DNA of 64,000 nt, taken from Ranitomeya imitator (lineage: Eukaryota). Position numbers and translations under genes: made by a program. The notes beneath the pieces are model-generated. The model was not told where the DNA came from. It made no database searches and saw only the letters and a list, made by a program, of their open reading frames with translations. Shown here piece after piece: positions 1 through 64,000 of the stretch (position 1 is the stretch's first letter; every line of letters starts with the position of its first letter). The DNA lies in contig NW_027193546.1 of the NCBI RefSeq assembly GCF_032444005.1, positions 558,001 through 622,000 on the forward strand, read 5' to 3'.

Positions 1-300
<300 letters not shown>

Positions 301-887
301 AAACGTTCGCTTTGGACAGAATAGATAAGGGGTGAAAACAGATATCTGTCCTGGAGCAGAAGGAAATGCAGAAATATTCTGTTGACTTGTTGTTTGCACT
401 TGTTGGACTTGTGTCTTCTATCAGCCATATATTGCACTGACAGTCTGGCGGGTGAGGGGTTAATTCCTGTCAGGAGGAGGCTCCTCACTCACCCGCTTAT
501 TATCCTGTGCAGATCCCCTGTGGTGTCCGCGCTTATACTATCACAGCCTGACTGAGACAAGTCTCCTATGTTCTGCCCGGAGCCTGATGTGACGCTGCCG
601 GGTCTCGGGTGGGGGAAGTCGCCGCTTCTGTAAAGCGAGTGTGTAGTGGGGGGTCAGCACACACGGACACTGAGGAGTTAAATGGAGGCGGATATTCCTG
701 TATCTGGGATTGGTCGGCGCCTGCGGATGTCTCTCGCTCATTGGCTGATTACAGATCCGTTGCTGGTTTTGAATTCCCCGCTCAGTTTCTGCTCTTTGTC
801 CGTCGGGTTTATTACCGGCCCCTTTGCTGGAGCGGCGATCGCTGATAATACCGGGTCCTGTCATCCCAGCTGTCTGCCCCCAAACAC

Positions 888-1780
888 CTCCGTGTCCTTG
901 ACCTGAGTGCACACCATTATCCTTGTTCATGTGATTTTTTGCTTGGTGTAGCACCGGTTTACCAGATGACGTCTGACATCTTCGCATACGACGACGCAAC
1001 CAGTTCCAGCATCTTATCGCAAGTTTCAAACTCAAGTGAATTCTTGAAAACCCCTCCCCATGAGTTGAGGACGAGGGACTACGAGAATTAGCGACGAAAA
1101 TTAATCTCATATGATTTACACTGCATAACTTTGGCAGAACATCATAAACAGGGCAAGATCCCGAGAGGTCTTAGGTGCAACCTGCGCCCAACACTTTTTT
1201 CTGAAGATCCCGATTACTGTGACAAATACAAGAGAATACTAAATAAATGTTCTTTAGACATCATTATTCTGACCATTGAATTTCTACAAAAGGCTATTAC
1301 GGAAACAAAGGACAGTATTAGAGCAATTGAAACACAACTATCTTCTACATTGGCATCCACAGACTCTTACTTTTCGCTGCTCCGGACAGTATTCCCTTCA
1401 TCGCCTCTGGTTGCCTTGTAAATATTGTACATATTATATTTTATATTTTGGTGTATGTTTATTATTTTGTCTTTTTTGTTCTTATTCGTTTTCTATTACA
1501 TATAATGTTATGTCACATACAGTTACTTATACTGTTTATTTGCTTTCCTAGTAACCCCATGAATAAGACCCGGGAGGGTCGAAACGTCGGGTTTCTATCT
1601 ACGAATTATCACAGTGGCAATTGTTGACTTGTTTTCGTGAATAAATCTGGCATATACCTTTTGCATCATACCAGTTTCGAGTGTGCGGTATTTTTTCTTC
1701 TACTATTAACTTGACCACACGGTCTGTTTTACCAGCACCTCCGTGTCCTTGACCTGAGTGCACACCATTATCCTTGTTCA
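888..1780 (+). mobile_element. Truncated Penelope-like element (ORF N-terminus plus terminal repeat with hammerhead)
   Basis: ATG at 966 opens a frame with IPRGLRCNLRPTLF...LNKCSLDIIIL, resembling amphibian PLE ORF N-termini (TAG at 1089). About 45-nt terminal direct repeat (888-931 and ~1738-1782). 13-bp TSD TGCCCCCAAACAC at 875-887 and 1781-1793. Empty paralogous site at 6191-6203. Confidence 0.75.
1553..1593 (+). ncRNA. Minimal type I hammerhead ribozyme motif (A3:U8 variant)
   Basis: AACCCC-ATGAATA-A-GACCC(GGGA)GGGTC-GAAAC-GTC-GGGTT: stem I, core, GNRA-capped stem II, GAAA, palindromic ACGT stem III, GUC cleavage triplet (after 1588). AATAAA at 1640. Confidence 0.7.
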
Positions 1781-2429
1781 TGCCCCCAAACACGGGCGGG
1801 GATCGGTCGCCATTATTACTCTGGGGAGGTTATAATAACCTTCATAGGCGCCATCCATCCGAAACATTAGTGTCCGGGACGTGGTCATCACATAGGAGTC
1901 TCCGTACCCGGTACACAGGGCGTCCATCTATCCAGCTGCCTCAGACAGCCACATTCCCTGTGAATATTCGCTGCCCTATTCACCCCACACGGATCTGATC
2001 AGGAGAATATTACTGTACAGCCCATTTCCCTGTAATTCCGTGTTCTATTTATTTTATATATCAATAAGAAGAAACCGCATTTGTGCTGTGATGGGAGTCA
2101 CCAGTACTTGGGGCATCTTACAGTCAGACTTGTGATCGGATCTCTCTGCACTGCAGTGGTTTTATCTCACGTCATATTAACCCTATGAGATCTATGGCAT
2201 TCGTTTTACATTATTACATCTAGTGCTAGAGGATCCTATCCTGCAATTGTATTGGGATATTTCTCCCATGATTCGTTGTTCCCCTCCACATTCTCGGAAC
2301 TTCTACATGTGGGCAAAACAGAATTCATTGTCTTTCCCACATCACACGCAACCCCCCAACGAACCTATCCATTACAGGAAACGGCTGCCCACTCTCCTCA
2401 GTCCAAGTTCGCTGCCTCGGGGTAATCCT

Positions 2430-3228
2430 TGACACTCATCTCTCCTTCAAACCTCATATCCAAGCCCTTTCCACTTCCTGCCGCCTTCAACTCAAAATAT
2501 TTCAAGGATCTGTAGATTTCTAAACCAAGAATCTGCAAAAACCCTAGTCTATGCCCTCATCATCTCCCGCCTGGACTACTGTAACCTCCTGCTCTGTGGC
2601 CTCCCCTCTAACACTCTCGCACCCCTCCTATCTATTCTAAACTCTCCTGCCCGACTAACCAACCTGTCCCCCGCTATTCCCCGGCCTCTCCCCTCTGTCA
2701 ATCCCTTCACTGGCTCCCCATTACCCAGAGACTCCAGTACAAAAGCCTAACCATGACATACAAAGCCATCCACAAAATGTCTCCTTTATACATCTGTGAC
2801 CTCCTCTCCCGGTACTTTCCTGCAACCTCCGATCCTCACAAGATCTCCTTCTCTACTCCCCTCTTATCTCCTCTTCCCACAATCGCATACAAGATTTCTC
2901 TTGCGCATCACCCCTACTCTGGAACCCTCTACCACAACACATCAGACTCTCACCTACCATGGAAACCTTCAAAAAGAGCCTAAAGACCCACCTCTTCCGA
3001 CAAGCCTACAACCTGCAGTAACCACCACTGATCGACCAGCTCTACCTTCACCTACTGTATCCTCATCCATCCATTGTAGATTGCGAGCCCTCGTGGGCAG
3101 GGTCCTCTCTCCTCCTGTACCAGTTATGACTTGTATTGTTCAAGATCATTGTACCTGTTATTATGTATACCCCTCCTCACATGTAAAGCGCCATGGAATA
3201 AATGGCGCTATAATAATAAATAATAATA
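2430..3228 (+). mobile_element. L2-type LINE 3' fragment
   Basis: Encodes LVYALIISRLDYCNLLLCGLP...HWLPITQRLQYKSLTMTYKAIH, the L2 RT C-terminal signature, frameshifted. L2-like 3' UTR ending in a (TAA)n-like tail at 3210-3228. Confidence 0.85.
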
Positions 3229-3860
3229 TTGCCCGAGAGCCGCCAGTCCTGACACTAGATGAAGCGGGGGAGGAAAAGTGATAGAACAGAAGGACGATCA
3301 GTAACTGAGCAGGGATCCTGTGAGGAGGATGTGACGGCCGATAATGTAACTGCCTGACCTGTGAGATCCTGACACCACAGGGTAATGTTCTGAGCAGGGA
3401 CACTCCGCAATCTTCTACACATGATCCTACATTTCCCATCACAGACCTCCTGCCTGCAGCCGTAGGACTGATCTGTAATGGGGAGACATGGTGGGATCTG
3501 CTGGGAAGGGCAGAATTGGTCTTCCCTGAAATGTCTCTTGTAGGATATGTCCCTGACCAGTATATCGTCTCAACAATACGGATTGTGACGGGAAAGGGAC
3601 GATCTGATCGTCTCCAGGTCAGACACACGGGAACATCACAGCATGTGGAGAACACGAATCATTCTCTATATCCATGAGAGGAAACCGGAGCGGATACAGC
3701 GCCGCTAACCTGGAAATCTGCAGATTCCTGTGTGGGATGTAAGAGACCAATGATCGCTCAACACAAGCAGATTTCCCGATATCGGTCCTGGGACCAGGTG
3801 TTATATGAAGACAAAAGACGGAAAAAAGCGGGAACCGTAAACGTGTTACCATTGGAAACA

Positions 3861-3943
3861 TTAGCTCCTCCCTCTGCTGATTGGCTGAACACAGGACGGT
3901 TGGGGGTTTGAATTTCCCGCCGCTTCTAAATGTAATGACGTCA
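3861..3943. promoter_or_regulatory. CCAAT / Myb-like / CHR / E2F cassette followed by CRE
   Basis: ATTGG 3880, CGGTTG 3897, TTTGAA 3907, TTTCCCGC 3913, TGACGTCA 3936. No intact gene immediately downstream. Confidence 0.55.
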
Positions 3944-4256
3944 CTTACACTGTAAAAAGAATCCAGATTAGGCTCTAGATCAACTCCACCACAAATGGCT
4001 CCTGTTACCTGAGAAACGAGAGTAATGAACTAATAAACGAGACCCCAGAATGCCGAGATCTGTGCAGCAAGGAGTTAAATAAGAAGTCCCTGAATACACA
4101 TCAACTCGCTGAGCAATGCCCAGATTATTCCTGAGATTTTCTCACCATCTCCCTCGTCACCAGGCGCAGAGCCCCGGGCGGAGCGAGCAGACACCTCGGG
4201 GAGACGGGAGAGGACACCGGAGCAGTGTGGGTGGCTCTTATAGTGAGGGTGTGGGT

Positions 4257-4272
4257 GGCTCTTAGAAGAGCC
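4257..4272 (-). terminator. H2B histone 3' stem-loop
   Basis: Minus strand AAA-GGCTCTTCTAAGAGCC-ACCCA. Copies at 36299-36314 and 60319-60334. Confidence 0.93.
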
Positions 4273-4302
4273 TTTGGGGTGAGGAGCGGAGCACGGANNN
4301 NN

Positions 4303-4701
<399 letters not shown>

Positions 4702-4747
4702 TCAGTACAAGTGAGAAGAATAATGATCCTGCGCCTCCAAGAGCGGC

Positions 4748-4860
4748 GGAATTTATAGCCCGGCCATGCAGATGAGCACTGCTGTCAGACCGCCGTTCTA
4801 TTGGGTGATGAAGTCATGTGACCAACGAGAACGTTAGACCACTGCAGCTGATTGGTGGTT
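4748..4860 (-). promoter_or_regulatory. H2B promoter (TATA, octamer-like element, CCAAT)
   Basis: GCTATAAATT on the minus strand near 4751-4760. ATGCAGAT at 4766-4773 is one mismatch from the octamer ATGCAAAT. ATTGG near 4800 and 4851. Confidence 0.65.
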
Positions 4861-5459
4861 TCCCAAATCATTGCTTCATCTTTGCAGCGGGGATGCTGTA
4901 TAGCGATGTAAAACCCTGTATAATGCTCTATACATCTAAATAGTGCTGTGAAGCTCCATATACCGCAGTGCACCCTCATATAGCGCTGTATGTGTTCATG
5001 TTCTATTTACCCTTCATAGTGCTGTTATTCATCTGAATAGTGCAGAGTACCCCCATATACTGCAACCTACTGACAAATGACTGTGCCACATTATGCAGGC
5101 AGTTACAGTACAGCGCTCGACATGTTACACTCCGTATAGTGCAGTAATATCTCCAGATGGTGCTGGAAACCCCAGCTAGTCAGCTGTGCCAGGACTGCAA
5201 ACCCTGTGAATTCAGTGAGATGTTTCGGTAGTAGCCGCACCCAGTTTTCTAGGAAGAGCCGGCTTCCCTCAGGAGCTGTGTCCCCTGTATAAACTGCACT
5301 TATCCCTCCTGTGTGTGATCTCAGTAACATGAAGCCGGATCAGTCACTTCAGCCACGAATCTCTGCTCTGTGGTGACCGCAGTACAGTGGAGCACGGATC
5401 GTGTATAGTGACCTCTATATACCGCCTGGTGCAGTGTGAACCATCAGTGTGATCAGCGG

Positions 5460-5590
5460 TGCGGCTCTTAGGAGGAGGATGTGGGGGCTCTTAGAAGAGC
5501 CTTTGAGTGTGTGGACAGATGTGGAGGAGCGGAGTTTACAGTCCTGGCACAGCAGACTAGCCGCTTCCTGGATCTACGAGGAAACGGCCA
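5460..5590 (-). pseudogene. Decayed H2B 3' fragment with intact stem-loop and downstream element
   Basis: Stem-loop GGCTCTTCTAAGAGCC at 5486-5501, then TAAGAGCCGC. Upstream TCC TCG TAG ATC CAG GAA GCG GCT AGT CTG CTG TGCCAGGA aligns by eye to H2B SREIQTAVRLLLPG. Shares GAGGAGCGGAG with the H2B 3' UTR. Confidence 0.6.
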
Positions 5591-5694
5591 TTATCTGTCT
5601 CAATCACTGCACAAAGTCCTCCTTCAATAAGGGCTAATTTCCAGCTATCTGCAGATTATTCCGAGGCTGAGTTCTGCGAGCGACACTCAATTTG

Positions 5695-6400
5695 CACTGA
5701 CAGTCTGGCGGGTGAGGGGTCAATCCCTGTCAGTGTTTCTCCTCCGCTCCATCTGCACAGGAGGCGGCTCCTCACTCACCCGCGTATTATCCTGTGCAGA
5801 TCCCCTGTGGTGTCCGCGCTGATCCTATCACAGCCTGACTGAGACAAGTCTCCTATGTTCTGCCCGGAGCCTGATGTGACGCTGCCGGGTCTCGGGTGGG
5901 GGAAGTCGCCGCTTCTATAAAGCGAGTGAGTAGTGGGGGTCAGCACACACGGACACTAAGGAGTTAATGGGGGCGGATGTTCCTGTATCTGGGATTGGTC
6001 GGCGCCTGTGGATGTCTCTCGCTCATTGGCTGATTACAGATCCGTTGCTGGTTTTGAATTTCCCGCTCAATCGCTTTTCTTTATCCGTCGGATTATTACC
6101 GGCCCCTCTGCTGGAGCGGCGATCGCTGTGTATACCGGTGGGAGCAGCTCTACCCCGCTGATAATACCGGGTCCTGTCCTCCCAACTGTCTGCCCCCAAA
6201 CACGGGGATCAGTCGCCATTATTATTCTGAGGAGGTTATAATAGTCTTCAGAGGCGACATCCATCCGACACATTAGTGTCCAGGACTTGGTCATCACACA
6301 GGAGCCTCCGTACCCGGTACACAGGGCGTCCATCTATCCAGCTGCCTCTTACAGCCACATTCCCTGTACACGGATCTGATCAGGAAATTATCACTGCGGC
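5695..6400 (+). repeat. Paralog of the H2A upstream block (433-887 plus 1794-2010) lacking the Penelope insertion
   Basis: Long stretches are nearly identical to 433-887 and continue directly into the homolog of 1794-2010. Confidence 0.85.
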
Positions 6401-7110
6401 CCAGTGCGGATATATATCCCCCATGAATCCATGTTATCTTTGTAGGTCAATGAGAAGAAACCGCATCACCCGAAGTCCGCGGTGAAAGACGGGGGAGCAG
6501 ACACGGCCCCAGTATGTCAGGACCCGGGAGCATACAACTAGCACGTCCCAGGCTGAGGCCGGTACTACAGGCAGCCGCACAGGGGATATTTTGCCCTGCA
6601 GAGACGCTGAGCCGGATACTAATCAATCAGCGCCCAATAAGAACAGGATCTTAAATGTCTAGACAGAATATTAACCTACATTTGGAAACCGCCCGGAACA
6701 CCCCCTGATTAGAGCTGTAGAGAGATCTGCTTCCAATAAGCCTTTCCACGTCAGGATATCCTTCGGAAACTGAATGTGTGGGAATATGGTTAAAGAGACC
6801 CTACTCCCAGATCATACACACACGGAATCCGTCGGGTACAAAACAGGATTTGCAAATAGGTCTCACAACCAAAAGCAGCGACAGAACCATCCGCCCAAAA
6901 ACGGCATCAGAGGACGTTACCGAACTGCGGATCAGGGTCAGAATTACCATTCCCCACAATTATTTGGCCGATGGTAGTTTTCGACTATTCAGTATTCGGA
7001 GCGTAAATTCGGCACCGATGAGTGTTCTACTAACATTACAGCGACATCACCACAGCAGAGAAATGAGATCCTAGCAGTCAGGTGCAGCCTCTCACTTAGA
7101 AGATGTGGGT

Positions 7111-7126
7111 GGCTCTGAAAAGAGCC
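7111..7126 (-). terminator. H4 histone 3' stem-loop
   Basis: Minus strand AAA-GGCTCTTTTCAGAGCC-ACCCA. Copies at 39153-39168 and 63173-63188. Confidence 0.95.
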
Positions 7127-7156
7127 TTTGGGTTGTGAAGACAGAAGAGAACACAA

Positions 7157-7477
<321 letters not shown>

Positions 7478-7514
7478 TTAATGAGCAAAAACTGATTCCT
7501 GAGCCTCAGGGACT

Positions 7515-7665
7515 GCACCTTTATATGGAGGGAGAATGGACCAGAGAGAGAACTGCAGAGATGACGCACTTCCGGGACGGGGCTTACAGAATCTACATTA
7601 GCTCCTCCCTTTCTCTGCTGATTGGCTAAATACTAAACTGTAGGGAAGTTTGATTTTCCCGCTCA
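7515..7665 (-). promoter_or_regulatory. H4 promoter (TATA, GGTCC element, CCAAT, CHR/E2F-like cassette)
   Basis: CCATATAAAG on the minus strand near 7520-7529, GGTCCATT, ATTGG 7621, TTTGAT-TTTCCCGC 7649-7662. Confidence 0.7.
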
Positions 7666-7932
7666 TTGCTCAGTTTCTGCAATTATCTTTCCAGCTTCTA
7701 TTATGTGTAATTTCCTTCCCTTATGATTGAGGGTATCCTAAATATTGTCATTACTGTTCCAGATCATGGTGGATCATATCTTCCACAACAGATGATGCCC
7801 CCAGTTACCCTCCACACAGTATGATGCCTCCTACACAGTAAGATACCCACACAGCAGGATGTCCCCACAGTTACTGTGTGGGGGTATAATACCCCCAGTA
7901 ACTCCCCAAACAGTATGATGCCCTAAGTCCCC

Positions 7933-7936
<4 letters not shown>

Positions 7937-7968
<32 letters not shown>
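7937..7968. repeat. (CA)n microsatellite, shorter in copy 2 (~39977-39996)
   Basis: Direct reading of the sequence. Confidence 0.9.
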
Positions 7969-7971
<3 letters not shown>

Positions 7972-8000
7972 TGATGCACCCACAGTTATCCCCTATACAA

Positions 8001-8517
8001 TGTAACATAGTAACATAGTTAGTAAGGCCGAAAAAATACATTTGTCCTTCCAGTTCAGCCTATATTCCATCATAATAAATCCCCAGATCTACGTCCTTCT
8101 ACAGAACCTAATAATTGTATGATACAATATTGTTCTGCTCCAGGAAGACATCCAGGCCTCTCTTGAACCCCTCGACTGAGTTCGCCATCACCACCTCCTC
8201 AGGCAAGCAATTCCAGATTCTCACTGCCCTAACAGTAAAGAATCCTCTTCTATGTTGGTGGAAAAACCTTCTCTCTTCCAGACGCAAAGAATGCCCCCTT
8301 GTGCCCGTCACCTTCCTTGGTATAAACAGATCCTCAGCGAGATATTTGTATTGTCCCCTTATATACTTATACATGGTTATTAGATCGCCCCGTCTTTTTT
8401 CTAGACTAAATAATCCTAATTTCGCTAACCTATCTGGGTATTGTAGTTCTCCCATTCCCTTTATTAATTTTGTTGGCCTCCTTTGTACTCTCTCTAGTTC
8501 CATTATATCCTTCCTGT
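8001..8517 (-). mobile_element. CR1 LINE 3' fragment
   Basis: ELERVQRRPTKLIKG...TRGHSLRLEERRF...GFFTVRAVRIWNCLPEEVV is the CR1 RT C-terminus. Tail TAACTATGTTACTATGT. Confidence 0.9.
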
Positions 8518-8939
8518 GGATGTGATACCCCCAGAGCGTCCCAACCTCAGCGTAATGCAATGATAGACATTTGTTCATTTTCTGATGAAGAACTTCCATA
8601 AATGGAGATTTGGAAGGACGAAAGAAGCAAGTGAAATTAGAAGAGATTTCCCATCATTTAATCACCAGATGATGGTACTTCATTTATGCCGTTACCTCAT
8701 GTACCAATTACAACCCAGAAAGACATTTTATGCATTTTGTTTTATATAAAATATCATGCTTTAATGCAAAATTACAGGAACCTGCTCATAATTGTAAAGT
8801 ACAAATTAGTTTGTTGGTGTTTTTTTTTAATTCATTGCTTTAATGTAAAAACTGTACAGGCAGCAAGAGGGTTAAACACCAGTGTAACTGAAAAATAATC
8901 CTTACTACATCGCCCTCTATAGTGCCAGAGGCATTTACC

Positions 8940-9340
8940 TTATACATTCGAGTATAATCTGAGATTTGCAGCCATTTTTTTTAGGCTGAAAGTGCCCCTC
9001 TCGTCTTATACTGGAGTCATTGTACCAGGGGGTCGGCGGCTGGCACATCATACTCACCTCATACTGGCGCGGTCTCTGCTTCTCAGATAGTCTCTGGCGC
9101 CTGCATCTCTTCCTGTAATGAGTGGTACCACGTGACCACTAAACAAAGTAATGAATACATACGTGGCTCCACTCCCACAGGCGTGGAGCGCATATTCATT
9201 ACTTTAATGAGCGGTACCATGACGAACACAGGAACAAGTTGCCGGCACCAGAGACCATCGGAGAAGCAGGGACTTGCAGAGACGCTGCCAGGAGGGTGAG
9301 TATGACGGGGGAGGGTGAGCCATGCATATTCACCTGTTCC
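8940..9340. mobile_element. Partial palindromic MITE (Tc1/pogo-like terminus)
   Basis: TTCGAGTATAA...GTCTTATACTGGAGT terminus. Nested inverted repeats CATACTCACC/GGTGAGTATG, GGTCTCTG/CAGAGACC and AAGTAATGAATA (9146-9157)/TATTCATTACTT (9193-9204). Copy at ~40969-41369. Confidence 0.6.
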
Positions 9341-10097
9341 GACGCGTATCCGGGGGAGATTGCTAGTAGAAATTTTGTAATTAGCTCCTATCTCCTCCCT
9401 TTCGTCTGATTGGTTGAGCACAGAACGGTTGGAGATTTTGAATTTTCCACTTATTGTGCTCTTCTTTTCCCGCTTCTCTATTCTTCTCATCTCAGCGTCG
9501 CTTAGATCTGTTGGTTATTTTGATTTTTACTTCCGTTGTAGTTTCGGTTGTTATTTTCCAGCTTGTTATAAAGTAGAATAAAAAATACATTTTAAGGACA
9601 CTGATCTACAGATAACTCATCTGATCCCCGGCAGTCACTCATCATTACACGTGGTGCCCGACTGGTGGCCATTACCGGTCACTGCAGAGCAGGGAGCTGT
9701 ATGTAACCAGACCCCCGGCGGCACCAGCCACAGATAAGATGAGAAAACTCAAATATATGATAATTACAACCTAAAGCCGCAAGACTGCAGAGGCGGCACT
9801 AGGACCCCATTTACGTCTGCGCTGTACAGAAACCGCGCCTCCACCACCAAAGACCCGGGCTGTGCACAGCGCACACTTTACCCTGTCCTTATAAAACGTC
9901 AGTCATGTAATTGATGTCGCACTTTTGGACTTGGTGAGAATAAAGGATGCGCGGAGCGGTAACTGGAATATCGCGGATCACCTACAATATCGGACACAGC
10001 AGCCGGCTATTACCTTTCCTGACCGCGCTCCGTATATGGAGAATACGCGCAGAAGAGAAACCGTTCAGGACTCGGCTCATTTGTGGGAGGATTTGGT

Positions 10098-10113
10098 GGC
10101 TCTGAAAAGAGCC
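10098..10113 (-). terminator. H3 histone 3' stem-loop
   Basis: Minus strand AAA-GGCTCTTTTCAGAGCC-ACCAA. Copy at 42127-42142. Confidence 0.95.
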
Positions 10114-10142
10114 TTTGTGTTGTGGTCGCAGCCGGGGCAGAT

Positions 10143-10790
<648 letters not shown>

Positions 10791-10961
10791 TCAGATCACT
10801 CATTTGCCGCTGCTGGAGCAGCTGATGTATCTGCGTTGAAATGTCCCCGTGTATAGCGCTGTACAGTGCAGCTCCCACATTATCGTCAGATCACACAAAC
10901 CCCCCATCCTGAGACTGCGCCCAGCATCAGTTATATTAAAAACATTACAAGTAGGAAAACC

Positions 10962-13900
10962 GATCATACAGCTCTGCGGGGAGGAGGTGGTGGCACTGAT
11001 CATACAGCTCTGCGGGGGAGAAGGTGGTGGCACTGATCATACAGCTCTGCGGGGTGGAGGTGATTTCTCTGATCATACAGCTCTGCAGGGAGGAGTAGGT
11101 GGTGGCACTGATGATACAGCTCTGCGGGGAGGAGGTGGTGGCACTGATCATACAGCTCTGCGGGGAGGAGGAGGTGGCACTGATCATACAGCTCTGCGGG
11201 GAGGAGGTGGTGGCACTGATCATACAGCTCTGCGGGGAGGAGGTGGTGGCACTGATCATACAGCTCTGCGGGGAGGAGGTGGTGGCACTGATCATACAGC
11301 TCTGCGGGGAGGAGGTGGTGGCACTGATCATACAGCTCTGCGGGGAGGAGGTGGTGGCACTGATCGTACAGCTCTGCGGGGAGGAGGTGGTGGCACTGAT
11401 CATACAGCTCTGCAGGGAGGAGGTGGTGGCACTGATCATACAGCTCTGCGGGGAGAAGGTGTTGGCACTGATCATACAGCTCTCCGGGGAGGAGGTGATT
11501 TCTCTGATCATACAGCTCTGCAGGGAGGAGGAGGTTATGGCTCTAATCATACAGGTCTGAGGGGAGTAGGTGGTGGCTCTGATCATACAGCTCTGCGGGG
11601 AGAGGGTGGTGGCACTGATCATACAGCTCTGCGGGGAGGAGGTGATGGCTCTGATCCTACAGCTCTGCGGGGAGAATGTGGTGGCTCTGATCATACAGCT
11701 CTGCAGGGAGGAGGTGGTGGCACTGATCATACAGCTCTGCGGGGAGGAGGTGGTGGCACTGATCATACAGCTCTGCGGGGAGGAGGTGGTGGCACTGATC
11801 ATACAGCTCTGCGGGGAGGAGGTGGTGGCACTGATCATACAGCTCTGCGGAGAGGAGGTGATTTCTCTGATCATACAGCTCTGCAGGGAGGAGGTGGTGG
11901 CTCTGATCATACAGCTCTGCGGGGAGGAGGTGGTGGCTCTGATCATACAGCTCTGCGGGGAGGAGGTGGTGGTACTGATCATACAGCTGTGCGGGGAGGA
12001 GGTGATTTCTCTGATCATACAGCTCTGCAGGGAGGAGGTGGTGGCTCTGATCATACAGCTCTGCGGGGAGGAGGTGGTGGCTCTGATCATACAGCTCTGC
12101 GGGGAGGAGGAGGTGGCACTGATCATACAGCTCTGCGGGGAGGAGGTGGTGGCACTGATCATACAGCTCTGCGGGGAGGAGGTGGTGGCACTGATCATAC
12201 AGCTCTGCGGGGAGGAGGTGGTGGCACTGATCATACAGCTCTGCGGGGAGGAGGAGGTGGCTCTGATCATACAGCTCTGCGGGGAGGAGGAGGTGGCACT
12301 GATCATACAGCTCTGCGGGGAGGAGGTGGTGGCACTGATCATACAGCTCTGCGGGGAGGAGGTGGTGGCTCTGATCATACAGCTCTGCGGGGTGGAGGTG
12401 ATTTCTCTGATCATACAGCTCTGCGGGGTGGAGGTGGTGGCACTGATTATACAGCTCTGCGGGGAGGAAGTGGTGGCTCTGATCATACAGCTCTGCGGGG
12501 GAGAAGGTGGTGGCACTGATCATACAGCTCTGCGGGGTGGAGGTGATTTCTCTGATCATACAGCTCTGCAGGGAGGAGTAGGTGGTGGCACTGATGATAC
12601 AGCTCTGCGGGGAGGAGGTGGTGGCACTGATCATACAGCTCTGCGGGGTGGAGGTGATTTCTCTGATCATACAGCTCTGCGGGGAGGAGGAGGTGGCACT
12701 GATCATACAGCTCTGCGGGGAGGAGGTGGTGGCACTGATCATACAGCTCTGCGGGGAGGAGGTGGTGGCACTGATCATACAGCTCTGCGGGGAGGAGGTG
12801 GTGGCTCTGATCATGCTGCTCTGCGGGGAGGAGGTGGTGGTACTGATCATACAGCTGTGCGGGGAGGAGGTGATTTCTCTGATCATACAGCTCTGCAGGG
12901 AGGAGTAGGTGGTGGCACTGATGATACAGCTCTGCGGGGAGGAGGTGGTGGCACTGATCATACAGCTCTGCGGGGTGGAGGTGATTTCTCTGATCATACA
13001 GCTCTGCAGGGAGGAGTAGGTGGTGGCACTGATGATACAGCTCTGCGGGGAGGAGGTGGTGGCACTGATCATACAGCTCTGCGGGGTGGAGGTGATTTCT
13101 CTGATCATACAGCTCTGCGGGGAGGAGGAGGTGGCACTGATCATACAGCTCTGCGGGGAGGAGGTGGTGGCACTGATCATACAGCTCTGCGGGGAGGAGG
13201 TGGTGGCTCTGATCATGCTGCTCTGCGGGGAGGAGGTGGTGGTACTGATCATACAGCTGTGCGGGGAGGAGGTGATTTCTCTGATCATACAGCTCTGCAG
13301 GGAGGAGGTGGTGGCTCTGATCATACAGCTCTGCGGGGAGGAGGTGATGGCACTGATCATACAGCTCTGCGGGGAGGAGGTGGTGGCACTGATGATACAG
13401 CTCTGCGGGGAGGAGGTGGTGGCTCTGATCATACAGCTCTGCGGGGTGGAGGTGATTTCTCTGATCATACAGCTCTGCGGGGTGGAGGTGGTGGCACTGA
13501 TTATACAGCTCTGCGGGGAGGAAGTGGTGGCTCTGATCATACAGCTCTGCGGGGGAGAAGGTGGTGGCACTGATCATACAGCTCTGCGGGGTGGAGGTGA
13601 TTTCTCTGATCATACAGCTCTGCAGGGAGGAGTAGGTGGTGGCACTGATGATACAGCTCTGCGGGGAGGAGGTGGTGGCACTGATCATACAGCTCTGCGG
13701 GGTGGAGGTGATTTCTCTGATCATACAGCTCTGCGGGGAGGAGGAGGTGGCACTGATCATACAGCTCTGCGGGGAGGAGGTGGTGGCACTGATCATACAG
13801 CTCTGCGGGGAGGAGGTGGTGGCACTGATCATACAGCTCTGCGGGGTGGAGGTGATTTCTCTGATCATACAGCTCTGCAGGGAGGAGTAGGTGGTGGCAC

Positions 13901-16900
13901 TGATGATACAGCTCTGCGGGGAGGAGGTGGTGGCACTGATCATACAGCTCTGCGGGGTGGAGGTGATTTCTCTGATCATACAGCTCTGCGGGGAGGAGGA
14001 GGTGGCACTGATCATACAGCTCTGCGGGGAGGAGGTGGTGGCACTGATCATACAGCTCTGCGGGGAGGAGGTGGTGGCTCTGATCATGCTGCTCTGCGGG
14101 GAGGAGGTGGTGGTACTGATCATACAGCTGTGCGGGGAGGAGGTGATTTCTCTGATCATACAGCTCTGCAGGGAGGAGGTGGTGGCTCTGATCATACAGC
14201 TCTGCGGGGAGGAGGTGATGGCACTGATCATACAGCTCTGCGGGGAGGAGGTGGTGGCACTGATGATACAGCTCTGCGGGGAGGAGGTGGTGGCTCTGAT
14301 CATACAGCTCTGCGGGGTGGAGGTGATTTCTCTGATCATACAGCTCTGCAGGGAGGAGTAGGTGGTGGCACTGATGATACAGCTCTGCGGGGAGGAGGTG
14401 GCGGCACTGATCATACAGCTCTGCGGGGTGGAGGTGATTTCTCTGATCATACAGCTCTGCGGGGAGGAGGAGGTGGCACTGATCATACAGCTCTGCGGGG
14501 AGGAGGTGGTGGCACTGATCATACAGCTCTGCGGGGAGGAGGTGGTGGCTCTGATCATGCTGCTCTGCGGGGAGGAGGTGGTGGTACTGATCATACAGCT
14601 GTGCGGGGAGGAGGTGATTTCTCTGATCATACAGCTCTGCAGGGAGGAGGTGGTGGCTCTGATCATACAGCTCTGCGGGGAGGAGGTGATGGCACTGATC
14701 ATACAGCTCTGCGGGGAGGAGGTGGTGGCACTGATGATACAGCTCTGCGGGGAGGAGGTGGTGGCTCTGATCATACAGCTCTGCGGGGTGGAGGTGATTT
14801 CTCTGATCATACAGCTCTGCGGGGTGGAGGTGGTGGCACTGATTATACAGCTCTGCGGGGAGGAAGTGGTGGCTCTGATCATACAGCTCTGCGGGGGAGA
14901 AGGTGGTGGCACTGATCATACAGCTCTGCGGGGTGGAGGTGATTTCTCTGATCATACAGCTCTGCAGGGAGGAGTAGGTGGTGGCACTGATGATACAGCT
15001 CTGCGGGGAGGAGGTGGTGGCACTGATCATACAGCTCTGCGGGGTGGAGGTGATTTCTCTGATCATACAGCTCTGAGGGGAGGAGGAGGTGGCACTGATC
15101 ATACAGCTCTGCGGGGAGGAGGTGGTGGCACTGAGCATACAGCTCTGCGGGGAGGAGGTGGTGGCACTGATCATACAGCTCTGCGGGGAGGAGGTGCTGG
15201 CACTGATTATACAGCTCTGCGGGGAGAGGGTGGTGGCTCTGATCATACAGCTCTGCGGGGAGGAGGTGGTGGCTCTGATCATACAGCTCTGCGGGGTGGA
15301 GGTGATTTCTCTGATCATACAGCTCTGCGGGGTGGAGGTGGTGGCACTGATTATACAGCTCTGCGGGGAGGAAGTGGTGGCTCTGATCATACAGCTCTGC
15401 GGGGGAGAAGGTGGTGGCACTGATCATACAGCTCTGCGGGGTGGAGGTGGTGGCACTGATCATACAGCTCTGCGGGGAGGAGGTGATTTCTCTGATCATA
15501 CAGCTCTGCAGGGAGGAGTAGGTGGTGGCACTGATGATACAGCTCTGCGGGGAGGAGGTGGTGGCACTGATCATACAGCTCTGCGGGGTGGAGGTGATTT
15601 CTCTGATCATACAGCTCTGCAGGGAGGAGTAGGTGGTGGCACTGATGATACAGCTCTGCGGGGAGGAGGTGGTGGCACTGATCATACAGCTCTGCGGGGA
15701 GGAGGTGGTGGCACTGATCATACAGCTCTGCGGGGAGGAGGAGGTGGCACTGATCATACAGCTCTGCGGGGAGGAGGAGGTGGCACTGATCATACAGCTC
15801 TGCAGGGAGGAGGTGGTGGCACTGATCATACAGCTCTGCGGGGAGGAGGTGGTGGCACTGATCATACAACTCTGCGGGGAGGAGGTGGTGGCACTGATCA
15901 TACAGCTCTGCGGGGAGGAGGTGGTGGCACTGATCATACAGCTCTGCGGGGAGGAGGAGGTGGCTCTGATCATACAGCTCTGCGGGGAGGAGGAGGTGGC
16001 ACTGATCATACAGCTCTGCGGGGAGGAGGTGGTGGCACTGATCATACAGCTCTGCGGGGAGGAGGTGGTGGCACTGATCATACAGCTCTGAGGGGAGGAG
16101 GAGGTGGCACTGATCATACAGCTCTGCGGGGAGGAGGTGGTGGCACTGATCATACAGCTCTGCGGGGAGGAGGTGGTGGCACTGATCATACAGCTCTGCG
16201 GGGAGGAGGAGGTGGCACTGATCATACAGCTCTGCGGGGAGGAGGTGGTGGCACTGATCATACAGCTCTGCGGGGAGGAGGTGGTGGCACTGATCATACA
16301 GCTCTGCGGGGAGGAGGTGGTGGCACTGATCATACAGCTCTGCGGGGAGGAGGTGGTGGCACTGATCGTACAGCTCTGCGGGGAGGAGGTGGTGGCACTG
16401 ATCATACAGCTCTGCAGGGAGGAGGTGGTGGCACTGATCATACAGCTCTGCGGGGAGAAGGTGTTGGCACTGATCATACAGCTCTCCGGGGAGGAGGTGA
16501 TTTCTCTGATCATACAGCTCTGCAGGGAGGAGGAGGTTATGGCTCTGATCATACAGGTCTGAGGGGAGTAGGTGGTGGCTCTGATCATACAGCTCTGCGG
16601 GGAGAGGGTGGTGGCACTGATCATACAGCTCTGCGGGGAGGAGGTGATGGCCCTGATCCTACAGCTCTGCGGGGAGAATGTGGTGGTACTGATCATACGG
16701 CTCTCCGGGGAGGAGGTGATTTCTCTGATCATACAGCTCTGCAGGGAGGAGGTGGTGGCTCTGATCATACAGCTCTGCGGAGAGGAGGTGGTGGCTCTGA
16801 TCATGCAGCTCTGCGGGGAGGAGGTGGTGGCACTGATCATACAGCTGTGCGGGGAGGAGGTGGTGGCACTGATCATACAGCTCTGCGGGGAGGAGGTGGT

Positions 16901-19900
16901 GGTACTGATCATACAGCTGTGCGGGGAGGAGGTGATTTCTCTGATCATACAGCTCTGCAGGGAGGAGGTGGTGGTACTGATCATACAGCTGTGCGGGGAG
17001 GAGGTGATTTCTCTGATCATACAGCTCTGCAGGGAGGAGGTGGTGGCACTGATCATACAGCTCTGCGGGGAGGAGGTGGTGGCACTGATCATACAGCTCT
17101 GCGGGGAGGAGGTGGTGGCACTGATCATACAGCTCTGCGGGGGAGAAGGTGGTGGCACTGATCATACAGCTCTGCGGGGTGGAGGTGATTTCTCTGATCA
17201 TACAGCTCTGCAGGGAGGAGTAGGTGGTGGCACTGATGATACAGCTCTGCGGGGAGGAGGTGGTGGCACTGATCATACAGCTCTGCGGGATGGAGATGAT
17301 TTCTCTGATCATACAGCTCTGCGGGGAGGAGGAGGTGGCACTGATCATACAGCTCTGCGGGGAGGAGGTGGTGGCACTGATCATACAGCTCTGCGGGGAG
17401 GAGGTGGTGGCTCTGATCATACAGCTCTGCGGGGGAGAAGGTGGTGGCACTGATCATACAGCTCTGCGGGGTGGAGGTGATTTCTCTGATCATACAGCTC
17501 TGCAGGGAGGAGTAGGTGGTGGCACTGATGATACAGCTCTGCGGGGAGGAGGTGGTGGCACTGATCATACAGCTCTGCGGGGTGGAGGTGATTTCTCTGA
17601 TCATACAGCTCTGCAGGGAGGAGTAGGTGGTGGCACTGATGATACAGCTCTGCGGGGAGGAGGTGGTGGCACTGATCATACAGCTCTGCGGGGAGGAGGT
17701 GGTGGCTCTGATCATACAGCTCTGCGGGGAGGAGGTGGTGGCTCTGATCATGCAGCTCTGAGGGGAGGAGGTGGTGGCACTGATCATACAGCTGTGCGGG
17801 GAGGAGGTGGTGGCACTGATCATACAGCTCTGCGGGGAGGAGGTGGTGGCTCTGATCATACAGCTCTGCAGGGAGGAGGTGGTGGCTCTGATCATACACC
17901 TCTGCGGGGAGGAGGAGGTGGCACTGATCATACAGCTCTGCGGGGAGGAGGTGGTGGCACTGATCATACAGCTCTGCGGGGAGGAGGTGGTGGCACTGAT
18001 CGTACAGCTCTGCGGGGAGGAGGTGGTGGCACTGATCATACAGCTCTGCAGGGAGGAGGTGGTGGCACTGATCATACAGCTCTGCGGGGAGAAGGTGTTG
18101 GCACTGATCATACAGCTCTCCGGGGAGGAGGTGATTTCTCTGATCATACAGCTCTGCAGGGAGGAGGAGGTTATGGCTCTGATCATACAGGTCTGAGGGG
18201 AGTAGGTGGTGGCTCTGATCATACAGCTCTGCGGGGAGAGGGTGGTGGCACTGATTATACAGCTCTTCGGGGAGGAGGTGATGGCTCTGATCCTACAGCT
18301 CTGCGGGGAGAATGTGGTGGCTCTGATCATACAGCTCTGCGGGGAGGAGGTGGTGGCACTGATCATACAGCTGTGCGGGGAGGAGGTGATTTCTCTGATC
18401 ATACAGCTCTGCAGGGAGGAGGTGGTGGCTCTGATCATACAGCTCTGCGGGGAGGAGGTGGTGGCACTGATCATACAGCTCTGCGGGGGAGAAGGTGGTG
18501 GCACTGATCATACAGCTCTGCGGGGAGGAGGAGGTGGCACTGATCATACAGCTCTGCGGGGAGGAGGTGGTGGCACTGATCATACAGCTCTGCGGGGAGG
18601 AAGTGGTGGCACTGATCATACAGCTCTGCGGGGAGGAGGTGGTGGCACTGATCGTACAGCTCTGCGGGGAGGAGGTGGTGGCACTGATCATACAGCTCTG
18701 CAGGGAGGAGGTGGTGGCACTGATCATACAGCTCTGCGGGGAGGAGGTGGTGGTACTGATCATACAGCTCTCCGGGGAGGAGGTGATTTCTCTGATCATA
18801 CAGCTCTGCAGGGAGGAGGAGGTTATGGCTCTGATCATACAGGTCTGAGGGGAGTAGGTGGTGGCACTGATCATACAGCTCTGCGGGGAGGAGGTGATGG
18901 CACTGATCATACAGCTCTGCGGGGAGGAGGTGGTGGCACTGATCATACAGCTCTGCGGGGAGGAGGTGGTGGCACTGATCATACAGCTCTGCGGGGAGGA
19001 GGTGGTGGTACTGATCATACAGCTGTGCGGGGAGGAGGTGATTTCTCTGATCATACAGCTCTGCAGGGAGGAGGTGGTGGTACTGATCATACAGCTGTGC
19101 GGGGAGGAGGTGATTTCTCTGATCATACAGCTCTGCAGGGAGGAGGTGGTGACACTGATCATACAGCTCTGCGGGGAGGAGGTGGTGGCACTGATCATAC
19201 AGCTCTGCGGGGAGGAGTTGGTGGCACTGATCATACAGCTCTGCGGGGAGGAGGTGGTGGCACTGATCATACAGCTCTGCGGGGAGGAGGTGATTTCTCT
19301 GATCATACAGCTCTGCAGGGAGGAGGTGGTGGCTCTGATCATACAGCTCTGCGGGGAGGAGGTGGTGGCTCTGATCATACAGCTCTGCGGGGAGGAGGTG
19401 GTGGTACTGATCATACAGCTGTGCGGGGAGGAGGTGATTTCTCTGATCATACAGCTCTGCGGGGAGGAGGTGGTGGCTCTGATCATACAGCTCTGCGGGG
19501 AGGAGGTGGTGGCTCTGATCATACAGCTCTGCGGGGTGGAGGTGATTTCTCTGATCATACAGCTCTGCGGGGTGGAGGTGGTGGCACTGATTATACAGCT
19601 CTGCGGGGAGGAAGTGGTGGCTCTGATCATACAGCTCTGCGGGGGAGAAGGTGGTGGCACTGATCATACAGCTCTGCGGGGTGGAGGTGATTTCTCTGAT
19701 CATACAGCTCTGCAGGGAGGAGTAGGTGGTGGCACTGATGATACAGCTCTGCGGGGAGGAGGTGGTGGCACTGATCATACAGCTCTGCGGGGTGGAGGTG
19801 ATTTCTCTGATCATACAGCTCTGCAGGGAGGAGTAGGTGGTGGCACTGATGATACAGCTCTGCGGGGAGGAGGTGGTGGCACTGATCATACAGCTCTGCG

Positions 19901-22900
19901 GGGAGGAGGTGGTGGCTCTGATCATACAGCTCTGCGGGGAGGAGGTGATTTCTCTGATCATACAGCTCTGCAGGGAGGAGGTGGTGGCTCTGATCATACA
20001 TCTCTGCGGGGAGGAGGTGGTGGCACTGATCATACAGCTCTGCGGGGAGGAGGTGATGGCACTGATCATACAGCTCTGCGGGGAGGAGGAGGTGGCTCTG
20101 ATCATACAGCTCTGCGGGGAGGAGGAGGTGGCACTGATCATACAGCTCTGCGGGGAGGAGGTGGTGGCACTGATCATACAGCTCTGCGGGGAGGAGGTGG
20201 TGGCACTGATCATACAGCTCTGCGGGGAGGAGTTGGTGGCACTGATTATACAGCTCTGCGGGGAGAGGGTGGTGGCTCTGATCATACAGCTCTGCGGGGA
20301 GGAGGTGGTGGCTCTGATCATACAGCTCTGCGGGGTGGAGGTGATTTCTCTGATCATACAGCTCTGCGGGGTGGAGGCACTGATTATACAGCTCTGCGGG
20401 GAGGAAGTGGTGGCTCTGATCATACAGCTCTGCGGGGGAGAAGGTGGTGGCACTGATCATACAGCTCTGCGGGGTGGAGGTGATTTCTCTGATCATACAG
20501 CTCTGCAGGGAGGAGTAGGTGGTGGCACTGATGATATAGCTCTGCGGGGAGGAGGTGGTGGCACTGATCATACAGCTCTGCGGGGTGGAGGTGATTTCTC
20601 TGATCATACAGCTCTGCAGGGAGGAGTAGGTGGTGGCACTGATGATACAGCTCTGCGGGGAGGAGGTGGTGGCACTGATCATACAGCTCTGCGGGGAGGA
20701 GGTGGTGGCTCTGATCATACAGCTCTGCGGGGAGGAGGTGGTGGCTCTGATCATGCAGCTCTGCGGGGAGGAGGTGGTGGCACTGATCATACAGCTGTGC
20801 GGGGAGGAGGTGGTGGCACTGATCATACAGCTCTGCGGGGAGGAGGTGGTGGCTCTGATCATACAGCTCTGCGGGGAGGAGGTGGTGGTACTGATCATAC
20901 AGCTGTGCGGGGAGGAGGTGATTTCTCTGATCATACAGCTCTGCAGGGAGGAGGTGGTGGCTCTGATCATACAGCTCTGCGGGGAGGAGGAGGTGGCACT
21001 GATCATACAGCTCTGCGGGGAGGAGGTGGTGGCACTGATCATACAGCTCTGCAAGGAGGAGGTGGTGGCACTGATCATACAGCTCTGCGGGGAGGAGGTG
21101 GTGGCACTGATCATACAGCTCTGCGGGGAGGAGGAGGTGGCACTGATCATACAGCTCTGCGGGGAGGAGGTGGTGGCACTGATCATACAGCTCTGCGGGG
21201 AGGAGGTGGTGGCACTGATCATACAGCTCTGCGGGGAGGAGGAGGTGGCACTGATCATACAGCTCTGCGGGGAGGAGGTGGTGGCACTGATCATACAGCT
21301 CTGCGGGGAGGAGGTGGTGGCAATGATCATACAGCTCTGCGGGGAGGAGGTGGTGGCACTGATCGTACAGCTCTGCGGGGAGGAGGTGGTGGCACTGATC
21401 ATACAGCTCTGCAGGGAGGAGGTGGTGGCACTGATCATACAGCTCTGCGGGGAGAAGGTGTTGGCACTGATCATACAGCTCTCCGGGGAGGAGGTGATTT
21501 CTCTGATCATACAGCTCTGCAGGGAGGAGGAGGTTATGGCTCTGATCATACAGGTCTGAGGGGAGTAGGTGGTGGCTCTGATCATACAGCTCTGCGGGGA
21601 GAGGGTGGTGGCACTGATCATACAGCTCTGCGGGGAGGAGGTGATGGCTCTGATCCTACAGCTCTGCGGGGAGAATGTGGTGGCTCTGATCATACAGCTC
21701 TGCGGGGAGAAGGTGGTGGCACTGATCATACGGCTCTCCGGGGAGGAGGTGATTTCTCTGATCATACAGCTCTGCGGGGAGGAGGTGGTGGCTCTGATCA
21801 TACAGCTCTGCAGGGAGGAGGTGGTGGCTCTGATCATACAGCTCTGCGGAGAGGAGGTGGTGGCTCTGATCATGCAGCTCTGCGGGGAGGAGGTGGTGGC
21901 ACTGATCATACAGCTCTGCGGGGAGGAGGTGGTGGCACTGATTATACAGCTCTGCGGGGAGGAGGTGGTGGCACTGATTATACAGCTCTGCGGGGAGGAG
22001 GTGGTGGCACTGATTATACAGCTCTGCGGGGAGAGGGTGGTGGCTCTGATCATACAGCTCTGCGGGGAGGAGGTGGTGGCTCTGATCATACAGCTCTGCG
22101 GGGTGGAGGTGATTTCTCTGATCATACAGCTCTGCGGGGTGGAGGTGGTGGCACTGATTATACAGCTCTGCGGGGAGGAAGTGGTGGCTCTGATCATACA
22201 GCTCTGCGGGGGAGAAGGTGGTGGCACTGATCATACAGCTCTGCGGGGTGGAGGTGATTTCTCTGATCATACAGCTCTGCAGGGAGGAGTAGGTGGTGGC
22301 ACTGATGATACAGCTCTGCGGGGAGGAGGTGGTGGCACTGATCATACAGCTCTGCGGGGAGGAGGTGGTGGCTCTGATCATACAGCTCTGCGGGGAGGAG
22401 GTGGTGGCTCTGATCATGCAGCTCTGCGGGGAGGAGTTGGTGGCACTGATCATACAGCTGTGCGGGGAGGAGGTGGTGGCACTGATCATACAGCTCTGCG
22501 GGTAGGAGGTGGTGGCTCTGATCATACAGCTCTGCGGGGAGGAGGTGGTGGCTCTGATCATACAGCTCTGCGGGGAGGAGGTGGTGGTACTGATCATACA
22601 GCTGTGCGGGGAGGAGGTGATTTCTCTGATCATACAGCTCTGCAGGGAAGAGGTGGTGGCTCTGATCATACAGCTCTGCGGGGAGGAGGAGGTGGCACTG
22701 ATCATACAGCTCTGCGGGGAGGAGGTGGTGGCACTGATCATACAGCTCTGCGGGGAGGAGGTGGTGGCACTGATCATACAGCTCTGCGGGGAGGAGGTGG
22801 TGGCACTGATCATACAGCTCTGCGGGGAGGAGGAGGTGGCACTGATCATACAGCTCTGCGGGGAGGAGGTGGTGGCACTGATCATACAGCTCTGCGGGGA

Positions 22901-24103
22901 GGAGGTGATTTCTCTGATCATACAGCTCTGCGGGGAGGAGGTGGTGGCTCTGATCATACAGCTCTGCGGGGAGGAGGTGGTGGTACTGATCATACAGCTG
23001 TGCGGGGAGGAGGTGATTTCTCTGATCATACAGCTCTGCAGGGAAGAGGTGGTGGCTCTGATCATACAGCTCTGCGGGGAGGAGGAGGTGGCACTGATCA
23101 TACAGCTCTGCGGGGAGGAGGTGGTGGCACTGATCATACAGCTCTGCGGGGAGGAGGTGGTGGCACTGATCATACAGCTCTGCGGGGAGGAGGTGGTGGC
23201 ACTGATCATACAGCTCTGCGGGGAGGAGGAGGTGGCACTGATCATACAGCTCTGCGGGGAGGAGGTGGTGGCACTGATCATACAGCTCTGCGGGGAGGAG
23301 GAGGTGGCACTGATCATACAGCTCTGCGGGGAGGAGGAGGTGGCACTGATCATACAGCTCTGCGGGGAGGAGGTGGTGGCACTGATCATACAGCTCTGCG
23401 GGGAGGAGGTGATTTCTCTGATCATACAGCTCTGCAGGGAGGAGGTGGTGGTACTGATCATACAGCTGTGCGGGGAGGAGGTGATTTCTCTGATCATACA
23501 GCTCTGCAGGGAGGAGGTGGTGGCACTGATCATACAGCTCTGCGGGGAGGAGGTGGTGGCACTGATCATACAGCTCTGCGGGGAGGAGGTGGTGGCTCTG
23601 ATCATACAGCTCTGCGGGGAGGAGGAGGTGGCACTGATCATACAGCTCTGCGGGGAGGAGATGGTGGCTCTGATCATACAGCTCTGCGGGGAGGAGGTGG
23701 TGGCTCTGATCATACAGCTCTGCGGGGAGGAGGAGGTGGCACTGATCATACAGCTCTGCGGGAAGGAGGTGGTGGCACTGATGATACAGCTCTGCGGGGA
23801 GGAAGTGATGGCACTGATCATACAGCTCTGCGGGGAGGAGATGGTGGCTCTGATCATACAGCTCTGTGGGGAGGAGGTGGTGGCTCTGATCATACAGCTC
23901 TGCGGGGAGGAAGTGATGGCACTGATCATACAGCTCTGCGGGGAGGAGGTGGTGGCACTGACGATACAGCTCTGCGGGGAGGAAGTGGTGGCACTGATCA
24001 TACAGCTCTGCGGGGAGGAGGTGGTGGCACTGATCATACAGCTCTGCGGGGAGGAGGTGGTGGCACTGATCATACAGCTCTGCGGGGAGGAGGTGGTGGC
24101 TCT
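10962..24103. repeat. 36-bp minisatellite (~365 copies) with higher-order structure, derived from the H1 3' processing signal
   Basis: Consensus GGGGAGGAGGTGGTGGC(A/T)CTGATCATACAGCTCTGC with 37- and 39-bp variants. The last repeat merges into the H1 stem-loop. Copy number estimated as length/36. Confidence 0.97.
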
Positions 24104-24113
24104 TATAAGAGCC
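24098..24113 (-). terminator. H1 histone 3' stem-loop
   Basis: Minus strand AAA-GGCTCTTATAAGAGCC-ACCAC, then CAGAGCTGTA (HDE) 15 nt downstream. Copy at 48119-48134. Confidence 0.95.
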
Positions 24114-24141
24114 TTTGTGGTAACAGAACAGGGGCTGCAGC

Positions 24142-24780
24142 TTATTTCTTAGCCGCGGGCTTCTTGGCTTTCGCAGCCTTCTTAGCCGGACTCTTGGCGG
24201 GTTTGGCCGCCTTCTTAGCCGGACTCTTCGTCACCTTCTTGGGCTTGGGAGCGGCTTTCGGCTTCTTGGGGCTCTTGGCCGCTTTCTTGGCCGCTGCGGG
24301 CTTCTTGGCCTTTTTCGGGCTCTTCTTGGCCGCAGTCGGAGCCTTCTTGGGCTTCTTCGGAGATTTGGCGGCTTTCTTGGCAGCAGCGGGTTTCTTAGGT
24401 TTGGCCGCAGCTGCTGGCTTCGTCTTGGCCACTTTGTCCTTCGTCTCCTGCTTCTTGTTCAGCTTGAAGGACCCGGAGGCGCCGCTGCCTTTCACCTGGA
24501 GGAGGGCGCCCTTGGTGACCAGAGCCTTGACGGCCAGCTTCAGGCGGCTGTTGTTCTTCTCTACATCGTATCCTCCAGCAGACAGAGCCTTCTTCAGGGC
24601 GGCCAGAGACACCCCGCTGCGCTCCTTGGAGGCGGACACGGCTTTCACGATCAGCTCGGAGACGCTGGGGCCGGAGGGTTTATTGCTCTTCTTGGCAGCA
24701 GATTTCTTCGGCTGCTTCTTGGATTTGGCGGCCGGTTCTGCGGGAGGGGGAGCGGCGGCTGGCGCGGTCTCTGCCATCAT
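24142..24780 (-). CDS. H1: Linker histone H1 (somatic type)
   Basis: MMAETAPAA..., globular domain [27 protein letters not shown]...[12 protein letters not shown], and a K/A/P-rich tail. The start may be the second ATG (24777). Confidence 0.97.
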
Positions 24781-24849
24781 GTGCTGCTGAAGCTAAATGA
24801 AAATATTTCTTGATAGGAAGGAAAACACTGAGGCCCGAGCTGGAGGCGC

Positions 24850-24990
24850 CTGTTATATGTGCAGGCTTACTGCGCACTGATTGGCTGCTGAGCAGCACCG
24901 TCCTGAGCTTCTATTGGCTGACACTGGACACAGGCCCCGCCCCCTCCCAGCTGAGTCCGAGTGAAGCTCCGCTCTCCCCTTGTGCTTCCC
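24850..24990 (-). promoter_or_regulatory. H1 promoter (TATA, two CCAAT, GC box, possible variant H1 box)
   Basis: CATATAA on the minus strand at 24853-24859, ATTGG near 24880 and 24914, GGGGCGGGG near 24935-24944, AAGCACA near 24981 (canonical H1 box is AAACACA). Confidence 0.65.
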
Positions 24991-25781
24991 TGCCCGGGAT
25001 AAAAGCCCTTTACCGGCTAACACCGGACAGCAGAGCGCGATTCCTCCGTCGCCTCCCCTTCTCCAACATCTCCACCGGCCATTTGTAGCCGTCACTAGCA
25101 GAGATGCCGGGAAAGAGCGGAGAGGAAATCCCGGGATCATCGCCGCCGTCCTCCCGATCTGCACATCACTGTGTATCCGGGGAGATAAATCTGCTGCGGG
25201 AGCTCGTTCCTCCTATTCCCGGCTCCTGTCACCATCACAGGGATCTTTACTCCTATGTCTATCGCACAGGAAGCTGATTGTACGATGTGGGGACGAGCTG
25301 GAGCTGCTGACAACCCAGAAGGGTAACACAGGCGACGGCCTCCGCTGACTGCCACCTCCCTGACCTGTGGTGTCACTGTACCCCGTATGTGCATAGGATT
25401 GGGGGGACACGTGTTCCACATCAGTAGATGATCCACATCGGTGGCTGATTGCAATCACCTGCCTGATATCGTGTCTTACCCAGTGTGAAGCTGTGACCGC
25501 TGCGGCCTGTCATGGTGCGAAGAGCTCTGATGAGGCGACAGCTGCACACTGCGACTCCCCAACCAAACACATAAACATCTCCGGGGAGAAAACTGAAATA
25601 TTAATGGATTTATGTGACCCCCACTATTGTGTAAAAGGGGAATATTGGGAGAAAAGCGGAGACACAAAATCCAGCGTCTACACAGAGAACACAGCTGTAC
25701 ATAGTATATATAGTGCACAACATCACATCTGCACAGCCCAGATCAGCAGTGTAATAAGTGTCACTGATACTAGAGGAGAGG

Positions 25782-25989
25782 GTACAGTATATACAGCAGA
25801 GTGTACAGTATATACAGCAGAGTACACAGTATATAGAGCAGAGTGTACAGTATATACAGCAGTGTGCACAGTATATAGAGCCAGTGTGTACAGTACATAC
25901 AGCAGTGTGTACAGTATATAGAGCAGTGTGTAAAGTATATACAGCAGTGTGTACAATTTATAGACCAGAGTGTACAGTATATAGAGCAG
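25782..25989. repeat. 21-bp minisatellite (~10 copies)
   Basis: Unit GTACAGTATATACAGCAG(A/T)GT. Copy at ~49803-50010. Confidence 0.85.
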
Positions 25990-26366
25990 TCTCCCCTCTC
26001 TTCTTCTTTCTCTCTCTCTCCCTCTTTCTTAATCTCTATTTCTCTCTCCTCTCTTTCATTATTTCCTTCTCTCCTTTCTCTCTTCGCTCTCCTCTCTTTC
26101 TTTCTCTCTTCTTTTTTCTCTAAATCTTTCTCTCACTCTTACTCTTTCTCCCTTTCTATTTCTCTCTCTCCCTCTCTTTCCCTTGCTTTCTCTTTTTCTT
26201 ACTTTATATCTATCTCTCTCCTTCTCTCTTTCTTTATCTCTCTTCTCTCTACTTCTCTCTCTCTCTCTTTATGTCTCTTTGTCTCTCTCTTTCTCCCTTT
26301 CTTTCTCTCTATCTCCTTCTTTCTCATTCTCTCTCTTTCACTTTATCTCTCTCTTTCTCTCTCTCA
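25990..26366. repeat. CT-rich low-complexity tract
   Basis: Almost pure pyrimidine on the plus strand, ending CTCTCAG. Related tracts at ~27545-27855, ~50011-50389 and ~51568-51878. Confidence 0.9.
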
Positions 26367-26677
26367 GGGAGAGATTATCAATCCTTCATGTCAGCAGTGC
26401 ACCTCTCCAAAATGAGGCAGATGTACTAGATTTTCTAGGCACCGCCATCTGCACGTGGGGTGCTGCTGTAATCCCTGTCATCATCCTCGTTTTTCCTCTC
26501 CACGTTTCCATATCCAGCCAAGTGATCGCTGGGCCCAGTATTCTCATCAGCATTGCCGATACTTCGAGCTGTAGCAAAGGAGAAGGCACAAGTGATGATA
26601 ACCCGCCTCTATGTGCCCTCAAGTGTCTCCGCTGTGGTGCGGGATGATATGCTATGGAAGGTTAATAATCAATAATT

Positions 26678-27369
26678 GTGTCCTTCCTACAGGCTCTGGT
26701 GCCCCATGGAATGAAAGGTTTCCCCAGGAGGGCGGTGGTAAAGATGTTTAATGACTTGCTAAGGAATGGTCGCATGCAAAAACTCCAAGACTCGGACACC
26801 GTGCTGTCCCAGATTTTGGAGATGACGTGCAGTGACTTGGATTGGGAGGTGAAGGTGAACGCATTGGACCTGGCACATTCCTATATGTCCCAAACATTGG
26901 AGATGGGACCGTCCCTAACGTGTCCTTACACTATAGGGCTGCCATCTAGCAGAAGCTCAGGTTCCATCTCCGACGCTCTGGTTACATGTGAATGAGTCGG
27001 GCTTTTTCCGGCCTTATTGACTTGTCTGTGTGACTGTGACCGGTCAGTGGCATCAAAGGCGTGTGAAATCCTGCTCGCTGTGAAGCCCAAACTGTGCAAT
27101 GGGGACACTGATCCCTCCGAAGAGTATGGAAGAGACTGGCTGGAGCACACGATAAAAGAGAAGCAAATGGCAGGCGGGGACGGTGCTGGGGCCGGCAGGG
27201 TCGCCCACCAGATTGGGCCACTGGTGTCATACAGAAGATGGATTTGGATAACATAAAATGTCCCCTTCCGAAAAACAGCGATCATGTACACGAAACTCCC
27301 CGGTCACTGCTGCAGGACGTCAAAGCAACCTTATGGGGGGAAGAAATGCACGATGCAGATTGCTACTGA
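26678..27369 (+). pseudogene. BRAT1: BRAT1 C-terminal fragment, copy A (stop plus frameshifts)
   Basis: GFPRRAVVKMF...DLDWEVKVNALDLA...CPYTIGLP...CDCDRSVASKACEILL...DADCY* matches the recalled BRAT1 C-terminus (EGFPRRAVMQVF, DLDWEVRAQGLELA, DCDRPVAQKSCDLL, EADCY*). TGA at 26993 and indels after ~27190. Confidence 0.85.
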
Positions 27370-28170
27370 TGCGGAAGTTTATGGTACTTTTCTGCTGCAG
27401 ATTTCACTGCGGAAATGCCTTTTGTGCTGTAATTTGTAGTGGATCCAACCTGTGTTTTTCTTTTTTTACTACAGTGCCCTACTGGGACCCAGAAGCCCTC
27501 CTGGCCATCCAACTGCTACTCAGGCGCCAATTTCTAAGAAAGATTTATCTCCTCTCTTTCTTTCTCTTTCTCTAAATCTTTCTCTCACTCTTACCCTTTT
27601 CCCCTTTCTATTTCTCTCTCACCCTCTCTTTCTCTTGCTTTCTCTTTCTCTTTTTTCTCACTTTATCTCTATCTTTCTCTCTCCTTGTCTCTTTCTTCAT
27701 CTCTATTTCTTCTCTCTCTACTTATCNNNNNNNNNNNNNNNNNNNNNNNNNNNNNNNNNNNNNNNNNNNNNNNNNNNNNNNNNNNNNNNNNNNNNNNNNN
27801 NNNNNNNNNNNNNNNNNNNNNNNNNNNNNNNNNNNNNNNNNNNNNNNNNNNNNNNCCCAGGGAGAGATGATCAATCCTTCATGTCAGCAGTGCACCTCTC
27901 CAAAATGAGGCAGATGTACTAGATTTTCCAGGCACCGCCATCTGTACGTGCGGTGCTGCTGTAATCCCTGTCATCATCCTCGTTTTTCCTCTCCACGTTT
28001 CCATATCCAGCCAAGTGATCGCTGGGCCCAGTATTCTCATCAGCATTGCCGATACTTCGAGCTATAGCTAAGGAGAAGGCACAAGTGATGATAACCCGCC
28101 TCTATGTGCCCTCAAGTGTCTCCGCTGTGGTGCGGGATGATATGCTATGGAAGGTTAATAATCAATAATT

Positions 28171-28863
28171 GTGTCCTTCCTACAGGCTCTGATGCCCCAT
28201 GTAATGAAAGGTTTCCCCAGGAGGGCGGTGGTAAAGGTGTTTACTAACTTGCTAAGGAATGGTCGCATGCAAAAACTCCAAGACTCGGACACCGTGCTGT
28301 CCCAGATTTTGGAGATGACGTGCAGTGACTTGGATTGGGAGGTGAAGGTGAACGCATTGGACCTGGCACATTCCTATATGTCCCAAACATTGGAGATGGG
28401 ACCGTCCCTAACGTGCCCTTACACTATAGGGCTGCCATCTAGCAGAAGTTCAGGTTCCATCTCCGACGCTCTGGTTACATGTGAATGAGTCGGGCTTTTT
28501 CCGGCCTTATTGACTTGTCTGTGTGACTGTGACCGGCCAGTGGCATCAAAGGCGTGTGAAATACTTCTCGCTGTGAAGCCCAATCTGTGCAATGGGGACA
28601 CTGATCCCTCCGAAGAGTATGGAAGAGACTGGCTGGAGCACACGATAAAAGAGAAGCAAATGGCAGGCGGGGACGGTGCTGGGGACCGGCAGGGTCGCCC
28701 ACCAGAATGGGCCACTGGGGTCATAAAGAAGATGGATTTGGATAACATAAAATGTTCCCTGCCGAAATACAGCGATTATGTACACGAGACTCCCCGGTCA
28801 CTGCTGCAGGACGTCAAAGCCACCTTATGGGGGGAAGAAATGCACGATGCAGATTGCTACTGA
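28171..28863 (+). pseudogene. BRAT1: BRAT1 C-terminal fragment, copy B (single in-frame TGA)
   Basis: One continuous frame of 231 codons ending RSLLQDVKATLWGEEMHDADCY*, interrupted only by TGA at 28486-28488. Confidence 0.88.
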
Positions 28864-29499
28864 TGCGGAAGTTTAAGGGACTTTTCTGCTGCAGATCTCA
28901 TTGCGGAAATGCCTTTTGTGCTGTGATTTGTAGTGGATCCAACCTGTTTTTTTCCTACAGTGTCCTACTGGGACCCAGAAGCCCTCCTGGCCATCCGACA
29001 GCTACTCAGGCCCCAATTTCGAAGAAGCACGTCCTGGTTATAAGAAAGCAAATGCCTTTGGCACTATAGAGGGTGATGTAGTAGGGATTATTTTTCTATT
29101 TTGGTTTGCTTCCAGTACAGTTTTCACATTAAATCAGAACAATTAAAGAAAACAAACAAAAAAAAAACACGGCACATTCCTGTAATTTTGAATTAAAGCA
29201 TAACATTTTATATAAACAATGCATAAAAATGTGTCTTTCTGGGTTGTGATTGGTACATGAGGTAATGGCATAAATTAACATTCAATCACCTGATGTTGAT
29301 ATGATGAAAAATCTCTCCTAATTTCACTTGCTGCTTTCAACCGTGTATTGGGATTAACTGTGGGGGCATCATACATTGTGGAGAGTATGATCCACTCTGA
29401 TCTGGCATGGTCATGACAATAGTCGGGATACCTGCCACTACAGGGAAGGAAATTGTATATAATAAAGAAGCTGGAAAAATAATTGCAGAAACTGTACAA

Positions 29500-29645
29500 T
29501 GGGCGGGAAATTCAAACTTCCCAACAGTTCTGTGTTCAGCCAATCAGCAGAGTAAGGGAGGAGCTAATGATTCTGTAAGCCCCGCCCCGGATAGCGTCAT
29601 CTCTCCAGTTCTCTCTCTGGTCCATTCTTCCTCCATATAAAGGAG
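29500..29645 (+). promoter_or_regulatory. H4(+) promoter with E2F/CHR/Myb/CCAAT cassette and TATA
   Basis: GCGGGAAA-TTCAAA 29503-29516, CAACAG 29522, CCAAT 29540, GGTCCATT, CATATAAAGG ~29634. Confidence 0.7.
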
Positions 29646-29683
29646 CAGTCCCTGAGGCTCAGGAATCAGTTTTTGCTCATTGA

Positions 29684-30004
<321 letters not shown>

Positions 30005-30034
30005 TTGTGTTCTCTTCTGTCCTCACAACCCAAA

Positions 30035-30050
30035 GGCTCTTTTCAGAGCC
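30035..30050 (+). terminator. H4 histone 3' stem-loop
   Basis: AAA-GGCTCTTTTCAGAGCC-ACCCA. Copy at 54055-54070. Confidence 0.95.
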
Positions 30051-30829
30051 ACCCACATCTTCTAAGTGAGGGCTGCACCTGACTGCTAGGATCTGATTTC
30101 TCTGCTTTGGTGATGTCGCTGTAATGTTAGAACACTCATCGGTGCCAACGTTACGCTCCGAATACTGAATAGTCCCAAGGATATCCTGACGTGGAAAGAC
30201 TAAACGGCTTACCCGAAGCAGATCCCTCTACAGCTCTAATCAGGGGGGTGTTCAGGGCGGTTTCCAAATGTAGGTTAATATTCTGTCTAGACATTTAATA
30301 TCCTGTTCTTATTGGGCGCTGATTAGTAGATTTATGGGGGATATATATCCGCACTGGGCCGCAGTGATAATTTCCTGATCAGATCCGTGTACAGGGAATG
30401 TGGCTGTAGGAGGCAGCTGGATAGATGGACGCCCTGTGTGTCATCACATAGGGTACGGAGACTCCTATGTGATGACCACGTCCTGGACACTAATGTTTCG
30501 GGTGGATGGCGCCTCTGAAGACTATTATAACCTCCTCAGAATAATGATGGGCTGTTTGAGGTCTGATAGCCACGGCTGCGCGTTTTGAGGTCCTGTCATG
30601 TATTTATATATATCCGGTGTGTGCAGTGTATGGGGGGACACAGGTGTTGGTTCTGTTCCCTACAGCTCCTGTCCTGTATATGTATATACAAAGCGTATAC
30701 ATTGTGTGCAGTGTATGGGGGACACAGCGCTGCCGGGGCCTGGGGTGAAGGTGCCGCATCTGTGGATACTCTGGTAAAGAAAAGATCAGCTGGAAAACGG
30801 CACGTAAGGAGTTAAACGGGAGAGGAAAG

Positions 30830-31307
30830 ACGGGCAACAAAATTAATAAAGGGGATGGGAGAACTACAATACCCAGATAGATTAGCGAAATTAGGATTAT
30901 TTAGTCTAGAAAAAAGACGACTGAGGGGCGATCTAATAACCATGTATAAGTATATAAGGGGACAATACAAATATCTCGCTGAGGATCTGTTTATACCAAG
31001 GAAGGTGACGGCACAAGGGGGCATTCTTTGCGTCTGGAGGAGAGAAGGTTTTTCCACCAACATAGAAGAGGATTCTTTACTGTTAGGGCAGTGAGAATCT
31101 GGAATTGCTTGCCTGAGGAGGTGGTGATGGCGAACTCAGTCGAGGGGTTCAAGAGAGGCCTGGATGTCTTCCTGGAGCAGAACAATATTGTATCATACAA
31201 TTAGGTTCTGTAGAGGGACGTAGATCTGGGGATTTGTTGTGATGGAGTGTGGGCTGAACTGGATGGACAAATGTCTTTTTTCGGCCTTACTAACTATGTT
31301 ACTATGT
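30830..31307 (+). mobile_element. CR1 LINE 3' fragment (same family as 8001-8517)
   Basis: GELQYPDRLAKLGLFSLEKRRLRGDLITMYKY..., frameshifted, with the same TAACTATGTTACTATGT tail. Confidence 0.9.
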
Positions 31308-31700
31308 ACATCACTGAAGGCTGAGCGTTACCAAGGTTTCTCGCTCATTGTCTGATCACAGAATCCGTTGGGGAATTTGAATTCCCCGCTCATAATCTCC
31401 GGAGGATTGTTACAGGTCACTGATAGCGACAACCATCCCCCACCCCCTTACTGCGGGACCTGCTAACTACATGTAGACCTCACCGCGGAGTATCAGACAC
31501 TAAGGAGGGGACATTTCCTGCGAGCTTGGCAGACGACACTCCACCTGAGGGTCTGAGACTTCATGTGGGATTGACCCATTCATCTCCTGTTATTCTGTGG
31601 ATATGTGCACCAACAATGGCGGCAATGGTGTATGAACTATCAGCCTCATGCGAGGACCCCCGAGATAGGCGGCGCCGGCTCTTGTGGTGACGGTGTGGGT

Positions 31701-31716
31701 GGCTCTTAGAAGAGCC
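31701..31716 (-). terminator. H2A histone 3' stem-loop
   Basis: Minus strand AAA-GGCTCTTCTAAGAGCC-ACCCA, followed by CAAGAGCCGG. Copy at 55721-55736. Confidence 0.95.
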
Positions 31717-31745
31717 TTTGGTTTTGTAGAGATTGGCGGCAGCGC

Positions 31746-32138
31746 TCACTTGCTCTTGCTCGCCTTGCTGCTCTCGGTCTTCTTGGGCAGCAGCACGGCC
31801 TGGATGTTGGGCAGGACGCCCCCCTGGGCAATGGTCACCCCACCCAGCAGCCTGTTCAGCTCCTCGTCATTGCGCACCGCCAGCTGCAGGTGACGGGGGA
31901 TGATGCGGGTCTTCTTGTTGTCCCGGGCAGCATTGCCGGCCAATTCCAGGATCTCAGCGGTCAGATACTCCAGCACAGCGGCCAGATAGACCGGAGCGCC
32001 GGCGCCGACTCTCTCAGCGTAGTTGCCCTTGCGGAGAAGCCTGTGCACACGGCCGACTGGGAACTGCAGTCCTGCCCGGGATGAGCGGGTCTTGGCCTTA
32101 GCACGGACCTTTCCTCCTTGTTTGCCGCGTCCAGACAT
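31746..32138 (-). CDS. H2A: Histone H2A (replication-dependent)
   Basis: 130-aa canonical H2A with an amphibian-type tail [10 protein letters not shown]. Confidence 0.99.
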
Positions 32139-32929
32139 GATGCCGATAACTAATGACGGAAAATCGTGTAGAGAAGAGTCTGTGCTGTGTCGCCTTATAT
32201 AGTCCGTTGCTCCGCCCTCCTCTCCTGTCGTTGGACGGATCTGAAGATGAAAATGGAGAAGAGTATTGGAGATCCACCAATGAGCTACAGAGGGCGGAGC
32301 TTATTATTGCTCCTTTCTCAAATGAGTTTCTCACCCAATAGAAAACGTTCGCTTTGGACAGAATAGATAAGGGGTGAAAACAGATATCTGTCCTGGAGCA
32401 GAAGGAAATGCAGAAATATTCTGTTGACTTGTTGTTTGCACTTGTTGGACTTGTGTCTTCTATCAGCCATATATTGCACTGACAGTCTGGCGGGTGAGGG
32501 GTTAATTCCTGTCAGGAGGAGGCTCCTCACTCACCCGCTTATTATCCTGTGCAGATCCCCTGTGGTGTCCGCGCTTATACTATCACAGCCTGACTGAGAC
32601 AAGTCTCCTATGTTCTGCCCGGAGCCTGATGTGACGCTGCCGGGTCTCGGGTGGGGGAAGTCGCCGCTTCTGTAAAGCGAGTGTGTAGTGGGGGGTCAGC
32701 ACACACGGACACTGAGGAGTTAAATGGAGGCGGATATTCCTGTATCTGGGATTGGTCGGCGCCTGCGGATGTCTCTCGCTCATTGGCTGATTACAGATCC
32801 GTTGCTGGTTTTGAATTCCCCGCTCAGTTTCTGCTCTTTGTCCGTCGGGTTTATTACCGGCCCCTTTGCTGGAGCGGCGATCGCTGATAATACCGGGTCC
32901 TGTCATCCCAGCTGTCTGCCCCCAAACAC

Positions 32930-33822
32930 CTCCGTGTCCTTGACCTGAGTGCACACCATTATCCTTGTTCATGTGATTTTTTGCTTGGTGTAGCACCGGT
33001 TTACCAGATGACGTCTGACATCTTCGCATACGACGACGCAACCAGTTCCAGCATCTTATCGCAAGTTTCAAACTCAAGTGAATTCTTGAAAACCCCTCCC
33101 CATGAGTTGAGGACGAGGGACTACGAGAATTAGCGACGAAAATTAATCTCATATGATTTACACTGCATAACTTTGGCAGAACATCATAAACAGGGCAAGA
33201 TCCCGAGAGGTCTTAGGTGCAACCTGCGCCCAACACTTTTTTCTGAAGATCCCGATTACTGTGACAAATACAAGAGAATACTAAATAAATGTTCTTTAGA
33301 CATCATTATTCTGACCATTGAATTTCTACAAAAGGCTATTACGGAAACAAAGGACAGTATTAGAGCAATTGAAACACAACTATCTTCTACATTGGCATCC
33401 ACAGACTCTTACTTTTCGCTGCTCCGGACAGTATTCCCTTCATCGCCTCTGGTTGCCTTGTAAATATTGTACATATTATATTTTATATTTTGGTGTATGT
33501 TTATTATTTTGTCTTTTTTGTTCTTATTCGTTTTCTATTACATATAATGTTATGTCACATACAGTTACTTATACTGTTTATTTGCTTTCCTAGTAACCCC
33601 ATGAATAAGACCCGGGAGGGTCGAAACGTCGGGTTTCTATCTACGAATTATCACAGTGGCAATTGTTGACTTGTTTTCGTGAATAAATCTGGCATATACC
33701 TTTTGCATCATACCAGTTTCGAGTGTGCGGTATTTTTTCTTCTACTATTAACTTGACCACACGGTCTGTTTTACCAGCACCTCCGTGTCCTTGACCTGAG
33801 TGCACACCATTATCCTTGTTCA
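32930..33822 (+). mobile_element. Truncated Penelope-like element, unit 2 copy
   Basis: Matches 888-1780 at +32042. Confidence 0.75.
33595..33635 (+). ncRNA. Minimal hammerhead ribozyme motif, unit 2 copy
   Basis: Identical to 1553-1593. Confidence 0.7.
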
Positions 33823-34471
33823 TGCCCCCAAACACGGGCGGGGATCGGTCGCCATTATTACTCTGGGGAGGTTATAATAACCTTCATAGGCGCCATCCAT
33901 CCGAAACATTAGTGTCCGGGACGTGGTCATCACATAGGAGTCTCCGTACCCGGTACACAGGGCGTCCATCTATCCAGCTGCCTCAGACAGCCACATTCCC
34001 TGTGAATATTCGCTGCCCTATTCACCCCACACGGATCTGATCAGGAGAATATTACTGTACAGCCCATTTCCCTGTAATTCCGTGTTCTATTTATTTTATA
34101 TATCAATAAGAAGAAACCGCATTTGTGCTGTGATGGGAGTCACCAGTACTTGGGGCATCTTACAGTCAGACTTGTGATCGGATCTCTCTGCACTGCAGTG
34201 GTTTTATCTCACGTCATATTAACCCTATGAGATCTATGGCATTCGTTTTACATTATTACATCTAGTGCTAGAGGATCCTATCCTGCAATTGTATTGGGAT
34301 ATTTCTCCCATGATTCGTTGTTCCCCTCCACATTCTCGGAACTTCTACATGTGGGCAAAACAGAATTCATTGTCTTTCCCACATCACACGCAACCCCCCA
34401 ACGAACCTATCCATTACAGGAAACGGCTGCCCACTCTCCTCAGTCCAAGTTCGCTGCCTCGGGGTAATCCT

Positions 34472-35270
34472 TGACACTCATCTCTCCTTCAAACCTCATA
34501 TCCAAGCCCTTTCCACTTCCTGCCGCCTTCAACTCAAAATATTTCAAGGATCTGTAGATTTCTAAACCAAGAATCTGCAAAAACCCTAGTCTATGCCCTC
34601 ATCATCTCCCGCCTGGACTACTGTAACCTCCTGCTCTGTGGCCTCCCCTCTAACACTCTCGCACCCCTCCTATCTATTCTAAACTCTCCTGCCCGACTAA
34701 CCAACCTGTCCCCCGCTATTCCCCGGCCTCTCCCCTCTGTCAATCCCTTCACTGGCTCCCCATTACCCAGAGACTCCAGTACAAAAGCCTAACCATGACA
34801 TACAAAGCCATCCACAAAATGTCTCCTTTATACATCTGTGACCTCCTCTCCCGGTACTTTCCTGCAACCTCCGATCCTCACAAGATCTCCTTCTCTACTC
34901 CCCTCTTATCTCCTCTTCCCACAATCGCATACAAGATTTCTCTTGCGCATCACCCCTACTCTGGAACCCTCTACCACAACACATCAGACTCTCACCTACC
35001 ATGGAAACCTTCAAAAAGAGCCTAAAGACCCACCTCTTCCGACAAGCCTACAACCTGCAGTAACCACCACTGATCGACCAGCTCTACCTTCACCTACTGT
35101 ATCCTCATCCATCCATTGTAGATTGCGAGCCCTCGTGGGCAGGGTCCTCTCTCCTCCTGTACCAGTTATGACTTGTATTGTTCAAGATCATTGTACCTGT
35201 TATTATGTATACCCCTCCTCACATGTAAAGCGCCATGGAATAAATGGCGCTATAATAATAAATAATAATA
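34472..35270 (+). mobile_element. L2-type LINE 3' fragment, unit 2 copy
   Basis: Matches 2430-3228. Confidence 0.85.
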
Positions 35271-36344
35271 TTGCCCGAGAGCCGCCAGTCCTGACACTAG
35301 ATGAAGCGGGGGAAGAAAAGTGATAGAACAGAAGGACGATCAGTAACTGAGCAGGGATCCTGTGAGGAGGATGTGACGGCCGATAATGTAACTGCCTGAC
35401 CTGTGAGATCCTGACACCACAGGGTAATGTTCTGAGCAGGGACACTCCGCAATCTTCTACACATGATCCTACATTTCCCATCACAGACCTCCTGCCTGCA
35501 GCCGTAGGACTGATCTGTAATGGGGAGACATGGTGGGATCTGCTGGGAAGGGCAGAATTGGTCTTCCCTGAAATGTCTCTTGTAGGATATGTCCCTGACC
35601 AGTATATCGTCTCAACAATACGGATTGTGACGGGAAAGGGACGATCTGATCGTCTCCAGGTCAGACACACGGGAACATCACAGCATGTGGAGAACACGAA
35701 TCATTCTCTATATCCATGAGAGGAAACCGGAGCGGATACAGCGCCGCTAACCTGGAAATCTGCAGATTCCTGTGTGGGATGTAAGAGACCAATGATCGCT
35801 CAACACAAGCAGATTTCCCGATATCGGTCCTGGGACCAGGTGTTATATGAAGACAAAAGACGGAAAAAAGCGGGAACCGTAAACGTGTTACCATTGGAAA
35901 CATTAGCTCCTCCCTCTGCTGATTGGCTGAACACAGGACGGTTGGGGGTTTGAATTTCCCGCCGCTTCTAAATGTAATGACGTCACTTACACTGTAAAAA
36001 GAATCCAGATTAGGCTCTAGATCAACTCCACCACAAATGGCTCCTGTTACCTGAGAAACGAGAGTAATGAACTAATAAACGAGACCCCAGAATGCCGAGA
36101 TCTGTGCAGCAAGGAGTTAAATAAGAAGTCCCTGAATACACATCAACTCGCTGAGCAATGCCCAGATTATTCCTGAGATTTTCTCACCATCTCCCTCGTC
36201 ACCAGGCGCAGAGCCCCGGGCGGAGCGAGCAGACACCTCGGGGAGACGGGAGAGGACACCGGAGCAGTGTGGGTGGCTCTTATAGTGAGGGTGTGGGTGG
36301 CTCTTAGAAGAGCCTTTGGGGTGAGGAGCGGAGCACGGANNNNN

Positions 36345-36743
<399 letters not shown>

Positions 36744-37501
36744 TCAGTACAAGTAAGAAGAATAATGATCCTGCGCCTCCAAGAGCGGCGGAATTTATAG
36801 CCCGGCCATGCAGATGAGCACTGCTGTCAGACCGCCGTTCTATTGGGTGATGAAGTCATGTGACCAACAAGAACGTTAGACCACTGCAGCTGATTGGTGG
36901 TTTCCCAAATCATTGCTTCATCTTTGCAGCGGGGATGCTGTATAGCGATGTAAAACCCTGTATAATGCTCTATACATCTAAATAGTGCTGTGAAGCTCCA
37001 TATACCGCAGTGCACCCTCATATAGCGCTGTATGTGTTCATGTTCTATTTACCCTTCATAGTGCTGTTATTCATCTGAATAGTGCAGAGTACCCCCATAT
37101 ACTGCAACCTACTGACAAATGACTGTGCCACATTATGCAGGCAGTTACAGTACAGCGCCCGACATGTTACACTCCGTATAGTGCAGTAATATCTCCAGAT
37201 GGTGCTGGAAACCCCAGCTAGTCAGCTGTGCCAGGACTGCAAACCCTGTGAATTCAGTGAGATGTTTCGGTAGTAGCCGCACCCAGTTTTCTAGGAAGAG
37301 CCGGCTTCCCTCAGGAGCTGTGTCCCCTGTATAAACTGCACTTATCCCTCCTGTGTGTGATCTCAGTAACATGAAGCCGGATCAGTCACTTCAGCCACGA
37401 ATCTCTGCTCTGTGGTGACCGCAGTACAGTGGAGCACGGATCGTGTATAGTGACCTCTATATACCGCCTGGTGCAGTGTGAACCATCAGTGTGATCAGCG
37501 G

Positions 37502-37632
37502 TGCGGCTCTTAGGAGGAGGATGTGGGGGCTCTTAGAAGAGCCTTTGAGTGTGTGGACAGATGTGGAGGAGCGGAGTTTACAGTCCTGGCACAGCAGACT
37601 AGCCGCTTCCTGGATCTACGAGGAAACGGCCA
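37502..37632 (-). pseudogene. Decayed H2B 3' fragment with stem-loop, unit 2 copy
   Basis: Matches 5460-5590. Confidence 0.6.
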
Positions 37633-39198
37633 TTATCTGTCCCAATCACTGCACAAAGTCCTCCTTCAATAAGGGCTAATTTCCAGCTATCTGCAGATTA
37701 TTCCGAGGCTGAGTTCTGCGAGCGACACTCAATTTGCACTGACAGTCTGGCGGGTGAGGGGTCAATCCCTGTCAGTGTTTCTCCTCCGCTCCATCTGCAC
37801 AGGAGGCGGCTCCTCACTCACCCGCGTATTATCCTGTGCAGATCCCCTGTGGTGTCCGCGCTGATCCTATCACAGCCTGACTGAGACAAGTCTCCTATGT
37901 TCTGCCCGGAGCCTGATGTGACGCTGCCGGGTCTCGGGTGGGGGAAGTCGCCGCTTCTATAAAGCGAGTGAGTAGTGGGGGTCAGCACACACGGACACTA
38001 AGGAGTTAATGGGGGCGGATGTTCCTGTATCTGGGATTGGTCGGCGCCTGTGGATGTATCTCGCTCATTGGCTGATTACAGATCCGTTGCTGGTTTTGAA
38101 TTTCCCGCTCAATCGCTTTTCTTTGTCCGTCGGATTATTACCGGCCCCTCTGCTGGAGCGGCGATCGCTGTGTATACCGGTGGGAGCAGCTCTACCCCGC
38201 TGATAATACCGGGTCCTGTCCTCCCAACTGTCTGCCCCCAAACACGGGGATCAGTCGCCATTATTATTCTGAGGAGGTTATAATAGTCTTCAGAGGCGAC
38301 ATCCATCCGACACATTAGTGTCCAGGACTTGGTCATCACACAGGAGCCTCCGTACCCGGTACACAGGGCGTCCATCTATCCAGCTGCCTCTTACAGCCAC
38401 ATTCCCTGTACACGGATCTGATCAGGAAATTATCACTGCGGCCCAGTGCGGATATATATCCCCCATGAATCCATGTTATCTTTGTAGGTCAATGAGAAGA
38501 AACCGCATCACCCGAAGTCCGCGGTGAAAGACGGGGGAGCAGACACGGCCCCAGTATGTCAGGACCCGGGAGCATACAACTAGCACGTCCCAGGCTGAGG
38601 CCGGTACTACAGGCAGCCGCACAGGGGATATTTTGCCCTGCAGAGACGCTGAGCCGGATACTAATCAATCAGCGCCCAATAAGAACAGGATCTTAAATGT
38701 CTAGACAGAATATTAACCTACATTTGGAAACCGCCCGGAACACCCCCTGATTAGAGCTGTAGAGAGATCTGCTTCCAATAAGCCTTTCCACGTCAGGATA
38801 TCCTTCGGAAACTGAATGTGTGGGAATATGGTTAAAGAGACCCTACTCCCAGATCATACACACACGGAATCCGTCGGGTACAAAACAGGATTTGCAAATA
38901 GGTCTCACAACCAAAAGCAGCGACAGAACCATCCGCCCAAAAACGGCATCAGAGGACGTTACCGAACTGCGGATCAGGGTCAGAATTACCATTCCCCACA
39001 ATTATTTGGCCGATGGAAGTTTTCGACTATTCAGTATTCGGAGCGTAAATTCGGCACCGATGAGTGTTCTACTAACATTACAGCGACATCACCACAGCAG
39101 AGAAATGAGATCCTAGCAGTCAGGTGCAGCCTCTCACTTAGAAGATGTGGGTGGCTCTGAAAAGAGCCTTTGGGTTGTGAAGACAGAAGAGAACACAA

Positions 39199-39519
<321 letters not shown>

Positions 39520-40028
39520 TTAATGAGCAAAAACTGATTCCTGAGCCTCAGGGACTGCACCTTTATATGGAGGGAGAATGGACCAGAGAGAGAACTGCAG
39601 AGATGACGCACTTCCGGGACGGGGCTTACAGAATCTACATTAGCTCCTCCCTTTCTCTGCTGATTGGCTAAATACTAAACTGTAGGGAAGTTTGATTTTC
39701 CCGCTCATTGCTCAGTTTCTGCAATTATCTTTCCAGCTTCTATTATGTGTAATTTCCTTCCCTTATGATTGAGGGTATCCTAAATATTGTCATTACTGTT
39801 CCAGATCATGGTGGATCATATCTTCCACAACAGATGATGCCCCCAGTTACCCTCCACACAGTATGATGCCTCCTACACAGTAAGATACCCACACAGCAGG
39901 ATGTCCCCACAGTTACTGTGTGGGGGTATAATACCCCCAGTAACTCCCCAAACAGTATGATGCCCTAAGTCCCCCCCACACACACACACACACACACTTT
40001 GATGCACCCACAGTTATCCCCTATACAA

Positions 40029-40545
40029 TGTAACATAGTAACATAGTTAGTAAGGCCGAAAAAATACATTTGTCCTTCCAGTTCAGCCTATATTCCATCA
40101 TAATAAATCCCCAGATCTACGTCCTTCTACAGAACCTAATAATTGTATGATACAATATTGTTCTGCTCCAGGAAGACATCCAGGCCTCTCTTGAACCCCT
40201 CGACTGAGTTCGCCATCACCACCTCCTCAGGCAAGCAATTCCAGATTCTCACTGCCCTAACAGTAAAGAATCCTCTTCTATGTTGGTGGAAAAACCTTCT
40301 CTCTTCCAGACGCAAAGAATGCCCCCTTGTGCCCGTCACCTTCCTTGGTATAAACAGATCCTCAGCGAGATATTTGTATTGTCCCCTTATATACTTATAC
40401 ATGGTTATTAGATCGCCCCGTCTTTTTTCTAGACTAAATAATCCTAATTTCGCTAACCTATCTGGGTATTGTAGTTCTCCCATTCCCTTTATTAATTTTG
40501 TTGGCCTCCTTTGTACTCTCTCTAGTTCCATTATATCCTTCCTGT
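40029..40545 (-). mobile_element. CR1 LINE 3' fragment, unit 2 copy
   Basis: Matches 8001-8517. Confidence 0.9.
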
Positions 40546-42171
40546 GGATGTGATACCCCCAGAGCGTCCCAACCTCAGCGTAATGCAATGATAGACATTT
40601 GTTCATTTTCTGATGAAGAACTTCCATAAATGGAAATTTGGAAGGACGAAAGAAGCAAGTGAAATTAGAAGAGATTTCCCATCACTTAATCACCAGATGA
40701 TGGTACTTCATTTATGCCGTTACCTCATGTACCAATTACAACCCAGAAAGACATTTTTATGCATTTTTTTTTATATAAAATATCATGCTTTAATGCAAAA
40801 TTACAGGAACCTGCTCATAATTGTAAAGTACAAATTAGTTTGTTGGTGTTTTTTTTTAATTCATTGCTTTAATGTAAAAACTGTACAGGCAGCAAGAGGG
40901 TTAAACACCAGTGTAACTGAAAAATAATCCTTACTACATCGCCCTCTATAGTGCCAGAGGCATTTACCTTATACATTCGAGTATAATCTGAGATTTGCAG
41001 CCATTTTTTTTAGGCTGAAAGTGCCCCTCTCGTCTTATACTGGAGTCATTGTACCAGGGGGTCGGCGGCTGGCACATCATACTCACCTCATACTGGCGCG
41101 GTCTCTGCTTCTCAGATAGTCTCTGGCGCCTGCATCTCTTCCTGTAATGAGTGGTACCACGTGACCACTAAACAAAGTAATGAATACATACGTGGCTCCA
41201 CTCCCACAGGCGTGGAGCGCATATTCATTACTTTAATGAGCGGTACCATGACGAACACAGGAACAAGTTGCCGGCACCAGAGACCATCGGAGAAGCAGGG
41301 ACTTGCAGAGACGCTGCCAGGAGGGTGAGTATGACGGGGGAGGGTGAGCCATGCATATTCACCTGTTCCGACGCGTATCCGGGGGAGATTGCTAGTAGAA
41401 ATTTTGCAATTAGCTCCTATCTCCTCCCTTTCGTCTGATTGGTTGAGCACAGAACGGTTGGAGATTTTGAATTTTCCACTTATTGTGCTCTTCTTTTCCC
41501 GCTTCTCTATTCTTCTCATCTCAGCGTCGCTTAGATCTGTTGGTTATTTTGATTTTTACTTCCATTGTAGTTTCGGTTGTTATTTTCCAGCTTGTTATAA
41601 AGTAGAATAAAAAATACATTTTAAGGACACTGATCTACAGATAACTCATCTGATCCCCGGCAGTCACTCATCATTACACGTGGTGCCCGACTGGTGGCCA
41701 TTACCGGTCACTGCAGAGCAGGGAGCTGTATGTAACCAGACCCCCGGCGGCACCAGCCACAGATAAGATGAGAAAACTCAAATATATGATAATTACAACC
41801 TAAAGCCGCAAGACTGCAGAGGCGGCACTAGGACCCCATTTACGTCTGCGCTGTACAGAAACCGCGCCTCCACCACCAAAGACCCGGGCTGTGCACAGCG
41901 CACACTTTACCCTGTCCTTATAAAACGTCAGTCATGTAATTGATGTCGCACTTTTGGACTTGGTGAGAATAAAGGATGCGCGGAGCGGTAACTGGAATAT
42001 CGCGGATCACCTACAATATCGGACACAGCAGCCGGCTATTACCTTTCCTGACCGCGCTCCGTATATGGAGAATACGCGCAGAAGAGAGACCGTTCAGGAC
42101 TCGGCTCATTTGTGGGAGGATTTGGTGGCTCTGAAAAGAGCCTTTGTGTTGTGGTCGCAGCCGGGGCAGAT

Positions 42172-42756
<585 letters not shown>

Positions 42757-42988
42757 TTATTCCCGCCCAGTAACCCCGCCCCCTGAAGTCCCCGCCTCTT
42801 CCGTGATGCGTCTGTCCTCAGATCACTCATTTGCCGCTGCTGGAGCAGCTGATGTATCTGCGTTGAAATGTCCCCGTGTATAGCGCTGTACAGTGCAGCT
42901 CCCGCATTATCGTCAGATCACACCAACCCCCCATCCTGAGACTGCGCCCAGCATCAGTTATATTAAAAACATTACAAGTAGGAAAACT

Positions 42989-45900
42989 GATCATACAGCT
43001 CTGCGGGGAGGAGGTGGTGGCACTGATCATACAGCTCTGCGGGGGAGAAGGTGGTGGCACTGATCATACAGCTCTGCGGGGTGGAGGTGATTTCTCTGAT
43101 CATACAGCTCTGCAGGGAGGAGTAGGTGGTGGCACTGATGATACAGCTCTGCGGGGAGGAGGTGGTGGCACTGATCATACAGCTCTGCGGGGAGGAGGAG
43201 GTGGCACTGATCATACAGCTCTGCGGGGAGGAGGTGGTGGCACTGATCATACAGCTCTGCGGGGAGGAGGTGGTGGCACTGATCATACAGCTCTGCGGGG
43301 AGGAGGTGGTGGCACTGATCGTACAGCTCTGCGGGGAGGAGGTGGTGGCACTGATCATACAGCTCTGCAGGGAGGAGGTGGTGGCACTGATCATACAGCT
43401 CTGCGGGGAGAAGGTGTTGGCACTGATCATACAGCTCTCCGGGGAGGAGGTGATTTCTCTGATCATACAGCTCTGCAGGGAGGAGGAGGTTATGGCTCTG
43501 ATCATACAGGTCTGAGGGGAGTAGGTGGTGGCTCTGATCATACAGCTCTGCGGGGAGAGGGTGGTGGCACTGATCATACAGCTCTGCGGGGAGGAGGTGA
43601 TGGCTCTGATCCTACAGCTCTGCGGGGAGAATGTGGTGGCTCTGATCATACAGCTCTGCAGGGAGGAGGTGGTGGCACTGATCATACAGCTCTGCGGGGA
43701 GGAGGTGGTGGCACTGATCATACAGCTCTGCGGGGAGGAGGTGGTGGCACTGATCATACAGCTCTGCGGGGAGGAGGTGGTGGCACTGATCATACAGCTC
43801 TGCGGGGAGGAGGTGATTTCTCTGATCATACAGCTCTGCAGGGAGGAGGTGGTGGCTCTGATCATACAGCTCTGCGGGGAGGAGGTGGTGGCTCTGATCA
43901 TACAGCTCTGCGGGGAGGAGGTGGTGGTACTGATCATACAGCTGTGCGGGGAGGAGGTGATTTCTCTGATCATACAGCTCTGCAGGGAGGAGGTGGTGGC
44001 TCTGATCATACAGCTCTGCGGGGAGGAGGTGGTGGCTCTGATCATACAGCTCTGCGGGGAGGAGGAGGTGGCACTGATCATACAGCTCTGCGGGGAGGAG
44101 GTGGTGGCACTGATCATACAGCTCTGCGGGGAGGAGGTGGTGGCACTGATCATACAGCTCTGCGGGGAGGAGGTGGTGGCACTGATCATACAGCTCTGCG
44201 GGGAGGAGGAGCTGGCTCTGATCATACAGCTCTGCGGGGTGGAGGTGATTTCTCTGATCATACAGCTCTGCGGGGAGGAGGAGGTGGCACTGATCATACA
44301 GCTCTGCGGGGAGGAGGTGGTGGCACTGATCATACAGCTCTGCGGGGAGGAGGTGGTGGCTCTGATCATGCTGCTCTGCGGGGAGGAGGTGGTGGTACTG
44401 ATCATACAGCTGTGCGGGGAGGAGGTGATTTCTCTGATCATACAGCTCTGCAGGGAGGAGGTGGTGGCTCTGATCATACAGCTCTGCGGGGAGGAGGTGG
44501 TGGCACTGATCATACAGCTCTGCGGGGAGGAGGTGGTGGCACTGATCATACAGCTCTGCGGGGAGGAGGTGGTGGCACTGATTATACAGCTCTGCGGGGA
44601 GAGGGTGGTGGCTCTGATCATACAGCTCTGCGGGGAGGAGGTGGTGGCTCTGATCATACAGCTCTGCGGGGTGGAGGTGATTTCTCTGATCATACAGCTC
44701 TGCGGGGTGGAGGTGGTGGCACTGATTATACAGCTCTGCGGGGAGGAAGTGGTGGCTCTGATCATACAGCTCTGCGGGGGAGAAGGTGGTGGCACTGATC
44801 ATACAGCTCTGCGGGGTGGAGGTGATTTCTCTGATCATACAGCTCTGCAGGGAGGAGTAGGTGGTGGCACTGATGATACAGCTCTGCGGGGAGGAGGTGG
44901 TGGCACTGATCATACAGCTCTGCGGGGTGGAGGTGATTTCTCTGATCATACAGCTCTGCGGGGAGGAGGAGGTGGCACTGATCATACAGCTCTGCGGGGA
45001 GGAGGTGGTGGCACTGATCATACAGCTCTGCGGGGAGGAGGTGGTGGCACTGATCATACAGCTCTGCGGGGAGGAGGTGGTGGCACTGATTATACAGCTC
45101 TGCGGGGAGAGGGTGGTGGCTCTGGTCATACAGCTCTGCGGGGAGGAGGTGGTGGCTCTGATCATACAGCTCTGCGGGGTGGAGGTGATTTCTCTGATCA
45201 TACAGCTCTGCGGGGTGGAGGTGGTGGCACTGATTATACAGCTCTGCGGGGAGGAAGTGGTGGCTCTGATCATACAGCTCTGCGGGGGAGAAGGTGGTGG
45301 CACTGATCATACAGCTCTGCGGGGTGGAGGTGGTGGCACTGATCATACAGCTCTGCGGGGAGGAGGTGATTTCTCTGATCATACAGCTCTGCAGGGAGGA
45401 GTAGGTGGTGGCACTGATGATACAGCTCTGCGGGGAGGAGGTGGTGGCACTGATCATACAGCTCTGCGGGGTGGAGGTGATTTCTCTGATCATACAGCTC
45501 TGCAGGGAGGAGTAGGTGGTGGCACTGATGATACAGCTCTGCGGGGAGGAGGTGGTGGCACTGATCATACAGCTCTGCGGGGAGGAGGTGGTGGCACTGA
45601 TCATACAGCTCTGCGGGGAGGAGGAGGTGGCACTGATCATACAGCTCTGCGGGGAGGAGGTGGTGGCACTGATCATACAGCTCTGCAGGGAGGAGGTGGT
45701 GGCACTGATCATACAGCTCTGCGGGGAGAAGGTGTTGGCACTGATCATACAGCTCTCCGGGGAGGAGGTGATTTCTCTGATCATACAGCTCTGCAGGGAG
45801 GAGGAGGTTATGGCTCTGATCATACAGGTCTGAGGGGAGTAGGTGGTGGCTCTGATCATACAGCTCTGCGGGGAGAGGGTGGTGGCACTGATCATACAGC

Positions 45901-48124
45901 TCTGCGGGGAGGAGGTGATGGCTCTGATCCTACAACTCTGCGGGGAGAATGTGGTGGCTCTGATCATACAGCTCTGCGGGGAGAAGGTGGTGGCACTGAT
46001 CATACGGCTCTCCGGGGAGGAGGTGATTTCTCTGATCATACAGCTCTGCAGGGAGGAGGTGGTGGCTCTGATCATACAGCTCTGCGGAGAGGAGGTGGTG
46101 GCTCTGATCATGCAGCTCTGCGGGGAGGAGGTGGTGGCACTGATCATACAGCTCTGCGGGGAGGAGGTGGTGGTACTGATCATACAGCTCTGCGGGGAGG
46201 AGGTGGTGGCTCTGATCATACAGCTCTGCGGGGAGGAGGTGGTGGTACTGATCATACAGCTGTGCGGGGAGGAGGTGATTTCTCTGATCATACAGCTCTG
46301 CAGGGAGGAGGTGGTGTCTCTGATCATACAGCTCTGCGGGGAGGAGGTGGTGGCTCTGATCATACAGCTCTGCGGGGAGGAGGAGGTGGCACTGATCATA
46401 CAGCTCTGCGGGGAGGAGGTGGTGGTACTGATCATACAGCTGTGCGGGGAGGAGGTGATTTCTCTGATCATACAGCTCTGCAGGGAGGAGGTGGTGTCTC
46501 TGATCATACAGCTCTGCGGGGAGGAGGTGGTGGCTCTGATCATACAGCTCTGCGGGGAGGAGGAGGTGGCACTGATCATACAGCTCTGCGGGGAGGAGGT
46601 GGTGGCACTGATCATACAGCTCTGCGGGGAGGAGGAGGTGGCTCTGATCATACAGCTCTGCGGGGAGGAGGTGGTGGCACTGATCATACAGCTCTGCGGG
46701 GAGGAGGTGGTGGCACTGATCATACAGCTCTGCAGGGAGGAGGTGGTGGCACTGATCATACAGCTCTGCGGGGAGAAGGTGTTGGCACTGATCATACAGC
46801 TCTCCGGGGAGGAGGTGATTTCTCTGATCATACAGCTCTGCAGGGAGGAGGAGGTTATGGCTCTGATCATACAGGTCTGAGGGGAGTAGGTGGTGGCTCT
46901 GATCATACAGCTCTGCGGGGAGAGGGTGGTGGCACTGATCATACAGCTCTGCGGGGAGGAGGTGATGGCTCTGATCCTACAGCTCTGCGGGGAGAATGTG
47001 GTGGCTCTGATCATACAGCTCTGCGGGGAGAAGGTGGTGGCACTGATCATACGGCTCTCCGGGGAGGAGGTGATTTCTCTGATCATACAGCTCTGCAGGG
47101 AGGAGGTGGTGGCTCTGATCATACAGCTCTGCGGAGAGGAGGTGGTGGCTCTGATCATGCAGCTCTGCGGGGAGGAGGTGGTGGCACTGATCATACAGCT
47201 CTGCGGGGAGGAGGTGGTGGTACTGATCATACAGCTCTGCGGGGAGGAGGTGGTGGCTCTGATCATACAGCTCTGCGGGGAGGAGGTGGTGGTACTGATC
47301 ATACAGCTGTGCGGGGAGGAGGTGATTTCTCTGATCATACAGCTCTGCGGGGAGGAGGAGGTGGCACTGATCATACAGCTCTGCGGGGAGGAGGTGGTGG
47401 CACTGATCATACAGCTCTGCGGGGAGGAGGTGGTGGCACTGATCATACAGCTCTGCGGGGAGGAGGTGGTGGCACTGATCATACAGCTCTGCGGGGAGGA
47501 GGAGGTGGCACTGATCATACAGCTCTGCGGGGAGGAGGTGGTGGCACTGATCATACAGCTCTGCGGGGAGGAGGTGGTGGCACTGATCATACAGCTCTGC
47601 GGGGAGTGGGTGATGGCACTGATCATACAGCTCTGCGGGGAGGAGGTGGTGGCACTGATCATACAGCTCTGCGGGGAGGAGGTGGTGGCACTGATCATAC
47701 AGCTCTGCGGGGAGGAGGTGGTGGCACTGATCATACAGCTCTGCGGGGAGGAGGTGGTGGCACTGATCATACAGCTCTGCGGGGAGAGGGTGGTGGCACT
47801 GATCATACAGCTCTGCGGGGAGGAAGTGGTGGCACTGATCATACAGCTCTGCGGGGAGGAGGTAGTGGCACTGATCATACAGCTCTGCGGGGAGGAGGTG
47901 GTGGCACTGATCATACAGCTCTGCGGGGAGGAGGTGGTGGCACTGATCATACAGCTCTGCGGGGAGGAGTTGGTGGCACTGATCATACAGCTCTGCGGGG
48001 AGGAGGTGGTGGCACTGATCATACAGCTCTGCGGGGAGGAGGTGGTGGCACTGATCATACAGCTCTGCGGGGAGGAGGTAGTGGCACTGATCATACAGCT
48101 CTGCGGGGAGGAGGTGGTGGCTCT
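42989..48124. repeat. 36-bp H1-3'-signal minisatellite, unit 2 (~142 copies)
   Basis: Same consensus, variants and boundaries as 10962-24103, but 5.1 kb long. Confidence 0.97.
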
Positions 48125-48162
48125 TATAAGAGCCTTTGTGGTAACAGAACAGGGGCTGCAGC

Positions 48163-48801
48163 TTATTTCTTAGCCGCGGGCTTCTTGGCTTTCGCAGCCT
48201 TCTTAGCCGGACTCTTGGCGGGTTTGGCCGCCTTCTTAGCCGGACTCTTCGTCACCTTCTTGGGCTTGGGAGCGGCTTTCGGCTTCTTGGGGCTCTTGGC
48301 CGCTTTCTTGGCCGCTGCGGGCTTCTTGGCCTTTTTCGGGCTCTTCTTGGCCGCAGTCGGAGCCTTCTTGGGCTTCTTCGGAGATTTGGCGGCTTTCTTG
48401 GCAGCAGCGGGTTTCTTAGGTTTGGCCGCAGCTGCTGGCTTCGTCTTGGCCACTTTGTCCTTCGTCTCCTGCTTCTTGTTCAGCTTGAAGGACCCGGAGG
48501 CGCCGCTGCCTTTCACCTGGAGGAGGGCGCCCTTGGTGACCAGAGCCTTGACGGCCAGCTTCAGGCGGCTGTTGTTCTTCTCTACATCGTATCCTCCAGC
48601 AGACAGAGCCTTCTTCAGGGCGGCCAGAGACACCCCGCTGCGCTCCTTGGAGGCGGACACGGCTTTCACGATCAGCTCGGAGACGCTGGGGCCGGAGGGT
48701 TTATTGCTCTTCTTGGCAGCAGATTTCTTCGGCTGCTTCTTGGATTTGGCGGCCGGTTCTGCGGGAGGGGGAGCGGCGGCTGGCGCGGTCTCTGCCATCA
48801 T
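48163..48801 (-). CDS. H1: Linker histone H1
   Basis: Protein identical to 24142-24780. Confidence 0.97.
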
Positions 48802-50700
48802 GTGCTGCTGACGCAAAATGAAAATATTTCCTGATAGGAAGGAAAACACTGAGGCCGGAGCTGGAGGCGCCTGTTATATGTACAGGCTTACTGCGCACTG
48901 ATTGGCTGCTGAGCAGCACCGTCCTGAGCTTCTATTGGCTGACACTGGACACAGGCCCCGCCCCCTCCCAGCTGAGTCCGAGTGAAGCTCCGCTCTCCCC
49001 TTGTGCTTCCCTGCCCGGGATAAAAGCCCTTTACCGGCTAACACCGGACAGCAGAGCGCGATTCCTCCGTCGCCTCCCCTTCTCCAACATCTCCACCGGC
49101 CATTTGTAGCCGTCACTAGCAGAGATGCCGGGAAAGAGCGGAGAGGAAATCCCGGGATCATCGCCGCCGTCCTCCCGATCTGCACCTCACTGTGTATCCG
49201 GGGAGATAAATCTGCTGCGGGAGCTCGTTCCTCCTATTCCCGGCTCCTGTCACCATCACAGGGATCTTTACTCCTATGTCTATCGCACAGGAAGCTGATT
49301 GTACGATGTGGGGACGAGCTGGAGCTGCTGACAACCCAGAAGGGTAACACAGGCGACGGCCTCCGCTGACTGCCACCTCCCTGACCTGTGGTGTCACTGT
49401 ACCCCGTATGTGCAGAGGATTGGGGGGACACGTGTTCCACACCAGTAGATGATCCACATCGGTGGCTGATTGCAATCACCTGCCTGATATCGTGTCTTAC
49501 CCAGTGTGAAGCTGTGACCGCTGCGGCCTGTCATGGTGCGAAGAGCTCTGATGAGGCGACAGCTGCACACTGCGACTCCCCAACCAAACACATAAACATC
49601 TCCGGGGAGAAAACTGAAATATTAATGGATTTATGTGACCCCCACTATTGTGTAAAAGGGGAATATTGGGAGAAAAGCGGAGACACAAAATCCAGCGTCT
49701 ACACAGAGAACACAGCTGTACATAGTTTATATAGTGCACAACATTACATCTGCACAGCCCAGATCAGCAGTGTAATAAGTGTCACTGATACTAGAGGAGA
49801 GGGTACAGTATATACAGCAGAGTGTACAGTATATACAGCAGAGTACACAGTATATAGAGCAGAGTGTACAGTATATACAGCAGTGTGCACAGTATATAGA
49901 GCCAGTGTGTACAGTACATACAGCAGTGTGTACAGTATATAGAGCAGTGTGTAAAGTATATACAGCAGTGTGTACAATTTATAGACCAGAGTGTACAGTA
50001 TATAGAGCAGTCTCCCCTCTCTTCTTCTTTCTCTCTCTCTCTCCCTCTTTCTTAATCTCTATTTCTCTCTCCTCTCTTTCATTATTTCCTTCTCTCCTTT
50101 CTCTCTTCGCTCTCCTCTCTTTCTTTCTCTCTTCTTTTTTCTCTAAATATTTCTCTCACTCTTACTCTTTCTTCCTTTCTATTTCTCTCTCTCCCTCTCT
50201 TTCCCTTGCTTTCTCTTTTTCTTACTTTATATCTATCTCTCTCCTTCTCTCTTTCTTTATCTCTCTTCTCTCTACTTCTCTCTCTCTCTCTTTATGTCTC
50301 TTTGTCTCTCTCTTTCTCCCTTTCTTTCTCTCTATCTCCTTCTTTCTCATTCTCTCTCTTTCACTTTATCTCTCTCTTTCTCTCTCTCAGGGAGAGATTA
50401 TCAATCCTTCATGTCAGCAGTGCACCTCTCCAAAATGAGGCAGATGTACTAGATTTTCTAGGCACCGCCATCTGCACGTGGGGTGCTGCTGTAATCCCTG
50501 TCATCATCCTCGTTTTTCCTCTCCACGTTTCCATATCCAGCCAAGTGATCGCTGGGCCCAGTATTCTCATCAGCATTGCCGATACTTCGAGCTGTAGCAA
50601 AGGAGAAGGCACAAGTGATGATAACCCGCCTCTATGTGCCCTCAAGTGTCTCCGCTGTGGTGCGGGATGATATGCTATGGAAGGTTAATAATCAATAATT

Positions 50701-51392
50701 GTGTCCTTCCTACAGGCTCTGGTGCCCCATGGAATGAAAGGTTTCCCCAGGAGGGCGGTGGTAAAGATGTTTAATGACTTGCTAAGGAATGGTCGCATGC
50801 AAAAACTCCAAGACTCGGACACCGTGCTGTCCCAGATTTTGGAGATGACGTGCAGTGACTTGGATTGGGAGGTGAAGGTGAACGCATTGGACCTGGCACA
50901 TTCCTATATGTCCCAAACATTGGAGATGGGACCGTCCCTAACGTGCCCTTACACTATAGGGCTGCCATCTAGCAGAAGCTCAGGTTCCATCTCCGACGCT
51001 CTGGTTACATGTGAATGAGTCGGGCTTTTTCCGGCCTTATTGACTTGTCTGTGTGACTGTGACCGGTCAGTGGCATCAAAGGCGTGTGAAATCCTGCTCG
51101 CTGTGAAGCCCAAACTGTACAATGGGGACACTGATCCCTCCGAAGAGTATGGAAGAGACTGGCTGGAGCACACGATAAAAGAGAAGCAAATGGCAGGCGG
51201 GGACGGTGCTGGGGCCGGCAGGGTCGCCCACCAGATTGGGCCACTGGTGTCATACAGAAGATGGATTTGGATAACATAAAATGTCCCCTTCCGAAAAACA
51301 GCGATCATGTACACGAAACTCCCCGGTCACTGCTGCAGGACGTCAAAGCAACCTTATGGGGGGAAGAAATGCACGATGCAGATTGCTACTGA
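50701..51392 (+). pseudogene. BRAT1: BRAT1 C-terminal fragment, copy A, unit 2
   Basis: Matches 26678-27369. Confidence 0.85.
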
Positions 51393-52191
51393 TGCGGAAG
51401 TTTATGGTACTTTTCTGCTGCAGATTTCACTGCGGAAATGCCTTTTGTGCTGTAATTTGTAGTGGATCCAACCTGTGTTTTTCTTTTTTTACTACAGTGC
51501 CCTACTGGGACCCAGAAGCCCTCCTGGCCATCCAACTGCTACTCAGGCGCCAATTTCTAAGAAAGATTTATCTCCTCTCTTTCTTTCTCTTTCTCTAAAT
51601 CTTTCTCTCACTCTTACCCTTTTCCCCTTTCTATTTCTCTCTCACCCTCTCTTTCTCTTGCTTTCTCTTTCTCTTTTTTCTCACTTTATCTCTATCTTTC
51701 TCTCTCCTTGTCTCTTTCTTCATCTCTATTTCTTCTCTCTCTACTTATCTCCCTCTTTCTTTCTCTTTGTCTTTATCTCTCTTTCTTTCTCCTTTGCTTT
51801 CTCTCTCTCTCTCTCCTTCTTTCTCATTCTCTCTCGTTCACTCTCTCTCTCTTTGTCTTTATCTCTCCTTCTCTCTCCCAGGGAGAGATGATCAATCCTT
51901 CATGTCAGCAGTGCACCTCTCCAAAATGAGGCAGATGTACTAGATTTTCCAGGCACCGCCATCTGTACGTGCGGTGCTGCTGTAATCCCTGTCATCATCC
52001 TCGTTTTTCCTCTCCACGTTTCCATATCCAGCCAAGTGATCGCTGGGCCCAGTATTCTCATCAGCATTGCCGATACTTCGAGCTATAGCTAAGGAGAAGG
52101 CACAAGTGATGATAACCCGCCTCTATGTGCCCTCAAGTGTCTCCGCTGTGGTGCGGGATGATATGCTATGGAAGGTTAATAATCAATAATT

Positions 52192-52884
52192 GTGTCCTTC
52201 CTACAGGCTCTGATGCCCCATGTAATGAAAGGTTTCCCCAGGAGGGCGGTGGTAAAGGTGTTTACTAACTTGCTAAGGAATGGTCGCATGCAAAAACTCC
52301 AAGACTCGGACACCGTGCTGTCCCAGATTTTGGAGATGACGTGCAGTGACTTGGATTGGGAGGTGAAGGTGAACGCATTGGACCTGGCACATTCCTATAT
52401 GTCCCAAACATTGGAGATGGGACCGTCCCTAACGTGCCCTTACACTATAGGGCTGCCATCTAGCAGAAGTTCAGGTTCCATCTCCGACGCTCTGGTTACA
52501 TGTGAATGAGTCGGGCTTTTTCCGGCCTTATTGACTTGTCTGTGTGACTGTGACCGGCCAGTGGCATCAAAGGCGTGTGAAATACTTCTCGCTGTGAAGC
52601 CCAATCTGTGCAATGGGGACACTGATCCCTCCGAAGAGTATGGAAGAGACTGGCTGGAGCACACGATAAAAGAGAAGCAAATGGCAGGCGGGGACGGTGC
52701 TGGGGACCGGCAGGGTCGCCCACCAGAATGGGCCACTGGGGTCATAAAGAAGATGGATTTGGATAACATAAAATGTTCCCTGCCGAAATACAGCGATTAT
52801 GTACACGAGACTCCCCGGTCACTGCTGCAGGACGTCAAAGCCACCTTATGGGGGGAAGAAATGCACGATGCAGATTGCTACTGA
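52192..52884 (+). pseudogene. BRAT1: BRAT1 C-terminal fragment, copy B, unit 2
   Basis: Matches 28171-28863. Single TGA at 52507-52509. Confidence 0.88.
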
Positions 52885-53703
52885 TGCGGAAGTTTAAGGG
52901 ACTTTTCTGCTGCAGATCTCATTGCGGAAATGCCTTTTGTGCTGTGATTTGTAGTGGATCCAACCTGTTTTTTTCCTACAGTGTCCTACTGGGACCCAGA
53001 AGCCCTCCTGGCCATCCGACAGCTACTCAGGCCCCAATTTCGAAGAAGCACGTCCTGGTTATAAGAAAGCAAATGCCTTTGGCACTATAGAGGGTGATGT
53101 AGTAGGGATTATTTTTCTATTTTGGTTTGCTTCCAGTACAGTTTTCACATTAAATCAGAACAATTAAAGAAAACAAACAAAAAAAAACACGGCACATTCC
53201 TGTAATTTTGAATTAAAGCATAACATTTTATATAAACAATGCATAAAAATGTGTCTTTCTGGGTTGTGATTGGTACATGAGGTAATGGCATAAATTAACA
53301 TTCAATCACCTGATGTTGATATGATGAAAAATCTCTCCTAATTTCACTTGCTGCTTTCAACCGTGTATTGGGATTAACTGTGGGGGCATCATACATTGTG
53401 GAGAGTATGATCCACTCTGATCTGGCATGGTCATGACAATAGTCGGGATACCTGCCGCTACAGGGAAGGAAATTGTATATAATAAAGAAGCTGGAAAAAT
53501 AATTGCAGAAACTGTACAATGGGCGGGAAATTCAAACTTCCCAACAGTTCTGTGTTCAGCCAATCAGCAGAGTAAGGGAGGAGCTAATGATTCTGTAAGC
53601 CCCGCCCCGGATAGCGTCATCTCTCCAGTTCTCTCTCTGGTCCATTCTTCCTCCATATAAAGGAGCAGTCCCTGAGGCTCAGGAATCAGTTTTTGCTCAT
53701 TGA

Positions 53704-54024
<321 letters not shown>

Positions 54025-54849
54025 TTGTGTTCTCTTCTGTCCTCACAACCCAAAGGCTCTTTTCAGAGCCACCCACATCTTCTAAGTGAGGGCTGCACCT
54101 GACTGCTAGGATCTGATTTCTCTGCTTTGGTGATGTCGCTGTAATGTTAGAACACTCATCGGTGCCAACGTTACGCTCCGAATACTGAATAGTCCCAAGG
54201 ATATCCTGACGTGGAAAGACTAAACGGCTTACCCGAAGCAGATCCCTCTACAGCTCTAATCAGGGGGGTGTTCAGGGCGGTTTCCAAATGTAGGTTAATA
54301 TTCTGTCTAGACATTTAATATCCTGTTCTTATTGGGCGCTGATTAGTAGATTTATGGGGGATATATATCCGCACTGGGCCGCAGTGATAATTTCCTGATC
54401 AGATCCGTGTACAGGGAATGTGGCTGTAGGAGGCAGCTGGATAGATGGACGCCCTGTGTGTCATCACATAGGGTACGGAGACTCCTATGTGATGACCACG
54501 TCCTGGACACTAATGTTTCGGGTGGATGGCGCCTCTGAAGACTATTATAACCTCCTCAGAATAATGATGGGCTGTTTGAGGTCTGATAGCCACGGCTGCG
54601 CGTTTTGAGGTCCTGTCATGTATTTATATATATCCGGTGTGTGCAGTGTATGGGGGGACACAGGTGTTGGTTCTGTTCCCTACAGCTCCTGTCCTGTATA
54701 TGTATATACAAAGCGTATACATTGTGTGCAGTGTATGGGGGACACAGCGCTGCCGGGGCCTGGGGTGAAGGTGCCGCATCTGTGGATACTCTGGTAAAGA
54801 AAAGATCAGCTGGAAAACGGCACGTAAGGAGTTAAACGGGAGAGGAAAG

Positions 54850-55327
54850 ACGGGCAACAAAATTAATAAAGGGGATGGGAGAACTACAATACCCAGATAG
54901 ATTAGCGAAATTAGGATTATTTAGTCTAGAAAAAAGACGACTGAGGGGCGATCTAATAACCATGTATAAGTATATAAGGGGACAATACAAATATCTCGCT
55001 GAGGATCTGTTTATACCAAGGAAGGTGACGGCACAAGGGGGCATTCTTTGCGTCTGGAGGAGAGAAGGTTTTTCCACCAACATAGAAGAGGATTCTTTAC
55101 TGTTAGGGCAGTGAGAATCTGGAATTGCTTGCCTGAGGAGGTGGTGATGGCGAACTCAGTCGAGGGGTTCAAGAGAGGCCTGGATGTCTTCCTGGAGCAG
55201 AACAATATTGTATCATACAATTAGGTTCTGTAGAGGGACGTAGATCTGGGGATTTGTTGTGATGGAGTGTGGGCTGAACTGGATGGACAAATGTCTTTTT
55301 TCGGCCTTACTAACTATGTTACTATGT
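54850..55327 (+). mobile_element. CR1 LINE 3' fragment, unit 2 copy
   Basis: Matches 30830-31307. Confidence 0.9.
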
Positions 55328-55765
55328 ACATCACTGAAGGCTGAGCGTTACCAAGGTTTCTCGCTCATTGTCTGATCACAGAATCCGTTGGGGAATTTGA
55401 ATTCCCCGCTCATAATCTCCGGAGGATTGTTACAGGTCACTGATAGCGACAACCATCCCCCACCCCCTTACTGCGGGACCTGCTAACTACATGTAGACCT
55501 CACCGCGGAGTATCAGACACTAAGGAGGGGACATTTCCTGCGAGCTTGGCAGACGACACTCCACCTGAGGGTCTGAGACTTCATGTGGGATTGACCCATT
55601 CATCTCCTGTTATTCTGTGGATATGTGCACCAACAATGGCGGCAATGGTGTATGAACTATCAGCCTCATGCGAGGACCCCCGAGATAGGCGGCGCCGGCT
55701 CTTGTGGTGACGGTGTGGGTGGCTCTTAGAAGAGCCTTTGGTTTTGTAGAGATTGGCGGCAGCGC

Positions 55766-56158
55766 TCACTTGCTCTTGCTCGCCTTGCTGCTCTCGGTCT
55801 TCTTGGGCAGCAGCACGGCCTGGATGTTGGGCAGGACGCCCCCCTGGGCAATGGTCACCCCACCCAGCAGCCTGTTCAGCTCCTCGTCATTGCGCACCGC
55901 CAGCTGCAGGTGACGGGGGATGATGCGGGTCTTCTTGTTGTCCCGGGCAGCATTGCCGGCCAATTCCAGGATCTCAGCGGTCAGATACTCCAGCACAGCG
56001 GCCAGATAGACCGGAGCGCCGGCGCCGACTCTCTCAGCGTAGTTGCCCTTGCGGAGAAGCCTGTGCACACGGCCGACTGGGAACTGCAGTCCTGCCCGGG
56101 ATGAGCGGGTCTTGGCCTTAGCACGGACCTTTCCTCCTTGTTTGCCGCGTCCAGACAT
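55766..56158 (-). CDS. H2A: Histone H2A
   Basis: 130-aa canonical H2A. Confidence 0.99.
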
Positions 56159-56949
56159 GATGCCGATAACTAATGACGGAAAATCGTGTAGAGAAGAGTC
56201 TGTGCTGTGTCGCCTTATATAGTCCGTTGCTCCGCCCTCCTCTCCTGTCGTTGGACGGATCTGAAGATGAAAATGGAGAAGAGTATTGGAGATCCACCAA
56301 TGAGCTACAGAGGGCGGAGCTTATTATTGCTCCTTTCTCAAATGAGTTTCTCACCCAATAGAAAACGTTCGCTTTGGACAGAATAGATAAGGGGTGAAAA
56401 CAGATATCTGTCCTGGAGCAGAAGGAAATGCAGAAATATTCTGTTGACTTGTTGTTTGCACTTGTTGGACTTGTGTCTTCTATCAGCCATATATTGCACT
56501 GACAGTCTGGCGGGTGAGGGGTTAATTCCTGTCAGGAGGAGGCTCCTCACTCACCCGCTTATTATCCTGTGCAGATCCCCTGTGGTGTCCGCGCTTATAC
56601 TATCACAGCCTGACTGAGACAAGTCTCCTATGTTCTGCCCGGAGCCTGATGTGACGCTGCCGGGTCTCGGGTGGGGGAAGTCGCCGCTTCTGTAAAGCGA
56701 GTGTGTAGTGGGGGGTCAGCACACACGGACACTGAGGAGTTAAATGGAGGCGGATATTCCTGTATCTGGGATTGGTCGGCGCCTGCGGATGTCTCTCGCT
56801 CATTGGCTGATTACAGATCCGTTGCTGGTTTTGAATTCCCCGCTCAGTTTCTGCTCTTTGTCCGTCGGGTTTATTACCGGCCCCTTTGCTGGAGCGGCGA
56901 TCGCTGATAATACCGGGTCCTGTCATCCCAGCTGTCTGCCCCCAAACAC

Positions 56950-57842
56950 CTCCGTGTCCTTGACCTGAGTGCACACCATTATCCTTGTTCATGTGATTTT
57001 TTGCTTGGTGTAGCACCGGTTTACCAGATGACGTCTGACATCTTCGCATACGACGACGCAACCAGTTCCAGCATCTTATCGCAAGTTTCAAACTCAAGTG
57101 AATTCTTGAAAACCCCTCCCCATGAGTTGAGGACGAGGGACTACGAGAAGGAGCGACGAAAATTAATCTCATATGATTTACACTGCATAACTTTGGCAGA
57201 ACATCATAAACAGGGCAAGATCCCGAGAGGTCTTAGGTGCAACCTGCGCCCAACACTTTTTTCTGAAGATCCCGATTACTGTGACAAATACAAGAGAATA
57301 CTAAATAAATGTTCTTTAGACATCATTATTCTGACCATTGAATTTCTACAAAAGGCTATTACGGAAACAAAGGACAGTATTAGAGCAATTGAAACACAAC
57401 TATCTTCTACATTGGCATCCACAGACTCTTACTTTTCGCTGCTCCGGACAGTATTCCCTTCATCGCCTCTGGTTGCCTTGTAAATATTGTACATATTATA
57501 TTTTATATTTTGGTGTATGTTTATTATTTTGTCTTTTTTGTTCTTATTCGTTTTCTATTACATATAATGTTATGTCACATACAGTTACTTATACTGTTTA
57601 TTTGCTTTCCTAGTAACCCCATGAATAAGACCCGGGAGGGTCGAAACGTCGGGTTTCTATCTACGAATTATCACAGTGGCAATTGTTGACTTGTTTTCGT
57701 GAATAAATCTGGCATATACCTTTTGCATCATACCAGTTTCGAGTGTGCGGTATTTTTTCTTCTACTATTAACTTGACCACACGGTCTGTTTTACCAGCAC
57801 CTCCGTGTCCTTGACCTGAGTGCACACCATTATCCTTGTTCA
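56950..57842 (+). mobile_element. Truncated Penelope-like element, unit 3 copy (ORF fragment open)
   Basis: Matches 888-1780, but AAG GAG at 57148-57153 replaces AAT TAG. Confidence 0.75.
57615..57655 (+). ncRNA. Minimal hammerhead ribozyme motif, unit 3 copy
   Basis: Identical to 1553-1593. Confidence 0.7.
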
Positions 57843-58491
57843 TGCCCCCAAACACGGGCGGGGATCGGTCGCCATTATTACTCTGGGGAGGTTATAATAA
57901 CCTTCATAGGCGCCATCCATCCGAAACATTAGTGTCCGGGACGTGGTCATCACATAGGAGTCTCCGTACCCGGTACACAGGGCGTCCATCTATCCAGCTG
58001 CCTCAGACAGCCACATTCCCTGTGAATATTCGCTGCCCTATTCACCCCACACGGATCTGATCAGGAGAATATTACTGTACAGCCCATTTCCCTGTAATTC
58101 CGTGTTCTATTTATTTTATATATCAATAAGAAGAAACCGCATTTGTGCTGTGATGGGAGTCACCAGTACTTGGGGCATCTTACAGTCAGACTTGTGATCG
58201 GATCTCTCTGCACTGCAGTGGTTTTATCTCACGTCATATTAACCCTATGAGATCTATGGCATTCGTTTTACATTATTACATCTAGTGCTAGAGGATCCTA
58301 TCCTGCAATTGTATTGGGATATTTCTCCCATGATTCGTTGTTCCCCTCCACATTCTCGGAACTTCTACATGTGGGCAAAACAGAATTCATTGTCTTTCCC
58401 ACATCACACGCAACCCCCCAACGAACCTATCCATTACAGGAAACGGCTGCCCACTCTCCTCAGTCCAAGTTCGCTGCCTCGGGGTAATCCT

Positions 58492-59290
58492 TGACACTCA
58501 TCTCTCCTTCAAACCTCATATCCAAGCCCTTTCCACTTCCTGCCGCCTTCAACTCAAAATATTTCAAGGATCTGTAGATTTCTAAACCAAGAATCTGCAA
58601 AAACCCTAGTCTATGCCCTCATCATCTCCCGCCTGGACTACTGTAACCTCCTGCTCTGTGGCCTCCCCTCTAACACTCTCGCACCCCTCCTATCTATTCT
58701 AAACTCTCCTGCCCGACTAACCAACCTGTCCCCCGCTATTCCCCGGCCTCTCCCCTCTGTCAATCCCTTCACTGGCTCCCCATTACCCAGAGACTCCAGT
58801 ACAAAAGCCTAACCATGACATACAAAGCCATCCACAAAATGTCTCCTTTATACATCTGTGACCTCCTCTCCCGGTACTTTCCTGCAACCTCCGATCCTCA
58901 CAAGATCTCCTTCTCTACTCCCCTCTTATCTCCTCTTCCCACAATCGCATACAAGATTTCTCTTGCGCATCACCCCTACTCTGGAACCCTCTACCACAAC
59001 ACATCAGACTCTCACCTACCATGGAAACCTTCAAAAAGAGCCTAAAGACCCACCTCTTCCGACAAGCCTACAACCTGCAGTAACCACCACTGATCGACCA
59101 GCTCTACCTTCACCTACTGTATCCTCATCCATCCATTGTAGATTGCGAGCCCTCGTGGGCAGGGTCCTCTCTCCTCCTGTACCAGTTATGACTTGTATTG
59201 TTCAAGATCATTGTACCTGTTATTATGTATACCCCTCCTCACATGTAAAGCGCCATGGAATAAATGGCGCTATAATAATAAATAATAATA
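58492..59290 (+). mobile_element. L2-type LINE 3' fragment, unit 3 copy
   Basis: Matches 2430-3228. Confidence 0.85.
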
Positions 59291-60364
59291 TTGCCCGAGA
59301 GCCGCCAGTCCTGACACTAGATGAAGCGGGGGAAGAAAAGTGATAGAACAGAAGGACGATCAGTAACTGAGCAGGGATCCTGTGAGGAGGATGTGACGGC
59401 CGATAATGTAACTGCCTGACCTGTGAGATCCTGACACCACAGGGTAATGTTCTGAGCAGGGACACTCCGCAATCTTCTACACATGATCCTACATTTCCCA
59501 TCACAGACCTCCTGCCTGCAGCCGTAGGACTGATCTGTAATGGGGAGACATGGTGGGATCTGCTGGGAAGGGCAGAATTGGTCTTCCCTGAAATGTCTCT
59601 TGTAGGATATGTCCCTGACCAGTATATCGTCTCAACAATACGGATTGTGACGGGAAAGGGACGATCTGATCGTCTCCAGGTCAGACACACGGGAACATCA
59701 CAGCATGTGGAGAACACGAATCATTCTCTATATCCATGAGAGGAAACCGGAGCGGATACAGCGCCGCTAACCTGGAAATCTGCAGATTCCTGTGTGGGAT
59801 GTAAGAGACCAATGATCGCTCAACACAAGCAGATTTCCCGATATCGGTCCTGGGACCAGGTGTTATATGAAGACAAAAGACGGAAAAAAGCGGGAACCGT
59901 AAACGTGTTACCATTGGAAACATTAGCTCCTCCCTCTGCTGATTGGCTGAACACAGGACGGTTGGGGGTTTGAATTTCCCGCCGCTTCTAAATGTAATGA
60001 CGTCACTTACACTGTAAAAAGAATCCAGATTAGGCTCTAGATCAACTCCACCACAAATGGCTCCTGTTACCTGAGAAACGAGAGTAATGAACTAATAAAC
60101 GAGACCCCAGAATGCCGAGATCTGTGCAGCAAGGAGTTAAATAAGAAGTCCCTGAATACACATCAACTCGCTGAGCAATGCCCAGATTATTCCTGAGATT
60201 TTCTCACCATCTCCCTCGTCACCAGGCGCAGAGCCCCGGGCGGAGCGAGCAGACACCTCGGGGAGACGGGAGAGGACACCGGAGCAGTGTGGGTGGCTCT
60301 TATAGTGAGGGTGTGGGTGGCTCTTAGAAGAGCCTTTGGGGTGAGGAGCGGAGCACGGANNNNN

Positions 60365-60763
<399 letters not shown>

Positions 60764-61521
60764 TCAGTACAAGTGAGAAGAATAATGATCCTGCGCCTCC
60801 AAGAGCGGCGGAATTTATAGCCCGGCCATGCAGATGAGCACTGCTGTCAGACCGCCGTTCTATTGGGTGATGAAGTCATGTGACCAACGAGAACGTTAGA
60901 CCACTGCAGCTGATTGGTGGTTTCCCAAATCATTGCTTCATCTTTGCAGCGGGGATGCTGTATAGCGATGCAAAACCCTGTATAATGCTCTATACATCTA
61001 AATAGTGCTGTGAAGCTCCATATACCGCAGTGCACCCTCATATAGCGCTGTATGTGTTCATGTTCTATTTACCCTTCATAGTGCTGTTATTCATCTGAAT
61101 AGTGCAGAGTACCCCCATATACTGCAACCTACTGACAAATGACTGTGCCACATTATGCAGGCAGTTACAGTACAGCGCTCGACATGTTACACTCCGTATA
61201 GTGCAGTAATATCTCCAGATGGTGCTGGAAACCCCAGCTAGTCAGCTGTGCCAGGACTGCAAACCCTGTGAATTCAGTGAGATGTTTCGGTAGTAGCCGC
61301 ACCCAGTTTTCTAGGAAGAGCCGGCTTCCCTCAGGAGCTGTGTCCCCTGTATAAACTGCACTTATCCCTCCTGTGTGTGATCTCAGTAACATGAAGCCGG
61401 ATCAGTCACTTCAGCCACGAATCTCTGCTCTGTGGTGACCGCAGTACAGTGGAGCACGGATCGTGTATAGTGACCTCTATATACCGCCTGGTGCAGTGTG
61501 AACCATCAGTGTGATCAGCGG

Positions 61522-61652
61522 TGCGGCTCTTAGGAGGAGGATGTGGGGGCTCTTAGAAGAGCCTTTGAGTGTGTGGACAGATGTGGAGGAGCGGAGTTTA
61601 CAGTCCTGGCACAGCAGACTAGCCGCTTCCTGGATCTACGAGGAAACGGCCA
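61522..61652 (-). pseudogene. Decayed H2B 3' fragment with stem-loop, unit 3 copy
   Basis: Matches 5460-5590. Confidence 0.6.
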
Positions 61653-63218
61653 TTATCTGTCCCAATCACTGCACAAAGTCCTCCTTCAATAAGGGCTAAT
61701 TTCCAGCTATCTGCAGATTATTCCGAGGCTGAGTTCTGCGAGCGACACTCAATTTGCACTGACAGTCTGGCGGGTGAGGGGTCAATCCCTGTCAGTGTTT
61801 CTCCTCCGCTCCATCTGCACAGGAGGCGGCTCTTCACTCACCCGCGTATTATCCTGTGCAGATCCCCTGTGGTGTCCGCGCTGATCCTATCACAGCCTGA
61901 CTGAGACAAGTCTCCTATGTTCTGCCCGGAGCCTGATGTGACGCTGCCGGGTCTCGGGTGGGGGAAGTCGCCGCTTCTATAAAGCGAGTGAGTAGTGGGG
62001 GTCAGCACACACGGACACTAAGGAGTTAATGGGGGCGGATGTTCCTGTATCTGGGATTGGTCGGCGCCTGTGGATGTCTCTCGCTCATTGGCTGATTACA
62101 GATCCGTTGCTGGTTTTGAATTTCCCGCTCAATCGCTTTTCTTTGTCCGTCGGATTATTACCGGCCCCTCTGCTGGAGCGGCGATCGCTGTGTATACCGG
62201 TGGGAGCAGCTCTACCCCGCTGATAATACCGGGTCCTGTCCTCCCAACTGTCTGCCCCCAAACACGGGGATCAGTCGCCATTATTATTCTGAGGAGGTTA
62301 TAATAGTCTTCAGAGGCGACATCCATCCGACACATTAGTGTCCAGGACTTGGTCATCACACAGGAGCCTCCGTACCCGGTACACAGGGCGTCCATCTATC
62401 CAGCTGCCTCTTACAGCCACATTCCCTGTACACGGATCTGATCAGGAAATTATCACTGCGGCCCAGTGCGGATATATATCCCCCATGAATCCATGTTATC
62501 TTTGTAGGTCAATGAGAAGAAACCGCATCACCCGAAGTCCGCGGTGAAAGACGGGGGAGCAGACACGGCCCCAGTATGTCAGGACCCGGGAGCATACAAC
62601 TAGCACGTCCCAGGCTGAGGCCGGTACTACAGGCAGCCGCACAGGGGATATTTTGCCCTGCAGAGACGCTGAGCCGGATACTAATCAATCAGCGCCCAAT
62701 AAGAACAGGATCTTAAATGTCTAGACAGAATATTAACCTACATTTGGAAACCGCCCGGAACACCCCCTGATTAGAGCTGTAGAGAGATCTGCTTCCAATA
62801 AGCCTTTCCACGTCAGGATATCCTTCGGAAACTGAATGTGTGGGAATATGGTTAAAGAGACCCTACTCCCAGATCATACACACACGGAATCCGTCGGGTA
62901 CAAAACAGGATTTGCAAATAGGTCTCACAACCAAAAGCAGCGACAGAACCATCCGCCCAAAAACGGCATCAGAGGACGTTACCGAACTGCGGATCAGGGT
63001 CAGAATTACCATTCCCCACAATTATTTGGCCGATGGTAGTTTTCGACTATTCAGTATTCGGAGCGTAAATTCGGCACCGATGAGTGTTCTACTAACATTA
63101 CAGCGACATCACCACAGCAGAGAAATGAGATCCTAGCAGTCAGGTGCAGCCTCTCACTTAGAAGATGTGGGTGGCTCTGAAAAGAGCCTTTGGGTTGTGA
63201 AGACAGAAGAGAACACAA

Positions 63219-63539
<321 letters not shown>

Positions 63540-64000
63540 TTAATGAGCAAAAACTGATTCCTGAGCCTCAGGGACTGCACCTTTATATGGAGGGAGAATG
63601 GACCAGAGAGAGAACTGCAGAGATGACGCACTTCCGGGAGGGGGCTTACAGAATCTACATTAGCTCCTCCCTTTCTCTGCTGATTGGCTAAATACTAAAC
63701 TGTAGGGAAGTTTGATTTTCCCGCTCATTGCTCAGTTTCTGCAATTATCTTTCCAGCTTCTATTATGTGTAATTTCCTTCCCTTATGATTGAGGGTATCC
63801 TAAATATTGTCATTACTGTTCCAGATCATGGTGGATCATATCTTCCACAACAGATGATGCCCCCAGTTACCCTCCACACAGTATGATGCCTCCTACACAG
63901 TAAGATACCCACACAGCAGGATGTCCCCACAGTTACTGTGTGGGGGTATAATACCCCCAGTAACTCCCCAAACAGTATGATGCCCTAAGTCCCCCCCCCA

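Follow-up and report, generated by a model that had tools for sequence, protein, structure and literature searches.

The histone gene cluster in the window analysed here, a 64-kb stretch of the Ranitomeya imitator genome, raises the question of why the spacer between its H1 and H3 genes is filled with hundreds of copies of a 36-bp sequence that carries a site complementary to U7 snRNA. On the evidence, a repeat that changes rapidly and arose as a by-product is favoured over a purpose-built U7 docking array. We consider it probable that the arrays are a lineage-specific satellite of dendrobatid poison frogs, with a minisatellite-type unit and kilobase-scale arrays, that evolves near-neutrally and retains an inherited U7 site.

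The repeats form one array in each of two adjacent cluster units (Table 1). The H1 protein of the first cluster unit is closest to Ranitomeya variabilis H1.01-like (96–97%) and Phyllobates terribilis H1 (91%), and an RNA contig covers its gene at 24157–24803. The H1 and H3 genes have the same orientation, with the array between them; array 1 stops 410 bp short of the H3 ATG, close to the 400 bp originally estimated, and the H3 promoter lies within this interval. The TRF count likewise agrees with the predicted array of about 365 repeats of a 36-mer, and wrap-around alignment yields 362 full units in array 1 and 142 in array 2. The TRF consensus of array 1 on the plus strand is GATCATACAGCTCTGCGGGGAGGAGGTGGTGGCACT.

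Table 1. Histone genes, H1 3' end elements and repeat arrays in the 64-kb window.
Feature	Position	Strand	Basis and details
H3 gene downstream of array 1	10143..10553	-	ORF list; stem-loop RF00032 10073-10118
Array 1 (H1-H3 spacer, cluster unit 1)	10962..24100	-	TRF: period 36, 362.9 copies, 90% matches
Array 1 unit on H1 sense strand			AG(T/A)GCC-ACCAC-CTCCTCCCCG-CAGAGCTGTA-TGATC, 36 bp, ~363 copies
H1 own cleavage context, spacer and HDE core, cluster unit 1	24073..24097	-	Direct sequence reading; ACCAC 24093-24097, HDE core AGAGCTGTA 24073-24081
H1 stem-loop, cluster unit 1	24098..24113	-	RF00032 and MFE fold; GGCTCTTATAAGAGCC, loop UAUA
H1 gene, cluster unit 1	24142..24780	-	ORF list; 212 aa ORF, stop TAA 24142-24144
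H3 gene downstream of array 2	42172..42582	-	ORF list; stem-loop RF00032 42102-42147
Array 2 (next cluster unit)	42986..48121	-	TRF; 36-bp unit as in array 1, 142 copies
H1 stem-loop, cluster unit 2	48119..48134	-	Pattern scan; junction identical to unit 1
H1 gene, cluster unit 2	48163..48801	-	ORF list

The origin of the repeat is clear: the 36-bp unit derives from the H1 3' processing signal. On the H1 sense (minus) strand both junctions read TAA..AAAGGCTCTTATAAGAGCC-ACCAC-CTCCTCCCCG-CAGAGCTGTA-TGATC-AGTGCC-ACCAC..., and each array begins within the H1 stem-loop, in its 3' arm. This is exactly the composition that the original prediction had assigned to the unit, namely the stem-loop 3' arm, the ACCAC cleavage context and the histone downstream element (HDE). 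The H1 stem-loop of the first cluster unit matches Rfam family RF00032 with 29.9 bits (E 7.6e-07), a score below the gathering score of 34. The ACCAC, spacer and HDE of the H1 gene itself double as part of the first array unit.

Both arrays have the characteristics of a minisatellite or satellite, with short head-to-tail units, interspersed variants, higher-order blocks and a copy number that is unstable relative to the flanks. Unit parsing with per-position counts distinguished 73 unit types in array 1, where 224 units have T and 138 have A at unit position 3. Multi-unit blocks recur within the array (e.g. WXNSOPRKT and GECJMLC). Collinearity between the two arrays is confined to the ends, and the interiors differ by block duplications or deletions. 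The adjacent cluster units contain 363 versus 142 copies, an approximately 2.5-fold difference, between flanks that are 99.4–99.95% identical. A cryptic (NCC)n tract with one CpG makes up the variable half of the unit.

An assembly artefact was ruled out, since array 31-mers are present in DNA runs from five or more species labels at 200–900 times the H1 depth. Both array junctions are also visible in a run that carries a different species label (organism D). The long open reading frames of the array (up to 1316 aa) were rejected as coding sequences; they arise because the 36-bp (12-codon) unit has no stop codons on either strand.

The founding step would have been a tandem duplication of the 36-bp segment directly behind the H1 stem-loop, extending from GCC in the stem-loop 3' arm to AGT 36 nt on. 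The novel joint of such a duplication would be AGT|GCC, which is the commonest unit start; at the far end of array 2, AGT is likewise the last sequence before the unique flank (TGATC-AGT-TTTCC). Subsequent growth and ongoing change could have proceeded by unequal exchange and block duplication within the tandemly repeated histone clusters. Every unit took over the cleavage context together with the U7-complementary HDE, and the stem-loop was left out.

The histone 3' end might itself have provoked the duplication, through a DNA hairpin formed by the stem-loop, the asymmetry of G-rich and C-rich strands, or breaks linked to termination. The duplication boundary falls within the stem-loop 3' arm and the array has a GC skew of 0.36, as would be expected of such a hot spot, and the H2B 3' end in the window has a perfect 16-nt direct repeat, TAAGAGCCACCCACAC, with a period of 24 nt, starting from its own stem-loop. 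The H2A, H3 and H4 ends in the window, however, have no such repeats, and we regard a hot spot as possible but doubtful. It concerns the origin of the repeat and is compatible with a near-neutral satellite.

What every unit did inherit is a potential U7 binding site. The sequence AGAGCTGTA, which follows ACCAC and a pyrimidine spacer in each unit, is a 9-nt Watson-Crick match to the 5' end of U7 snRNA. As expected of an HDE, AGAGCUGUA is purine-rich and U7-complementary and lies at about the usual 15 nt after the stem-loop, starting 17 nt past the stem; it could form a 9-bp duplex with U7 at -14.0 kcal/mol. The longest uninterrupted U7 complement among the histone 3' ends of the window is that of H1 (AGAGCUGUA, 9 nt), followed by H2A and H2B (6 nt each) and H3 and H4 (4 nt each), which confirms the claim of a perfect 9-nt complement better than those of the other four genes. 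At -14.0 kcal/mol, the 9-bp duplex is nevertheless ordinary among the HDEs of this window. The match holds against human and mouse U7, which start with (A/C)AGUGUUACAGCUCUUUUAG (PMC7026596), and against the Xenopus laevis U7 primer AAGTGTTACAGCTC (PMC2064619). No match to a U7 gene was found within the 64-kb window, so the pairing rests on the mammalian and Xenopus U7 sequences.

Units downstream of the first one retain the ACCAC-to-HDE spacing of the native signal. In the first unit, the canonical histone signal (stem-loop plus HDE; RF00032) is present as the genuine signal of H1; in contrast, units 2 to n lack the 5' arm and the loop, and are partial signals without an SLBP site. Rfam searches and folding of the junction detected no SLBP stem-loop in the array units, which carry only the 3' arm AG(T/A)GCC, and the MFE fold of the junction RNA has no hairpin other than the stem-loop of the H1 gene. 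A hidden hairpin or other structured RNA in the units was rejected (z -0.14 and -0.75), and the remaining Rfam hits are attributable to chance. Published work found poor cleavage with 9 uninterrupted base pairs to U7, a length within the range in which a mouse substrate showed less than 5% cleavage; about 15 bp, far more than the 9 bp here, were required for SLBP-free cleavage (PMC7026596).

The HDE 9-mer is intact in 89–90% of units. Among the 36 cyclic 9-nt windows of the unit it ranks best for retention in array 1 and second-best in array 2. Excess conservation of the HDE, proposed in the original prediction as a test of function, received a divided answer: the deficit of inferred events within the HDE is seen in the raw counts (P=0.02) but not once base composition is corrected (12 observed versus 17.3 expected in the base-stratified test, P=0.12). 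At position 27, the sole C of the HDE core, 4 events were inferred, the same number as for Cs elsewhere in the unit. The units closest to H1 keep the HDE intact, through the first 17 in array 1 and the first 22 in array 2, despite other private changes. Excess conservation of the U7 site is thus weak. The retention rank, the raw P value and the intact HDE in these first units were counted against the near-neutral reading.

One conceivable role is that of a landing pad. In cells with very high histone output, such as oocytes and cleavage-stage embryos, H1 read-through RNA across the array could concentrate U7 snRNP co-transcriptionally at the locus and provide back-up cleavage and termination before the H3 promoter. 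The HDE 9-mer, with its weak but consistent excess of conservation, would bear the trace of this role, which we consider unlikely.

In RNA run X34, a 244-nt contig (24026–24269) starts within the H1 coding region, includes the stem-loop and ends 75 nt inside the array. The depth of X34 is zero upstream of 24750, and the H1 upstream spacer is uncovered. Contamination with genomic DNA was rejected as the source of this contig, since DNA runs cover the 1 kb upstream of H1 at H1-like depth, whereas X34 has zero depth there. Short read-through therefore exists, and the predicted entry of H1 transcripts into the array is confirmed for at least the first two units. H1 transcription enters these units as it does the region downstream of any histone gene before termination; nascent H1 RNA therefore carries a few extra HDEs, which may weakly bind U7 snRNP.

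Relative to its DNA copies, however, array RNA is scarce. The depth of the array relative to H1 is about 1–6 in X34 versus 200–900 in DNA runs, which puts the array about 100-fold or more below H1 in RNA/DNA depth ratio. The share of array words is 0–0.20 in RNA runs and 0.20–0.53 in DNA runs (organisms A, C, D, E and F); these words are rare in the RNA runs, although the runs hold H1 mRNA well. The RNA evidence consists of assembled contigs from libraries that are neither oocyte nor nascent, and it reports presence rather than level and carries no 3'-end information.

The functional roles proposed in the original prediction, a U7 sponge, a scaffold for histone locus bodies or a fail-safe field, are not supported by these results: the units have no stem-loop, the 9-bp duplex falls in a poorly cleaved range, array RNA is low by about 100-fold or more and the arrays differ 2.5-fold in length. 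In a fail-safe field, an H1 transcript left uncut at its genuine site would recruit U7 snRNP to the HDEs that follow and be cleaved there at the equivalent ACCA|C, and Pol II would be released before the H3 promoter. The tandem orientation of H1 and H3 with the array between them, the native ACCAC-HDE spacing in each unit, read-through of at least 75 nt and the intact HDEs of the first 17–22 units are consistent with this role, and array RNA far below the H1 level is what an early stop of the transcript predicts. Ordinary termination behind a histone gene, however, equally predicts early loss of RNA. Without a stem-loop the units would receive no help from SLBP, and a 9-bp duplex falls in the range of poor cleavage in mouse extract even with SLBP (PMC7026596). 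A few units would suffice for such a field, which leaves the 142–363 copies without explanation. Moreover, one copy in Phyllobates terribilis has just 1042 bp between H1 and H3, room for about 16 units at most, so a large array is dispensable for that gene pair. A fail-safe role therefore seems rather unlikely.

Alternatively, long transcripts of the array, such as might form on the lampbrush loops of oocytes, could concentrate U7 snRNP at the histone locus and help to nucleate histone locus bodies, or titrate U7. Each gene is followed by hundreds of 9-nt U7 complements, and newt histone clusters are known for read-through transcription of satellites. HDE-like motifs of human LTR12 RNAs are real U7 targets, but overexpression of HDE-like lincRNAs gave no U7 sponging in human cells (PMC11417402). 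In Xenopus oocytes more than 90% of nuclear U7 is in Cajal bodies and none was seen on chromosome loops (PMC2064619). A sponge or scaffold calls for abundant RNA; the sites are many, but array RNA is at least about 100-fold under-represented per DNA copy and its words are near-absent from the majority of the RNA runs in which H1 mRNA is present. The size of the array is also unconstrained, and we consider this role very unlikely.

A near-neutral satellite is thus preferred, and several known systems resemble it in part. Satellite 1 of the newt Notophthalmus, with a unit of about 220 bp, lies between histone clusters and is transcribed by read-through on lampbrush loops; to our knowledge, its unit does not derive from a processing signal. 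Like the frog array, it is a tandem repeat in amphibian histone clusters, downstream of histone genes and within reach of read-through; the comparison is one of layout, and the frog unit is in contrast a 36-bp copy of the H1 cleavage context and HDE. Against the lampbrush-loop read-through of the newt, the frog libraries, which are non-oocyte, provide one contig bridging H1 and the array (75 nt) and low bulk array RNA. The related case of newt satellite 2 has been described (PMC2114352).

Human LTR12 elements and lincRNAs that contain them also present repeated non-histone RNA sites complementary to U7, several per transcript (PMC11417402). Their motifs are 15 nt long with 0–2 mismatches, lie within retroviral LTRs and influence transcription through NF-Y (PMC11417402), whereas the frog array has a 9-nt match in a satellite born from a genuine histone HDE. 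The arrays are similar in structure to another class of repeats. Hypervariable minisatellites with G/C strand asymmetry have short GC-rich units, interspersed variants, block duplications and large differences in copy number, and the frog arrays share all of these features, including the strand asymmetry. Unlike these minisatellites, they have an identifiable RNA-processing signal as founder and occur once per histone cluster unit.

We found no description of such arrays in the literature searched, and the origin of an array from the H1 processing signal seems to be undescribed so far. Satellites with a founder that can be named are rare, and this one was founded by an RNA-processing signal that is in working use; the array is therefore a natural construct in which each H1 gene is followed by hundreds of U7 sites. 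Should these sites be used, they would offer a direct handle on the recruitment of U7 snRNP and on the ending of transcription behind histone genes; if they are unused, the array neatly exemplifies how a functional motif can hitch-hike in a neutral repeat. A 2026 survey of more than 250 species, in which the words satellite and HDE are both absent, reported histone repeat units of 3.7–13 kb (PMC13525598). The present cluster shows that such units can reach 24–32 kb, well beyond this range.

Two tandem histone cluster units and a fraction of a further one were found in the window. The gene order on the plus strand is H2B(-), H4(-), H3(-), the 36-bp array, H1(-), CT-rich tracts with BRAT1-like fragments, H4(+) and H2A(-), after which the order repeats. 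Measured from H4 to H4, the repeat units span 32,042 and 24,020 bp, the gap between them being almost wholly array length; both are longer than the 3.7-13 kb range of tandem histone units (PMC13525598). At both H1-array junctions, read on the H1 sense strand, the stop codon leads through a short 3' UTR to the stem-loop GGCTCTTATAAGAGCC; ACCAC, CTCCTCCCCG, CAGAGCTGTA and TGATC come next, and the sequence continues as AGTGCC-ACCAC and onwards. The H3 start codon lies 410 bp past the array end. The original observation of a 36-mer array joined to H1 and ending about 400 bp before H3 was borne out in every detail by TRF, the junction reading and this gap. The H1 stem-loop matches Rfam RF00032 with 29.9 bits (E 7.6e-07) and does not reach the gathering score of 34. 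Each unit also contains long CT/GA-rich tracts upstream of H1, adjoined in one case by a 21-bp tandem repeat, and an ORF between H4 and H3 resembling the C terminus of a LINE reverse-transcriptase ORF of CR1/L2 type. A further histone-type stem-loop has no histone ORF upstream of it in the ORF list of the window.

Positions of the arrays and other features in the window
Feature	Positions	Remark
Array 1, 36-bp repeat	10962-24100	362.9 copies (TRF); 362 full units (wrap-around alignment to consensus)
Array 2, 36-bp repeat	42986-48121	142 copies (TRF); 142 full units (wrap-around alignment to consensus)
H1 genes	24142-24780 (-), 48163-48801 (-)	
H2B 3' direct repeat	4225-4264 (-), 36267-36306, 60287-60326	TAAGAGCCACCCACAC, perfect, 16 nt, period 24 nt
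Stem-loop followed by HDE-like sequence	5486-5501 (-), 37528-37543, 61548-61563	GGCTCTTCTAAGAGCC, then CCTAAGAGCC
ORF between H4 and H3	8108-8599 (-), 40136-40627 (-)	163 aa
CT/GA-rich tracts	25996-26365, 27559-27704, 50017-50388, 51571-51877	
21-bp tandem repeat	25777-25989	10 copies

The array is a real, apparently undescribed satellite that arose from the 3' processing signal of H1; literature searches found no prior description of such arrays. The commonest unit start is AGTGCC, the stem-loop arm reads AGAGCC, and the far end of array 2 passes into unique DNA as TGATC-AGT-TTTCC. On the simplest reading of the sequence, the 36 bases from GCC of the stem-loop 3' arm to AGT would have been duplicated, and AGT-GCC would be the new joint. 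The direct repeat at the H2B 3' end looks like a small parallel, a two-copy seed of a like amplification: its first copy starts in H2B's own stem-loop, covering the loop end, the 3' arm and the cleavage context, and the second stands at the expected position of the histone downstream element (HDE), the U7 snRNA pairing site. Histone 3' ends may be a hot spot for duplication, and the array may have originated in this way.

The array is real DNA. Of the sampled array words, 20-53% were present in DNA runs under five species labels, and array depth in DNA contigs placed on the junction was 200-900 times H1 depth. One contig, from another species label (organism D), contains the stem-loop junction together with the unique H3-side flank, the latter as a loose end. 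The arrays comprise 73 unit types, the commonest accounting for 105 of about 506 units. Compared as strings of unit types, they share recurring multi-unit blocks (a ten-unit block, for example, has four occurrences in array 1 and three in array 2) and are collinear only at their ends. Outside the arrays the cluster units are 99.4-99.95% identical, yet array lengths differ 2.5-fold. Repeats that turn over by unequal exchange behave in this way.

The human and mouse U7 snRNAs start with (C/A)AGUGUUACAGCUCUUUUAG (PMC7026596). A Xenopus laevis U7 primer reads AAGTGTTACAGCTC (PMC2064619), so the first 14 nt, at least, are common to an anuran U7 as well. With mammalian and Xenopus U7, the longest uninterrupted Watson-Crick run is 9 nt for H1 and the array unit (AGAGCUGUA), against 6 for H2A, 6 for H2B, 4 for H3 and 4 for H4; that the H1 match is the best of these agrees with the original observation. 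The predicted H1/array duplex has -14.0 kcal/mol, compared to -7.7 to -14.7 for other HDEs in the window and -16.9 for a mouse H2a substrate. In mouse extract, cleavage falls under 5% when the uninterrupted duplex is shortened to 9 bp instead of 15, and SLBP-free cleavage requires a strong duplex (PMC7026596). RNA folding found neither a stem-loop nor an unusual fold in array units. From this established biochemistry, efficient cutting at each unit would not be expected. The proposed fail-safe cleavage and termination role of the array is unlikely.

An intact HDE 9-mer is present in 89% of array 1 units and 90% of array 2 units, which makes it the best or second-best kept among the 36 cyclic 9-nt windows. 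Variants are amplified in blocks and copies are therefore non-independent, so events, inferred from a minimum spanning tree joining the unit types, were counted instead. Twelve fall in the 9 HDE core positions versus 68 in the other 27 (binomial P = 0.02); after shuffling within base classes, 17.3 are expected (P = 0.12). Of these, 4 fall on the sole C of the core, which is no different from Cs at other positions of the unit. The half of the unit that varies consists of a cryptic (NCC)n tract and the single CpG. The 9-mer is kept in all of the first 17 (array 1) and 22 (array 2) H1-adjacent units, with chances of about 0.15 and 0.10 in arrays that are not independent. The signal of excess HDE conservation is thus consistent but weak, and mutation bias can account for it. 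The array most likely carries the U7 site by inheritance.

Words from the H1 stretch were present in RNA runs at 37-47%, in agreement with its transcribed part; array words reached 0-0.02 in runs of the same study and at most 0.20 in another. In one RNA run, X34 (placed on 23700-25770), a contig of 244 nt (24269 to 24026) takes in the H1 coding end, the stem-loop and then two array units (75 nt). The kilobase upstream of H1 has zero depth in X34 but H1-like depth in the DNA runs; genomic contamination as the source of the contig is therefore excluded. Some transcripts are left uncut at the H1 site. With RNA contigs taken as strandless and as presence, not level, summed array depth in X34 is about 1-6 times H1 depth versus 200-900 times in DNA, and per DNA copy the array is under-represented in RNA by a factor of about 100 or more. 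Predicted H1 read-through thus holds for the first 75 nt, the bulk of the array being scarce in RNA. The few units' worth of array RNA per H1 transcript, in the available non-oocyte libraries, agrees with a normal pre-mRNA tail plus termination zone; that the array acts as a U7 scaffold in oocytes seems very improbable.

The H1 protein of the window has an exact entry in assembly GCA_032444005.1 and is 96-97% identical to that of R. variabilis and 91% to that of Phyllobates terribilis, which assigns the window to Ranitomeya. In one P. terribilis copy H3 comes next after H1 in the same orientation, 1042 bp off. Since the H1-H3 gap of the window includes about 450 bp of non-array sequence, no more than about 16 units would fit into that copy. 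In R. variabilis the annotated H1.01-like gene model extends over 13.6 kb and its product has 240 aa; the model may be an artefact of gene prediction across an array like those of the window.

What the first reader, a model, noticed from the sequence alone, without database searches (positions are those of the whole stretch)
26678..28863. BRAT1 C-terminus (INTS11-binding DCY tail) captured twice in each histone repeat
Seen: two tandem ~690-bp fragments, 1493 bp apart, encode the BRAT1 C-terminal ~230 aa through DADCY*. Both share the same in-frame TGA (26993, 28486), so the stop predates their duplication. Copy B is otherwise fully open. Known: the terminal DCY cysteine of BRAT1 inserts into the active site of INTS11, the Integrator endonuclease and paralog of CPSF73, which cleaves histone pre-mRNA. 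Inference: a host RNA 3'-processing regulator fragment has been amplified to histone-array copy number between the divergent H1 and H4 promoters. It is either a hitch-hiker or a source of regulatory RNA or peptide.
Basis: partly seen in the sequence, partly recalled or inferred. Interest (0 to 1): 0.7.

Follow-up and report, generated by a model that had tools for sequence, protein, structure and literature searches.

The report
Dead BRAT1 exon in histone repeats
Each histone gene repeat of this poison frog carries two decaying DNA copies of the last exon of the frog's own brat1 gene; they look like passengers multiplied with the array, not a working regulator.

Summary
Two tandem copies (A 26365-27540, B 27858-29026; 96% alike) of the brat1 terminal exon lie on the + strand between H1 (-) and H4 (+). 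Each copy also carries the end of the preceding intron and the start of the 3'UTR. The pair recurs in the next unit (50388-53047). Copy B matches human BRAT1 residues 604-821, ending in DADCY.

Both copies share a TGA where native frog BRAT1 has Arg, and both share a 21-bp in-frame deletion. Copy A also has a 1-bp deletion. The N gap (27727-27855) lies in the CT-rich spacer and crosses neither reading frame.

A protein tree places the copies beside native Ranitomeya imitator BRAT1, after the split from R. variabilis. Since capture, the copies' shared lineage took 14-16 amino-acid changes against 2 in the native gene, and 11 of the 16 fall at positions invariant in hyloid frogs. The coding part differs more between A and B than the intron-like flank does.

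This fits a non-processed pseudo-exon that hitch-hiked in the array. dN/dS against the native gene could not be computed because the native DNA was not retrievable. The scan has reported this element before on other pieces of this genome (s1-271774), with the same verdict.

The parts
26365..26692 (+). Copy A, intron-like flank ending in a polypyrimidine tract and the AG acceptor
   Evidence: Homologous to copy B's flank at 98.2%. The last 35 aligned bases before the acceptor are 77% identical to the intron end in another frog's genomic contig L001; farther upstream identity is at background level.
26693..27369 (+). Copy A, brat1 terminal pseudo-exon: TGA at 26993-26995 and a 1-bp deletion after 27191
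   Evidence: tblastn with native R. imitator BRAT1 (P0049) aligns aa 588-754 and 763-820 in two frames. Translation, indel.
27370..27540 (+). Copy A, 3'UTR-like tail
   Evidence: A/B homology continues for 163 aligned bases at 93% with an 8-bp indel. The first ~15 bases after the stop resemble L001.
27541..27857 (.). CT-rich microsatellite spacer that holds the assembly gap 27727-27855
   Evidence: Tandem repeats at 27559-27704 and the N run. A like CT-rich tract (25996-26365) directly precedes copy A.
27858..28185 (+). Copy B, intron-like flank with acceptor
28186..28863 (+). Copy B, brat1 terminal pseudo-exon: one TGA at 28486-28488, otherwise open to the stop at 28861-28863, ending in DADCY
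   Evidence: PDB phmmer hits to human BRAT1 604-692 and 698-821. 88% aa identity to native R. imitator BRAT1 588-820.
28864..29026 (+). Copy B, 3'UTR-like tail; A/B homology ends at 29026
   Evidence: ATTAAA motifs at 29128-29197 lie beyond it.
50388..51563 (+). Copy A' in the next repeat unit
   Evidence: blastn, tblastn.
51877..53047 (+). Copy B' in the next repeat unit, identical to B over the compared stretch
   Evidence: blastn 100% over 1245 bp. Unit-to-unit identity is 99.95%.
24142..24780 (-). Histone H1 gene, left neighbour (context)
   Evidence: Pfam Linker_histone, E 9.5e-23.
29693..30004 (+). Histone H4 gene, right neighbour (context), with its 3' stem-loop at 30030-30075
   Evidence: ORF translation. 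Rfam RF00032.

Best explanation
This is a non-processed (DNA-level) pseudogene fragment.

Inferred history:
1. At least 1.2 kb of the frog's own brat1 3' end was copied into the H1-H4 spacer of a histone repeat unit. The piece comprised the end of the last intron, the last coding exon and the start of the 3'UTR. This happened in the Ranitomeya imitator lineage, after its split from R. variabilis.
2. The insert lost constraint. It acquired a CGA-to-TGA type stop at an Arg codon, a 21-bp deletion and many replacements.
3. It was duplicated in tandem together with a CT-rich microsatellite, with a period of about 1.49 kb.
4. It was carried to array copy number by the unequal crossing-over and homogenisation that maintain the histone array.

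It has no function of its own and is a passenger.

Shown here: its identity, the shared lesions, its placement in the tree, its faster protein change, and unit-to-unit near-identity. Inferred: the order of events, the mechanism of insertion and spread, and the absence of function.
For: Identity and extent:
- PDB hits to human BRAT1 604-821.
- Only native residues 588-820, the last exon, are present in the whole window.
- The intron end and acceptor were co-captured: 77% identity to another frog's intron end against background farther upstream. So this is not a retrocopy.
- The native gene sits elsewhere: a 33-kb gene next to an IQ-domain gene on a 227-Mb record.

Lesions:
- Shared TGA where all 17 native frog proteins aligned (from 16 species) have a residue. 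It is Arg in the dendrobatids, and the codon is CGA in L001.
- Shared 7-codon deletion.
- Frameshift in copy A.

Rate:
- One search counts 13 shared copy changes against 2 native changes (Tajima chi-square 8.07, p 0.0045).
- With R. variabilis added, the table gives 14-16 against 2.
- 5 of the 16 fall at columns invariant in all 16 species and 6 more at columns invariant in 11 hyloids. Hyloid-invariant columns make up 48% of the alignment, so conserved positions are not spared.
- ML tree: the copies are sister to the R. imitator natives (support 98/92). Their stem is 0.065 against about 0 for the native tips.

A against B:
- Divergence is 1.8% in the intron-like flank, 3.0% in the coding part and 6.7% in the 3' tail.
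- 12 nonsynonymous and 8 synonymous differences, compatible with neutral expectation (P 0.1-0.5).

Spread: units are 99.95% identical while A and B are 96% alike, so the pair is amplified as part of the unit.

Annotation: no protein model containing this exon other than native BRAT1 was found in the protein searches.
Against: - Copy B keeps an intact acceptor, a single stop and an unchanged last six codons (HDADCY).
- A vs B gives NG86 dN/dS 0.43, below 1, though from only 20 differences and not significant.
- The upstream intron-like flank is the best conserved part between A and B, which is unexplained.
- A + strand TATA-like box near 25000 points toward the fragments.
- dS against the native exon could not be computed, because no native DNA was obtainable.
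- The dating to after the imitator/variabilis split rests on one or two shared residues plus the tree.
Confidence: 0.8

Rival explanations
1. Exonised terminal exon giving a non-coding RNA. Divergent transcription from the H1 promoter region, or from the TATA-like box near 25000, runs rightward and splices into the retained brat1 acceptor. It ends at a captured poly(A) signal. This would give an array-copy-number RNA that carries brat1 3' sequence, for example antisense or decoy material affecting native brat1.
For: - Both copies keep the polypyrimidine tract and AG.
- A TATA-like GGATAAAAGCC on the + strand lies about 150 bp beyond the H1 CCAAT boxes.
- ATTAAA occurs three times, 265-330 nt after copy B's stop.
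- The intron-like flank is the least diverged part between A and B.
- An earlier first-reader note saw a promoter-like module too (s1-272003, unchecked).
Against: - There is no transcript evidence of any kind.
- No Rfam family lies in the spacer.
- The candidate donor at 25322/25323 is weak and out of phase with the phase-0 acceptor (read).
- Retention of an acceptor is expected by default in a young copy.
- Sequence decay is uniform or worse in the exon.
Confidence: 0.1
2. A micropeptide with the INTS11-plugging tail. Copy B's ATG at 28657 opens a 68-codon ORF ending in DADCY. If translated, the product could bind the INTS11 active site and modulate Integrator or a related nuclease.
For: - The ORF is open in copy B and ends with the native tail.
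- BRAT1 binding is reported to block the INTS11 active site (preprint 10.1101/2025.03.05.641556).
- Solved complexes exist: 8uib, 8r22.
Against: - The ATG is the native internal Met, not a new start.
- Copy A has lost this frame.
- The tail block that is invariant in hyloid frogs carries 4 (B) to 6 (A) replacements plus G-to-E next to the tail.
- There is no promoter or transcript evidence.
- No such product is on record.
- The rest of the BRAT1 solenoid, which holds INTS9/INTS11, is absent.
Confidence: 0.03
3. Passenger with a side effect (not exclusive of the best explanation). The high-copy pseudo-exon acts as a donor for short ectopic gene conversion into the native brat1 last exon.
For: - The native-locus protein model from a second R. 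imitator assembly (P0148) differs from the reference native (P0049) at only 2 of 376 residues.
- Both differences are the array residues (Q to P, L to R).
- Both fall at positions invariant in 11 hyloid natives.
Against: - Array-specific changes 5 codons away from each site are absent, so the conversion tracts would have to be very short.
- Consensus polishing with mis-mapped reads from the high-copy array could give the same picture.
- An old polymorphism present in the captured allele is also possible.
- No DNA of either native locus could be read.
Confidence: 0.15
4. Assembly artefact: brat1 sequence mis-joined into a collapsed histone repeat.
For: An N gap lies between the two copies, and CT-rich low-complexity DNA flanks them.
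Against: - The pair recurs in a second unit without a gap at that place.
- The copies differ from the native protein by 12% with specific lesions.
- A and B differ from each other by 4%.
- Other windows of the genome were noted to hold it (unchecked notes).
Confidence: 0.02

Closest known systems
Native BRAT1 (integrator complex assembly factor BRAT1), R. imitator XP_069590443.1 (P0049)
   Same: The fragment is 88% identical in protein to native residues 588-820. It has the same exon start and the same DADCY end.
   Different: Only the last exon is present. It has a premature TGA, a 7-codon deletion, 14-16 shared replacements and, in A, a frameshift. It lies in a histone array, not beside the IQ-domain neighbour gene.
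Gene-derived pseudogene carried in every unit of a tandem gene array, e.g. the CDC27 pseudogene in the human rDNA intergenic spacer (from my own knowledge, not checked here)
   Same: An unrelated host gene fragment sits in the spacer of a tandemly repeated gene family and is amplified and homogenised with the unit, with no known function.
   Different: This one is a non-processed single-exon fragment with an intron flank, duplicated in tandem inside the unit, in a histone array and not an rDNA array.
Non-processed (duplicated) pseudogene fragments from segmental duplication or repair-mediated filler DNA
   Same: Intron and UTR flanks are co-copied, there is no poly(A) tail or intron loss, and disabling mutations have accumulated.
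   Different: The copy number is set by the host array. The insertion mechanism is unknown: no terminal inverted repeats were found around it.
Transposon-mediated gene-fragment capture (Helitron, Pack-MULE type)
   Same: A single exon with partial intron was moved at the DNA level.
   Different: No transposon hallmarks were found: no inverted termini and no Pfam transposase or helicase hit in ORFs from the spacer on either side of the fragments. No repeat library was available, so this is not excluded.

Membership tests
BRAT1 protein family (functional member) | Significant sequence homology to BRAT1 | tested here: met
   Human BRAT1 chains 8uib_T and 8r22_A, E 1.4e-16 and 6e-14. 88% identity to R. 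imitator BRAT1. The local Pfam copy lacks the BRAT1 model PF28344: native fragments do not hit it either.
BRAT1 protein family (functional member) | Full-length HEAT/ARM solenoid of about 820 aa that embraces INTS9/INTS11 | tested here: not met
   tblastn of the 820-aa native protein finds only residues 588-820 anywhere in the 64-kb window.
BRAT1 protein family (functional member) | Uninterrupted reading frame | tested here: not met
   TGA at 26993 and 28486 in both copies. 1-bp deletion in A. No upstream coding exon.
BRAT1 protein family (functional member) | Conserved C-terminal tail ending in DADCY | tested here: met
   Copy B ends HDADCY, as all 17 native frog proteins aligned do. Copy A does so only in the ancestral frame. 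The adjacent conserved block is mutated.
BRAT1 protein family (functional member) | Purifying selection on the coding sequence | tested here: not met
   - Relative-rate test: 13-16 changes against 2 (p 0.001-0.005).
- Changes hit invariant columns at or above their frequency in the alignment.
- Tree stem 0.065 against 0.
- A vs B dN/dS 0.43 from 20 differences, not distinguishable from neutral.
- dS against the native gene was not computable.
Non-processed pseudogene fragment | Intron or flanking genomic sequence of the parent gene retained, and no poly(A) tract | tested here: met
   The acceptor and the last ~35 intron bases are homologous to another frog's brat1 intron end. No A-run follows the 3' tail. 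Comparison with the species' own intron was not possible.
Non-processed pseudogene fragment | Disabling lesions shared by descent, and a functional parent gene elsewhere | tested here: met
   Shared TGA and shared 21-bp deletion. The native gene is annotated on another large record with the expected neighbour.
Expressed or exonised pseudogene (regulatory RNA) | Transcripts covering the fragment | not testable with these tools
Exact-product look-ups found nothing, which is not evidence of absence.

The most novel reading that the evidence does not exclude
Copy B is a ready-made terminal exon, with an acceptor and possibly a poly(A) signal, present once per histone unit. Divergent transcription from the H1 promoter region would be spliced into it. 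That would yield an abundant S-phase-linked RNA, and from the internal ATG a 68-residue peptide with the BRAT1 DADCY tail. The peptide could plug INTS11 and so couple Integrator activity to histone-array transcription. Separately, the array copies may feed short gene-conversion tracts into the native brat1 exon.
Probability: 0.04. Interest if true: 0.7.

Novelty: new member of a known kind. Interest (0 to 1): 0.22.

Why it matters
As a passenger it matters mainly for practical reasons.
- It is a dated marker for when this histone array unit was last remodelled and amplified in Ranitomeya.
- It shows that tandem histone arrays, like rDNA arrays, can multiply foreign gene fragments many-fold.
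- It is a trap for annotation, read mapping and consensus polishing of the real brat1 gene. The two array-type residues in one native-locus model may be an example of this.

If the fragment were expressed, it would place a piece of an Integrator assembly factor under histone-array control. Nothing here supports that.

Tried and rejected
- Native brat1 DNA. The look-up of encoding contigs returned gene tables but no DNA for R. imitator (two assemblies) and D. tinctorius, and no record for Anomaloglossus. So no dS or dN/dS against the parent exon and no mapping of the capture boundaries.
- Word searches with the pieces found only Logan fragments from other frogs, no Ranitomeya transcripts.
- Exact look-ups of the two ATG-started ORFs of copy B found nothing.
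- Pfam. There was no hit for the pieces, but the local library lacks the BRAT1 model, since native fragments miss it too. ORFs from the spacer on either side of the fragments (24980-25920 and 28752-29640) gave nothing.
- Inverted-repeat search for transposon termini: only weak chance pairs.
- The bacterial-type promoter/terminator scan is irrelevant to a vertebrate.
- Selenocysteine reading of the TGA was rejected: native proteins have Arg there, and no Rfam family beyond histone stem-loops reached threshold in 24000-43100.
- In-frame fusion from an upstream exon was rejected: the only plausible donor, at 25322/25323, is weak and in the wrong phase.
- I could not confirm in the searchable library that the penultimate Cys sits in the INTS11 active site. 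I found only that BRAT1 blocks the active site. The Cys detail is from my own memory of the 2024 structure papers.

Full report
WHAT IS THERE

The window holds tandem histone repeat units with offsets of 32,042 and 24,021 bp. The difference in length comes from a 36-bp satellite behind H1. In the 4.9-kb spacer between H1 (24142-24780, minus strand; Pfam Linker_histone) and H4 (29693-30004, plus strand; stem-loop RF00032 at 30030-30075) lie two plus-strand copies of one segment. Copy A is at 26365-27540 and copy B at 27858-29026. They are 96.1% identical over 1177 columns.

The pair recurs in the next unit (50388-51563 and 51877-53047). B' is identical to B there, and the units are 99.95% alike overall. 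The window begins downstream of this spacer in the first unit. So 'twice per unit' is seen in two units here.

THE ASSEMBLY GAP

The N run at 27727-27855 lies in the CT-rich microsatellite that separates the copies. A like CT-rich tract (25996-26365) directly abuts the start of copy A. Neither BRAT1-like reading frame crosses the gap. Copy A's coding-like part (26693-27369) and copy B's (28186-28863) are each contiguous.

Only the stated spacing of 1493 bp depends on the estimated gap length. The same alignment anchors in the next unit are 1491 bp apart (coordinates only). I neither filled the gap nor read its letters from other copies.

IDENTITY

The pieces of copy B on either side of its internal stop were searched apart.
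- Piece 28171-28485 matches human BRAT1 chains (8uib_T, 8r22_A) at residues 604-692, E 1.4e-16.
- Piece 28489-28860 matches residues 698-821, up to the last residue, E 6e-14.

A word search with a frog BRAT1 query gave native BRAT1 proteins of many frogs. They include Ranitomeya imitator (P0049), Dendrobates tinctorius, Phyllobates terribilis and Anomaloglossus. A cluster look-up added R. variabilis (P0149) and a second R. imitator model (P0148).

tblastn of the 820-residue R. imitator protein against the whole window finds only residues 588-820. Identity is 88% for copy B, and copy A aligns in two frames. So only the terminal coding exon is present.

DNA-LEVEL CAPTURE

The coding-like part starts right after a polypyrimidine tract and AG. 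A genomic Logan contig of another frog (L001, found through P0001) has the same exon start.
- The last 35 aligned intron bases are 77% identical to the copies.
- Farther upstream, identity falls to background level.
- The exon is 81% identical.

The first bases after the stop also align. There is no poly(A) tract. So this is a non-processed fragment: intron end, last exon and start of the 3'UTR.

The native R. imitator gene is a 33-kb gene beside an IQ-domain gene on a 227-Mb record. That is the usual BRAT1 neighbourhood as I know it from other vertebrates.

LESIONS

Both copies have TGA at the same codon (26993-26995 and 28486-28488). All dendrobatid natives have Arg there, and L001 has CGA. 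A C-to-T change at a CpG is therefore the likely origin. This is an inference, since the species' own codon was not read.

Both copies lack the same 21 bp (7 native codons) near the exon start. Copy A also has a 1-bp deletion after 27191.

WHEN IT WAS CAPTURED

An ML tree was built from the exon's protein sequence, with the copies read through with X at the breaks, in a script only. It places A+B as sister to the R. imitator natives. R. variabilis, D. tinctorius, Phyllobates and Anomaloglossus lie successively outside (supports 98/92, 92/88, 99/96). The copies share with R. imitator a D-to-A change that R. variabilis and the outgroups lack. So the capture is specific to the R. imitator lineage. 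This rests on few sites.

CONSTRAINT

Relative rate:
- With D. tinctorius, Phyllobates and Anomaloglossus as outgroups, 13 changes are shared by A and B against 2 on the native R. imitator branch (Tajima chi-square 8.07, p 0.0045).
- With R. variabilis added, the table gives 14-16 against 2. The two doubtful changes are discussed below.
- By hand from that table, chi-square is 9.0 to 10.9.

Where the changes fall: of the 16 shared changes, 5 are in columns invariant in all 16 frog species compared, and 6 more are in columns invariant in 11 hyloids. Hyloid-invariant columns make up 109 of 225 columns. So conserved positions are not avoided. The block just before the tail is invariant in most hyloid natives. 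It carries 4 replacements in B and 6 in A, and there is also a G-to-E change four residues before DADCY.

Copy-specific changes: copy A has 8 further private replacements and copy B has 4.

Tree: the copies' stem is 0.065 changes per site and their tips 0.017-0.038. The native R. imitator tips are about 0 and R. variabilis is 0.032.

A against B at the DNA level:
- Divergence is 1.8% in the intron-like flank, 3.0% in the coding part and 6.7% in the 3' tail.
- The 20 coding differences split into 12 nonsynonymous and 8 synonymous, NG86 dN/dS 0.43.
- Under mutation models with kappa 1-4 and CpG excess 1-10, the neutral nonsynonymous share is 0.68-0.77. The observed 0.60 is not distinguishable from that (P 0.10-0.48). 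This test has little power.

Taken together, this is the pattern of a sequence released from selection at or soon after capture.

WHAT COULD NOT BE TESTED

- DNA of the native exon could not be fetched for any dendrobatid. So dN/dS against the parent gene and the exact capture boundaries remain open.
- No protein model containing this exon other than native BRAT1 turned up in the three word searches or in the HMMER search of representatives.
- Exact look-ups of copy B's two ATG-started ORFs found nothing.
- None of these blanks shows absence.

THE FUNCTIONAL IDEA

The literature at hand supports two points. BRAT1 binds INTS9/INTS11 (PMC9418311 and 10.1101/2023.08.10.552743). BRAT1 binding blocks the INTS11 active site (10.1101/2025.03.05.641556, citing Sabath et al. 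2024). That the penultimate Cys reaches the metal site is my recollection of the 2024 structure papers and was not verified here.

The step from INTS11 to its paralogue CPSF73, and so to histone mRNA cleavage, is only a thematic association. A tail peptive would also lack the solenoid that holds the nuclease dimer, and the tail's conserved neighbourhood has decayed.

Some features keep a small door open for exonisation:
- intact acceptors in both copies;
- a plus-strand TATA-like box at 24998-25008 pointing toward the copies;
- three ATTAAA motifs 265-330 nt behind copy B's stop;
- the oddly low divergence of the intron-like flank.

The only plausible donor, at 25322/25323, is weak and out of phase with the phase-0 acceptor.

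AN ODDITY

The native-locus model from a second R. imitator assembly (P0148, CAJ0945962.1) differs from the reference native protein at just 2 of 376 residues. Both differences are the array residues (Q to P and L to R; codons CCG and CGG in the window copies). Both lie at hyloid-invariant positions. Array-specific changes five codons away from each are absent. Three readings are open and need native-locus reads to separate:
- short ectopic gene conversion from the array;
- polishing with mis-mapped reads from the high-copy array;
- an old polymorphism in the captured allele.

EARLIER NOTES OF THIS SCAN

The same element was reported on other pieces of this genome. One follow-up (s1-271774) called it a dead hitch-hiker in R. 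imitator. I reached the same verdict from my own tests. The species attribution fits my tree.

VERDICT

This is a young, lineage-specific, non-processed pseudo-exon multiplied by a tandem histone array, which is a new instance of a known kind of event. Interest is low to modest.

Noticed in passing
P0148 versus P0049 (native brat1 models of two R. imitator assemblies); window codons 28501-28503 and 28810-28812 in copy B: The two native models differ at only 2 of 376 residues, and both differences are the array-copy residues (Q to P, L to R) at hyloid-invariant positions. This could be gene conversion from the array, a polishing artefact or an old polymorphism.
   Followed up: partly
window 24998-25008 (+), with ATTGG boxes at 24881 and 24914: A TATA-like GGATAAAAGCC on the plus strand lies just beyond the H1 promoter and points toward the BRAT1 fragments. 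ORFs downstream (24980-25920) have no Pfam hit.
   Followed up: partly
window 25777-25989 and 25996-26365; 27541-27726: A 21-bp tandem repeat (about 10 copies) is followed by a CT-rich microsatellite directly upstream of copy A. The same kind of CT-rich tract follows copy A and runs into the assembly gap. So the 1.49-kb tandem duplication unit is microsatellite plus fragment.
   Followed up: partly
window 29361-30174 (+) versus 39025-39845 (-), also 6983-7803 (-): The H4 gene next to copy B lies in an 825-bp segment that is an inverted 93% duplicate of the unit's other H4 segment. Each unit therefore has two H4 genes in opposite orientation.
   Followed up: no
window 29128-29197 (+): Three ATTAAA motifs lie 265-330 nt after copy B's stop and beyond the end of A/B homology. 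This may be the captured brat1 poly(A) region, present only behind copy B.
   Followed up: no
window 26365-26692 versus 27858-28185: The intron-like flank is less diverged between A and B (1.8%) than the coding part (3.0%) or the 3' tail (6.7%). The numbers are small and the cause is unknown.
   Followed up: no
window 30855-31094 (+): A short ORF resembles the C-terminal tail of a CR1/LINE-type reverse transcriptase, between H4 and H2A. There was no Pfam hit at E 0.001.
   Followed up: no
window 36275-36319 (-), beside gap 36340-36624: A histone 3' stem-loop hit sits directly next to an assembly gap. The gene it belongs to may lie partly in the unread stretch.
   Followed up: no
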